In this document: piece after piece, positions 1 through 64,000 of the stretch
Layout: each line of letters begins with the position of its first letter
How positions within the stretch are numbered: the first letter of the stretch is position 1
Assembly: GCF_964355755.1 (NCBI RefSeq)
Contig: NC_092677.1
Span: 26,027,175 to 26,091,174, forward strand
DNA length: 64,000 bases
DNA from: Antedon mediterranea
Taxonomy: Eukaryota; Animalia; Echinodermata
Reading direction: 5' to 3'
Position numbers and translations under genes: made by a program
Notes under the pieces: model-generated
What the model was told of the DNA's origin: nothing
Databases searched by the model: none
Seen by the model: the letters and a program-made list of their open reading frames with translations, nothing else

Positions 1-1025
1 AATCGGGTAAAGGTACCTGCCGCAATGGACTTTGTAGTAAGTTTGCATTTCAAGAAAATCACATACACAAAATACGCAATACTCAAATTTCGTTCACCTC
101 ACGTATTATGTTGATCTCGTGCCGCATCGAGTAGAAAAATAAAAACAGTACCTATAGTCGATGTATTTCGAACATGTCTGCTTCTGTCAACGTGGAAATC
201 TAACCTTGGTTCTTTTTACAAATTTGTATTTCCCTGATTCGTTCGTTCATTCATTCGATTTTAAATGTTTTAAATCAATATTTTTAAATCCTTGTGTCGA
301 CCAGACGCCCCTCTGGGGGAACGTGACCCTTGACTATGATTTATCCTTCACTGGAAGCCTACACTTTCCGCTAAAACATTGACAAAAACATGTTGAAGTC
401 GGGAAATTTCTACGAAATTCTATTTCTGGAACGTCTGTGACGTGTACGTGACGTAGATAAAAAAGTTATTTGTGGTTGTTTACTTGGTGATAATTACACT
501 TTTAATTGGTCCTAATAAGACCTGCAGGCTATAATCAAATGTAATACTTAAGTGCAATATTAAGTGCCAGAACCATCGACTTAAAGGGTCACTCCGGGTT
601 TTACATTTATATTGTTCTATAGCAACAATATTGATATAAACCCACTTATTTTCCGACAGCAAAATGAACGTCGTAAATTAAGTCCCTTTCTTTAAAATGG
701 CGCTACGGAATTTTTCTGGTGTCAAAAGATAGGAAATTCAATCATTCATCAAAATTGAGGCATTCTAAGGTTATTTAAAATGTTGTTGTGGAAAAAGTTG
801 ATATGATAAACAAAAAGACATTTGAAATCAGGAGCTTACTTTTATAAGTGAAGTGTACAAAATTATCTGGACTCACTTTAATATGAACCATGAATTAATT
901 ATAAAGAAGTTTATTTTAGATGTTCAGTTCAGTTTATAAGAAATGCCAAATGTGTAACGAAATGATTTATGAATGTAAGTGTTAAACGGCCACCACTTAA
1001 CTATGCTACTTTGAATTCTTTTTAG

Positions 1026-1055
1026 GTGACTGTAAAATGAAGGAAAAGGATTGCG
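1026..1055 (+). CDS. EGF/ShK gene micro-exon (DCKMKEKDC)
   Basis: tttag acceptor, gtaag donor, 30 nt, phase 1-1. Confidence 0.6.
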
Positions 1056-4000
1056 GTAAGTGGAAAAGTGCATTGCATCACTGCGCATGCGTCTTTAGAT
1101 TAATTAAATGAACTTGTTACGTTACCATGTTGATGAACGTAGGCCAAATAAGCTTATTAATTAATAGTGAGTTTTGCATTCAAAGCTAGTGTTTTTATTA
1201 CATAAACATCCGATTCGAGAGTAGGCCTACGCAGTAGTTACTAGTAGTATAACAGAAATAAACCAGTACACTGACTTGTAATAAACTTTAGCCAATAATA
1301 TAACAAGGCAATTCATCTTGCAACCTTTTAGAAAGTTGATGAAGTCATCAATCATAGTTAGGTGCGGTTTTAATCTGTGACATATTGATACAATACCATT
1401 ATAATAAACACTATATCTTATTGAATTACCTCTACGTATAATGTCCGGTTTCTCAAGAGAGATTCTTAATTGATACTTTATCTTTACGACGCGTGGTCAA
1501 AATGGCAACAAAAATTACAATGAAATGTGCACAAAAGTATTGTGCCTCCTTGCACAGTGCCTACACTGTTGCACCTTGTCCATTTTGCTTATGTTTTACG
1601 AAAAGGCCCCCTTTTATACGAACCGTCACAAATACGCATGTTGGTAATTGAACTGTACATCCGGGGCCTTTGGCAATATTTCTGGGCAGAGAACCGCAAG
1701 GTTCGTTAATTAGATGACTATTGATAGATTTTACTTATTTTATCTAATGAAAACATGAGCTATTGAAAAGTGCAAAGTCTTGACCGCCCTGAAGCCTTAC
1801 AAACCAACCGGCATGGAAATATCTTTCGACAAAAAGTTAACTGAAACACAATTTTAAACGCTTAACGTCATGTTGAATTATTTTTAGCCCAATTTTGTGG
1901 AATCTTTCACACATTTTTACTGCAAATCATGGCTACTAATTGGAATTAATAATAACACCATCGTAGAGGAATTAATTCATCTGTGGGACTAAATATAATC
2001 CAATTACTCAATTTAAAATTAGTAAAATCTGTAGTTCCAATGTCATTCGAATTATTGGCTGAAAGTAGGCCTACTATAGGCCTAATACGGAGAAGTTCCA
2101 TTATGGTTGTTACTTATAGGAGTTATCAAATGCAACAAAACATTAGATTTATTATATTTTTTTTGTCTTTTTATAGTCTGTGCTCTTACTTGTGAAAATG
2201 GCGGAGTTCTCAATAAAGATTGTACTTGCGACTGCGCACCTGGATTTACGGGCTCGTCTTGTCAAAGTAAGTAACCATGGTGATATTTCTCAGTAGTATA
2301 ATTAGTAAAATTCATTTTCAAGATTCTGAAATTAATAGCAAATTGTTGGTTAATGTGTCCTTCTGAATTGGCCAATGTCAGTAGCAATTATACTTAGAAA
2401 GACAGAAAACCAATTAAACATTGTCACTGGGCAGTAATGAAGAAACTCATCTGAAGATTAGAAAGTATAACTCCTGGTAGAATGTCGGAATTAAAACTAA
2501 AGCTCTGTCTACACGATCAAACTAGTTTGACAAAAAGTGTGCCCAAATATGGTGGTGATGTGCCCAAATATGGTGGTGATGTGCCCAAATAAGGTGGTGA
2601 TGTGCCCAAATATGGTGGTGATGTGCCCAAATATGATAGTGATATGACATCATCCATATATGGGCACATCACATTTTGTTTGTCACATAAAGTTTGATAG
2701 TGTATACAGAGCTTAAGAAACGTCGATGAAGATTAGAGAAAGATCAATGATATGTATGGTAGAATTGAAAGTAAAACACTTAAATATAAGTTGTATACTA
2801 AATGTATTATGGTTGTTTTATTTCAGATGCATGTAACAATACTCATCCATGGTGCGGCAATGGCTGGCCTAAGGAATGGTGCTTCAAATACGATGATGCA
2901 AACCCCGTAGAAACGCTTTGTCCCGCACTCTGTGGATTATGTGGTAGGCCTAAATTAATAGAATTAGGCCTAAAGACAATTTACACAGACGACGAGCGGT
3001 AAACGGTAATAACAATAGAGAATCTATGTTATTCCTTTATGACCATTGCGGAGCGGACGGGCTGTTTCCGCTCTGGACCGGACAGATACAGATTTGGACA
3101 AGCTACGCGGTTTTCCGCTTACCGTTACCGCTCTTCTGTGTATATTGACCTTTAGGTGTTTTGATAAAATAGTATAGTACACAATTGCACTTATATAATC
3201 ATTTATTACTGCTACCGTCTGTTCATTAGTTATCTTGATCACGTGCTCGGTTTCCATATAAGGAATGAATTTGATCATCTGAATGTTCTGTCTGGGGAGG
3301 AAATTCGATTTCCTTAGGGTGGCAATTTACTATGATTAGCAGTAGGTATGGATGGCATAGATACTCGATTAGTCACCCAAATCTGACAAACTTCATCACA
3401 AGTTTGGCCTACAGAGATATCAAAACAGAGAAGACTTAGTTAGTGAACATAATTAGTCTTGTGACCCCAATGTTTCTAGCCACCTTGCTTTATAAAGTGG
3501 ATGTACTTATCGGGTAATGACTGCTGCACACGTTTTAAATACTTTAAGTTACTACCTTTTATAATGTTTTTGAATCCCATGTTTTGGAAGAAGTTGGGTC
3601 ACATAAAGGTGAACGTTTCACAGAAATTTCATCTTTTATTTATCAAATCCAAACTGCAATACCGAAAACATAATCTAGGTCTTATAATAACATTGTCTTA
3701 GTGAATTCATCAAAACGGTATTACTTAATTGTATTTCACCTATTTAATAACTTTTTAAGAAATTCGTAGAAGAAGGTTTCACTCTCTCGATTTAATTCCT
3801 TTAAATTAAAACACCAGTACTGACCTGAATTTGGGAAACTGCTAAATATTCCCGAGCGGGGGTCATGATAAGGTCCCGTGTGGGGGCCATACTGAGGTCC
3901 CGGGCGTGGGTTATGCTGAGATCCCGGGCGGGGGTCATGTTGAGGTCCCGAGTGGGGATCATGCTGAGGTCACATGCTCTTGTCACTTGCAAACATACCT

Positions 4001-6715
4001 ATATCAATAAAGAATTCGCATCCTCATTGAGTTTTACCTATGTTTTTTTTTGCAGAATGCGGAGGACCGCCTTGTGAAAATGGAGGCTTTAAGAACCCAG
4101 ACACGTGCAAATGTGAATGCGAAGATTCCTGGTCTGGTCCAACCTGTTCAGGTGTGTAGGCCAGTTTATTATATCATAATAAGAGTAGGCCTAGTAATCA
4201 GAAAATATACGGTATATTGTATATGAATTTATAGAGGTAAACTTGTGCGGCCAGAATCGATCCATCAGAAAGGAGACGCTCGATCTTGCACATATACGCT
4301 GTACCCTAAATTCACCTCAACCCTTATCATTATATTTACATTTAAAACTATATTGAACAAATCTGTAAAGCATTTTGATGACAGTGCAATAGGCCTGTTA
4401 TAAACAATAAATAATAACCCTAGTTAGAGAGTGAAAGTTTTAGTCAAAGGAAAAGTAGGGCATACCTGTTATCCCGAAACAAAATAATATAATAATGGAT
4501 TTGCGACACAAAGATAAAGACTCGAAATCAGGACTTTCTTTTGTACACTTTCCCCTGCTTATCGTCAGATAAGGACAAGGAGCACTTGTTGCAATGGATA
4601 GCAAAACACTGTTTAAGCGCCATTTAACACGTACGCCACAATAAAGAATCAAACAAATTTAGATGATATAAATTGCGAATAACTAGCTTGAAACCTATGA
4701 CAGTTCTAGTTCTGTCAACAAATGTATAACTTGTTGACAGAACGATTAAGCAAACATTTATACCATAAAGGCCCCCATCGTTGATGATTGCTGAACGAGG
4801 TCCTAGATTACGAATATAACTTGAAACCTATGACAGTTCTAGTTCTGTCAACAAATGTATAACTTGTTGACAGAATGATTAAGCAAACATTTATACCATA
4901 AAGGCCCCCATCGTTGATGATTGCTAAACGAGGTCCTAGATTACGAATATAACTTTAAACCTATGACAGTTTTTTTAAATTCTAAGATCTGTCAACGAAT
5001 GTATATCTTTTTGACAGAATGATTCACCATGGCATATATTTATAATTTTAAACATTTTGACAGAATGATTCAGCAAACATTTATAACTTTTAACTATCTT
5101 GACAGAATGATTCAGCAAACATTTATATTTTTTTCTTTGACAGAATGCAATGTGAAATGTGAACACGGTCAATTGAACACAGATCAATGCATGTGTGAAT
5201 GTGACGACGCCTGGACGGGAGAAACCTGCTCGAGTAAGTCGTACCTAATTTACGTATGGATAAATGAACAAAGGACCATGTCAAATGTGTTCTACCGCGC
5301 ATGTTACTTCAGTAACTACTGCATTAATGTATGGTAAAGAGTATAATTATTTTGTTGACTTGGTCCCTAAACTTACAATTGCTTCCTTATCGAGTATTTA
5401 TTCAGTGAAATCAGGAAAGAGTATTTCTTCCCTGGTAAAACAGTCTTCAAACTTTGCTATTTTGATATTTTCAATAATGAGTTAATTAATTTCTAGATAT
5501 ATGTGAAAATACACATGAATGGTGTTGGAATGGTTGGTATCCAAACTGGTGCGATGAGGACCATCCGTACGTACCAGAAAAGTGTCCGGCCATGTGTGGT
5601 CTATGCAGTAAGTTTTAACTTTTATAATAATTGCATTTTTGTACAGTATCTTACACGTCAATTCTTCTTCTTCTCTTCTGTTTTTACGCAAGTAACGTTT
5701 CTGCAAATAAAGTTATTATTTGTTTTTGTTTTGTTCAGGTGTACCAGACAAGACATATGACACTCCAGGTAAGCATCTAAATCGAGTGTAATTTACAATT
5801 TTTGGACTATTATGTCAATAAAACTGTTAACACCTTTAGATCGGTGGCATAATTATAGCACAAAAGTACGTCCTTCACAATAACAATATAAAATATAACA
5901 TGATATAAAATCCACACAAAAAAACCCAATTAGGCCTACATACAAAGTATAATGGCAAAGAAAAGAAATATATACTGTATAAAGCAGAGGGACACGTTTT
6001 TTAAAACAATGATGATGAAGCAATGTCTGTTTTGTTACCATATTTGTTTCAACTAAAATTGCCTTTTCATCTATTTCTCCCTGAAATATGCATTATAACA
6101 AATTTGATATGCCTACGAAACCATTGCTTACAGTATACACAATCACGATTCATTCTAAATTGAAAGTAAACGTTTTAAGTATATAGTAAATTGCATTTTG
6201 CTAATTCATTACATTCATTAATTGATATCTCACGTAAAATATTGATTAGCATTGTGAGAGACTTCAATATGCATACTGAGCACTTATGCGAATTTCCATT
6301 TTGGTACCCTACTCATAATACTATTTGTTTAATCTCTTCAAGAAAAACAACGTTTATTTAAACATCATGATTTTTAACCGAAATAATTTGTCCTCATTTA
6401 CTTGTTTTGAAGAAGAGAAATCGTCTCAACTTGAATATCTTGATGCACCATGTCTCCAACCAAATACTAAAAAAAAAATGTTGTCTATAATGTCGGCTTC
6501 TCCAATTGCATTGCTACTTTTAAGTTGTGTATTATTATTTTCATTTTTATCTTCATCCGATTCTTGATAAAATAATCATTAAATTTCTTTTCTTTTCAGA
6601 ATCACCCTGTGAAGATCAATTCTATCATTGTAAATGGTCCAAATCCACCTGTGATACCAACAGAGATTTTGCCGTCAACTACTGTCCAATATCGTGTGGT
6701 TTCTGCTCTCCATAG
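1026..6715 (+). CDS. 3' portion of a multi-exon gene for a cysteine-rich EGF-like + ShK(ShKT)-domain protein, probably secreted; 5' part lies upstream of the window
   Basis: GT-AG exons 1026-1055, 2177-2266, 2827-2943, 4056-4151, 5144-5233, 5497-5607, 5739-5768, 6600-6715(TAG) splice in frame (all phase 1). Order: linker-EGF-ShK-EGF-EGF-ShK-linker-ShK. Confidence 0.85.
2177..2266 (+). CDS. EGF-like exon (CALTCENGGVLNKDCTCDCAPGFTGSSCQ)
   Basis: tatag acceptor, gtaag donor; 6-Cys CxNGG..CxC..GFTG..C pattern. Confidence 0.9.
2500..2714. mobile_element. MITE family A (TIR aagctctgtctacactatcaaact, internal 21-bp repeats); about 18 copies in window
   Basis: Approximate copies: 2500-2714, 9810-9953, 14860-14997, 15809-15979, 19897-19953, 21954-22310, 22580-22730, 23701-23841, 25206-25462, 30834-30964, 31711-31876, 33176-33323, 35847-36007, 43320-43438, 46837-46994, 49529-49686, 54937-55060, 59987-60161; mostly TA-flanked. 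Confidence 0.9.
2827..2943 (+). CDS. ShK-like exon (CNNTHPWCGNGWPKEWC...LCPALCGLC)
   Basis: ttcag acceptor, gtagg donor; C-terminal CPxxCGxC ShK signature. Confidence 0.9.
2971..3154. mobile_element. Small fold-back MITE
   Basis: taaagacaatttacacaga..gagcggtaaacggtaa versus ttaccgttaccgctc..tctgtgtatattgaccttta. Confidence 0.6.
3851..3971. repeat. 24-bp GC-rich minisatellite, about 5 copies
   Basis: unit similar to cccgggcgggggtcatgctgaggt. Confidence 0.85.
4056..4151 (+). CDS. EGF-like exon (CGGPPCENGGFKNPDTCKCECEDSWSGPTCS)
   Basis: tgcag acceptor, gtgtg donor; EGF Cys spacing. Confidence 0.9.
4687..5143. repeat. 133-bp tandem duplication with degenerate shorter copies
   Basis: cttgaaacctatgacag at 4687, 4820 and about 4953; internal hairpin tctgtcaacaa/ttgttgacaga. 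Confidence 0.85.
5144..5233 (+). CDS. EGF-like exon (CNVKCEHGQLNTDQCMCECDDAWTGETCS)
   Basis: gacag acceptor, gtaag donor; EGF Cys spacing. Confidence 0.9.
5497..5607 (+). CDS. ShK-like exon (CENTHEWCWNGWYPNWC...KCPAMCGLC)
   Basis: tctag acceptor, gtaag donor; paralogous to exon 2827-2943. Confidence 0.9.
5739..5768 (+). CDS. linker micro-exon (VPDKTYDTP)
   Basis: ttcag acceptor, gtaag donor, 30 nt, phase 1-1. Confidence 0.75.
6600..6715 (+). CDS. terminal ShK exon (CEDQFYHCKWSKSTC...YCPISCGFCSP*)
   Basis: ttcag acceptor, CxD...CPxSCGxC ShK signature, TAG stop. Confidence 0.9.
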
Positions 6716-8548
6716 GCGGCCTAGAAGTTGATGACGATCGCCGTTGAACAATTCCGTAATCACAACTCGTCGCCGAGCACCAAAGCCGTCGTCGTCGAGC
6801 ACCAAAGCCGTCGTCGTCGTATCGATTCCTTCTGTTGTTCGATATACGAAGCTTATTTATATGTGTGTGTGTTAAATGTGAATTTTGTAATAGATTGTAG
6901 CCATCAAACATTAATATTTAAACAGTTTTAGTTTTAAAATAAGCAAAAATCGCTAAATATTACCATAACCTTGATATTTTACTGTGTATTGTAATTTCTT
7001 CTTGTAAGAGAAAGTGTAACACTTAGTGTTCTAGACATCGTCAGACGTGACACAACGATTTTGTTAACGTGCGTTCATATCTTGAAATAAATAGTACGAC
7101 TTTTGTGTTCGCTCGTGTTTCATCAAATTTGCGTCAATGGCGAAAAGTAAACGCAATCAGTAACATTAGTTTAAACAGCAAAATATTTGATTCACCACCC
7201 CTCCTGGATTTAAAGTCCGGGTCCTGTCTCCTCTTAACTGCCGGGCTACAAGAACAACTTTAGCGCTGAGTTTATGTGCGTTCTTGTATTGCGTTTCTTT
7301 AACATTTCATTGGTCAGTATTCAACTAACCAGTATGTAAATTATTCGGTGGAGCCGAAGGTGTATATAATTATTTAATTAAATTGTGCAGGTTGTAGAGC
7401 CACTCCTATATCAAATTCAAACATATACCTCAATTATACAGCATAAAATTAAATACGACAAATGTTATTGTTATTGCAGTAAATAGGCCTATATGCATTT
7501 TCTCCTTGATAAGTGATGCCAAAAGATAGACTACGCGAATGGTGGTATACTGATGATAACTATAAATGGTGTTTAATTATTAATTGTGCACTTTTGCGCG
7601 CGTTTCTAGGATGTGGTTATACAATTAAATGCGCATTATACTATAGATAAAAAGTTTGAAAAAAATAGTGATGTAAGTTTGTATATAATAGATATGGTTA
7701 AATATTAAATACATATTATCTATTTATTTTTATGATTTTAAGTAATGTTTTCAAAATTAACATCGTCAATAAACATTGGAAATTGAAAATAATGTTGTTG
7801 CATAGTTTGTTTAAATAGAAAATATTGTGTAAATATTGTGTAGTTTTGACAAGCTTTTATTATGAATGAATGATGATTTAATCAGGGAGTTGTACAATAA
7901 AATTTTTAAATAAGTTTATAACTTCCTGATTTGGACCAATTCAACACTTTTGGACGGCGATGTGAGTTTTTGAACGGTTTGGAAATTTCACGTCAATTAC
8001 AAACGCCTTTTATGGACGATAAACGATGTGTTACTTTTAAGCGCAAAACTTTGACTGACGTCGATTCAATTTTAGGCAGACTGCAGAAGAAGCACACACA
8101 CGGTGTTTACTAGGCCTAGCCTAGGCCTAAATTAACTTATGCGGGATAAGGTTAGCGTTAAATTGTTTACTACCACGAATGGAAATACTGATTGTGCTTC
8201 ATCTTACCTCTCTATATATTTAATTCTTGGGCTAGGTAGCTTAGCTAGGCCTAGTTTGTTAGAGACCCTGTGTTAGGCTAGCTGTGTGTTGAAAAAATAT
8301 GAGGCTCTTTATTTACTTATTAGAGCCCTCTCTAGCCTATTGTGGCCAGGCCTGAGTCTAGTAGGTATGTGCTCTTTCTAGGCCTGACCTAGCCTAGATT
8401 TTTCGAAGGCTAGTAGGCTTGCTAGTAGAATAAATAGTAATCTAGGCTTTATATGATAATGTTGATGACTAAATAAATGTGGAATAAATGAAATAAATAT
8501 AACATTTTTAATGTTTGTTTCACACAGAATGATTATACAAACAACAAG

Positions 8549-8650
8549 ATGGATGCATATGATGAAGATATATCCGAAAATAAATTTTATCGAACCCTGC
8601 TAAATAAGCACAAGCATTTGTACGACAGAGCAGCAGAAACGAGATGGATG
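8549..8650 (+). CDS. ANKRD27: ANKRD27 coding exon 1
   Basis: aagATGG Kozak context; [34 protein letters not shown]; gt donor at 8651; acceptor at 8526-8527 implies an upstream 5'UTR exon. Confidence 0.9.
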
Positions 8651-11600
8651 GTTTGTAGAACAGTTACCACTATTAATTAGACTAATCTATCTAATAATAT
8701 TTATATGTCCATGGCCCAAACTACACACTAAACAATGTTAAAGTCAATTTACAGAGAATGTCTGATCAAGATAATCTAACAACACGATGCTGTGAGGTCT
8801 GGAGATCAAAGAGTTTATCTGTGGCTGCGACACGATCAGTTGTACACTCCTTAACTTTCGCTGCGCACCGCAGAGAATATTTACACAGGGGCCGTTTACA
8901 CAGGAGTACTGTGTTAGTATTCGTCGCAACCAGACATAAGATCTGGTGGGACGATTCGGCCCACCTTTTGGGCCGAAACATCCCACTTTGTGGGCCGAAA
9001 CGTCTCACTTTAGACCAAATTCATATTCATTTTTTTTGGTATTTATCAAGTTTTTAAAGGTGTTTAACAATCCGTATTGTATTGATATTGACAATGTTGA
9101 TATAATATATATAATAATTAACTAAAAAAATGTAATTTTATATTCAATTTATTACTTCGAAAACCATGTTTATCTCGTGCATTCGCCAAGCGGCCAACAG
9201 AGGGCGTAACTTGTTTACATTTCTCGCGTGACAGACTAAAAATGATCATTTTCGACAATGTTTTCAAAATGTTTGCTTTATTGGATCTTTATCCCTAGTA
9301 GTACTACCCCATAGTCTCTCTGAAAATAAAGTTTGGGGAAAAAACTTATTTTATGCTTATAAAATGCATATCAAAGCCGATAAATTTAAGTGTGCCGAAT
9401 CGTCTCAGAGCCGAATAGTCCCAGGCCGAATCGTCCCAGGGCCGAATCGTCCCAGGGCCGAATCGTCCCAGGGCCGAATCGTCCCAGGGCCGAATCGTCT
9501 CGCTACCAGATCAAAGGACTGTTACAAGTTCCTATCTTGGCAAGGCAGGGACAGCGTCCTGTTGTCAGATTGCCTTAGTCTCATTTACCTTCCACTACAC
9601 CACAAAATTCCTGTTGGGATTGGCCATTCATTTTATATATGAAATAAATTACTTAGTGTGGGCTTACCCAGGGAGTGACTGGGCTTATATCGGGGGTGAG
9701 TGGGCTTATTTTTGGACAGTATGTATATAATCACTTTGTTGAAGATGTTCCAAACTATTTAAAAAATATTGTTATACCTGTGTAGTTAACAACAAACAAA
9801 CAAAATCTTAAACTCTGTCCACACTATCAAACTTTATGTCAAAAAAAAGAAGTGATGTGCCCATATATGGACATGATGATGTCATACCACTACCATATTT
9901 AGGCACATCACATATTTTTTTGTCAAACAAGTTTGATGGTGTAGACAGAGCTTAATAATAATAATATTTATTCGGCAAAAGTTCATAAAAGTACATTTCA
10001 CAATTCATCTTGCCAGGAGCAAGTAATAGGCATGAGCCCAAACAGAAAACTGCTCTTACTCCATCAATTTATCATTATTCTAAGGCTTATGCATGCTCAT
10101 GGAGGAACTCCCTTGAAATATGTGAAACCATTTGACCTTTGTCTGTTTTAAAATGATTTCCACACAGGAATAGTTTTATTTTAACTGCCTAAGTTAAAGA
10201 TACTGTACACCGACTGAGTAAAGTGTTAGTAGGGAAAACCAGGGTGAAAGTAAAGAGTGAAATTACTTCCTAGGGAAAACAAAAGCAAACTTTGTTCACC
10301 ACTTATACACAATTGCATTAAGTTGTCTTATTTTTCATTTTTTTTATCTTATCTTTTATAACAATGTAAATTTGCATATGTATATGCCTGTCCCGCAAAC
10401 TCATGTGTGTACACATTTATCGAGAGTAAAAATATTGAGAATATATTTTCTTTGAAACATTTTCTTAGATCTGCATTCCAAGGTCTGGTGTATTTTCAAG
10501 GCTCTCCTTAACAATCACTGATTACGAAAACCACATTCTAAGGCCATCAACGCTTGGAAAGGAAACCCTTTATCTCACAGCGAGTGGAAAAGTAAGTACA
10601 TACATACTCATACTCATACTCAAACGTTTGGAAGCAGATATAGGAGTTTTCCAACTCTTGTCATTACAGTAATTATTATTATTTAAAGATATATTGTCCC
10701 TCTAAAAAAATATTATTTTTTCAAATTTGTTGAATATGCCATTTTAATGTCATGTAATATTTATTCACTTCGACCAAAAACTGGATAAACAAAAAATAAT
10801 TTAGCTGAAAAAAAATGTAATTTAAAGCAAAAAATACTTAAATTGTCTGTCAGACAATGGTTTTTGGTTAAAATTTACCGCATTGTTTGTCATTCTATAA
10901 GTGTAATTTTATTTTTTACAGAACATGAATAACTTAATTTTTTATAATATTTATAAAACTGCAAAATGGCCTATGTAAAGTCTGATTTCATCAATCTTCA
11001 TTTTTCATGTTTTTGAGGACAATACATCTTTAACAAATTATATAAAAGAAGATTTAAGCAAAAAAAATGTATTATTATTATTATTATCTTTTAATTATCA
11101 GCGGTACCAGTGTTTTTCCGGTAGTTTTTCATGCCTTCTGCTGGATTATTTATCTTTGACTAGACACACATCCGTACTTTGAATGTTGCTGGTACTGTAT
11201 GGTTTCCAAACAAATTTACAAAACATTGTTGATATTTGTAATTATTTCAAAACAACTAACAGTAACAGAGACATTAGGAAGGTTTCGCAACCATACGATA
11301 ACGAAAACGGATACGTCATACATTTGTGAAACTTTTAAGCTGATCCCCATTTCACCAGTCATATTCATAACTACAAAACGAGTATAGTTTTTGATCTATT
11401 TTGCAGATTTTGCATTTGAATTAGGAATGATTCATGATTATAATATAATTATAGATTTATTGAAAGTAATTTACTAAAGTAATTTACTAAAATGCCAGGT
11501 CAATTTAAATAAATAGCAGTTTTTAAAGTCCTCACTCGCTTTGATGTTACGCTAGACCTAGGCAGCCAAGCAACACGTACTTCACTCAAATTTACCGCAG

Positions 11601-14600
11601 TCATATTTTGGACGCGCCTCAATATTTCGTTGCCATGCGAAACAGATTTTTTTATAGCTTACAAAAACGAATACGTGTGCGTGACGTATCCGTTTTCGTT
11701 ATCGTATTCGTAAGATTGCGAAACCTCTCTATTATAAAGGTTTCGCAACGCTATGAATACGATAACAAAAACGGATATGTCATGCACATGTATTCGTTTT
11801 CGTAAGACATTAAAAGTCTGTTTCGCATGGCAACAAAATATTGAGGGTGTCAAAAATACGCCAAAATATGTCTGCGGTAAATTTGAACAAAATGTTTTTA
11901 GGCCTAGCATAACATCAAAGCGAGTAAGGACTTTAAAAACTGCTATTTATCAAAATTTACCCGACATTTCAGAAAATTACTTTTAGTAAATTACTTTCAA
12001 TAAATCTATAATCATATTATAATCATGAATCATTCCGATTTAAATGCAAAATGTGGAAATAGATCAAAAACTATACTCGTTTTGTCGTTACGAATATGAC
12101 TGGAGATATTCGTCAACAGGAATACGCTTTGTTTGTTTGTTTGTTTTATCTTTATACTGGCTGACCTCTTCAGTCAAAGACTGATCTCCCAGAGGGCCCA
12201 GTTGGTGATCAGTGGCTGTGATGTACTACTACACCGGGGTAACCCCCTACTCATCTCGAAAGATGTACTAGGTTCTTTAAAGTGCACACGAGCAAGTTGT
12301 GTACACTGGACCTACGGTTTATAGTCCTTATCCGAGAAGACTCGTTCTACCACCATGGAGTGAGTGAGCCTCGAACCCCTGCCGATGTTATGGCTACGTG
12401 TTACGGTTCCACTGTCTTAACCGCTCGGCCACTCACTCACTCTTTACGAATATGAAATGGGGATCAGCTCAAAAGTTTCACGAATGTGTGACGTATCCGT
12501 TTTCGTTATCGTATTTGTAAGGTGGGGAAACCTCCCTAATATGTTATCAGTTGAAAGAAAATCAATTATTGTAGAGGAATATTGAATGACATGATACAGT
12601 ATGTTTATCTAAAATAAAAATAATATTTTTTTACAATTCGACAATAAAATACATACATACAATCTCTCCCCTTTAAATGCAATATATCTTATTCTGATTT
12701 TTAAAGTTAAAATTATATCTAAAAAAATAAGCAATAATATAATATACTGTAAGCAATAGTTGGTACCAGTGTCCTTTTATATTAACTTTAAAGTTTTATT
12801 TTTTGATGAATTTTAATTAAACATTTCTCTAATTTATTGTACATTTATGAATTTTAACTTTTTTAAATCTGTTTGAGAATTTAACTTTATGAATACTCTT
12901 GTAAATCTATGTTTGAATTTTTGTATATTTTTGTACTGTTTTTAAGAGGCTCTCTTCAAGTCAGCTGTACTGGTGTAGTACAGCTGCTGAAAGTGGAAAT
13001 AAATGAGAAATTTATTAAAATTTAAATATTGTTCATTTGATATATTTCCTGTTTTGTTTTGGCTACGTCTGGTTTTCTGGAAGGATTAGTATTCCAAATG
13101 TGTTTTTAATGGTAATAAGAATTTGGGACCTTTTCCCCCTGTTTTTTTGGAGAGTTTCCAGAGATTCCTGTATTGGGAGAGTTGACTGTATTGATAAATG
13201 TTACAATACATTTTTGATTTATGTTTATTTTTCTAGACAGTACATTTTATTGGTGACTATATTCAAACAAGTTCTGGGTTCAAAGACGAAAGGAAGGTAG
13301 TGAACTAGTCTTGTTTCTTTCCACTAAGTTGCTATATCACTTTCTAGTGTAAACTAGTTTTGCTTAGTTTCTTTTCTACTAAGTTGTTACTGTACATTAC
13401 TTTCATCATTAGTTTAAGTTTATTATCATCATCATTTTCCATATCATCATCATTATCATCATCATCATCAATAGCATCATCATCATCATCAATATCATCA
13501 TCATCATCAATATCATCATCATCATCAATATCATCATCAATAGCATCATCATCATCAATATCATCATCATCATCATCAATATCATCATTTTCAATATCAT
13601 CATCGACATCGACATCATCATCAATATCATTATCATTTTCAATATCATCATCATTTATATCATCATCATCAAATCATCATCATTATCAATATCATCATTT
13701 CATCATAATCGTCATCATCATAATCATCATCATAATCACCATCATCATCACCATCATCATCTCACTATCATCATCATAATCATAATCATTATCATAATCA
13801 CCATCATCATCATAATCACCATCATCATCATTAATATCATCATTTTCAATATCATCATTGACATCATCATCTATATCGTTAACATTTTCAATATCATCAT
13901 CATTATCATCATTATCAAATCATCATCATTATCAATATCATCATTTCATCATTATCATCATAATCATCATCATCATATTCACCATCATCATCATCTCACT
14001 ATCATCATCATAATCATAATCATCATCATAATCATCATCATAATCACCATCATCATCATCTCACAATCATCATTATAATCATCATCATTATCCTTGTTGA
14101 ACTCAATTTATTATCTTCTCACTTTTCAGGTTAAAGTTTTGTTTGAAGAAACGTATTTCAACAGTCGTGATGAAAGTTTTAAAGTATTTTGTTTAGATCG
14201 ACTATTAGAAGGGGGAACAGGTCAGTATGACAACATATTACATAATGTTATGAATAAAACCCTGGGATTTACTGTACATAAATGTTTGTATTTAAAAATA
14301 TTTATGTAGAATTCCAGGGCGGTTGATAAGATTTAAAATATAGAATAATAGGGGAAGCCAATTTGGTTTTGGTTTGCACGATTTAAGGAATCCTCAAGCT
14401 CAGACTCGTAAAATAGCTGAGAAAAATAAAACCAAATTTGCCACGTAAAAGTCTCTGCTTCTCTGATTAAAAAAAAATCTATATAAGTACTGTATGATAT
14501 ATTTTATGTTACATATTGCATATTTCATTATCATAAATTCTATGTTTCAGTGGAAAATAGAGAGTACATGTTAAAAATTGCTTGACAATTATATTTGATG

Positions 14601-17600
14601 TTTCAAAATGAATAACACATTTAATACAGGTTTATATGAGCAGAATTTGTCTAAAAAATGACATTTATGTTTTATAACTAAAAGCTATAAATAGCTAGCA
14701 TTCATTTTGTGTATGTTTTTCTTTATGCAGATGTTGTTGAAGATCCCATCACAACTAATCTTGAAAATTATGAAGATTGTGCAGAATATTTATGGGGAAA
14801 CAAAGGTACAGTTATTTTTATTTTCCTACCATCAACGGCAAATACATGACTCCTTTATAAAGCTCTGTCTACGCTATATGTGACAAAAAAAATGTGATGT
14901 GCCCATATATGGACATGATGATGTCATACCACTACCATATTTGAGCATATCACTACCATATTAGGGCACATCATACTTTGTTTTGTCAAACTAGTTTAGG
15001 TAGTGGTGCTGAATTGGCTGTGACTCTGACAGGATTTGAACCAAGAACGTTGGGATTGGTAAGCAAGAATGTCACACACTAAAACCAATACCAACACAAT
15101 ACCACTACTTGATTTTCATCATGTTTAAATAGGTTTTTTCTACAGTTGATGAAGTGATATCTTTTTGCATATTTGTTTTTCTTCTTTTTTCATTATGTTG
15201 AAATAAAATATTCTTTTTTTATTTTGCAGTCAGTAAATCGTGTGAAAAGCAAGTAAATGATTTATTACACAACTTCTACCCTACCCAGCATTCCACTAAC
15301 TTGCGACACATCATTGATGAAACTAATACAATATTTACCAAAGCAATGCGGACAGCACTTAGGGATCCTGGATTGGTAAGTATACTATATATGGAAGTCA
15401 TAGTGACCTTTGACATGTTTAGGTTGTTGACAGATAGAGACGAAATCTGTTAAAATGATAAACGAAAAGTACTCCGATAAGCTACCTGGATTTTGCTTTT
15501 ATCTTGGTTATCGCAATATTTAAAAAAAATTTCTCGTAATTTGCTTTCATATGAGACGTATTATTAATCATGTGACGTTGATTTTCAGAGGAAAACGGTA
15601 AAGCAAGATAAAGCATACCTCGATCTTCTCAAAGTTGCTATGGAAACATATGTGATGCATAGTGTTTATAAGAAAGTATTCAAAGTGTTAAGCAGTCTAT
15701 TTGCAAATGACGTAAGTTTTTTTTTTCTGGGTTTGAATTTATTCAGACCATTACTGATTTCACTAAGAGGTCCAAAATTATGAATGTCAATTACATGTGT
15801 GTAAGCCTAAGCTTTGTCTACACTATCTAACACTAGTTTGACAAAAAAGTATGATGTGCCCAAATATGGTAGTGATATCCCCAAATATGCTAGTGATATC
15901 CCCAAATATGGTATTTATATGATGTCATCGTGTCCATATGGGCACATTTCATAAAGTTTGATAGTGTAGACAGAGCTTTAGATATGGGTAGGTAAAGGCA
16001 CACACACAGACAAGTCTCTCTCTTTCATAATGGTACCAATCTTCCATATCAATTGCTACAAATTTTAGATTTGATTTAAAGCAAGTTTATTCTTAAATTT
16101 TGAAGTTTAGTTGACTCTCACAATACCAGACACCCTTGAGCTGTAATATGATGGCGCTATACTGTAGTTAATTTGATTACCACCTGTGTATATTTCTATA
16201 TAAAGACACGACGTACAATAAATGCTTTCTCACTTAGTATCACACAACGTGTCCATCTGTTCTTTACAACTTAATGGTCTAGTTTTCCTAAATTCTAAAT
16301 GTGTTTTTAATAGTAAAAAGGAATTTATGATTTTTTGTTTTGTTTCATAGGATGCCGCTCTTAACAAGACTACCCGCAATTTATCAGAACTGCAAGTGAA
16401 ACACCTCGGTATTCGTAGCGAGTTCACGATGAATGTTCCTCGTGCGCGTAGAGAATTAACTAATATGAATCAGTGCAAAACCCCTCTAGAGAAGCTGCAT
16501 TGTTTGAGGAGGACGATTATGGGCCTTAGCCAACCAAACATGAAAACAAAACCAACTCCATCAGGTAAACACATTTATAGTATTCGATCGTAGTGTGCCA
16601 CCAAGCTCAGAGTTTTTTTGCAACAACTGTCTACTCTAGGGTTTTAGGTGATGCTTTTTTAAGTATGGCCCTGTGTTCTGGAATGCTCTTCCAGCACAAA
16701 TTAGACTGGCTGAATTGACATTTTTGTTTAAACTCCTTCTTAAAACGTACTTATTTCCTATGTAATTTTAAAAAACTGATATCTATATTTTTATATCAAT
16801 ATTTACTTATTCCCTATATGTAATTTTAAATAATTGAGATCTTTATTTTCATATCTAAAAATTGTTAATCAAAATTGTAATCATAATTTGCCGCTCACAA
16901 TATGCATTCCTCCAAACTTGATGATTTTCTGGGTACACTTTTTCATTATCTGCAATGTTTTTCTAATGTATCTTTTAGAATCATCTGCCGTTCTGTCGTC
17001 CGACGACCTCCTCCCTCTTTTGGTGTTTTTAGTTGTTAAATCTGAAGTACCCAACTGGCTTACCAACTTGGCATACTTACACAATTTTAGATTTTCAAGT
17101 ATTCACAACGATGAGTTTGGGTATGTTTTTTTTTAGAACTTAACTTTTTCAAAATATATTATCATCATCATCACCATCATAATAATATTTATTTTCAAAT
17201 AAGACAAAGAAAGCAAATGATTGTGTCAGGGATGCCAAAACAAAACAGACAATATGAAAAAATAAAACAATTATGTCTTTTATTAATATAGATATATAGA
17301 TCATATATCAGATATGGCAGGGGTACAAACCATAGCCATGGAATCGGCACAGGTTCAAGTCTCTCCTCCACTATAGTTCTGGCGGTAGAACAAGTCTTGA
17401 CTGGAGGTCTTCTGGTGTACACATCTGAAAAGTTGACCCAACAAATTGAAATTGAAATATTTATTTATACTGGGCGACCTCTTCAGTCAAAGACTGGTCT
17501 CCCAGAGGGCCCAGTTATGATCAGTGGCTGTGATGTACTAGTACACCGGGGTAATCCCCTACTCATCTCGAAAAATGTACTAGGTTCTTTAAAGTGCACA

Positions 17601-20600
17601 TGAGCTAGATGTGTACACTGGAACTATGGTTTATAGTCCTTATCTGAGAAGATTTGTTCTACCACCAGAACCATGTGAACCTAAAACCCTTGTCCATGTT
17701 ATGGCTACGTAATTACGGTTCCACTGTCTTAACTGCTCAGCCACTCACTCACCGCATGTTTCTATATTCAGTATGAGTCCAAACATATTCATAAATTACA
17801 AGTTTTCTTTTTATACAGTTTTTATTTAGCATCTGTCGAGGCAGCTGTAGAACATGTTAGATCAGGAGACATGAATGGTTTACCCATTGGGCCTGCTAGT
17901 TCCACATCACTATCTATATTCAGTATGAGTCCTACAAATATGGTTTCTATATGGCCTAGAAATGACTCCTATGATGGAGATGACCCACCCTCAATAGAGC
18001 TCCTGTTTGAAGTAAGTATATGCACTGTTTGAAACTCTTTAAATTGATAATGCCGCCCTCTATAAAAGCAGTTCTGAATTTGTGTTTAAATGAAAATTTT
18101 TTTTAAAGGTATATTGTTCCCCTAAAAATGTTTTTTCATTTTTTGTTGGATATGACATTTTAATGGCACGTAATATTTTTAACTTTGACCCAAAACTGGA
18201 TTGAAAACCAAATTATTTACCTGAAAAAAATGTAATTTAAAGCGAAAAAAAAAAAGGCAAATTGGCTGCCAGCCAATGGTTTTTTGTTAAAATTAACGAT
18301 GTCTTTTTATAAGTGAAATAATTATTTTTCTTGTTTTTTTTTCTACAGAAGTGATAAATTTATTAAAACTGCAAAATGGCTTATTCTTCATTTTTCATGT
18401 TTTTGGGGGAAAATACATTTGTATAGGAAGCAGAGCCTTAAAATGAACAATAAAAAATGTTTTATAAAGTTTTTTATTTTTATTATGAGTTTATTATTAT
18501 TGTTTTCTCTTTATTTTCTAAAATATACAAAAAAATTACGTGTAAAAAACATAAAAAAAAAAAGAAATACAATATTGCATAACAATGTAAAAAAATCAAG
18601 ACCGCATTAAAAATTTAAAAAACTTTTAAAAAGAAATTTTCTCTATATCTCATGTTTTTCGCTCTTCTTAGGAGATAAGGCATGGAAGGTTAGAGAAAGT
18701 AGAGAAGCTGCTAAACATTGGCTCGACAGATTATGGGCATGTTGTTGAAGAAATGTGTCATCCATTATGCGGATGTGATCGATGTGAAAAACTTATCACA
18801 AAGTATGTTTCAAGTACATTTTTCCTCCTTTCTCCAGTATGAAAACCAACGTCAGGGGCGGATCCAAGGATCCATTTCGCAAATTGTAATGCAAAAGATA
18901 AAAAGATAGGACATAAAATTAAGCTCAGCACTTTATTTCACCATTTTTAGGCACCCCCTCCCTATTTCAAAATCCTGGATCCGTCCAAGTTTTTAAGACT
19001 CTTATGTATTATATGACTACTATATGTATTTCTGTTTGGATGATGAGGAAAATAATTTATCGTCGTGAGGTGGTTTCCCGATTAATCTTATGATCAAAAC
19101 GGTACTGGGTATGATCAACTAGCGTTCGTGTTCCCACCTAATCATCCATTCATAGAAGTACTGATGAAGATATCAATCTGTGGCGACAATAGAATGGACC
19201 CGAGACCTGGCTATCTTCGACTTTTAAATAATAGAAAGTTTTGAAAAATTTGTTAGGCTAGAAATTTACTGTATGATGTGTAGGCCTATGTTTATGGAAA
19301 AATGGTTGTAGTTTTCTAAATTACATTGTACAAGTTGCGATGAGAAAACTGTTATTTGATCGTAAGTTAACGTGTACATAAAGCAAAAATATAAATAAAA
19401 TTCATTAGTAAAACTTTTAATAACCACCTCACGACGTATCACATCACACAACACCAGTTTTCTATACCGTGGGCCTGGTAGCACAAGTGTGAGAAAATAT
19501 GGGGAGGTGCAGCATTTACGCAGTATATTTCCGAGGACTGTTAACAAAAGTTGGTTTGTATGCAAGTGACGACATTGGGCCACTATTGGAGTTGCCATCG
19601 CCAAGATAGAGGGCGTACACTAGCTGTAGTAGTTTCTTCTGCGACGTGATTAAAAGCACTCTGTTTGAACTATTGGCAGTATTTGAGTAATAAATCTTTT
19701 ACTAGTGAACATTTCAATTAATATTTTGTTGTTTGTGTATTCGAACATCGAACATGAGGTTATTTTAGTTTAATCACAACCTACACTTCAAATTCAGATT
19801 TAATTTATTGTCATAAAAAAAAAAGATGATATAGTTTTTTGAACCATCATAGAGCACAATAAATGGGTTAATATAGTCTACAATATATCTCTTAATCTCT
19901 GTCTACACTATCAAACTAGTTTGACAAAAAAGTGTGATGTACCCAAATATGGTATTATTTGCTTATTTAATTATTGATTCTTAAGTTGTTGTTATACAAT
20001 TGTAATTGTATCCTTATAATGGTTGTTATCCCCCTAATCTTGTTTTTCACTACTTTCTGCCTGAGAAATCTTACAATAACAACATTTGATTATAGTAGAT
20101 ATAATACTAATAGCCATATTAACTAGAGAAATGTTGTTAAAGTTCTGTCGGGTGTTAATAAATTATATCACCTACTCCAACACCTGGCATCAGTTGATGT
20201 AATAAATATATTGTGGTTGAAGTGATTTTATAAAAGATAGTTTTAAAATGAAATATGGTATTCTCTTTTTAATGCACCCACAGGAATATTTTAATTATAA
20301 ATTTACCAATGACAGTATTTATTTCAATTTATTAATGGCGTGTATTTATTTTTTTAGCAAAAGGAATGACCCAAAAGCAGTGACTGCTTTCTCGAGGGAT
20401 GATAGAGGATGTACAGCGCTGCACGTGGCAGCATCGTACGGTAAAATTCATACATTATTCTCGCATTTTGACGTAGTACATTGTTTAAAATATTTATCTT
20501 TTTTTTTTCAAATGTAAGATGGTTAATTTGAGATATCTCTATTAAGGGGACATTTTCATATATGTTTTAACACTACAGCCAAAGCCCAATCGGACATCCC

Positions 20601-23600
20601 TAGGGTAGGACACTTGGTCGAGTCCCGTGGGTCTACAGCCAAATCCAGTAGGACATCCCTAGGATAGCACACTTTGTTGGGTCTCGTGGGTCTACAGCCA
20701 AAGCCAATAAGACATCCCTAGGATAGGACACTTTGTGGGGTCCCGTGGGTCTACAGCCAAATCCAGTAGGACATCCCTAGGATAGCACACTTTGTTGGGT
20801 CTCGTGGGTCTACAGCCAAAGCCAATAAGACATCCCTAGGATAGGACACTTTGTGGGGTCCCGTGGGTCTACAGCCAAATCCAGTAGGACATCCCTAGGA
20901 TAGCACACTTTGTTGGGTCTCGTGGGTCTACAGCCAAATCCAGTAGGACATCCCTAGGATAGCACACTTTGTTGGGTCTCGTGGGTCTACAGCCAAAGCC
21001 AATAAGACATCCCTAGGATAGGACACTTTGTGGGGTCCCGTGGGTCTACATCCAAAGCCAATAAGACATCCCTAGGATAGGACACTTTGTGGGGTCCCGT
21101 GGGTCTACAGCCAAATCCAGTAGGACATCCCTAGGATAGGACACTTTGTGGGGTCCCGTGGGTCTACAGCCAAATCCAGTAGGACATCCCTAGGATAGGA
21201 CACTTTGTGGGGTCCCGTGGGTCTACAGCCAAATCCAGTAGGACATCCCTAGGATAGGACACTTTGTTGGGTCCTGTGAGTCTACAGCCAAACCTAATAG
21301 GACATCTATAGTGTAGGACACTTCTGAGTCCCATGGGTCTACCATTGATAGGGGTTATATTGCAGCATTGTAGCTTTATTGCTAGATTGATCATAAAACG
21401 TTAAGTATGTTTATTTGATAAGATCGAATAAAAAATACACATTTAATGGTAAAGTAAAGTGTGCTTATGATTAATGATCTGTAAGAACGAATCAATTGAA
21501 CATCGATGTGCTACGCACGAACGCGCTCACATTGATTTTTAACACAAGTAATATTGTCATAACAGGCTGGTTATGTTTATATACTACAGTGTTAAGTACA
21601 ATGTCATAAAAAGTTCAAATGAAAAATTATTAATGATTTGTATGCGAGATTTCGACACGTTGTTGACTGGTCTACAGGACAATGGCCTTAGAATTTTTAT
21701 AGTTTTCACACAAAGTAATCTTAAATAATAGATTTTAGTATTTTCCTATACACTTAGTCATTAATATTATATAACATTACCATTTATAGTATTACACTAT
21801 ATTGATGGAATTGATAGATTTTATGAAATAGGATTATGTGTGTTTTGTATTGCAAGAACAACAAATGATAACTAGGGGAGTTTTTACAGCTAGCCTTTTT
21901 GGCTAGTAGTAGGATATAAGAATATCCCCCTCCATTATTCCATCCTCTCTGTAAAACTCTGTCTACACTAATATTAATAATAATAGTTTATTCTTATATA
22001 GCGCATATAAACAAGCTCTCAATGCCAGAACATTATTACCCCAGTCATTTTTTTTTATCAAACACGTATGGAAACATACTCCCATAATGCAGCTAGTAAT
22101 CAGCGCAAAGTTGTGTCTTGATTTAACCGGGTACCCATTTATACACCTGGGTGGAGAGAGGCAACGTAAGTAAAGTATCTTGCCTAAGTGACAAAAAAAT
22201 ATGATGTGCCCATATATGGACATGATGATGTCATATTGTCTACTATATTTAAGCATATCACTACCATATTTGGACACATCACACTAGTTTGATAGTGCAG
22301 ACAGAGCTTTAATACGAGTATTCATAATTTTTTACAGGTCATTCTTCTATCATGGAAACATTAATGAAAAAGGGTGGAATAGTGTGTGCTACAGATTACC
22401 ACGGATCAACTCCACTACATCTAGCCTGCCAGAAAGGCCAACAAGCTGCTACAGTAGGTTTTCATAGTCTTTTAATTTAAGTTTAGTATACATTGTGTTC
22501 ACGTACAGGTGTAGGATGAGCCTCAATCTTGTGTCTTACTGTCAGTGCATATGTGTAGATAACCATTCCTATCATTTCTAAAGCTCTGTCTACACTATCA
22601 AACTTTATGTGACAAAATATATAATGTGCCCATATATGGACATGATGATGTCATACCACTACTATATTTGGGCATATCGCTGCCACACATCACACTTTTT
22701 TTATCAAACTAGTTAGTGTAGACATAGCTTAAGATTAAAATCTTAGATAGCACTTCAGAGTTTAATAAAAGCTTTTAGTACACAGCACTTAACTGTGATT
22801 TTAATAACATGCAATGTACACATAATATTGTGTTTAATAAATTGTCTCTTAAGTGCTTTTAAAGTTTGTCATTACGATTATTAATTATTATAGTCACACA
22901 CTCAAGTTAATGAACATACTATTTAGATTCATCTATATCTAAATTTACATAAGGAAAAATTTGGTAAATCGCGTGTTACTAATTCTTACTCGATGGAATA
23001 TAAAGTTGGTTCGTACGTTTGACACTGAATTTAACCACCTAATGTAACCCTGCTAATTAAGTTGAGTTAGATAATTATTTATTGACGATTAAAACAAATT
23101 TTTGTTTAACAATTTGCCCAAAATAGAGGGGTTTCCGAAAATTGGTTAAGCAGCTCGAGTACAGCATCATAATGGTGAAGCCGATTTTCTTTAAAACATA
23201 CTATTTTGATAGATTTAATATATGTTTATACAAACGTATTGCTTGGCGATGAATGGAACATGCCAATTCCCCAGTCTCTCAATATAATTATTTGGTATAA
23301 CACAAGTACTTTAAAGTAATTTAGGGGCCATTGGGGGATAAACTTAAAACCTTTGACAATAAATGCATAAACCATTTTTTGTCGCCATTTGAAATGCCAA
23401 TTTCTTACTGTGAGTGTAGGTACTGTTTAAATACATAATTATTCAAATAAAGTTCATTACTAACAATTTCTTCTCAACGTTAATTGTATTCATTAATAAT
23501 TACAAATTACATAAAGAATTTAATTTAAAATATAATTTAGACCATCTGTCAGAATGTGGTTTATTGTACAGCTATATTGTTATAATTTTTAGTTACTGCT

Positions 23601-26600
23601 ACTTCACCATGGTGCTGATATAAATGCTGATGACAATGATGGCAATACTCCACTGCATCTGTGCTCTGCAAATGGACACGAAGAGGTACGTCTTAAGCTT
23701 AAAGCTACACTATCAAACTTTATGTGACAACAAAATATGATGTGCCCATATACTGTATGGACATGATGATGTCATATCAGTACCATATTTGGGTACATCA
23801 CACTTGTTTGTCAAACTAGTTTGATAGTGTAGACAGAGCTTAAGAGATAACACTATATACTGACACTAATAATAGTCTAAAAGACATATCACTGTAACAA
23901 TAATCGATAAAGCAGTTTTAAAGCATTTGATAACCAAAGTGATACCCTAATATTTTTATATATTATTTTTTAATTTCTAGTGTGTAAAGGCGATCTTATA
24001 CTCTGAACAAGTCATCAACAGTGTTGAGGTCAACTTTCCAAATTGCCGCGGCAACACGCCACTGCACGAAGCTGCAAGATGGGGTTACGGTAAGTACAAG
24101 TAATAATCATTTTTCTGTTAATATCTTTTTTCACGAGAGCCAACTTATTTAATGTTCTGTAGTTTTTTACATTTTTTTTAGTGATTAAATTAATTATTTT
24201 TAACACACATTTCAGAAAATATTGTTGAGATACTCCTTGAGCACGGTGCTTCAGTTGAAGCCCGTAATCGCCGAAAAGAAACTCCTTTGATGCGTTCGCT
24301 CAACGCAAATGTCAACAACCTACTCCAGAGGGCAGTAGACATGCTTCGTGATGGTCAGGAGTATATGATGATGATGGTATAGTACAGTATTTTCATTCTG
24401 TTTTGAAGTGTTTTGTGTAAAGCTTTAAAGAAATCTAATGTGTTCATTATGAGCGTATGCATTTTATTTCCAAAGTTGTTGAAATCAGTAATTGACATAA
24501 AATCTACCTTGCTTATATGAACTCTAAAGCAAACACTTGACTCCACAGCAGTGCAATATATTTTCATTAATGAATTTTTACCATGTTTTGAAAACCAAAT
24601 TGAGAAGTACTTATTTTTTTTTTGGACCATATGAGGGTGATCCATCCAGCAATTGCTGATCATTAGGGACCCTCAGAGGTTTACAAGACAAACATGTTCA
24701 CAAGATGCCCTACATAAACAAATTCTTATTACAAGTCTTTGGGAGTGGAGTTGTAATTTTGTACTTAGAAAAAATCTTTACATGTGACAGGACTTGAACC
24801 TAGTACCCTTAAAGTGGTAGCCAAGCATCATAACCACCAAACCACCAAGCCACAACTCCACTCCAAATTTAAGTATTAGACCTTCAATCCCCACCCACCA
24901 AAAAAGGTTGTCGCCCAAGTTGTTGGGAGATTGTATTGAGATGTATTTACATTTAGTACCTTAAGATATACTAGATAAATTGTGTGTTTTCCTCAACAGA
25001 CATCACCCGATGGTCGCCAAACTGCAGGAAGTGAGACGAAGTCATTAACAACGCCTCTGATGCGAAGGCAAGGAGGAATAAAAATATCTCCACAACAGAG
25101 AGCAAGAGAGGTAGGTTTATAAATGGAACATTAGAGGAGATTATTTGATGATATATTTTAGGTATTTCAATTGAATTTTGCCAAATTGCAATGTGTTATT
25201 GTATAAAGCTCTATCTACACAGTGTGATGTGCCCAAATATGGTAGTGATATGACATCATCATGTTTATATATGGGTGTATCACATTTTTTTGTCGCATAC
25301 AATTTAAGCGCTACACTATCAAACTATTTTGACAAAAACGTGTGATGTGCCCAAATATGGTAATGATATGCTCAAATATGGTAGTGATATAACATCATTA
25401 TTTCCATATATGGGTGCATCACATTTTGTTGTCACATAAAGTTTAATAGTGTGGACAGAGCATAAATGGAATACTCAAATGTGATTGTGTTGTTTCTAGG
25501 TGGAGAAACTGCTTAGAGCATCAGCTGACGGAGACGTTCAGATGGTACGCTACCAGTTGGGATGGGAGAGTGACAGTGATGACAGTGACATGGAAGATGT
25601 CACTCCAAACCTTCAACTGTGCCATCCTCTTTGCCAATGCCAAAAATGTTCAGCTCTTCAAAAGGTATCTATAGACATAAGAATTTAAATTGATTAAATG
25701 AATAAAAAAAAAAATTGAATTCAGAATATGCATAATAGAAATACTATAAGGATTTGAATTGATTTAATTGAATTATAAAAAAATTGAAATTTGAGTATAA
25801 TTATATATATTTATATAGTGGAGCTTTAACTTGGTGGTTAACATGCTTTCCTTCAAATCCCAAGGTCCGGGGTTCAAACCTGACCAAAAGTCAGGGTTGT
25901 AACTTGCAACTCTTTCAACTCCACTCTCTAAGCCTCAAATGAAACTAAAAATTATAAAATAGTTTATCCATCCTGTAATTGGCTAGTTTGTGTTTGCTGT
26001 TGGATGCAAAGAACATTAATTCTAAACCGCCCGGTGATATACTGAAATTTAATTAATTAATTTGAAACGATAAAGATGAGGAAATCTGTGAGAATGAGAA
26101 AAAGTCTCCCCCACTGAGACTCTAACTCGGACCGCCTGCTTGATATGCAGATGTCCTAACCATTAGACCACTGGGCTTTCATGGTATTGTTCAAACTCGA
26201 TTGAATAGCGACTCTTTAACATTCTCGGCATGTTACGACGGAACAGCACTAGTCCTCAGTTGTACGCACGCGCAACAGAGATCAAATTGATACGCCCACA
26301 TCTTTCAGTATTTTTATTCACGAGGCAGGATCTCCGAAGAGATACTTTTATATATATAAACACATTAGGCAAAGAACATTAATTCTAACTCGCCCGGTGA
26401 TATACTGAAATTTAATTAATTAATTTGAAACGGTAAAGATTTATAAATAAATGATAAAGACGCTTTTAATTACCAACTGAACTTTTTATTGCACTACATA
26501 GTTACTGTTTCATGAGTATGAACTCAATCTTCAGGTGCTTGGCTCTGATATAGACATACATATAAGAATTTGAATTGATTTAATTGAGAATAAATATATA

Positions 26601-29600
26601 TACATGTAGTAGGTTGAACCAGGTAATATAGGCAGAAAAATATTAATATTTTAAACTAAGTTGAGCATTTATCCTCAAATATTAATATTTTAAACTAAGT
26701 TGAGCATTTATCCTCAAATATTAATACTTTTTAAACTAAGTTGAGCATTTATCCTCAAATTCTTTAAGTACTAGAATATTTCTGTTTTAGTAATACAGTA
26801 AAGTTTCTTTAAAATTAACCAACTTTCAAACAAACTGCCAACCATCTCAACCACTACTTCATTCATTTCTTCAAAGTTATATAAAAAAAAAGTCTTACAT
26901 AACATCAATTTAATATAAAAACTCTCTTGATTTGTGTTTAAATATATTTTTTATTTGATATTATTGCATAGCAATACTAGTTTTTTTCTAAATCAAACTA
27001 TAATATAAATCAACTTGAAGATGAGAAGAGATTTTAAATTACTTCTATCTATTGCTATCATTTACGTTGCTTAATAAATAACTATTGACGACTAACCTAT
27101 CAAATCATTGAGTATTTATAACTTTTCAATGTTTTTAATCTTTGTTCCAAGACATAAAAATATTGAAAGGTTGAATTAAACAAACTCATGGGTTTTTGTT
27201 ATGACCTGCTTAGGTCATTATTATATCTCGGAATAAGAGAATATTTCAAAATGTTAACTTATTTTACTATAGCTTTCTTGAAATTTATAGTTAGAAAGAC
27301 ATTATTTTGTCTTTTTATAAGTGAAATAATTCGTTTTTTGCCATAGAAGTGAATAACTTTATTAAAACTGCAAAATGGCCTAATAAATTCTGATTTTATT
27401 AATCTTTATTCAGGTTTTTGAGAGATTTTAATTAGAATTTGTCCATAGATTACTTATATTTTGCTTCTTTTTTTTTTTTCAGCGGACAACATACGGTGTT
27501 GGCGACATAACGGTTAATACAAGTAATGCCGAAGGCTTTACGTCGCTGCATGTCAGTGCATTACACGGCCACGAAACACTGGTGGCGCTCTTATTACGCA
27601 GAGGAGCAAATCCTAATGTTCGAAATACATCATATCAGCAAGTCACTCCCCTGCATCTGGCTTGCAAAGAAAATAAAACAAAGGTAAAACTATAAACGTA
27701 ATGGTATTTTTAGATTTCCACCACATATTGGTTCACTATGAATTTAAATACCTTAAAGATATATTGACCCCCTACACATTTTTTTTTCCCATTTTTTTAA
27801 ATTTGCCATTTTAATGTCACATAATAGTTATTCACTTTGACCAAAAACTGGATTGAAACAAAAATGATTTACCTGAAAAAATGCAATTTTAAGAAAAAAA
27901 TACTTAAATTGTCTGTCAGACAATGGTTTTTGGTTAAAATTCAACATTTCTGTCTTGAAATAATTATTTTTTTTGTTTTTTATTTTACAGAAGTGAATAA
28001 CTTTATTTAAACTGCAAAATGGCCTATATAAAGTCTGATTTTATTAATTATCATTTTTTCATATTTTTTAGGACAATACATCTTTAACACAAAATTCACC
28101 TTGAAAATTGCAAAATTGATAAATAAGATAGTCAATTCAGATTTCAACAATTTTCCTACACTTCCTCCGGCTAAGCATGACATCAAACACTGTTCAATTT
28201 ATACAATATTACTATTTATAATTCTTATTAGCAGTATAGTGTCGTTAGAGTCATGACCTCTTAAGTGTGACCTCTAGGTGTTTCCCCAGAGCCATTTTAA
28301 ATAGTATTTTTCTTTTTGCAAATCAAACTCATGATACAGTTGTATGCATTTGTTCCAATAAATTACTATTTAAACACCTGTAAAGTTAAAGTTGTTTTTC
28401 AATTTTAATATAAACTCATCAATTACAGAGCAATTTATTCTGACAATCACTCATTTAGCAATTATTATGACACTTTTATTAGGTACATAAATTAATATTA
28501 AAAAGTACTTTCTTAAAAAAACAAACCTGTCCAATTTTGTTATAAAAGAGAAATTATTCAACCAATAGTGGTTTGTCATATAAAAACCATTATTTATAAT
28601 TATTTCTTAAAAGTTGAAAATGGTAATTATGGTTGTGCTGTTGTTACGAGTTAAAAACGGTTATTTTTAGAAAGGTCACGACATGAAATGTAATACTTAG
28701 TGTTGATACGAGTCTTTACCTTAATCAACGGTATAGTGCTGACATTTAAAGAAAAATAAAAACTAATCAGTTCTCTGAGTATCTGATCATTAGTTCTGAT
28801 GTAAAGTTTCAGGAAAGTCAACAGTTACATAATTTTAGTTGGCTCTAAACTACATAAACAAGATACAAGTTTTAGATCTCCAAAAACCAAATTGAAAAAA
28901 AAAGAAAAAGAATCTGCAGATATTGATTTGGACTTTTCACTATAGAAATAATCTATGTGATATTATACGATTTTTAATAATAATAATAATGTAAAGGAAA
29001 ACTTAAACAAAATATTAAATATGCTATTAAACTATTAGTATATCTAGTTCTAGTACCACATATATCTGTTGAGATACTCAACAGTTCCTTCAGAACTAGA
29101 TGTACGTGGTGTACAGCAAACTTTATATCAACATTTTATTTTGCCATGCAAACCTTCAAACAATATAATATTATTCAGGCCTTTGAGACGTGGGTGTTGG
29201 ATCGCTCGCCTACAGTAAACCACTCCTGGAATGCCCTTAAGGAGTGCGATTTACAACACATTTAGATTTTGTGAACACCATGATACAAACAGCAAACCTC
29301 CAACACACCTGAATTTGGCGTTGAGCGCAATTTGTAAAATATTAGAAATAGAGCAGTTAATTTATTTGTGAATATTCTCTCCATTTTAACGAATACAATT
29401 AATTATTTGTTTTATAACACACCTACTTTTATTCTTGTTATCTATCGTATATCATTGACGAATGCTAGGTTGGAAGCTAGGCCATTAAAAAAGGCAGTGC
29501 TTCCACTCTAGAGTATAAATAGACGGTGCGAAAAGCATTTCTAAAGTCAACATTGCGTGGCAAAATGTTCACAATTAAAAAAAAAAAAACTTATTAGTTT

Positions 29601-32600
29601 TATAACACACCTACTTTTATTCAAGTTATCTATCATAAATCATTGACGAATGCTAGGTTGGAAGCTGGGCCATTAAAAAAGGCAGTTCTCCCACTCTAGA
29701 GTAGAAATAGACGGTGCGAAAAGCATTTCCAAAGTCAACATCGCGTGGCAAAATGTTTACAGAAACTAGAAAGCTACTGTAAATGTGCATTAGTACCGTT
29801 CATTATCACCATTAAATATCACTTTTCCATGCGATAGGGCTAATTCCAAATGACGTGATTAACCAATCAATTTGCAAGAATAGTTATAAATAGTAAAATA
29901 ATTAAGTTTTTCTTGTTTTCTTTAGGTTGTACAACTGCTATTAGACCATGGTGCTAAGTGCAACACTAAGGATGTAGGAGGCAATAGTCCACTTCATTAC
30001 TGTGCAATGTCTGGCCATCTCCAGCCCTCTACAATACTCATCCAGGTTTGTGTGTTCAAGTATTTTACATTGTTAATATGCTTTCCAATTCAATTCGTCT
30101 TTTATTAGTCTAATTTAAATATAAAAAAAATTTAATTAAAAAAAAACCAAAAAAACAATCCAGTAAAAAAAAACAAAAAAAAACAAAAAAATCCAGTAAA
30201 AAAAATTCCAGTATATTGTCATAATCATTATTATTATAATCTTGAGTCTCATATATATATATTATAATCTAAATCATTATTATAAACTAGCCTACCTATT
30301 ATAATTTTAATTTTTTATGGGGAAAACCCACAACTTAAAATTTGTTGGGAACATACATAGCTTTAGAAAAAAACACACTTTTTTATAATTTTCATTAATC
30401 ATTTTTTATATAAAAACAAACAAATCCAGCATCAACATTTATCATAACCGATATAATTGTTATCATAAGTAACTGCATCATTCATTTTCATCACATCATT
30501 TTTATCACATCAATTTCATCACATCATTTTCATCACTTCATCTTCATTACCACCACAACACTTCCAGCTTCATCAACTTAGTTCATCATTACTGTGACAT
30601 GCAACATTAGTTAAAAGTAGAGCAGCTTACAGAATTCTGCTAAATGTCAGTTCCTACACAATACTGTAATTTTCATTAAAATAAGTGTGAACACAAATCT
30701 AAAAGCTTACCAATACTCGGATTCAAGCAGCTCAATCAAAGTTCACATGATCATTTGATATTAGAAGCAAAAGAAACAGACTTTTTGAAAACAGTCGCTG
30801 CCATTTTAGTTGTTTGTTGGAACTAATTTTACAAAAGGTGTGATTTGCCCAATTATGGTAGTGATATGCCCAAATACAGTATTGATTGACATCATCATGT
30901 CCATATATGGGCACATCACATTTTCTTGTCACACTCATACAATTTGATAGTGTAGACAGAGCTTAATGACCATTGTTTTCAAAGTGGTTCTATAATTTTC
31001 AAACAAATACATTTTTTAAATTAAATATATTTATTTTTTTGAATTCTTATTCTTGTATTTTAAAAGATTTGTACATATAGTACAGTACTAGCTTTGTACA
31101 TATCTACAATGGTTTCTTGTTATAAGTATGTAGAAAGAACGCACACATATTACACAAAGGTTGTCACGGTTCGTGTTACGTTATTTTAATGTGTTTAGGG
31201 ACTTAAGGCCCATTTACACTAGGACAATAACGATGGACGATAAATATATAAACATGCATTTTTTTTACATAAAACAAAATAAATTAGAAGGGTTTTCGTT
31301 CTAGAACTATAGGATAATCATTTATGTTGTCTTTGATAAAAATAATATTTTTAAAATTCCAATCAAATGACGTCATGATAAATAAAAACAATAAAATCGT
31401 TGTATTGTCACGATATTATTGCTCTACTAATCATGACGTCATTTGATTGGACGTGTGAAAATATCATTTTCATCAAAGGAAGCATAGAAGGTTATTCTAT
31501 AGTTCTAGAATGAAAAGTTGTTATATTTCTTTTGTTTTATGTATGAAAAATGCACATTTGTCTATTTATCGTCGATCGTTATCGTCCTAGTGTGAATGGG
31601 CCTTTAAGAAGACGCTGATTTACGTTTTATTTTTGTTTTTAATATTATTTCTGTCGTATCCATCAAAACTGATTTGCACCATTTATATAATCTATGAAAT
31701 GTATATCTGTAAAACTCTGTCTACACTATCAAACTTTATGTGACAAAAAAATGTGATGTGCCCATATATGGACATGATGATGTCATATCACTATCATATT
31801 TGCGCATATCACTACTACCATATTGGGGCTCATCACACTTTTTTTGTCAAACTATTTTGATAGCGTAGACAGAGCTTAACACTATACATTTTGATCTGTC
31901 ATTTCTTCTTTATGTTTTTGTTTTTTTAACATTAATTTATTTTTTGATTGAAAGCGATGATTGATTTCTTTTGTGAACGTTTCCTTGGATTAGGATTTTA
32001 TTTTCGCCGTAAAATCCAATTATTCCACCGAGAATAGACAAAAAGGAGGTTCATGATTTGTAAAAATTTACTTAAAATTGTGTATTATAATAAGATTATG
32101 TTTTCCCACCCATCTTAAAATACTTTTATACATTTTCTGGACAGTTTTTTGTCTGGGTTTAACGACCCTTATTATCCAGTTATTACTAATAAAGAGAACT
32201 TGAGAGATTGCTTGTGTTTGTGGAACCGACCCCAACCAACATTAAACATCTGAATGTATTCCAAGCTTTTACAAAGTAAAGGATTTAATAGGGGATTTGA
32301 TCTGTATTGGGATGGCATTTTTTTTCTTCCTATAGTACATCTGTGATCTATTAGATCATTACTGCAGTAGAGCTGGTGTTTGATGTGAACATCTACATTA
32401 TTAACTCATTACTGCAGTAGATCTTATGTTTGGTGTGCAGTACATCTAGTTTATTAGCTCATTACTGCAGTAGAGCTGCTGTTTGATGTGAACATCTATA
32501 TTATTAGCTCATTACTGCAGTAGATCTTGTGTTGGTGTACAGTACATCTACATTATTAGTTCATTACTGCAGTAGATCTTGTGTTAGTGTACAGTACATC

Positions 32601-35600
32601 TAGGTTATTAGCTCATTACTGCAGTAGATCTTGTGTTGGTGTACAGTACATCTAATTTATTAGCTAATTACTGCAGTAGATCTTGTGTTGGTGTACAGTA
32701 CATTAGGTTATTAGCTCATTACTGCAGTAGATCTTGTGTTGGGTGTACAGTACATCTATTTTATTAGCTCATTACTGCAGTAGATTTTGTGTTCACATGT
32801 ATAATACATCTAGTTTATTAGCTCACTACTGCAGTAGATCTTATAACATTTTAATATTCAATGTTTGTTAATACTAATATAGTGTTGAAAAAAACACATA
32901 ATGAATTTAAAATGTCAAGATAAATAGCTGTAAGCTAACAAAAGTGTTGTACGTCAATATAACATTCAGTACAGATTATTTTAAAACACTGTGTAATTAA
33001 TCAAATTGACTTTGACAAAAGATGTGAAAATTTTAAAATCTTAGAGTAATTATTTAGAGGTTACCTTTGCAGTTGCACTTATTATCGTCAGTTTAATCAT
33101 GTTTTGCACTTTGTGATTACTACAAGCCTGCAGGCCTACAACTAAATGTACAACAAGTAAAAAGCTCTTCTATGTAAAGCTCTGTCTATACTATCAAACT
33201 TTATTTGAAAAAAAAAGTGATGTGCCCATATATGGACACGATGATGTCATATCACTACCGTATTTGGGCATATTACTACTATATTTGGGTACATCACATT
33301 TTTTTGTCAAACTAGTTTGATAGTTCAGATCCACTGGAATGATAAACATATTGATACTATACAACTCAATTGTCTTGCTACTGCTTTTGTGTAGTTTTTT
33401 ACCTCACATTTGAGTGTACTGTTAAAAAGGAAAATAAGAGTGAATTAATTAATAATTAATTAAGAATTCTATAACAAAAATCATTTTAAAGCTGCAAAAA
33501 TGAAAATTTTTGTTTTTGTATTTTTAGACTGGTGCAAACTGTAAACAAGCGAATGCTAGAGGCAACCTACCCTTACACGAGGCGGCAAGGAACAATTACG
33601 TTGAACTGGTTGAACTTCTTTCAAATAAATCACCATCAACTGTTTTATGTAGGAATAAAGCCCAGTTAACACCTATCCAACTATCACAAGTAAGAAACTA
33701 TTTTTTTTCTATCAAAAAATTGTTTCAGTTATCCACAACTTAACTCCTTGTGCTTTTATAGAATCATCTTATTTTTTGTTGTTGAATATATAATAGTTAT
33801 AAATATATTTAATTTAAAAAATTAAATTATTTGTCTGAAAAATCTGTATGTTAAGGAATAAAAATCAAAAAAATTACCTCAATATTCATTCTATAGGACA
33901 ATTTACTCCATATACTACAATACCCTGCATAAATAAATTCACTCCATACAACAATGTACAGTCCATACAACAATACACTCAATATATAAATTCACTCCAT
34001 CAAAATGCACTGCAAATGCAACAGTACACTCTATATGCAACAATACACTCCATATATAAATTCACTCCATATATAAATTCACTCCATATACAACAATACA
34101 CTCCATATATAATTTCACTTCACAAAAATTTACTCTATATAAAAATTCACTCCATTACAATTCACTCCATATATAAATTCACTCCATATACAACTATACA
34201 CTTCATATACAACAATACACTCCATACAACAATACACTCAATATATAAATTCACTCCATAACAATTCCCTCCATATATAAATTCACTCCATATACAACAA
34301 TACACTCCATATATAACAATACACTCCATATATAATTTCACTTCACAAAAATGTACTCTATATAAAAATTCACTCCATTACAATTCACTCTATATATAAA
34401 TTCACTCCATACAATAATACACTTCATATATAAGTTCACTCCATAACAATTCACTCTATATATAAATTCACTCCATATATAAATTCACTCCATATATAAA
34501 TTCACTGCATATACAACAATACACTCCATATATAACAATACACTCCATATATAAATTCACTCAAAAAAAATTTACTCTATATAAAAATTCACTTTATATA
34601 AAAATTCACTCCATAACATTTCACTCCATAACATTTCACTCCATATATAAATTCACTTCATAAAAATTCACTCCATATAAAAATTCAATCCATTACAATT
34701 CACTCAATATATAAATTCACTCCATATACAGTACAAGTTGTGTTTAAAAAGGTAGTTGAAAATCCTCTTGTCCTAATTTACTAAAAGTACATTGAAAGTA
34801 ATTTGGAATAATTAAAGATGCCCAACATATAATGAGATATTCTAATTGCCAAAGTTCAAATTAAGATTACAATTATATATCATGACCCTTGTGGATTGAT
34901 TAAACTCAGTGTCTGAGATTAAATAACAAAAGAAAGTGTTGATAGTTGCATATTCAGCTGACCTATGACCCCTTCAGTAAAGTTCTATTTTAAAGTGGAT
35001 GATTTTCTATAATTTAAAAGAGCATTTTGTATTTAGTTTTGTCATAATAAACGTTAAAACAAGTAAGTGAGTATGATTTATAATTTCCTCTGCCTCAATC
35101 TTCTTCATGTAGGGTTTTATTTAAGCTTTAAATGTCAAAGGTTAGGTCAAAGTTCAGTTTAGAAAGAAAGAAGAAATTACTTATTGATCATTAAAAGGTA
35201 TAGGAAGTCACAATACCCAAGTTTTAGATTCTGCTTATTTTCTTTCTAACATTAACAGTGTTTAATAGTAATTTAATACAATCGTATTTTGGAACTAATG
35301 ATGGTCAAACCCCAACAAATTGTCCCCTTAAGGCCCATTTACACTAGGGCGATAACGATCGACGATAAAAAGATAAATATGCATTTTCCATACCTAAAAC
35401 AAAAGAATTTAAAAAAGTTTTCATCCTAGAACTATAGGATTATCATCTATGCTGCCTTTAATGAAAATAATATTTCCACACATCCAATCAAATGACGTCA
35501 TGATTAGTAAGAGCAATAATATCGTTACAATACAATACAACGATTTTATTGTTTTATTGATCATGACGTCATTTGATTGAATTTTCAAAAATATTATTTT

Positions 35601-38600
35601 TATCAAATACAGCATACATGATTATCCTATAGTTCTAGAACGAAAACTGTTCTAATTTCTTTCGTTTTATGCAAGAAAAATGCATGTTTATCTATTTATC
35701 GTCGATCGTAATCGCCCTAGTGTGAATGGGCCTTTAAATAGGAAATTGTCCCCTTAATAGTCCCCTGAATATAAGTTGGTTGTTAAATTGAAACTATAAA
35801 GTATTGCCCCTTGTTCGTTTCATGGCAAAGTTTCTCCTCCCTCTGTAAAGCTCTGTCTACACTATCAAACTTTATGTGACAAAAAAATGTGATGTGCCCA
35901 TATATGGACATGATGATGTCATATTACTATCATATTTAGGTATATCGCTACCATATTTGGGCACAACACACTTTTTTGTAAAACTAGTTTGATAGTGTAG
36001 ACAGAGATTAATAGTATAGTGCAACTTCTAACATTTGTCAACAAAGCCATTGGAGTTTATGACATCATTATAATAAGATCATTATTTTGAAAAGCAATTA
36101 CTACTACTAACAATTAATGTTTATTACTCAGTAATATAATGGTTTAGGTAACATTGAATTTAAATTAAAGTATGTTTCTAATTTCCAACTGAAGAAGTAA
36201 CTAGATATTTCCATATTGAATAATTAGAAAATAATTAGCTATTCATTAAAACTAAATCAGTAAATTGTAATTACCACCATAGTATCATTGATTCTTGATG
36301 GTCATCCGCAGGGAAAGATTTATCTATCCACATATAATTACTGAAAGTCTTCAAGGGATTTCGTAGTGGCATACTTCTGCTTTTGCTGCAGTATTGGCTA
36401 TCATTGCTTTTCAAGTAACTGATTAAAGGATACAAACACAATAATGACACAGACAGGTCTCGAACCCATGCCTCTCAAATGGCGCCTGATATCCCTTACT
36501 ATTGTGTCATACTGCTCTCTCTTTTAACTTACAAAGAAGAACTCATTTTCAAATTTAATAGTTATTTTGTAGGTAATTTAAATACATTTTAATTTGTTTC
36601 AAATACCCAGTTCAGTTAATAGATTTTAAAAATATTTTCTTTATTTCTAAATTCTAAATTTATCAATTTTATTGATTTCTGTCAACTTTGTTCATCCGTC
36701 AAGCTCAGTAGCATTGCTTAAGTTATCAGATAATTTCCAATTTATTTTGATTTCCATTAATTTATCTTTTATCTAACTAATGCATTGGATCAATTGTTTT
36801 TTAAAGTGAAGTTCGTCACAATATGTCATTTGTTATAAATATTCCCTATTTTGATCAATGACCATTAATTTTAATGACAGTTGGATCATTGTAGATTTTT
36901 TTCAAAATACAATAGTTGACTAGAGGAAACTGAACTCAACCCAACAACACAAGTTTGAAATAAACATTCTTTTAATGAAATGTTTGCCAGAAATACTTCT
37001 AATTTTACACATTTTCCAAGAAATGCAAAGGTTAATAATATAGGTAGAAATTTACAAAATCTACTTTAATTTCTTTTTAAAATCTTCTTTTAAATAATAT
37101 TAATTATTATTTATTACAATCAGTACTTCCATGTACTGAAAATTGACCCTAGTATTACATAAGATACAAGTTGTTGACTTGCCTCCTGCCATAGGAAGTG
37201 AGAAATAGTAAAGAAGTGAGAAATTTATGCCGTTTTGCTGATGTTTTTTAATGTAAACCTTCTGATATTTAATTGTAAATTTCAAGTTCTATGGACGGGT
37301 CAATCATCCATGATTTAAGAGAATTTGCTAATCTTAGTATCTTTAGTTAAGACTATTACAAACTGGATTCTAATAAGCTGTTGATTATGTTATTGTCATT
37401 CAAGTGCCTATCCTTCAAACTATTGTCATTTTCATGTTAAAAATTGTGTCTTATAAAATGCTATAGATAGAGTAGCATTGATTCTTAGCCTTTGATTGGC
37501 TATACAATTTCTGTGTTTGCTGAAAAATGACTCGATTATCCCAAGTTATATAATATATAATAATGGTATTGTCGCCAAAGAATAGGTTGATGTAAAAATA
37601 GATTATTTAATTGTGAAAAGGAAATTACTGCTTGCTTCTAGTCTAATCTGGCAGAAGACGCATCGACATCAAAGTAAACTTTAAATGCAATTATACAGCT
37701 AGCAGTAAACACTTTATACCTAGTAGTTGATAGCACTAACCTATTGTGGTAAATTATTAAAGGCTACTGCCTAGTCAGAAAGATAGTTCTAATTATGCGC
37801 CATAGGCGGTTTTCTATCTTTATGCTTAGTGTAATCAACGCAGGCTTCGATTAAGTTTTATCATTTTGATATCTTCCCATTGTTGTGTTCGAATGATATG
37901 AATATTTTCATTGCATTGTTCGTCAACTGAGGTAAATTTGTTTCACATTTTCACATCAGAAGTCATCGAACCTGGGATATATAAAAATAATTGTTATTGT
38001 ACAAAACCCTGTGTATTAATATTACATAACAAATCATCATCATCCACCACCCTCATCATGACATCGTTATCATTGCCAACAGCATCATAATTATTGATTC
38101 ATCACTCCATATCTTAACACTGCCATCATTATCATTATCATCATTATCTTCACTCTACATAATCAATATCAATTTCTATGCTTGATATTTTTCTGCAATC
38201 CTTTTTCTACAGAAAACTTCGAATTTTATTAAATTATTCTAATATCTAAAAAGTTATTACGGTCTTTCAATAATAATTGTTAAATTTACTGAGACGCCAA
38301 AGACCTAAGCTGTACTAGTCCCAGGACATGTCAATTCAATTACGTGAAATCACTATAAGGCAAGTTAATAGTACCTAGAAAAACCACAATAATCATCATC
38401 AACATAGGCCCCGGCTTTCTATGGTAAAAAGTACATTAATTTAATGATCAGTCTGTTTCATTTTATTAAGCAGAAGAAGCATGTACAGCATAAACTGAGA
38501 AATGCATAACAAACACAATCAATAATAGTATTTTTATTACATATAGTGTTTTGCTTATAACAGCAGAGTCGCTGTTGATCGATACAATAACGTTAAAACG

Positions 38601-41600
38601 GTTATTTTTGTAAGCACTCAGTTAATAATATTTTATCAATTCTTGCTTTGGGGCCTTTATGCTTGAATTCCCTGTTAAAAGGCGCCAAACGGCATGGAGA
38701 TCGAGGAGGAAATTGTTTTCAATGATTTATGAATATACGGATATCATGATCACAAATGTTGTTTAGCAAGTGTTAGATTTTGATAAGGGTTCAGGGCCGT
38801 AGCCACCAGTACGGTTGGTAAGGTTTCAACCTGACCACTTTTCACAGAGGCCTTTGGCAACCCAGTGGCTTGAACAGAGATTGTTAATTTTTTTTGCAAA
38901 AAAAAACGCACCACTTATCTTCTTTTATCTTCAATTCTCCCGTTATTAATTAGATTCTAATTTACATAAGAATCGTTAAAGTAACTTTTATTGATACATT
39001 ATGTTGATAATATCAGGGTCCTGATAATACCAGGGTCCTGATAATACCAGGGACCTGATAATACCAGGGACCTGATAATACCAGGGACCTGATAATACCA
39101 GGGACCTGATAATACCAGGGTCCTGATAATACCAGGGTCCTGATAATACCAGGATCCTAATAATACCAGGGTCCTGATAATACCAGGGACCTGATAATAC
39201 CAGGGACCAGATAATACCAGGGCCCTGCTAATACCAGGAACCTGATAATACCAGGAACCTGATAATACCAGGGTCCTGATAATACCAGGGACCTGATAAT
39301 ACCAAGGACCTGATTATACCAGGACCTGATTATACAAGGACTTGATAATACCAGGCCCTTATAATACCAGGGTCCTGATGATACCAGGGTCCTGATAATA
39401 CCAGGGTCCTGATAATACCAGGGTCCTGATAATACCAGGGTCCTGATAATACCAGAGACCTGATAATACCAGGGACTTGATAATACCAGGGTCCTGATAA
39501 TACCAGGGTCCTGATAATACCAGGGACCTGATAATACCAGAGACCTGATAATACCAAGGACCTGATTATACCAGGACCTGATTATACAAGGACTTGATAA
39601 TACCAGGCCCTTATAATACCAGGGTCCTGATGATACCAGGGTCCTGATAATACCAGGGTCCTGATAATACCAGGGTCCTGATAATACCAGGGTCCTGATA
39701 ATACCAGGGTCCTGATAATACCAGAGACCTGATAATACCAGGGACTTGATAATACCAGGGTCCTGATAATACCAGGGTCCTGATAATACCAGGGTCCTGA
39801 TAATACAAGGGTCCTGATAATACAAGGGTCCTGATAATACCAGGGTCCTGATAATACCAGGGACCTGATAATACCAGGGTCCTGATAATACCAGGGACCT
39901 GATAATACCAGGGACCTGATAATACCAGAGACCTGATTATACCAGAGACCTGATAATACCAGAGACCTGATAATACCAAGGACCTGATAATACCAGGGTC
40001 CTGATAATACCAGGGTCCTGATAATACCAAGGACCTGATAATACCAGGGTCCTGATAATACCAGGGTCCTGATAATACCAGGGTCCTGATAATACCAGAG
40101 ACCTGATAATACCAAGGACCTGATAATACCAGGGTCCTGATAATACCAGGGTCCTGATAATACCAGGGACCTGATAATACCAGAGACCAGATAATACCAG
40201 GGACCTGATAATACCAGGGACCTGATAATACCAGGATCCTAATAATACCAGGGTCCTGATAATACCAGGGACCTGATAATACCAGGGTCCTGATAATACC
40301 AGGGTCCTAATAATACCAGGGTCCTGATAATACCAGGGTCCTGATAATACCAGGATCCTAATAATACCAGGGTCCTGATAATACCAGGGACCTGATAATA
40401 CCAGGGACCAGATAATACCAGGGACTTGATAATACCAGGGTCCTGATAATACCAGGGTCCTGATAATACCAGGGACCTGATAATACCAGAGACCTGATAA
40501 TACCAAGGACCTGATTATACCAGGACCTGATTATACAAGGACTTGATAATACCAGGCCCTTATAATACCAGGGTCCTGATGATACCAGGGTCCTGATAAT
40601 ACCAGGGTCCTGATAATACCAGGGTCCTGATAATACCAGGGTCCTGATAATACCAGGGTCCTGATAATACCAGAGACCTGATAATACCAGGGACTTGATA
40701 ATACCAGGGTCCTGATAATACCAGGGTCCTGATAATACCAGGGTCCTGATAATACAAGGGTCCTGATAATACAAGGGTCCTGATAATACCAGGGTCCTGA
40801 TAATACCAGGGACCTGATAATACCAGGGTCCTGATAATACCAGGGACCTGATAATACCAGGGACCTGATAATACCAGAGACCTGATTATACCAGAGACCT
40901 GATAATACCAGAGACCTGATAATACCAAGGACCTGATAATACCAGGGTCCTGATAATACCAGGGTCCTGATAATACCAAGGACCTGATAATACCAGGGTC
41001 CTGATAATACCAGGGTCCTGATAATACCAGGGTCCTGATAATACCAGAGACCTGATAATACCAAGGACCTGATAATACCAGGGTCCTGATAATACCAGGG
41101 TCCTGATAATACCAGGGACCTGATAATACCAGAGACCAGATAATACCAGGGACCTGATAATACCAGGGACCTGATAATACCAGGATCCTAATAATACCAG
41201 GGTCCTGATAATACCAGGGACCAGATAATACCAGGGTCCTGATAATACCAGGATCCTAATAATACCAGGGTCCTGATAATACCAGGGTCCTGATAATACC
41301 AGGGACCAGATAATACCAGGGACCTGATAATACCAAAGACCTGATAATACCAAGGACCTAATTGATTTGATTTGATTTGATTTATTTCGGTATCAGTACA
41401 TAAATTATCACAGACATACAATTAAAATTAGCAAATCAAAAAATACCAAAATAAAACAAGGATGCCAAGGATAACTCATAAAAGTCCTCTACGGACTTGT
41501 TTCCACTGAGGTCCTTTGAAAGAACAGCAAAAAGACAAACAATGCAACATAAAAAAATTACAAAAAACGAATTAATTCAACCTTTCTATTATTGTTGGCA

Positions 41601-44600
41601 GTGCTATTTTACATAATAGTGTACATTCATATTCAAATATGGTAATGAAACCTTTCTATTGCATTTTACGAATGTATTCATATTTTTTAATACATGAATT
41701 TAGTAGAGTAACCTTTATAATTACTAAAGTTACCTGTACTATTTTACATTGTGCATTCATATTATTCAAAGTATTATAAACCAACCTTTGTTTATAGCTG
41801 TACTATTACATTATTACATTACAAATTTGATATAGCACTCTTAAAATAAAACCATTATCAAAAGCGCTGTACATTGAAATGATGTTTCTTAATGTTGTTG
41901 GAAAAGAAACGTTTTTAGTTTATGTAAAGTTATCTGTACTATTAATTACATGAGTGAGTTCATATTTCTCAATGCTTATATGTATTGCGCTATGACCCAA
42001 AATGGCGACTCACCATCCATAAGCTCTATTCATTTCATTGCATTTATTTCGTCAGAAAAGAACAAATATAAAACAAAAGAAAAGAGTTCAAAATCCAAAA
42101 GACTGGTTAACCAAAAAGTGAACATTGAAAATCTAGGAATAAAAAGGCAAATTTAAATTTGATGACTTGCATATCCTTGATTAAAATCTTTAACTAATTC
42201 GTCACAAACATCTATCCCATAATTTCTTTCAACATTTTTGACAAACAGAAGATTCTTGTGTATACTGTAGATTCTCTGGCTGTACTATTTTCCACATTTC
42301 CCCATGTTTAATGGGTGTACAATTTGTCCCTTTTTCATTATTATGAAAACTCAATTGCTTTTCTTCGCATCTCTCACAAATACATTGGCACATAATTGTA
42401 TGAATTATTTCGATCACATTTGTATGAATTATTTAGATCACATTTGAATGAATTATTTAGATCACATTTGAATGAATGACAGTTATATAATTCCTCCTTC
42501 CTGTTGACAATCGTAAATCATTCACATTTAATAACTAATCTGTGATATAAATCCTATAATAAATCTTGCTTAATCTAGTATGTTTTTTACGGATTATAAT
42601 CATGATCATAGAAAATATAATTTGAGAAGTATTACCGGGGAAGAAGGAAATTAGTTGTTGAATGGGCCATTTTAATTTCACAATAGTTATTCACAAAAAA
42701 ATATTTACCTAAAAAATTGTAATTGAAAGTAAAAAATATTCAAATTGACTGGAATTTAATGGGTTTTTGGTTGAATTTAACTGTTTTTTTTCCTAATCTG
42801 TTTTTCTACAAAAGTGATTAACTATAAAAACTACAAAATGGCATATTCAAAGTCTTTTTTTTTTATTAATCTTCATTTTACATATTTTTGGTCGACAATA
42901 CAGGGTCTGTCGAAAATAATCACAATGCAAAATTTGTAATCATTTTAGTTTTAAATAAGAACAAAAACAATCTTTGTTTTTCACCGCTACAAATTAATAA
43001 TGGTGCCACACTGATTCTACAAATTTGTAGAAGATTTGTTTTTCTACTTTACGGTAACTTTAACATTCTCATATCGTGATTACAACTTATATCATTAATT
43101 CTATAATATAATATTACAATTCAACTAAACTACATATTTGATATTATATTCTGTAAGATATTTCGACCTACATTAAAATAATATCATCTAAGAAAACGTC
43201 TCTTCATTGACGTAATAATTTGTTAATATGAATGATAATAAATTGTTTGTATGAATGTTTTAATCATGCAAAACCAACTTCTAGTCATCTTAATTGTTCA
43301 TAAAGTATTTCAAGACTCAAAACCCTGTCGGCACTATCAAACTTTATGTGACAAAAAATGTGATTTGCCCATATATGGACACAATGATGTCATATCACTA
43401 CCATATTTGGCACATCACATTTTGTGTGGGCAGAGCTTTACATGTTTATAATCCATATTTAACTACATACCTTGATCGAAATGTGATGATATTCTGATGG
43501 AAATTTATTTTATTGACGTAGGTCTATTATCACATAGACTTTAATTATCAGTACTTAATTTATATGAAAAAAAAAATGTTGTTACTGAATTTATTGATTT
43601 TCAAGTAAAAATAATTGTAATGTTTAACATATATTGATCACTGTATGAAAAGGACTATTTATTTTCTTTATTATTTTAACTCCAAAATTGACTACTTGCT
43701 TTATGCACTTTAAATTTACAGTATTTTTAATTTTTACAAAACAAAAGGAAGCACAACAACAAATTGAACTGTAACAACTGTTACTGTGCAAACATGTTTC
43801 TGTCTGTTTCTATCTATATATATATATATATATATAAATCCAAAAGCAAATTACTGAAAAAATGACAATGCTGTGGGTATCAGTGGCTGGATCTCAATGG
43901 AGATACAAAACAAAAGCGAAAAGCTAAATCAAAACGAGAAGTAAAACAGCCAGAAAAGTTAGCAGAGCTTTCGGGCAACACTAGCCCTTCATCAGTGCTA
44001 TATATCCAATCTGCAGACAGTACTGTTTCGAACTTATTAGATCTCGTCAGTGCAGCTCAGGTTTCGAAATGAAATGTACCGCAGAACTGGCACAATATAT
44101 AGGCTGAGCCAGGTATGCGGGACATGGTACACTGATTATGAACACAAAGAGTGCACAAGCTCAACGAGCGTGCTTTGCTAAATGCTAATAGTATTCACAA
44201 CAAAAATGCACCGTACCAAACTGAAGAGTGCTCTACAAAACAACATACTATATATGTATATAGCAGATATACTGTATGAAGAGTGTACAGTATCCATATA
44301 AAATACTTCTCCACCTAAAATTTTTAGTTAAAAACCATAGATTTTTCAATATTTTAATTTAAAGGGATACAACTACAGAAACTATATTAAATAAATTCTT
44401 TTGGTTCTGAATATAATAAACTGGAAAATTATTACTTTTTCTGTTGAATCAAATAATACAGACACATGCCTTTTCTCTTGTGTAAAGATCCATGCTTTTT
44501 GGCTAAATATATGTGAACTTGAATTGAATTTGTATACATTTATTCCAGTACTATACTATGAATATTAGATTTGCAATAAGTTAACATGAATCATAAACTA

Positions 44601-47600
44601 GCCGCGAAGTCTTCTACAGAACTATGTGTTGAATTATTCTCATTACTGAATAATATGATCTGAAAAAAAATAATTGGCCAATTTCCATAAATAGATACAT
44701 TTAAGCCCTGAAGATGTAGGTTATTTATAACTTTCACTAGCAATGCTGTCTTTAAATGTTTAATGAAAATGGATTCCAAATCTTACACTTAATACGTGCG
44801 TCCTGGAGGTATTCTTTATACTGCTAGATTTATGTAATAGAACGAGTGATAGCTAATTTAATTGTAATTATAGTTTACAGATGTAGATCCCTTTAAAGAA
44901 CATCTCAACTTATTACCAGATTTAAAGTGTAAAAAGTAAGAAAATGCCATGGCAACTTTGTAATTATTATAGGTACAGTACGGTATAGATCTTTTAAAAA
45001 AATGTCTCAACTTATTGCCAGATTTAAATTGTAAAGTAAATATATGACACAACAACATAGGTACAGTATGGTAGAGATCCCTTCAGCAGAATACGCAGAG
45101 AACGTGCATGATTGTGATATACATATCTGATATAAATATTTTGATCCCACAGCTTCAGCTATAGATAGCAGTAGAAGTCCCTTTAAATAACTTGTCAACT
45201 TATTGCTAGATAAGTACAACAATTAAGAACACGCTACAACAACTTTGATTGTAACTATAGATAACATTAGAGGTCCTTTAAATAACTTATTGCTAGATAA
45301 GTACAAAGTGTAAGAACATGCTACAACAACTTTGATTGTAACTATAGATAGCAGTAGAGGTCCTTTAAATAACTTTTCAACTTATTGCCAGATAAGTACA
45401 AAAAGTGAGACAATTATGTTTTGATTTGAATAGTAGGCTTTTCTGTCCTCGTGAGGTAATTTCCCGATTAATCGTAATCAAAACGGTACTGGGCTTGGTC
45501 TATTAGCGTTCCTGCTCCCAACCAGTACATCCATTCATAGAAGCTTTAATGAAGTAAGCCTACCTGGTGGTAACCATAGAACGGTTCCGAGATAACGACT
45601 ATACTTCGGCTTTAGTCGATAGAAGATTGAAAAAATTGTTAGAGATAGAGTATACGATGTTTGATTATGTGTAGATGTGTGTTCTGTTCTTTTATTCAAA
45701 TGATGTTATTTATTTAATACTTTAGGCTACATTTTTTAATATCAATCAATTAAATTATCGTAGATTGTACAGGCCTATTATGCGAAAAATATTATTAAAT
45801 AAATTTGTTATATAAATTATTATTATTATTATAATATTAATAAAAATATATTTGTTAGTATAAATTAAAAATATAGATATAAGGAAGAAAAACAAAGAGA
45901 TTATGGAGCGGCTGTACCAGAATATACAACACTAGGTATTGTAAAGTTAATATACAACAATTTTAGGCGATCTTGTCAATACTTATTATTAATAGAATGT
46001 GGGCATTGGTGCTCTACAAGTCTAGGTTCATACATTTAGGTTGTTCTGATGTTGCTTTTATATGTCTTTTTTAAAAATTGTTTCCTTCTTGCTATACTAC
46101 TTTCTCTTATTCTTATTTTCCTCAAATATGTTTCAAATTATTTTCTTCCATCTCACCCTCCATGTTTGCTTTGGTTTATCCATATTGCATTGCATACAAT
46201 ACCACCTCACCTCCTGTATGTCTCATCTAGAGGATGATGCAACAACCTACTTTCCATTGAGTACAGTAATTGTTGTTTCACTTTTGTTTCAAATAATGTA
46301 CCTGGATCATGACATCAAATCATGTTTCATTCAACGTTGAATTTATTTAAATGATTTAATGTTTACTTTGATAATATTCTATAAATATTTGATCTTGGAA
46401 ATGTAGGTTATTTGAGTTTGTAATTTAAGCTTTGAATATTAAAGCACTAAAAACATGCTTTCTAAATGTCACATGATAAACTTTATACAAATCTTCTTCC
46501 AATTAAAATCTATCCAATTAGATCTCTTCGCTGAAAGACCAATTTAAAACCTTCTAATGCAGTTAAATGTTGCACAAATAGTAACAATAGGTAATTGAAA
46601 TCGTCGCTAATTAAGATATAAACACTAGGGAGGCATTTGATAAATAGAAGTAAGGATGCGGGAGGCATGGGAATATCTGTTAGGATGCTAGGAAAGAGAA
46701 TGTTTACCAGAAAGGCATTACATTAACAATCAAATAAGAATCTGCTTTAACAATAAAGAAGATTGACTGTACACAGACATGATAAATGAATTTTATTCAT
46801 TGATTAAATCAAGAAAATGAAATCTCAACACTGTTTAAAGCTCCATCTACAGTATAAAACTAGTTTGACAAAAAAAAGTCTGCCCAAACATGGTAGTGAT
46901 ATGCCCAAATATGGTAGTAATATGACATCATCGTGTCCATATATGGGCACATCATTTTTTTTTCACATACAGTTTGATAGTGTAGACAGAGCTTCATGCT
47001 TCTTTTCACCAGGATAATATTTATATGTCGTTCTTTATAGCGCTTTAATGCACAAAGCTTCTAAACGCTCCAAATGATTACCCCAGTCATGTATTTAACA
47101 CGTATGGACACCTCCTAGGATTATGTAGCTATTAATTAGTGGTGAAGTCTATTTGATTTGACCTTACCATGTACACCTGGGTGGAGAGAGGCAAACGTAA
47201 GTGTCTTGCTCAAGGACACAGTCAATGTTGATTTCCAACTCCAGATAGATAAGTATATTAAGATATTGTACAACTATAGCAAAGGTTTGCTAGTTGATAA
47301 AAAAAAGAAAATTTCTAAACCTGAAAACTGATAATCTTGTAGTATGTTATTGATAAATATCGAGAAATATGTACAGTAAGTAGAAAAGAGATCAACACAG
47401 CATGCCCGAAGAAAGCTGCCTTAAGTTAAAAAACAAAATGAATTGATCTATATATTTGGATGATGAGATGATTGATGGGAAGTGATATGTCATCAGTAAC
47501 CGTTTCTGCTGCAGGCGTACACAAGAACATCATCTATTACAAATTCGTAATCTTTTTCAAATACTGATTGTGTTTCATCAGATATGATACTTCTCGTCTT

Positions 47601-50600
47601 TTTCATTCAAGCTCAAATACGATAAATATTTATTTCTTGAATGTTTTGGATATTTGCATTTTTTTTCAATTAATATATATTGAAGATGTACAGTATTGCC
47701 ACCCTGGCTAAAATAATTTTTAACATTTTTTTCGGAATATTTTCTTTAAATGTCATTTAATAGTTATTCATTTTGACCAAATAATTGAATAACAAAAAAA
47801 AGGATTTACCTGAAAAAAAACTGTAATTTAAAGCACAAAATAGTCTGGCTGCCAGCCAATGGGTTTTTGGTTGAATTTAACCATTTATTTTGTCATTTTA
47901 TAAATGAAAACAATTTTTCTATGAAAGTGAATAAATTTAAAACTACAAATTAACCTCTTCAAAGTCTGATTTATTAATCTTCATTGTGCATGATTTTGGG
48001 AACAATACATCTTGAAACTTTGCAATAAGTAAGTAAAAATTCTTACATGAATTGATTTAATATGTAAGTTCTTGAGATATAATAATTTACAAGCATCATA
48101 AAATATGTAAGAAACATGACAAGTCGTCAATAAAATATTAAAATAAAATAAAATATTAAATTCAACTTAATATGACCTTTTATGTTATTGATATAATGAA
48201 TTGATGAAACCATTTTTTCTACTAAATATGTACAGTAAATTAAAATGATTACATAATCTCAAAGAACATTTATTTTGTTTTATTTAAAGATATATTGTGC
48301 TGAAACAATAAACAATTAACACATTTTTTGTTGAATATGTCATTTTAATGTCACATAATAGTTATTTACTTTGACCAAAAAACTGGATCGAAGAAAAAAA
48401 TTATTTACCTGAAAAAATGTAATTTAAAGCAAAATATACTAAAATTGTCTGTCAGACAATTGTTTTTGGTTAAAATTAACTGTTTCTTTTACTTTTAATA
48501 AGTGGAATAATTATTTTGTTTACATTTTTTTTTCTACAGAAGTGAATAACTTATTTAAACGGTAAAACTGCCTAGCCAAAATCTGATATTATTAATCTTT
48601 ATTTTTCATGTTTTGGGGGGACAATACATCTTTAAAACAATATTCAGTTTAAAGATGTATTGTCCCTTTGACTAATTCCAAAAAAATAAAAAATAAAAGA
48701 TTTCGAAAAAAGGTGGGTCATTTTGAAGTATCATAATAGTTATTAACTATCACCAAAAGTTTTTAGAAAAAAAAAAAAATTTAACTGAAATACAGACGTT
48801 TTTTTGTTTAAAAAATAACTTTGACTTCCAAAATACAAAATACAAACAAAATAAAACTTCCTCATGATCTGTGTGAAAATACCTTCTTAACCGTGACGAG
48901 TTTTAAACAATCCTAATTTAGCATATACATAATGCATACTAATGTGGTTTGAAATCTTTGTTTACTTTCGCTCGTGACGATTTTCCAGATGAAATGTAAT
49001 CAAACTAATTTACCTGTTAATTACGTAAACTTGTTTTTGGCTCAAATTTTCGACTTAAAGTGAATAACTTTAAATATTACTTTGATATGGCCACTTTAAA
49101 TTTAGAATATTTTGACCTTCATTTTTTTGTGTTTCAAGGGACAATACATCTTTAACATTCATGTCAATGTATGTTTTACAATAGAACCATGGAGCTATTT
49201 ATAGCTCCATGCTAGAACTTAAAGACCAATTTTTTTTTAATGAAGACCTTAAAGATGAAAAATCCATACATACATCATGGATACAACAAATTAATATGAC
49301 AGCAGTGAACAGGAGAATTAAATAAAACATTTTTTATTATACATTCATTGAAATTAACCTAGAAAATGTTAGAGGTTTACTAGATTTTATTGCTGTTTTG
49401 TTAGTTCAAATTATAATAGTATGTTATTGATCCTTATTTAGTCTGGTTTAGATTCATAAAAAATGATTAATGCATTGAAAATATATGATCTTATCTTACA
49501 TGCATTTCAAACCATTCAGGTTAATAGCCTGTCAAACTTTGTGAAAAAAAAATGTGATGTGCCCAATTATGGACATGATGATGTCATATCACCATATTTG
49601 GGCATATCACTACCATATTTAGGCACATCACTACCATATTTAGGCACATCACACTTGTTTTAGTCAAACTCTGTAGACAGAGCTTTAAACAAAACTTTGA
49701 CTATTCCTACAAGAATGTCTACATTTTGTCGAAATCCTTTCGCTACATTTTGTCTTGGCGGTATGTTACATACTTACGAGAATGGGAATATTGAATCAAC
49801 GTAAAAGTCTTGTTATACATCAAAACATACATTTAATGTGTACATATTGTGTCTATGTAGCGCACCAAATGAATTTGTCCATTTTGTTCAATTAAAAATA
49901 AGTACGGTGCCTGTCTTTCAACTCTAGATACGTGAGGTATCTTCCTTATCTGTACTTTAACATTAAGAGACAAGCCGATTGAATGCGTAATTATAAATAA
50001 TCTATTAGCTGACTGCATTCTCCCATCAGCGGCATACTTCCCCCGAGTCATAAACATACTTTTGACACTTTCTAATGTTATGTGATGAATGTTGTTAGTA
50101 CAGATAGTGCTATTTGAAGGGATTAGTTATTATAGTGTTTCTTTAAATATTATACCAGTATTCTCTTTTTGATAATCGTGGCTGCAGAACAGAATCTTCT
50201 TTTCAATCATATATCCCACGTGTTACCAGAATTTGGAACAACTTACCCGGTGAAATTCGCAACTTAGATATTTCTGTTAGTTTAGTTTTAAAACCAAATT
50301 GTTAAATTATCTAAATATATATTTTTAAAATAATTTTGATATTGAAAATGTGTGTAGTTGGTCGCTTTCTTGTACGATGCTTTAATTGTAGAACGTAAAT
50401 AAATAAGTTGTTTTTTTTGGTTTGTTTTTGTGACCAACTAGCATAGATGTTTAGCACCTGTTTGGTCTTTCCTTGCCTTTTATATTTGTTTTGTCTTCTT
50501 TATATTGTATATGGCAGAATATTGAGTAAATAAATAAATAAATAAGTATAAATGCATAGATGTCTGTATTCGCTCCAATTCCTTTCTCAGGTGTACCTCC

Positions 50601-53600
50601 TCCCCTTCTTCATCCACCATTCACTAGCAGTCTCCTTTTCCATAATTCTCTATTTAGTGTTTCATTTTTTACCTCTTTTAATTTCTCAGATATAAATCAA
50701 AATTTCTCTTGGTAGTTTTTAAATAAAGTTTTTTTAATGTCAAATCGGTCATAGTTATTTGACCGGTTGAATAACAGGTCAACTTAAGGCATAATTGTAT
50801 CGAACCAATGGCAGTATCAGTTTCTTTAATCAATGTTTCTGTGCCATTATTCTTTGTATTATTTCTGCTTTTATCAATCCTTCCAGATTTAAATGCTATA
50901 ATTCGGATTTTGGATGTTGATTTTTATGTCTGAGGAGACTGTAAAATATTTAACATATTCAGTTTCATGTATTTTGTTATGTTGCTTCCTTAAACATTTT
51001 TTTTTGCAGTTAAACTAAAATAAAATTACACTATGTTTAATTTTTTATTTGGAAGCTGTTATATTTTATTTAAAATGTTTACTAGCGTCACATATATCAC
51101 ATGTGCTGCCTGTACAGTATTATGTTAAGTTTTGTATGACCAATGATACAGGCATCACATGTCATACATTGGTGACACTGTATTACAGCATTTGCCTATG
51201 ATACAGGCAGCACATGTGATACATATGTAACACTGTATTGCAGCATTTGCCTTTGATACAGGTATCACATGTGATACATTTGTGACACTGTATTATAGCA
51301 TTTGCCTGTGATACATGACAAGTTGTAGAATACCAATGCCAAAATAAATGTTTGTTGACTTTTAAATTTTAGGAGACCATTAAATTATAACCATCTAATG
51401 TATATCTCATTACCATCTTTTGCAATTGATTTAAAGCAGTTAAAGTAATAATTTCATAAATTGCTAAAATAAAATAATGTAATACTTAGCGTTATTGCCT
51501 TTTATTGCCAATAAACTTACAAAGTTAAAATGCCAAAAATAACAAGAGTGACTACAAATCACCAACATCTATAAATCATTGTAAAATAAATTGATATTTA
51601 AATTAAAGTTTATTGTTAAATAACAGCCAATATAAATACAAGTGCAATAAAATGAATAATGAAACATATTTTGGATATGACATGTCCTGTACATAAATAA
51701 ATATAATATATTTATTAAATATAATGAAAACAAGACCTCCGCCAGGATTAAAAAGAGGAAAAGTATAAAGAATCAGATAAAGATCTGAAATTAGTAAGAT
51801 GATAAAAAGTAGTCCAGAATTAAGATATGTTGGTCCGGATTGCCTAAATATGCCTAATATGGAGTCATTTAATAGTTAACTACAAATTAGTTTAAACTGC
51901 AATAACTTATTTTGATAACATAGATTTTTATTTGTTTCAATCTAGATATTTATGAGACAACAAATGCGATAAATCTAGCAAAAGCTAACTAAATAATTGC
52001 AGATTAAACAAAATATAGTTACAGCAGTAAATGTTATGTAATTAATCCTAAGACTTAATGGGTTTATTTGTCATCCATCACTTGGCGGTTTATCATGGTT
52101 TGATAAGAACAGAAATGAAAAACAGATTGAAAACAAGGTTGCAACTGGGTCGCGGTCTAAAAACACATGAAACTGGGGCTTTATTAGAGATTATATAGAA
52201 ATTGTGTTAAGAATACTCAAAGTAATTTGTCTGTTCTCCTAAAATAGTAGTAATTGCCTTTGACTAGTACTGGCTTAAGGTCTTGTATTTATATGCTGAT
52301 GTAAACTTAATACTACATCTTAGTATCATAGCAGACCTAGTTAGATAAATCAACTTTATTATGGCACAACGATGCTTAACTATTAAGAAGCTTTTTAAAA
52401 TGTTCTTTTTATAATACTTCATTCGAAAATGTCTGGCCAAAAGATTTTAGAAATGTATGATTGTTTTAGTGGCCGTTTTATTCCGTAGTAGTGGAGCTGT
52501 AGCTTGGTGGTTAATGTGCTTGCCTTTCAATCCCAAGGTCCAGGATTCAATCCCGACCTAGTTCCAGGGTTGTAACTAACTCTTTCAACTCCACTCCCTA
52601 AGCCTAAAATAAGACTTAGTTTATAAGCACAATAAATTATTAAATAGTTTATCCACCCTGTAATTGGCGAGTTACTCGTTGTTGGATACATATGAAAAAA
52701 AATATATAAAAAATTCAAAATGTATTACCTTGTTGGGTTTGAGACTTGTCTTTTCAAACCTGATCATCATTAAATCATGTTAAGTTGTTATATTATATAT
52801 ATGTAGATTAAAATATATTACTATATATAAAATTTGTAGTTTTATTTGTGATTTTGTATTTGAATGATAGTTTGTATAAATTAATATTGCAGGTCAAAAT
52901 AGCATTTAAAAACTAGGACTGTAGTTCATTTTATAAACATTTTCATGGATGTGGGTGACATATTATTATGCGTACTGTACTAGGAGATTTCAAAGCAGTT
53001 AGAAGGTGACTGCTTACTGAAAATGCATTCATAAACAACCAAATTAATCTCAATTTTAAATCTCTAATCTTTGATCTTAAAGATGTATTGTCCCCCAAAA
53101 ACATAAAAAATAAAGATAAAATCAGACTTTGAATAGATTATTTTGTAGTTTTAATCAAGTTAATCACTACCGTAAAAAAAAAATGGAACAAATAATGGTT
53201 TTCACTTATGAAATGAGAAAATAAATGGTTAAATTCAACGAAAAACTCTTTGGCTGGCAGCCGATTTGTGTATTTTTTTGCTTTAAATTACTGTTTTTTA
53301 GGTAAACTATTTTTTTTCGATCCTATTTTTTGGTCAAAGTGGATAACTATTATGTGACATTAAATGGCGTATTCAACAAAAAATGTTAAAACAATTATTT
53401 TTAAGTGGGAAAATACATCTTTAAGAAATGGAACAAGATTTTTTTTATGATAATTTTTTCTAAACAATAACAAAATGGTTACATTTCTTTTTTTATTCTC
53501 ACATTTTAACAATATTTTCTCTGTCAAATCCATTATTCTTAAAGATAAAATGCAAAAGTAAAATGTCAGTTTTAAAATATTCTTTTACACCAATTGGTTT

Positions 53601-56600
53601 TTTAGTTGAACTAATGCATAAATAGTCTTTACAATAAATTAGTGTACAATTTGTCACTAAATGGTTAGAATTACATCTGCCAACTTCATCGTTTGATGCA
53701 TGCTTCTGCTGGCCGGCGATCTGACTTACGGCCACAGGGTAACACGTATTTTATTCATACTTAAATAAAAATCAGAGCCAAGTTTGTAAACCATGTCTAT
53801 TGTATAACCTTTTAAGTATACGCAACGTTTGTGATATTAGCGAGGTCGTGTACTGCACTCGTTATGTCAATTGGCAATGCACCATGGAAACCTGTGATTT
53901 AGATCCAATCGGATTTTATGGATTTTAACTTTTTTTAAATGCTGACTCATATACGTTAATACTAGAATAAATGAACTCTTTAACTTTAAGATAAGCCTTC
54001 AGCTTTGTTAGCTTAGCTAATTATTTATATCAAAAGCATTTTATGTCAACAATTCTGTATGTGGACTGAATGAAGCAGTTCATATGATAACTTCTTCAGC
54101 AAACTGGTTAATTAATGTTTTTATGTCATTCAGTAAAAATAAAATACATTCATTGCTTTTTGAATTGTTTCCACCTGTTCTTTAATTATCTCTGAAGCTA
54201 TTTTTGTTTCATGCAGTATAATGAGAATTAAAGAATTATTTATTTAAAGAACAAAAATTGTTTGTGCTTGGTTCATCAAACTGGAAAAAGTAGAAGAATA
54301 AAATGTTTACTATTGCATAAAGTCAAAGTCATACTTTATTCATCCCTCACTGTGGGAAACCAGGTTCATGCAATTTTCCATATACATATTAAAATACAAT
54401 AAATTATAAACAAATGTAAAAACTATTACATTATGGTAAACAAACATTTCAATACACAAATAAAAGTTAGGGTTTATCTCAAAATTAATATATTTTTCTG
54501 ATGAATCTTTTCAACAATAAGACTATTGGAGTTTCCTCACTTTGGTTACTTTTATTTGTTCTTATTTGTTTGTTCATTTTTATACTGGGTGACCTCTTCA
54601 GTCAAAGACTGATCTCCCAGAGGACCCAGTTGGTGATCAGTGGCTGTGATGTACTAATACACCGGGGTAACCCCCTACTCGTCTCGAAAGATGTACTAGG
54701 TTCTTTAAAGTGCACACGAGCTAGTTGTGTACACTGGACCTACGGTTTATAGTCCTTATCCGAGAAGACTTGTTCTACCACCAGAAACATGGAGTGAGTG
54801 AGCCTCGAACCCTTGCCGATGTTATGGCTACGTAATTACGGTTCCACTGTCTTAACCGCTCGGCCACTCACTCACCACTTGGAACCATGGAAATCTTTTG
54901 TTTCAGGAACAGTATATACTGAGAAACATTATTCTGTAAAGCTCTGTCAAAACTATCAAACTAGTTTGACAAAAAAAGTGTGATGTGCTCAAATATGGTA
55001 GTGATATGCCCAAATATGGTAGTGATATGCCCAAATATGGTAGTGATATGACATCATCATCGGCCACTCACTCACTCAACTCACTTAGCTAATTCTTTTA
55101 CTCTGATACATTACAATAAATATTTTTAACAATAATACTTTGGTTAAGTATTTTCTTCTTCTAAACTTTGTTTATTTTATTGTTTTCAGAACTTCGAAGT
55201 TTCAAAGATTTTAAAGAAAGTAAATGAAAGTTACCAAGAGCAACAAGTTCTGTCGCAAGTTGCCGTGAGACCAACAACACTAGGTAAACTACATTATTCA
55301 ATAATAACTTCTAATTATAACAACTATCTCCTAAACAATTTTTATTTGGAGATGTCTTCTACAGTCACAAATCTTTACACTTTTGGCCAAACTCTATTTA
55401 AACTAAAATGAAACGCACATTAATAATGAAGGAAATTAAGAAACTAAATACCGCCCTCTATTGTTCACTGTCTACTTTTAGTGAGTATTTTATTAGAAAA
55501 AATTATCATGATTTGTAATTGCTAAAAAAATTATTGCAATAATATTATGTGTTTCTTGTTATGTAGTTATTGCTATGGATTAAGAAAGCAATAAATACAG
55601 CTGTTATTGGCATGTTACCAAATGTATTGGTAATTAATCCATAAAAACTATACGTGAGAAAAGCGAGTTGATGATTGATGATTAGTGACAAGGTTTCAAC
55701 AGCTTCATAATGTTAACACATTTGTTTTTTGACAAACGTATATAATTAGGTCCTGTGGGAGATTTAATACCATCGCTGTAATCAGGGTATTTGCATTTGA
55801 ATAATCAAAAAGAAGTGTACCTACTCAAGTACCTACTTTTTACTCTGAATATTAATGCAAAATAGTTATTATGATGTAATTAAGTGGGTTGACATTCACA
55901 ATGTTACAAACTTGAGGAGTATGCTGATCAGAATATCAAGTTTTTTTGTGTGGTATTTGCATGGAAATACTGTAAATCCCAACATTTTCGCGGTTTTACA
56001 TTTCCAACTATTTTGTTATCTTTTATTTTCATGATTTGAGTTTCTTGTCGTCTTCTACAATTTGGCGAACCAAATTGGTGATTGTATTTGTATCAAACAA
56101 TTGAATAGCGTCAGTAAAATGAGTGAATACGCGATTGTAAATTTAGGGATGTAAATAAATAAACATTTTGGCTACACAGTGTGCGAGGCATCATCAGTAT
56201 GACTCTACCAGAAAAAGCATGCGTTTTATTTTCAAATAAATAATAATATAGTTCCCACCTTGAGATTTTCTAAACCTATGGATGGATGGATGGATAAACT
56301 ATTTCATAATTTATAATTACTATTATAATAATTATAATTAATAAGTCTCATTTGAGGAGTGGAGTTAGGATTAAACTCTGGATCTTTGGATTGGAAGGCG
56401 AGCATGTTAACCACCAAGAAGCTACAGCATCACTACTAGCCACAGCTCCACTACTAGCTACAGCTTCACTACTAGCTACAGCTCCACTACTAGCTATAGA
56501 CAGCTCTACTATTAGCTACAGCTCCACTTTTTTATTTAATTTATTTTTTTATCAAACTTTGTTTAATGAGGGTGACCCACTACTAGCTACATTTGAGCTT

Positions 56601-59600
56601 ACATACAAGAAACACAGAAAGTACTGTTGTGAAAGATGAGGATTAGGAGATGTAATAGGCATCTAGTGAACTTGCTTGACAGACCTCGATAGACACTTAG
56701 ACCAAGGCACAAACAAATGACCGACTTTGAATGAACTGACTGTGAAAGAAGTGAAACTGCAAATGACCTCCAACTTTAGGGCATCTGAATTGATTGATTC
56801 TGAACGCTGCTGTTTTAGAGGATGAGTTTGTACAAATGATTATTTAATTCCTAAAATGAGCTTGAGTCAGAAGGAAGAATTCTTAACTTATTTGACAGCG
56901 TCTGAACGCTGCTGTTTGAGAGGATGAGTTTGTACAACTGATTATTTAATTCCTAAAATGAGCTTGAGTCAGAAGGAAGAATTCTTAACTTATTTGACAG
57001 CGTCATAAATTAAAAACACTCTTGTGGTTGTGCACTGGGAACCTTATTTGGTGTCATTTTTGCTGTTTTAAAACACACAATTGCATTTCGGTCCAGAAAT
57101 ATTAAAGATGTATTGTCCCCCGAAAAATTGAAAAATGAAGATTAATTAAATTAGACTCTGAATAGGTTATTTTGTAGTTTTTTATTTTATTTCTTTATTC
57201 TGATATAAAATCAATAGGATAAAAACACAAAAAAGTACCGAGACGGCAAACTTATTTCCATTGTGGTCCTAATCTTTAAATAAAGTTACTCATTTCTGTA
57301 GAAAAAAAATGATAAAATAAATAAATTTTAGTTATTAAAGGATGTTTTAGATGTCGTGAGGTGGTTTCCCAAATGATCGTAAAATCAAAACGGTACTGGG
57401 TATGACCAACTAGCGTTATTGTCACCAGCTAGTCATCCATTCATAGAAGTACTATTGTAGTAGCCTACCTGTACGGCGACCATAGAATGTGACCCGAGGC
57501 ATGACTAGATTAGACTTGGCCTGTAGTTATTGACTTTTTTATGTTAGCCCATGTTTCAATTTTGTCTGAATACTGCAAAAAATATGAGCTCATGTATTTT
57601 ACGTAGGAAATTTGCCAAAATATTTATCTTTTTACTAATTTTGACCTATAACCTAGACTAGTTTAAATGTACATAGTTAATGAATAGACTTGTATGATAC
57701 TTCCTCCCAGTCTTATTTACCTCCGCCAAGGAGGTATATGTAATCGATCGCGTGTGTTTGTTTGTCTGTCTGTTTGTCTGTTTGTTTTGTTTGTTTGTTT
57801 GTTTATTAGCAGGATTACTCAAAAAGTAATTACAAGGTCTTTACCAAAATGAATGTACAGATAGATATGTGGTCAAGGACCATTCCATTAAATTTTAGGA
57901 CCATTTCGGACCACGGTCCCAATTCTGAACCACTTTTTAGTATACTTTTCAGACCTGCTAGTGTTAAAAAGATAGGACAGAATTTTTCAAAGCCGGCGAG
58001 CAGTCTTAAAGTAACAAGTAAAATCAATTGAATTTTCTCGAGAACTACTTGTCCAAAAAACAAGAAGCAAGAGTTATAATTTGTGATTTGTAATTTTAAA
58101 ACATAATTTGATTTAATGTGCACGTTTTTTGATACAAAACTTATTTCTTTTCAAATTCACTCGTTTGATTTTCGCGTTGCTGTTCTATTGTTAGTCAACT
58201 GAAGCTATTGTTAATTGAAAGGCTTGTTACATAACCATTACACCAAACTCGCATACACATGCTTGTAGTGAAATTAGCGTAAATCACAAACAGCATTAAG
58301 ACACACAAATTTATATATATATTTTTTTTTATACCAGAGAAACCTTATGTAGGAGAATTTTACAGTAGGCTTTCTAGTTATTAATGCATTGTGACATTTT
58401 CATTACTGCAAACATTTCTTTATAATTGTTTGAAGCAAATTATGAATTATTAAAACATGAATTTGTTTCATTTGCCAAATTTCAGTTGAGATATTAACCT
58501 GTAGATCTCTTCATTATTAAATTAATCAAATGCTTCAATAAATAAGAATTGTTTTGATGAATCAAATGAAATACAGCAATATCAGAGGAGACAAAACATT
58601 ACAACATTCAAATGCATGTTTAGCAAAATTAAAAACATAAAAAAAAAAAAAAGTTACTGTTTTTCAGCAAGATTTGTTGATGAACAACTGGAAAGCATTT
58701 GTCGACAAATGCACAACATTTTTCATTCCTGCGAGAGATGATTACTTTAGACATTTTTTGACGGATTGCTGTCATTTTAATTGCTTAGTACCATTTTATA
58801 TACTTCCATTTTTAACGCCCCCGGTTTAAACGTTTCAAAAAGGTTGTGATAAAATAAGTAAATGTCTAATAGTCTGTTTCTACTTTGCTTGATTTCCACT
58901 ATATCGTGTCACTATATCAATCATAGTTTTATTTCTAAAGCCTATCATGTATTGAAGTAGTTTTGAAACAGTCAGTTTAACCGTCATATTTAGCCTTGAT
59001 TCACATCAATAATTTTTTAATCTCTGTCATGTCTTTCTCAAATCTCAATATATTTCAACAATTTCTTGTTCATGTGTTATACATTTTTGAAGTTTGAATG
59101 CATCATTTTAGTCTTTAATACAGTATATCGATATGTAGCCTCAGGTCATGGCTAATGTTAACATTTAGGTATTTTATAGTTTTTTTCAAATTATTCACCT
59201 GTTTTATACTCGATTTATTTGAGCATTTTTTATTTGTTTCTGTCATAAGTTTTAGGTTGATGGTTTCTGAAATATATATATCCGTTATGTATCATATTTT
59301 AACTCTAGGTAGTTCAAACTAGTTGATTTTCTGACCTCCTTCGTGTATATTATAGGTTATAAAATGTATGGTAAAGTATCAAGCTAAAATAGTGACATTT
59401 CTTGCTTGGTAAAACTTAACTTAAGCTTAAATCAGTAGTTTAAATGAATTCTATGCTTTCTTTTATTACAAAGGTAAGCTTCAGAGTAGCTTTCTATCTT
59501 AGTTTTCCAAGATATTTGCAAATAATATTTCTTTATTGACAATATTGTTGTTGGTTCATTTTTTTTTAGAGTCTCTGTTTATAGTTTTGTTTTATTTTGA

Positions 59601-62600
59601 GATCCTTTTTTATAACTGGTGTAAATAATGTGTTTATTTCTATGGAATAAAATTGATTTGATTGGTTGATGGATACTGCAGGATGGAAGTTTCAATCGCC
59701 AATTAATAACCTGCAGTTATACCATGTAATATTATTTTACAACTCCCTGGTTATATAGAATCTTATTAGTTATTTATTACAGTACAGAATCTCAGAAAAC
59801 CTCAACTCAATCAAAACCTGATTATTCAATTCATCTTTTATTGGTCTAATTTATATAAAAAAATTCTTGGTTGAAGTACAGACAATATTGATTGAAGTTC
59901 CCAAATTGAAATTGCATTTGTAAAACGAGATTTTCCAGAAAATGTTGGAATGTATTAGGACAGTTCTCTGTAGTATTTCATTTGTAAAGCTCATTAGTAA
60001 TTATGATGTGCCCAAATATGGTGGTGATATGCCCAAATATGGTGGTGATATGCCCAAATATGGTGGTGATATGCCCAAAAATGGTAGTGATAGGACATCA
60101 TAATGTCTATATATGAACACATCACGTTTTTTGTCACAGTTTGATAGTGTAGACAGAGCTTTAGTTTAATCCAAAAATGCAAAATACAATTAAAAGTAAG
60201 ACAATTTAAAACTATCAAAGAAGTGTGTTGATAAATGTTGTGTCATATTATGTTTAGTCATGCTTACTGTTTTCTACATGACTTAATAATTTCTACTTAA
60301 TGTCATTCTTGAAACTAAAGGTCCTCTAATAAAAACGGAGAATAAATTATACTGATTTAACCATTTAAACAGCCAGATGTAGTATGTTTATCTTATTGTA
60401 TTTAAACCTATGAAGTAAATGTTATTGCATTTTGTTAAAATTACCACATGAACATTCCAATTCCAAATCTATCATACATGATTATAGTAGATGAATGCTT
60501 ATAGAAAAGTTCTATAAATAAAATGAAACAATTATTTTTGCCAATGGTGATTAACATTATTTTTCTTTGCTTTTTTTTATTTGGTCTGACTGTAAAAAAT
60601 AGTTTTGTTTCTTTGAACATTTCAATAATTGCTTTTCACAGTAAATGAAATAAATAAATATGTAAATAATGAATTTATTTTATTTTAATTTTATTTCAAT
60701 TATACATCCAACAGCCATTGGAGATTACAAGATATCTTAAACAGTAAAATTTTAAATTCATATATACAAAAGGAAAATAGAATTGAAATGAAATATAAAA
60801 AACAAAATATTAATATCATTAATTGTTGTTTTATTACTCTTTCTTATAAATTGTTTAGCTCCAGGATCTCCTGTTAAAAAAGTGAGCATGCATCAACTGT
60901 TCCAAGCATACAACGAAGCAGATCTACGTCAACACGAAGCACTGAAACACAGTCTGGAAATCTTCAACAAGAGGAAGCAGCTTAAGCAAACAAAATCATT
61001 TGATCGAAGTGCACCAATCCTCGACGTCACATTAAAACATCAGGTAAATATTTAAATTAACTCACCAATTGATTCTTTATTTGTTTGATACAAGAAATTT
61101 TAATTTTTAGTAGTAACTGGCTATTTCTGTCATTACGGTTCTTTCGAAAACTAATGATGGGTAATAACTAAGGTTAATTGACTTTGCTAGGATATCATTA
61201 ACTTGTGATCATTTCATTATGACAAAATGCAACAATGGTTCTCGTGTTCGGTCACGAATCATTAATCATCTGGATTGTCAATATTTTTCTTGAAAAATTG
61301 CCTTTTTTCTTTGAACGAATTCTGACTTTTGTGATTAGTTTGGTTTGAAGTATCCCCAATACTATAATTAGTGTACTTTGATGAGTTTTCTATCTAAAAT
61401 TACTCTTTTTGAAAAAGTAATTAAATATGTTGAAGACAAAATCAAATTATTTTCAAAGGATGGTCCATTTCATTTTATATTAAAGTGAGTTCAGCAGAGA
61501 ATATCAGGAAAAAAAAATTTCCAATAACATTTTTATTGGAAAATAGTTGTTGATATAAATTTTACAGAAATGTGATAAATAAGTAACCAACTTCCCAGGC
61601 CAGATTTCAGGACTTTTCAGTTGCGTGCAAACGCGACTCTACAGCTCACTATGTCGGTCGGTCGGTTGCTAAACATGAATTCAAATTTGAGCACGCAACT
61701 GCAGCCATGTATATGGCCTTGTTTCTTCTCTTTACACCAAATAGAAGCTCAAAACAACCATCCAAAAGATTGAAACTTTCTTTCTGACTGTTTTACTTTT
61801 TTGTTTTAATTGAGCTTTTTTTTCTTATTTTATTTTTGTATCACCATTGAGATCCAGCCACTGATATCCACAGCATTGTCATTTTTTCAGTGCTTTTTTT
61901 ATTTGTATCACCATTGAGATCCAGCCACTGATAACCACACCATTGTAATTTTTTCAGTGCTTATTTTATTTGTATCTCCATTGAGATCCAGCCACTGATA
62001 ACCACACCGTTGTCATTTTTTCAATGCTTATTTTATTTGTATCTCCATTGAGATCCAGCCACTGATAACCACACCGTTGTAATTTTTCAATGCTTATTTT
62101 ATTTGTATCTCCATTGAAATCCAGCCACTGATAACCACACCGTTGTCATTTTTCAATGCTTATTTTATTTGTATCTCCATTGAAATCCAGCCACTGATAA
62201 CCACACCGTTGTCATTTTTCAATGCTTATTTTATTTGTATCTCCATTGAAATCCAGCCACTGATAACCACACCGTTGTCATTTTTCAATGCTTATTTTAT
62301 TTGTATCTCCATTGAAATCCAGCCACTGATAACCACACCGTTGTCATTTTTCAATGCTTATTTTATTTGTATCTCCATTGAAATCCAGCCACTGATAACC
62401 ACACCGTTGTCATTTTTCAATGCTTATTTTATTTGTATCTCCATTGAAATCCAGCCACTGATAACCACACCGTTGTCATTTTTCAATGCTTATTTTATTT
62501 GTATCTCCATTGAAATCCAGCCACTGATAACCACACCGTTGTCATTTTTCAATGCTTATTTTATTTGTATCTCCATTGAAATCCAGCCACTGATAACCAC

Positions 62601-64000
62601 ACCGTTGTAATTTTTTCAGTGCTTATTACCTCCGCCAAGGAGGTTATGTTTTCACCCGTGTGTTTGTGTGTGTGTCTGTGAACAGCCTGGAGGCCACAGT
62701 TTTTATCCGATTCTAACCAAATTTGGACACAATGATCTATTCCCAAAAAGCTCGGACGAGTTCGAATTTGAGGGGGAAAGGTCATAGGTCAAGGTCACAA
62801 CTAACAAAAAACTATTTTACTGTCTAGAGACCACAGTTTTGATCCGATTCTCACCAAACTTAGCCACAATGATCAATGACACATCATATAATTGTGGTTA
62901 CATTTTGAAGGGTCAGGGTCAAAGATCAAGGTCCACAAAAAAAAAAAAGTTATGTAGAGGAATTTTACAGTAGGCGGAGGTTTGTACTCTCGGAGTACCC
63001 TCTAGTTTTATTTGTATCTCCATTGAAATCCAGCCACTGATATCCACAGCATTGTCATTTTTTTAGTGCTTATTTTATTTGTATCTCCATTGAAATCCAG
63101 CCACTGATACCTACAGCATTGTCATTTTTCAATGCTTATTTTATTTGTATCTCCATTGAAATCCAGCCACTGATACCTATAGCGTTATTTTATTTGTACT
63201 TGAAACACAGCATTGTTTTTTAGGTGATTTTCCTATGATATTATTTATAATTAAGTAAGTTTTTATTTTGTGGTTTATTCACAGTTGAGTATAAAGCATT
63301 TTGATAGAAGGCGACTTAGACATATTGAACTTGAAGAAAGCGTGTTACATTTGGTAGCAGAAGAAGAAGAACCAATTGACATTGTTGATAAAAACAAATG
63401 TGATGATAAAAATAGGAAATTGGATGAAAGTAGCAGTGATGAAACAACGTTAGAGGGAAGGAATTTGGAACTTTCTGGAACAAAATCTGCATCTAAGTTG
63501 AAAGATGATTCTAGTGACAGCAAGAATATCAATAACAGTTCCTCTTTCGAATCAAATTCGGAAGAAACAAACTCACAATCGAATGTTTGTTCAACTCAAT
63601 TGGATACATCTGTAATTAAAGATATAACTGGTTTTAATGATACCAATATCTCAAGTACTGAATCAAAGTTTAAAGAAATTGACTCAAAATCAAATATTTC
63701 TACAACTCAATTGGATAAATCTCAATTGGATACATCTGTAATTAAAGATATAACTGGTTTTAATGATACCAATATCTCATGTACTGAATCAAAGTGTAAA
63801 GAAATTGACTCGCAATTAAATATTTCTACAACTCAATTGGATAAATCTCAATTGGATACATCTGTAATGAAACATTTATTTGGTTTTGATGATACCAATA
63901 TTTCAAGTTCTGAATCAAAGTTTGAATTTAAGAAAACGAACTCAGAATCTACTGATTCGCAGTCAGATACTATACAGGACACAACTGGTTCTGATCTATA
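8549..64000 (+). CDS. ANKRD27: Ankyrin repeat domain-containing protein 27 / VARP (VPS9-ankyrin repeat protein); 3' end beyond window
   Basis: 24 in-frame GT-AG coding exons. N-terminus [14 protein letters not shown] resembles vertebrate VARP as I recall it; LFEETYFN motif; VPS9 core ([20 protein letters not shown]...[16 protein letters not shown]); two CHPLCxCxxC motifs; two ankyrin blocks (GxTPLH). Confidence 0.95.
8940..9512. mobile_element. TIR element with 17-bp subterminal tandem repeats (ggccgaatcgtcccag)
   Basis: gatctggt-gggacgattcggccc at left; six or seven inverted units then accagatc at right. Confidence 0.65.
10469..10591 (+). CDS. ANKRD27: ANKRD27 coding exon 2
   Basis: ICIPRSG...YENHILRP...LTASGK; ag/gtaag. 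Confidence 0.9.
10687..11029. mobile_element. MITE family B, TTAA-flanked with AG...CT termini (Kolobok-like)
   Basis: ttaa-agatatattgtccc ... ggacaatacatct-ttaa. Further copies about 18105-18420, 27755-28085, 47683-48013, 48288-48632, 53080-53422 (inverted); partial 27250-27420, 42640-42903, 57106-57310; 48652-49153 has the same TIRs but a different interior. Confidence 0.85.
11275..12540. mobile_element. Two adjacent, oppositely oriented copies of a ~450-bp TIR element (aggtttcgcaa...), the second interrupted by a SINE
   Basis: TIR aggtttcgc..tacgataacgaaaacggatacgtca / tgacgtatccgttttcgttatcgta..gaaacct at about 11280-11726 and 11737-12535; interiors are reverse complements. Confidence 0.8.
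12128..12442 (-). mobile_element. tRNA-derived SINE family 1
   Basis: minus strand head gagtgagtggccgagcggttaag (A box)...ggttcgaggc (B box), (aaac)n tail; closely similar copies at about 17458-17752 and 54565-54876. Confidence 0.85.
13237..13296 (+). CDS. ANKRD27: ANKRD27 coding exon 3
   Basis: [20 protein letters not shown]; ag/gt. Confidence 0.85.
13400..14090. repeat. degenerate (ATC)n microsatellite
   Basis: about 690 bp of catcat/aatcat. Confidence 0.95.
14130..14220 (+). CDS. ANKRD27: ANKRD27 coding exon 4
   Basis: [30 protein letters not shown]. Confidence 0.92.
14731..14805 (+). CDS. ANKRD27: ANKRD27 coding exon 5
   Basis: [24 protein letters not shown]. Confidence 0.85.
15230..15375 (+). 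CDS. ANKRD27: ANKRD27 coding exon 6
   Basis: ...[26 protein letters not shown]. Confidence 0.88.
15589..15711 (+). CDS. ANKRD27: ANKRD27 coding exon 7
   Basis: ...[19 protein letters not shown]... Confidence 0.9.
16351..16564 (+). CDS. ANKRD27: ANKRD27 coding exon 8 (VPS9 domain start)
   Basis: [11 protein letters not shown]...[23 protein letters not shown]. Confidence 0.93.
16600..16790 (+). mobile_element. L2/CR1-type LINE 3' remnant
   Basis: translates as [15 protein letters not shown]...LLKTYLF, the typical ORF2 C-terminal WNxLP motif. Confidence 0.6.
16979..17120 (+). CDS. ANKRD27: ANKRD27 coding exon 9 (VPS9 catalytic core)
   Basis: [38 protein letters not shown]. Confidence 0.95.
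17458..17752 (-). mobile_element. tRNA-derived SINE family 1 copy
   Basis: high similarity to 12128-12442. Confidence 0.82.
17819..18011 (+). CDS. ANKRD27: ANKRD27 coding exon 10
   Basis: [16 protein letters not shown]...SIELLFE. Confidence 0.9.
18672..18802 (+). CDS. ANKRD27: ANKRD27 coding exon 11 (Zn-fingernail 1)
   Basis: [14 protein letters not shown]. Confidence 0.93.
19061..19436 (+). mobile_element. Element bounded by 15-bp inverted repeats (solo LTR or MITE)
   Basis: cgtcgtgaggtggtt...aaccacctcacgacg; first 170-200 bp recur at about 45447-45650 and 57352-57525. Confidence 0.65.
20358..20440 (+). CDS. ANKRD27: ANKRD27 coding exon 12 (ankyrin)
   Basis: [17 protein letters not shown]. 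Confidence 0.93.
20573..21330. repeat. 59-bp minisatellite, about 12-13 copies, two variant types
   Basis: ctacagccaaa at 20633, 20692, 20751...; variants aatccagtagg and aagccaataag. Confidence 0.95.
21970..22190 (-). mobile_element. CORE-like SINE fragment nested in a family A MITE
   Basis: minus strand ggcaagatacttt..cctctctccacccaggtgtataaatgggtac resembles the SINE CORE domain; second copy about 47030-47220. Confidence 0.6.
22338..22453 (+). CDS. ANKRD27: ANKRD27 coding exon 13 (ankyrin)
   Basis: [21 protein letters not shown]. Confidence 0.93.
23593..23685 (+). CDS. ANKRD27: ANKRD27 coding exon 14 (ankyrin)
   Basis: [31 protein letters not shown]. Confidence 0.93.
23981..24089 (+). 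CDS. ANKRD27: ANKRD27 coding exon 15 (ankyrin)
   Basis: CVKAILYS...[13 protein letters not shown]. Confidence 0.93.
24216..24376 (+). CDS. ANKRD27: ANKRD27 coding exon 16
   Basis: [24 protein letters not shown]...YMMMM. Confidence 0.88.
25000..25110 (+). CDS. ANKRD27: ANKRD27 coding exon 17 (linker)
   Basis: TSPDGRQ...QQRARE; ag/gtagg, phase 0. Confidence 0.85.
25500..25664 (+). CDS. ANKRD27: ANKRD27 coding exon 18 (VAMP7-binding helix region, Zn-fingernail 2)
   Basis: [22 protein letters not shown]...[11 protein letters not shown]. Confidence 0.95.
26006..26440 (-). mobile_element. tRNA-like sequence enclosed by ~72-bp direct repeats
   Basis: direct repeats 26006-26077 and 26369-26440; minus strand tRNA-like gcccagtggtctaatggttagg...gagttagagtctcagtgggg at about 26106-26177. 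Confidence 0.55.
26638..26760. repeat. about 41-bp tandem repeat x3
   Basis: aaatattaatattttaaactaagttgagcatttatcctc. Confidence 0.85.
27483..27683 (+). CDS. ANKRD27: ANKRD27 coding exon 19 (ankyrin)
   Basis: [13 protein letters not shown]...[11 protein letters not shown]. Confidence 0.93.
29411..29760. repeat. about 187-bp tandem duplication
   Basis: ttttataacacacctac...cgtggcaaaatgtt twice. Confidence 0.85.
29926..30045 (+). CDS. ANKRD27: ANKRD27 coding exon 20 (ankyrin)
   Basis: [31 protein letters not shown]. Confidence 0.93.
31206..31603. mobile_element. MITE family C, TTA TSD (PIF/Harbinger-like)
   Basis: tta-aggcccatttacactagg...cctagtgtgaatgggcct-tta. Confidence 0.85.
31711..31876. 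mobile_element. MITE family A, intact copy
   Basis: both TIRs present (aactctgtctacac...gcgtagacagagct). Confidence 0.85.
32355..32842. repeat. about 56-bp minisatellite, about 9 copies
   Basis: recurrent cattactgcagtagatcttgtgttggtgtacagtacatct. Confidence 0.9.
33528..33689 (+). CDS. ANKRD27: ANKRD27 coding exon 21 (ankyrin)
   Basis: [23 protein letters not shown]...[12 protein letters not shown]. Confidence 0.92.
33890..34730. repeat. degenerate, nearly G-free repeat (aattcactccatat)
   Basis: many ttcactccat/tacactccat units. Confidence 0.9.
35331..35733. mobile_element. MITE family C, second copy in opposite orientation
   Basis: same TIRs and TTA TSD as 31206-31603; interior reverse-complemented. 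Confidence 0.85.
35847..36007. mobile_element. MITE family A, intact copy
   Basis: both TIRs present. Confidence 0.85.
39005..41360. repeat. 16-bp satellite (ctgataataccagggtc/gac), about 2.35 kb, with higher-order structure
   Basis: variant blocks recur at 252-bp and 949-bp offsets. Confidence 0.97.
43960..44000 (-). ncRNA. Second minimal type I hammerhead ribozyme motif (Penelope-like)
   Basis: Minus strand UAGCA-CUGAUGA-A-GGGC-UAGUGUU-GCCC-GAAA-GC-UC^UGCUA: 5-bp stem I, 4-bp GC stem II, stem III reduced to palindromic AGCU. Confidence 0.78.
44011..44055 (-). ncRNA. Type I hammerhead ribozyme motif (minimal, palindromic stem III)
   Basis: Minus strand CUGCA-CUGACGA-GAUCUAAUAAGUUC-GAAA-CAGUACUG-UC^UGCAG: intact CUGANGA and GAAA cores, GUC cleavage triplet, 5-bp stem I. 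Confidence 0.85.
50178..50545 (+). mobile_element. CR1/L2-type LINE 3' remnant
   Basis: [26 protein letters not shown] followed by T-rich UTR and (taaa)n tail. Confidence 0.6.
52490..52690 (+). mobile_element. tRNA-derived SINE family 2
   Basis: tagcttggtggttaa A-box-like, gattcaatcc B-box-like; copies about 25817-25990 (+), 56345-56430 (-), 24740-24870 (-). Confidence 0.7.
54565..54876 (-). mobile_element. tRNA-derived SINE family 1 copy
   Basis: high similarity to 12128-12442. Confidence 0.82.
55190..55283 (+). CDS. ANKRD27: ANKRD27 coding exon 22 (ankyrin capping helix)
   Basis: strong polypyrimidine+cag acceptor; [11 protein letters not shown]... continues the phase-0 frame; gtaaac donor. 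Confidence 0.7.
56799..57004. repeat. 102-bp tandem duplication
   Basis: tctgaacgctgctg at 56799 and 56901. Confidence 0.85.
57718..58370 (+). mobile_element. Helentron/DINE-1-like element, 3'-truncated
   Basis: same 5' hairpin, (gttt/gtct)n, and ttatgtag..aattttacagtaggc near the end as in 62628-63005. Confidence 0.6.
60859..61043 (+). CDS. ANKRD27: ANKRD27 coding exon 23 (WH2-like motif)
   Basis: phase-1 acceptor; [31 protein letters not shown]; gtaaat donor. Confidence 0.75.
61830..63190. repeat. 57-bp minisatellite, about 17 copies, split by a Helentron-like insertion
   Basis: unit ttgtatctccattgaaatccagccactgataaccacaccgttgtcatttttcaatgcttattttat. Confidence 0.95.
62628..63005 (+). 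mobile_element. Non-autonomous Helentron/DINE-1-like element inserted in a T run of the 57-bp array
   Basis: 5' acctccgccaaggaggt hairpin, GT microsatellite, 3' subTIR ggcggaggt, hairpin gtactc-tcg-gagtac, CTAG end, no TSD; related copy about 57718-58370. Confidence 0.75.
63285..64000 (+). CDS. ANKRD27: ANKRD27 coding exon 24 (second WH2/thymosin-like motif, acidic S/T-rich tail with 42-aa repeats); open at window end
   Basis: cacag acceptor; stop-free frame [19 protein letters not shown]... to end of window (absent from ORF track, probably because it has no stop). Confidence 0.75.
   Translation, partial: MSIKHFDRRRLRHIELEESVLHLVAEEEEPIDIVDKNKCDDKNRKLDESSSDETTLEGRNLELSGTKSASKLKDDSSDSKNINNSSSFESNSEETNSQSNVCSTQLDTSVIKDITGFNDTNISSTESKFKEIDSKSNISTTQLDKSQLDTSVIKDITGFNDTNISCTESKCKEIDSQLNISTTQLDKSQLDTSVMKHLFGFDDTNISSSESKFEFKKTNSESTDSQSDTIQDTTGSDL

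What the first reader, a model, noticed from the sequence alone, without database searches (positions are those of the whole stretch)
43960..44055. Two back-to-back minimal hammerhead ribozymes antisense in the giant ANKRD27 intron
Seen: on the minus strand two complete hammerhead cores lie 10 nt apart. HHR-A (44055->44011) is CUGCA/CUGACGA/stem II/GAAA/CAGUACUG/UC^UGCAG. HHR-B (44000->43960) is UAGCA/CUGAUGA/A-GGGC..GCCC/GAAA/GC/UC^UGCUA. Each has a perfect 5-bp stem I closing at the cleavage site and a palindromic, loop-less stem III (ACAGUACUGU; AGCU). Established: minimal type I hammerheads with palindromic stem III typify Penelope-like elements and animal retrozymes, and are proposed to cleave as dimers. 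Inference: the two motifs differ in sequence, so this is a heterologous pair rather than a tandem duplication. Double cleavage (44016|44015 and 43965|43964) would excise a 51-nt 5'-OH/2',3'-cyclic-phosphate RNA that an RtcB-type ligase could circularise.
Basis: partly seen in the sequence, partly recalled or inferred. Interest (0 to 1): 0.85.

Follow-up and report, generated by a model that had tools for sequence, protein, structure and literature searches.

The report
Two mobile repeats' ribozymes meet accidentally
Both self-cutting RNA motifs are really there, but they belong to two separate high-copy repeat families that meet at this spot in an intron of a feather-star-like animal, likely because one jumping element landed beside the other, so the pair is likely an accident of known element types rather than a device for making a tiny RNA circle.

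Summary
Both hammerhead cores are exactly where described, antisense in a ~21.5-kb intron of a crinoid-type ANKRD27 gene, and far beyond chance. They are not one cassette. In contigs of public runs, pieces carrying HHR-B stop at 43994-43998 and pieces carrying HHR-A stop at 43999; no listed X1 or X3 piece crosses the join. Family A is a ~281-nt unit seen head-to-tail in two runs, ends in TA runs and folds well (z -2.4): a retrozyme-like family with a near-canonical type I hammerhead. Family B is a ~150-nt piece with the Penelope-type minimal hammerhead (extra A after A9, 4-nt palindrome). The outer two pairs of B's '5-bp' stem I are made by the junction. A and B stems III do not pair (-0.8 kcal/mol against -13.4 for A:A), so no cis heterodimer; B would need a second B in trans. 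This copy of A carries a private stem II mismatch, and family variants hit G8 and G12 at CpG sites. The 51-nt circle is arithmetically right but unlikely. What remains new: an apparently unreported crinoid retrozyme-like family. Cleavage and expression are untested.

The parts
44002..44267 (-). Family A copy: 266 nt of a ~281-nt tandem-forming, retrozyme-like unit; 3' end 14 nt after the predicted cut
   Evidence: Depth falls step by step from 44050 to 44286; head-to-tail joint 44267 to 44002 with 15 extra letters in X3 (table 5c) and the same letters at a loose end in X9 (table 7); fold z -2.43; lengths
44011..44055 (-). HHR-A: type I hammerhead, stem I 5 bp (extendable past a G-A mismatch), stem II 4 bp + 6-nt loop (or 5 bp + 4 nt), stem III 3 bp + palindromic tetraloop or 10-bp homodimer; predicted cut 44016|44015
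   Evidence: position 44032 differs from 99.7% of summed depth in X1, whose letter closes the stem II mismatch
43999..44001 (-). Junction: three A/T letters that belong to neither family, likely TA target DNA; two of them supply the outer two pairs of HHR-B stem I
   Evidence: Loose ends at 43998 and 43999 (table 7); flanks
43960..44000 (-). HHR-B: minimal type I hammerhead with extra A after A9, G10.1-C11.1, 4-bp stem II, 4-nt palindrome in place of stem III; predicted cut 43965|43964
   Evidence: fits the metazoan min-HHR consensus in PMC4209133
43837..43998 (-). Family B copy: ~150-160-nt piece, likely the 5'-truncated 3' end (pseudo-LTR) of a Penelope-like element; the exact 3' limit (43850 or 43837) is not fixed
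   Evidence: High summed depth 43817-43998; 80% match of 43832-43956 to 61781-61908, which lacks the hammerhead
43815..43836 (.). (TA)11 microsatellite at the 3' flank of B, the longest TA run in the window
33690..55186 (+). Host intron (~21.5 kb) of an ANKRD27/VARP-like gene
   Evidence: tblastn of P0001 and P0002 on the window

Best explanation
The two hammerheads are the marks of two different high-copy repeat families that meet at 43998|43999, likely because a retrozyme-like unit (family A) was inserted into a short TA tract at the 5' edge of a truncated Penelope-type copy (family B). Shown: two families, their boundary, the ~281-nt tandem unit of A, TA letters on both sides of A, and a (TA)11 run after B. 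Inferred: A is transcribed from tandem arrays elsewhere, is cut to monomers by its own hammerhead, is probably circularised, and is copied by a Penelope-type reverse transcriptase-endonuclease that primes ~14 nt after the cut site at TA targets. B is what is left of a Penelope-like insertion primed ~115 nt after its hammerhead and truncated 3 nt before the core. At this locus both are likely passive, decaying copies on the antisense strand. A might still cut as a monomer or A:A dimer if transcribed. B could cut only as a B:B dimer in trans or with protein help.
For:: loose ends after 43994-43998 (listed rows: X1 15+21+15+85, X3 10+17+14+76, X9 9) and before 43999 (X1 19, X3 18, X9 2; consensus ends in TA repeats in X1 and X3). 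All 8 X1 and all 8 X3 pieces listed among the longest start at 43999 or later, and summed depth dips at 44000-44004 to 6% (X1) and 3% (X3) of the B peak; none of the 32 listed pieces crosses the join; joint 44267 to 44002 at depth 594 where single-copy contigs of X3 have 37.5-53.5; stem III duplex A:A -13.4, B:B -2.5, A:B -0.8 kcal/mol; forced cis heterodimer +7.5 against -15.9 for two separate folds. A folds at z -2.43, against 0.24 for B and -0.35 for a flank of the same length. Literature: retrozyme repeats are 150-450 bp with canonical type I HHRs and co-exist with PLE min-HHRs (PMC7229834); PLEs tend to insert into or next to earlier copies (PMC6765202 passage); TA bias in Naiad and Neptune PLEs (PMC8557442 passages); B resembles the Acropora digitifera Neptune HHR, and A shares its stem III letters with a Saccoglossus motif (PMC4209133 supplement).
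Against: No whole genome was held, so copies could not be listed or aligned, and no RT-endonuclease ORF could be tied to B. Only 31 of 3109 and 32 of 44186 pieces were shown, and contigs break inside repeats, so rare A-B copies could be hidden. One X9 contig joins B and A letters with 13 extra letters (record 28), but it has only 25 letters on the B side, below the tool's 31-letter rule. No target-site duplication of 8 nt or more was found around the composite; the TA flanks are short on the left. The order of insertion is inferred. The other B-related copy in the window (61781) is not in a TA run.
Confidence: 0.76

Rival explanations
1. The join is a recurrent product of the copying machinery. 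A Penelope-type reverse transcriptase finished a B template and switched to an A RNA, or A homes to the pseudo-LTR of its helper element. A-B joins would then mark which Penelope family mobilises this retrozyme.
For: A second A-then-B arrangement in the same orientation in X9, with 13 extra letters and a different private change in A (44018 instead of 44032) (tables 3, 4, 8). B-to-B head-to-tail joints also end at 43998 in X3 (table 5). The A end used here is the family's usual 3' end. The PLE protein studied in vitro cuts AT-rich DNA in its own pLTR region (PMC11167929).
Against: The X9 record fails the tool's bridging rule and may be this same locus in a relative. The three junction letters look like the TA target DNA that follows other A ends. 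Random placement gives 0.0003-0.5 such joins per genome, and up to 100 times more if both families share a small target space (the genome size of 0.5-1 Gb and the 1% target space are assumptions), so chance is not excluded.
Confidence: 0.14
2. One reading: a working heterologous pair whose double cleavage releases a 51-nt 5'-OH/2',3'-cyclic-phosphate RNA that RtcB would circularise.
For: Both cores are intact, the junction happens to extend B's stem I to 5 bp, and B's stems I and II are well formed in the local ensemble (pair probabilities 0.72-0.94). RtcB circularises retrozyme monomers of ~350 nt in vitro (PMC7229834).
Against: The pair is not a family trait. A:B stem III does not form. B has no monomer stem III, and a single min-HHR showed no cleavage while dimers were weak (PMC4209133). 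A's stem II is damaged here and its stem III has pair probabilities of 0.01-0.02. The locus is antisense to the host gene.
Confidence: 0.04
3. The two families do abut by accident, but B is not a Penelope pseudo-LTR relic. It is a short independent element (a second retrozyme-like or SINE-like unit) whose 3' 66 nt also amplify as a minisatellite.
For: B 5' ends with unique flanks cluster just upstream of stem I. The 66-nt tail forms arrays at 61824-62627 and 63006-63183. No PLE ORF was seen in the window.
Against: The clustering may be a selection effect, since only copies cut near 43998 give long unbranched contigs. The motif fits the PLE min-HHR consensus point by point. B does not fold better than shuffles.
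Confidence: 0.06

Closest known systems
Metazoan non-LTR retrozymes (Cervera and de la Pena 2020, PMC7229834; Li, Clavereau and Pollet, bioRxiv 10.64898/2026.07.22.740005) - for family A
   Same: Type I hammerhead with 4-bp stem II and a short stem III capped by a palindromic loop; unit of ~281 nt within the 150-450-bp range; head-to-tail copies; GC 41%; no ORF; self-paired fold; co-existence with a PLE-type minimal hammerhead family.
   Different: This locus is a single, nearly full unit, not an array. No long TSD was found. Loop 1-loop 2 contacts, cleavage and circular RNA are untested. No crinoid example turned up in my searches.
Minimal hammerheads of Penelope-like element pseudo-LTRs (Cervera and de la Pena 2014, PMC4209133; Neptune-type example from Acropora digitifera) - for family B
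   Same: Extra nucleotide between 9 and 10.1, G10.1-C11.1 pair, palindromic 15.2-16.2 without a loop, 3-bp family stem I with a U-rich 5' flank, scattered single copies, 3' end ~115 nt after the cut (85-92 nt in the Anolis PAc element, worked out from PMC11167929).
   Different: No RT-GIY-YIG ORF could be linked. Stem II is 4 bp, as in the Acropora example, not the 7-8 bp of Schistosoma.
Double-hammerhead (dimeric) cleavage of newt/axolotl satellite and PLE RNAs
   Same: Palindromic stem III invites dimer formation.
   Different: It needs two copies with matching palindromes and stems I. A and B do not match, so the geometry cannot be used between these neighbours.
Rfam Hammerhead_HH9 (amniote intronic HHR)
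   Same: HHR-A aligns over the whole model (26.3 bits, E 3e-4) and lies in an intron.
   Different: Below the gathering score of 52; antisense to the host gene and part of a high-copy repeat, whereas HH9 motifs are recalled to be conserved single-copy sense motifs (from memory).

Membership tests
Type I hammerhead ribozyme (A and B) | Core C3-A9, G12-A15.1, U16.1-H17 with stems I-III, ends in stem I | tested here: met
Type I hammerhead ribozyme (A and B) | Self-cleavage at H17 | not testable with these tools
   Needs an in vitro assay
Non-LTR retrozyme (family A) | Tandem repeat unit of 150-450 bp bearing the HHR | tested here: met
   281-nt unit from a head-to-tail joint in X3 and a matching loose end in X9; met for the family, while this locus is a single 266-nt copy
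Non-LTR retrozyme (family A) | Canonical helix sizes and loop 1-loop 2 tertiary contacts | tested here: inconclusive
   Stem II 4 bp + 6-nt loop and stem III 3 bp + tetraloop fit; stem I is 5 bp, not 6; contacts not tested
Non-LTR retrozyme (family A) | No coding capacity, GC below 50% | tested here: met
   No ORF of 120 aa or more here; GC 0.41
Non-LTR retrozyme (family A) | Highly self-paired monomer | tested here: met
   z -2.43, 4 of 200 shuffles as good; modest, one control flank
Non-LTR retrozyme (family A) | TSD longer than 4 bp when present | tested here: inconclusive
   No shared word of 8 nt or more between the outer flanks of the composite; only TA letters flank A
Non-LTR retrozyme (family A) | Expressed as linear and circular monomer RNA | not testable with these tools
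   All runs laid were contigs; none on record as RNA
PLE pseudo-LTR min-HHR (family B) | Extra nt 9/10.1, G10.1-C11.1, palindromic loop-less stem III | tested here: met
PLE pseudo-LTR min-HHR (family B) | Linked RT + GIY-YIG ORF in full-length copies | not testable with these tools
   No genome held; none seen in the window
   Breakpoint at 43998|43999 in listed contigs of X1, X3, X8 and X9
   A:B -0.8 kcal/mol; forced heterodimer +7.5
   Listed variants of A at 1-4% hit G8, C11.1 and G12, all in CpG; no compensatory change listed; none listed in B's core; young families and the contig-end filter give little power

The most novel reading that the evidence does not exclude
Retrozyme-then-Penelope joins recur in crinoid genomes at the retrozyme's priming site and just before the Penelope hammerhead. 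They would be physical footprints of a Penelope-type enzyme switching between, or homing of, the two RNAs. That would name the helper family of an animal retrozyme directly, a link so far argued from co-occurrence and phylogeny.
Probability: 0.12. Interest if true: 0.55.

Novelty: new member of a known kind. Interest (0 to 1): 0.27.

Why it matters
It shows how a striking 'double ribozyme' can arise by one ribozyme-bearing repeat landing beside another, with the junction even perfecting a stem; that is a caution for motif scans of animal genomes. The by-product is an apparently unreported crinoid retrozyme-like family with a ~281-nt unit, testable by northern blot or RNase R sequencing. If A-B joins proved recurrent, they would bear on the open question of which autonomous element mobilises animal retrozymes.

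Tried and rejected
No whole genome was held, so there was no genome-wide BLAST, covariance model or covariation count. Collection scans: the pair pattern in metagenome contigs gave 1 hit, L001, which on reading is bacterial-looking coding DNA without a hammerhead, a chance match. The HHR-B pattern gave 0 in viral and 0 in GTDB contigs; HHR-A patterns gave 0 in GTDB and 0 in viral contigs. No RNA holder listed among 22 runs; X8 is only guessed to be RNA and is held as contigs, so nothing is said on expression. Summed contig depth is not a copy number: bounds run from ~70 to ~2250 for A and from ~300 to ~9400 for B in X1, and are used only to show both are repeats. Whether relatives carry the insertion at this locus could not be told (uncovered bins). 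Tandem duplication as the origin of the pair was rejected: the motifs share little beyond the core and have different family flanks. The 61.8-kb copy of B's tail has no hammerhead upstream. Earlier findings: nothing by sequence or place; eight reports from other genomes by words. Lunse et al. (PMC5785218) is not held and was seen only as cited in PMC6765202. The supplement of PMC7229834 could not be read, file 1 of the PMC4209133 supplement was not searched, and the supplements of the bioRxiv preprint were not seen; an echinoderm retrozyme or a mixed pair could be listed there. Paper searches for prior report: 'hammerhead ribozyme'+'crinoid' 0 papers; 'retrozyme'+'echinoderm' 1 listed, not on this; 'hammerhead'+'two different'+'Penelope-like'+'template switching' 0; searches listed no title on a heterologous adjacent pair. 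The library lacks most subscription journals.

Full report
Observation. The minus strand holds two complete type I hammerhead cores at 44055-44011 (A) and 44000-43960 (B), 10 nt apart, as described. A descriptor finds only these two in the 64-kb window; 200 dinucleotide shuffles give 0.005 motifs per window with a 5-bp stem I and no close pair. Rfam has no hammerhead at gathering score, but aligns A to Hammerhead_HH9 at E 3e-4. The host is an ANKRD27-like gene on the + strand: VPS9 plus ankyrin repeats, and the only named relative found for the query exon is from the crinoid Anneissia japonica, at 78%. The motifs lie antisense in the intron between exons 33531-33689 and 55187 onward, ~21.5 kb.

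The region is repetitive. No genome was held, so I laid Logan contigs of public runs on the locus. Over 43300-44700, summed depth in run X1 is 0-635 where the sequence is unique (one 843-nt contig identical over 290 nt has depth 300), 1.9 million at HHR-B and 0.55 million at HHR-A, and it falls in steps to 44286. The same shape appears in X3, X8 and X9 (organisms A, B and C in the tool's coding). Overlapping short contigs inflate such sums, so the bounds are wide: ~70-2250 copies for A and ~300-9400 for B in X1.

Two families, not one. On 43945-44085 depth has two peaks, with a trough at 44000-44004. Contigs bearing B leave the window sequence after 43994-43998 (listed rows: 136 in X1, 117 in X3, 9 in X9). 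They continue with a shared 5-6 letters that the window lacks, then unrelated AT-rich DNA. Contigs bearing A leave it before 43999 (19, 18 and 2), into TA-rich DNA. Of the 31 pieces shown (of 3109, the longest being kept), all 8 from X1 and all 8 from X3 begin at 43999 or later. None of the 32 pieces shown (of 44186) crosses the join. Two records touch both sides: X17 record 14 by six letters, and X9 record 28, which joins 25 letters of B to A through 13 extra letters and falls short of the tool's 31-letter bridging rule. So the A-B pair is at most rare. Because the family's own letters upstream of 43998 differ, family B's stem I is 3 bp plus a mismatch; the outer two pairs of the '5-bp' stem here are supplied by junction letters.

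Family A. In X3 a joint runs from 44267 through 15 letters back to 44002 at depth 594, against 37.5-53.5 for single-copy contigs. A loose end in X9 shows window 44253-44267 followed by the same 15 letters before 44002. The unit is thus ~281 nt, of which the window has 266. It has 41% GC, no long ORF and folds better than 196 of 200 shuffles (z -2.43; B 0.24; flank -0.35). Its hammerhead has a 4-bp stem II with a 6-nt loop and a 3-bp stem III with a palindromic tetraloop. At 44032, 99.7% of X1 depth has the letter that closes stem II, so the window's U-U pair is private damage. Other listed variants (1-4%) hit G8, C11.1 and G12, all in CpG, as expected of neutral decay; no compensatory change was listed. 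These traits match metazoan non-LTR retrozymes (PMC7229834, parts 2-4 of 6 read; bioRxiv 10.64898/2026.07.22.740005, parts 1 and 3 of 5). The same stem III letters occur in a Saccoglossus motif in the supplement of PMC4209133.

Family B. The motif has the extra base after A9, G10.1-C11.1 and a loop-less palindrome: the consensus traits of Penelope-element minimal hammerheads (PMC4209133, parts 1-2 of 4 and supplement file 2 part 1 plus passages). It closely resembles the Acropora digitifera Neptune example there. The copy ends ~115 nt after the cut, next to a (TA)11 run. In the Anolis PAc element reverse transcription starts 111-118 nt into the ORF and the cut is 26 nt into it (PMC11167929, parts 1-2 of 4), a similar geometry. 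A related copy without the hammerhead heads a 66-bp array at 61.8 kb. A link to a Penelope ORF is inferred, not shown.

Can the pair act together? A double hammerhead needs the two stems III to pair. A:A gives -13.4, B:B -2.5 and A:B -0.8 kcal/mol; a forced cis heterodimer scores +7.5 against -15.9 for separate folds. B has no monomer stem III. In the paper's tests a single min-HHR did not cut and dimers were weak, and the PAc hammerhead cut only with protein present. Invertebrate retrozyme hammerheads do cut as monomers, so A may be competent, though it is damaged here. The 51-nt product therefore needs antisense transcription plus a B:B dimer in trans; I put it at about 4%.

Mechanism. Most likely B inserted first, at a TA tract, and was truncated just before its core; A then entered the few TA letters left at B's 5' edge. 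TA letters flank A on both sides, other A ends also abut TA runs, PLEs tend to insert into or next to earlier copies (PMC6765202, passages), and TA bias is reported for some PLE clades (PMC8557442, passages). The order is inferred. A rough count gives 0.0003-0.5 such joins per genome by random placement, and up to 100 times more with a shared narrow target space (genome size and target share assumed), so chance suffices only if copy numbers are towards the upper bound or targets are shared. The main rival is a recurrent template switch or homing, hinted at only by X9 record 28. Earlier AI reports from other genomes describe TA-targeted, Penelope-like footprints for animal retrozymes; I treat them as leads that agree, not as support.

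Verdict. A real observation, with both parts of known kinds; the pairing is likely incidental. The crinoid retrozyme-like family is apparently unreported within the library searched. Interest 0.27.

Noticed in passing
window 61781-63186 (+): The 3' tail of family B, without the hammerhead, is amplified as a 66-bp tandem array (12.1 + 2.7 copies). It is interrupted at ~62627-63005 by a ~380-bp insert whose ends look like inverted repeats, possibly a MITE.
   Followed up: partly
window 63255-64000 (+): The ANKRD27-like protein P0001 (1474 aa) has a long acidic, Ser/Thr-rich last exon containing 126-bp coding repeats (63595-63923). The Anneissia protein P0002 (1299 aa) matches only its first ~29 residues here.
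   Followed up: no
window 26109-26175 (-): Weak Rfam tRNA hit (29.2 bits, at the gathering score), likely the head of a tRNA-derived SINE.
   Followed up: no
window 43319-43440 and more than a dozen other places: A very high-copy ~100-120-bp element carrying a 21-bp repeat unit is scattered through the window on both strands.
   Followed up: no
window 39005-41352, 20573-21342, 33900-34728, 32349-32842: Large minisatellite arrays of 17, 59, 17 and 52 bp in the introns; the 17-bp array explains the long ORFs at 39-41 kb.
   Followed up: no
window 44381-44568: A separate lower-copy repeat lies just outside family A's 5' end (depth rise in all four runs).
   Followed up: no
run X3, joint 43998 to 43945: Family B copies also occur head-to-tail, the downstream copy starting at the same base (43998) as in the window; 5' ends of B seem to gather just before stem I, which may be real or a contig selection effect.
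   Followed up: partly
L001 946-1021: The only metagenome hit to the pair pattern lies in bacterial-looking coding DNA and has no hammerhead: a chance match.
   Followed up: yes

Follow-up and report, generated by a model that had tools for sequence, protein, structure and literature searches.

A candidate tandem WH2/beta-thymosin-like module in the C-terminal tail of VARP/ANKRD27 from the crinoid Antedon mediterranea

Retromer is thought to reach actin via the WASH complex, and a tandem-WH2 protein is recognised as a nucleator or Arp2/3 activator by a repeat number of at least three, or by a C/A (acidic-Trp) motif. The retromer adaptor VARP (ANKRD27) bears Zn-fingernails, which the available parts of PMC7539009 and PMC6032885 define by the motif CHPLCxCxxC and date to the holozoan ancestor, and in human cells VPS29 recruits VARP, which is found together with retromer and FAM21, a subunit of WASH (PMC4059916, accessible portion). 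Among actin-binding motifs, the WIP-actin contact is described in the available part of PMC7407642 as follows: helix residues L36/L37/I40 enter the actin barbed-end cleft, K47/K48 lie opposite an acidic patch, R54 forms a pair with E93 of actin, and S55 permits close approach; according to the same portion, beta-thymosins place a second, C-terminal helix on the actin pointed face. In the open-access literature, no link of VARP/ANKRD27 to WH2 or thymosin was found; ankyrin repeats, VPS9 and thymosin were named together in proteomics papers, and ANKRD27 stood beside G-actin only within gene lists. As far as their accessible portions go, the term "WH2" occurs 0 times in the main text of the VARP-evolution papers PMC7539009 and PMC6032885, the VARP-SNX27 preprint and PMC3279394 make no mention of an actin-binding site in VARP, and the divergent-WH2 screen PMC4314737, which lists Ensembl ids, gave 0 matches to VARP names and to six VARP peptide words. 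An earlier note or an automatic annotation in subscription journals, InterPro or bioRxiv supplements is possible. The module described here is real and conserved, and apparently so far undescribed; its motif class is a known one, and the trafficking protein that bears it has been studied in depth.

The window, by which we mean the whole analysed stretch of 64,000 nucleotides of A. mediterranea, is AT-rich animal DNA (GC = 0.32) and carries on its forward strand 24 coding exons of a VARP/ANKRD27 gene (8525..64000, +), located through tblastn and exact matches of its 1474-aa gene model, P0001; residues 1250-1474 of P0001 fall past the window end. The crinoid protein shares with VARP/ANKRD27 the VPS9 domain (Pfam, residues 282-386, 75 bits), followed by eight ankyrin stretches in two stacks, both CHPLCxCxxC Zn-fingernails (carried, according to the P0001 sequence, by exons at 18672..18800 and 25500..25664, both +) and the N-terminal LFEETY motif, and the named ones among its top matches are ANKRD27-like proteins. 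A homology search with exon 23 returned, from 27 candidates, P0001 and the ANKRD27-like protein P0002 of Anneissia japonica (84% identical). Upstream, the 3' exons of another gene (2086-6712, +) encode alternating EGF-like and ShK-like cysteine-rich modules (ShK match of 21.1 bits at 6524-6712) and end about 1.8 kb before VARP. Within VARP, the 21.5-kb intron at 33690-55189 contains large satellites built of 17-bp units (33900-34728 and 39005-41352). Long open frames at 39000-41400 were rejected as genes, being translations of repeats.

The sequence-only reading had placed its actin-binding motifs on exons 23-24 of this gene, a numbering that agrees with the 24 exons to which P0001 was mapped here, and the peptide it gave for them is present as written, in frame and identical to P0001. 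Exon 21, with the last ankyrin repeat (33529..33689, +; start good to about one base, GT donor at 33689/33690, placed by mapping of P0001), exon 22, encoding a capping helix and linker (55190..55283, +; AG/GT ends), exon 23, encoding the leading helix, repeat 1 and the beginning of repeat 2 (60859..61043, +; AG/GT ends), and exon 24 together give 384 stop-free codons that agree with P0001 letter for letter. Exons 23 and 24 join in frame, and the junctions 33689/55190, 55283/60859 and 61043/63285 all have a GT donor and an AG acceptor. Of these three, 55283/60859 was found in reads: one 1358-nt X1 contig spans 55190-55280 and 60856-61043, gapless in contig coordinates, the 3-base slide at the exon 22/23 junction being a shared TAG. 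The spliced match ends exactly at the 55190 and 61043 boundaries, beyond which 760 and 319 letters extend; X2 and X3 contigs, unlike X1, continue into introns. This contig is the sole read evidence, X1 being RNA by guess (no run recorded as RNA matched the stretch), and junctions 33689/55190 and 61043/63285, absent from the reads, rest on P0001, P0002 and other homologues.

If exons 23-24 were part of another gene, or the motif a chance resemblance, the 21.5-kb intron before exon 22, with its junction absent from the reads, and the lack of a Pfam match above cut-off in the crinoid copy would be accounted for. Several observations, however, speak against this: (i) the X1 contig splices exons 22-23 and extends past both ends; (ii) VPS9, ankyrins and module stand on one protein in dozens of species; (iii) six of these proteins, 1087-1314 aa long, come from contigs of just 3.7-4.5 kb (P0008, P0020, P0030, P0032, P0036 and P0042); and (iv) the VARP of Capsaspora (P0305) aligns to the module directly by BLAST. 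We regard such an explanation as exceedingly improbable and largely refuted. The spliced contig and the shared protein assign the module to VARP, and its motifs are kept from Capsaspora to birds.

The module consists of a leading helix and two repeats of the form S-I-x-x-F-D-x(3-4)-L-[RK]-[RKH]-x-x-T-x-D-[KR]-S-x-P. Its conserved leading helix (60882..60932, +; residues 958-974), delimited by a column profile and a predicted helix, has the consensus S-[IV]-x-x-L-F-x-A-F-E-E-x-D-L; invertebrates and Capsaspora retain it, whereas in amniotes it has been replaced. Repeat 1 (60933..61025, +; residues 975-1005), identical to the WIP peptide of PDB 2a41 at 13 of 19 residues, comprises in the crinoid a predicted amphipathic helix, F985, LKQT (991-994) and DRSAPILD (998-1005); the hydrophobic moment of 975-985 is 0.49, above the 90th-percentile value for windows of the tail (0.41), and the consensus among VARPs is L-x-x-S-I-R-x-F-D-[RK]-x-x-x-L-[RK]-[RK]-T-x-T-x-D-[KR]-S-x-P-x-L-D. 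Repeat 2 is interrupted by an intron (61044..63284, +) that contains tandem arrays of 66-bp units (61824-62627 and 63006-63183), so that by the P0001 mapping its first part (61032..61043, +; L1008-Q1011) ends exon 23 and its second (63285..63338, +; L1012-E1029) opens exon 24, which begins at 63285 after an AG acceptor. Its consensus is L-x-H-Q-L-S-I-x-H-F-D-x-x-x-L-[RK]-H-V-x-[TS]-x-D-[KR]-S-x-P; the crinoid copy reads I-x-x-F-D-x-x-x-L-R-H-I, with exact thymosin spacing, and the D-[KR]-S-x-P extension, present in most invertebrates, is gone in crinoids. The two repeats are mutually homologous (HHalign 97.7%) and stand in tandem, 31 residues from L-K motif to L-K motif.

Across the 31 aligned copies, the L, F and L positions are invariant (31/31) and K or R follows each L in 31/31, in both repeats, while the extension columns of repeat 1 hold D in 30/31, K or R in 23/31 and S in 28/31. 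At the L-K-K-T positions the crinoid has LKQT in repeat 1, a departure from LKKT, and LRHI in repeat 2. Identity between the two crinoids (P0001 and P0002) is 86% in residues 958-1028 and 25% in residues 1029-1400, to be compared with 90% in VPS9 and 81-88% in the ankyrins. The acidic tail of exon 24 (63339..64000, +) is poorly conserved in the crinoid alignment, and it contains a 126-bp (42-residue) coding tandem repeat of 2.6 copies (63595-63923, +) in a region that aligns poorly with Anneissia. Past the window end, residues ~1400-1474 of P0001 form a second conserved island (SVEDMVTLTLDMRDNYF, SPLTDSDVD), in which P0001 and P0002 share 65% identity.

Judged by its residues, repeat 1 appears to combine a WH2 of the long WIP type with an F-[DN] linker like that of thymosins. 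It shares with the long WH2 motifs of WIP/verprolin and MIM (PF02205; 2a41, 2d1k) the amphipathic helix, L-K-x-T and D-R-S-A-P, whereas in VARP the helix closes on [IL]-x-x-F-[DN], as in thymosins, and VARP, unlike WIP, is a Rab GEF/retromer adaptor without a central proline-rich region. The crinoid equivalents of the WIP contacts are L982/F985, L991-K992, R999 and S1000. With the beta-thymosins (PF01290; thymosin-beta4, Ciboulot), it is repeat 2 that shares I-x-x-F-D-x-x-x-L-[KR]-[HK] in exact spacing; the I-x-x-F-D-x-x-x-L-K linker is exact there and one residue longer in repeat 1. On the other hand, neither thymosin E-K-N-x-L-P nor a conserved helix follows repeat 2 in the aligned VARP copies, which in contrast to thymosins lack a free helix at the C-terminus (an REKVLP ending occurs only in repeat 2 of Capsaspora), and the repeat period is 31 residues in VARP versus ~38 in thymosins. 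The crinoid module was rejected as a beta-thymosin, lying under the PF01290 cut-off and having no second C-terminal helix after repeat 2. Repeat proteins of the P0240, P0288 and P0291 type (L-K-H-x-E-T-x-D-K-S-x-P), which we take to be actobindin-like, share the repeated L-[KR]-[HK]-x-x-T-x-D-[KR]-S-x-P core but are stand-alone repeats, with neither the F-D linker nor the VARP domains.

The WH2/beta-thymosin likeness that had been read from the letters was upheld by profile comparisons in both directions. A VARP-only profile, built from 31 VARP stretches and containing no known actin binder, gave 13 matches at E<=10 against PDB, 10 of which, including all of the top seven, are thymosin, WIP, MIM, Cobl or Ciboulot chains; the E-values were 1.3e-4 for thymosin-beta4/Cobl (4pl8), 0.004 for WIP (2a41), 0.013 for MIM (2d1k) and 0.029 for thymosin-beta9, so just one match reaches E<0.001. 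Against 1.84 billion proteins the same profile gave 192 matches at E<=0.001, and among the best 150 of these, 76 had no BLAST match to VARP: by hand count, 63 of the 76 lie above the Pfam WH2/Thymosin cut-off, 4 match below it, 8 have no such match and for 1 the result was not shown. Beta-thymosins supply the best PDB match as well as about half of the non-VARP matches within the best 150 of 192. In the opposite direction, Pfam at E<=10 matched Thymosin in 22/31 and WH2 in 18/31 of the isolated VARP stretches, and 13 of 30 full-length VARPs contain a sub-threshold WH2 or Thymosin match, every one within the module. The Lingula stretch, alone among 12 scanned singly, passes the WH2 cut-off (24.3 versus 23.1 bits), and the VARP-like fragment P0296 reaches the WH2 gathering score (PF02205) with 24.9 bits. 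The crinoid copy stays under both cut-offs: the whole protein and exon 23 alone have no Pfam WH2 or Thymosin match, and the joined stretch has no WH2 match and scores 13.2 bits for Thymosin (PF01290 cut-off 24.8; best among the 12 stretches 22.2). A reciprocal profile of 83 repeats from 47 non-VARP proteins gave 17.3 bits on repeat 1 of the crinoid and 5.7 bits on its repeat 2, compared with 3.9 for the best of 300 shuffles of P0001, and gave nothing on orangutan and termite VARP; this comparison is partly circular because the repeats were picked by a VARP-derived profile. By its sequence, the module may thus work like a long WH2 with a thymosin-type linker, yet the crinoid copy fails the formal Pfam tests.

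The module was found in 53/120 listed VARP homologues (iterated profile, E<1e-3). For scoring by group, 144 proteins (143 with a source name) out of ~240 VARP-like proteins were used, and repeat 1 was called present at >= 15 bits, that is, at least 15 bits. By this measure it is present in sponges (1/2), cnidarians (6/7), molluscs (17/19), the nemertean/brachiopod/annelid set (3/5), echinoderms (9/10), hemichordates (2/3), amphioxus (3/3), lungfish (1/1), caecilians (2/2), squamates (12/12), turtles and crocodilians (5/5), birds (14/14) and marsupials (2/4), several misses within retaining groups being short or partial gene models; failure to score in one model alone says little about loss. 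At the same threshold none was scored in placentals (0/18), teleosts (0/18), frogs (0/3), lampreys (0/2), tunicates (0/2), arthropods (0/10) or Trichoplax (0/1), and platypus reaches only 13 bits. Amphioxus has one repeat only; it was counted under "both repeats" as an artefact, because the profile of repeat 2 also picks up repeat 1. Capsaspora P0305, publicly annotated as "muscle ankyrin repeat protein 3", has both repeats (whole module 48.4 bits, E=1.5e-8; repeat 1 alone 9 bits), which matches the holozoan-ancestor date of the Zn-fingernails. The clams Ruditapes and Mercenaria have three repeats and clam-like fragments four, a rise in number that would be as expected of a binding repeat. In mammals, the module decays stepwise to an R-D-R-S-V-P-N relic, and where the crinoid tail has the tandem module intact, placental VARPs, including that of orangutan, keep the relic alone.

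From this distribution, the module appears to be an ancestral holozoan feature that was lost in several lineages, and its absence from the placental, teleost, frog and arthropod VARPs sampled suggests that it is dispensable. Its treatment as an invertebrate speciality in the sequence-only reading did not hold, given the copies in Capsaspora, lungfish, caecilians, reptiles and birds. The loss in placentals, teleosts and insects would explain why the module has seemingly been overlooked. Past the module, the tails of amniote and lungfish VARPs (P0121-P0239) share a conserved R-R-H-[TS] motif, even where the module has decayed, with R-[CS]-H-T in teleosts; it is possibly a kinase or 14-3-3 site.

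Structure models place the module as short helices in a tail predicted to be disordered. In isolation it was modelled as a helix, an extended segment and a helix, with no globular fold (AlphaFold, pTM 0.32), and a Foldseek search with this model gave nothing in PDB at E<=0.001, as expected because the peptide is non-globular. The full-length model of Lineus VARP, an orthologue and not the crinoid protein, has after the second ankyrin stack a low-confidence tail around one helix (pLDDT <50 at 940-963, 995-1008 and 1030-1132). The leading helix (P0001 958-982) resembles the two degenerate ankyrin hairpins before the Zn-fingernails (428-450 and 702-725), which make up the top five of 89 HHalign windows, with a best probability of 69%; a third ankyrin hairpin, for which this is weak profile support, is not borne out by either model, the helix being straight and single in both.

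That hairpin likeness enters a different account of the module, in which a WH2-derived peptide has a partner other than conventional actin, such as Arp1 of dynactin, Arp2/3, a trafficking factor or, as an autoinhibitory clamp, VARP's own ankyrin stack. The H-Q-L-S-I between the repeats is also conserved beyond WH2 needs, and placentals, in which the helix and L-K-K-T are gone, still have R-[DE]-[RK]-S-x-P-N, which hints at a second use. Against such a partner, however, both models show one straight leading helix and no hairpin, the residues that never vary coincide exactly with the positions at which WIP and thymosin contact actin, and the closest non-VARP relatives are WH2/thymosin repeat proteins; we consider it decidedly unlikely.

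In our preferred reading, which we hold to be likely, the tail would bind one or two G-actins at the retromer coat, holding monomers or tethering the coat to filament ends. By comparison with the WIP-actin structure, repeat 1 would insert its helix (L978, L982, F985) into the barbed-end cleft of G-actin and contact the acidic patch through LKQT, and R999/S1000 would act as R54/S55 of WIP do, giving a tight "long" WH2; repeat 2, 31 residues further, would take a second monomer, more weakly. The Zn-fingernails would hold VARP on retromer coats beside WASH/Arp2/3 patches, where the tail could hold monomers locally, or tether coat and VAMP7 to growing filament ends. The cellular part of this scheme we infer by analogy from human VARP, itself without the module. 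Weighing against the scheme are the sub-cut-off Pfam scores of the crinoid copy, its LKQT in place of LKKT, the low score and lost extension of its repeat 2, the lone PDB match at E<0.001 and the dispensability of the module.

Known tandem nucleators generally use three or more repeats, or dimerise. The sequence-only reading had proposed that VARP might bind or nucleate G-actin, and direct nucleation in the manner of Spire or Cobl, when VARP clusters on retromer arches, could be argued from the tandem L-K motifs 31 residues apart, the three or four repeats in clams, the upstream polyproline runs in sea urchins and Capsaspora and the bivalent binding of VARP to retromer coats (PMC7539009, available part). 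The module does resemble Spire, Cobl, JMY and WASH-type activators in having tandem, putatively actin-binding repeats in a disordered region of a membrane-trafficking protein, but most species have two repeats and amphioxus one, crinoid repeat 2 is without D-R-S-x-P, polyproline was found in 3/46 proteins checked, and there is no conserved acidic-Trp motif, on which ground an Arp2/3-activating VCA tail was rejected. Direct nucleation thus appears very unlikely and that part of the proposal was dropped; VARP by itself is probably neither a nucleator nor an Arp2/3 activator.

A broader account would join these elements: the ancestral holozoan VARP would have been an actin regulator of the retromer coat, its module having been acquired, before animals arose, together with the Zn-fingernails that bind VPS29; in clusters on retromer arches the module would seed or tether filaments without need of WASH-Arp2/3 and so link actin to Rab21 activation and to the release of VAMP7, with later separate losses in arthropods, tunicates, lampreys, teleosts, frogs and placentals. 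Taken whole, we find this doubtful. Should the preferred reading of monomer binding or tethering be true, VARP would offer a second, direct actin contact from Capsaspora to chicken, the picture of the ancestral endosomal recycling machine would have to be revised, and mammalian VARP, the basis of the published VARP work considered, would be a reduced version. The module would also add to known motifs a hybrid of long WH2 and beta-thymosin missed by Pfam. Its loss pattern covers nearly every standard model animal, and chicken is a vertebrate system with the module intact.

An actin pattern had 0 matches in viral contigs. Thymosin/WH2 repeats were further seen fused to an eCIS-core, FHA, a Ras-like GTPase with TRAF finger, or a short-chain dehydrogenase (P0325, P0303, P0374 and P0375), and P0325 and P0303 may be prokaryotic.
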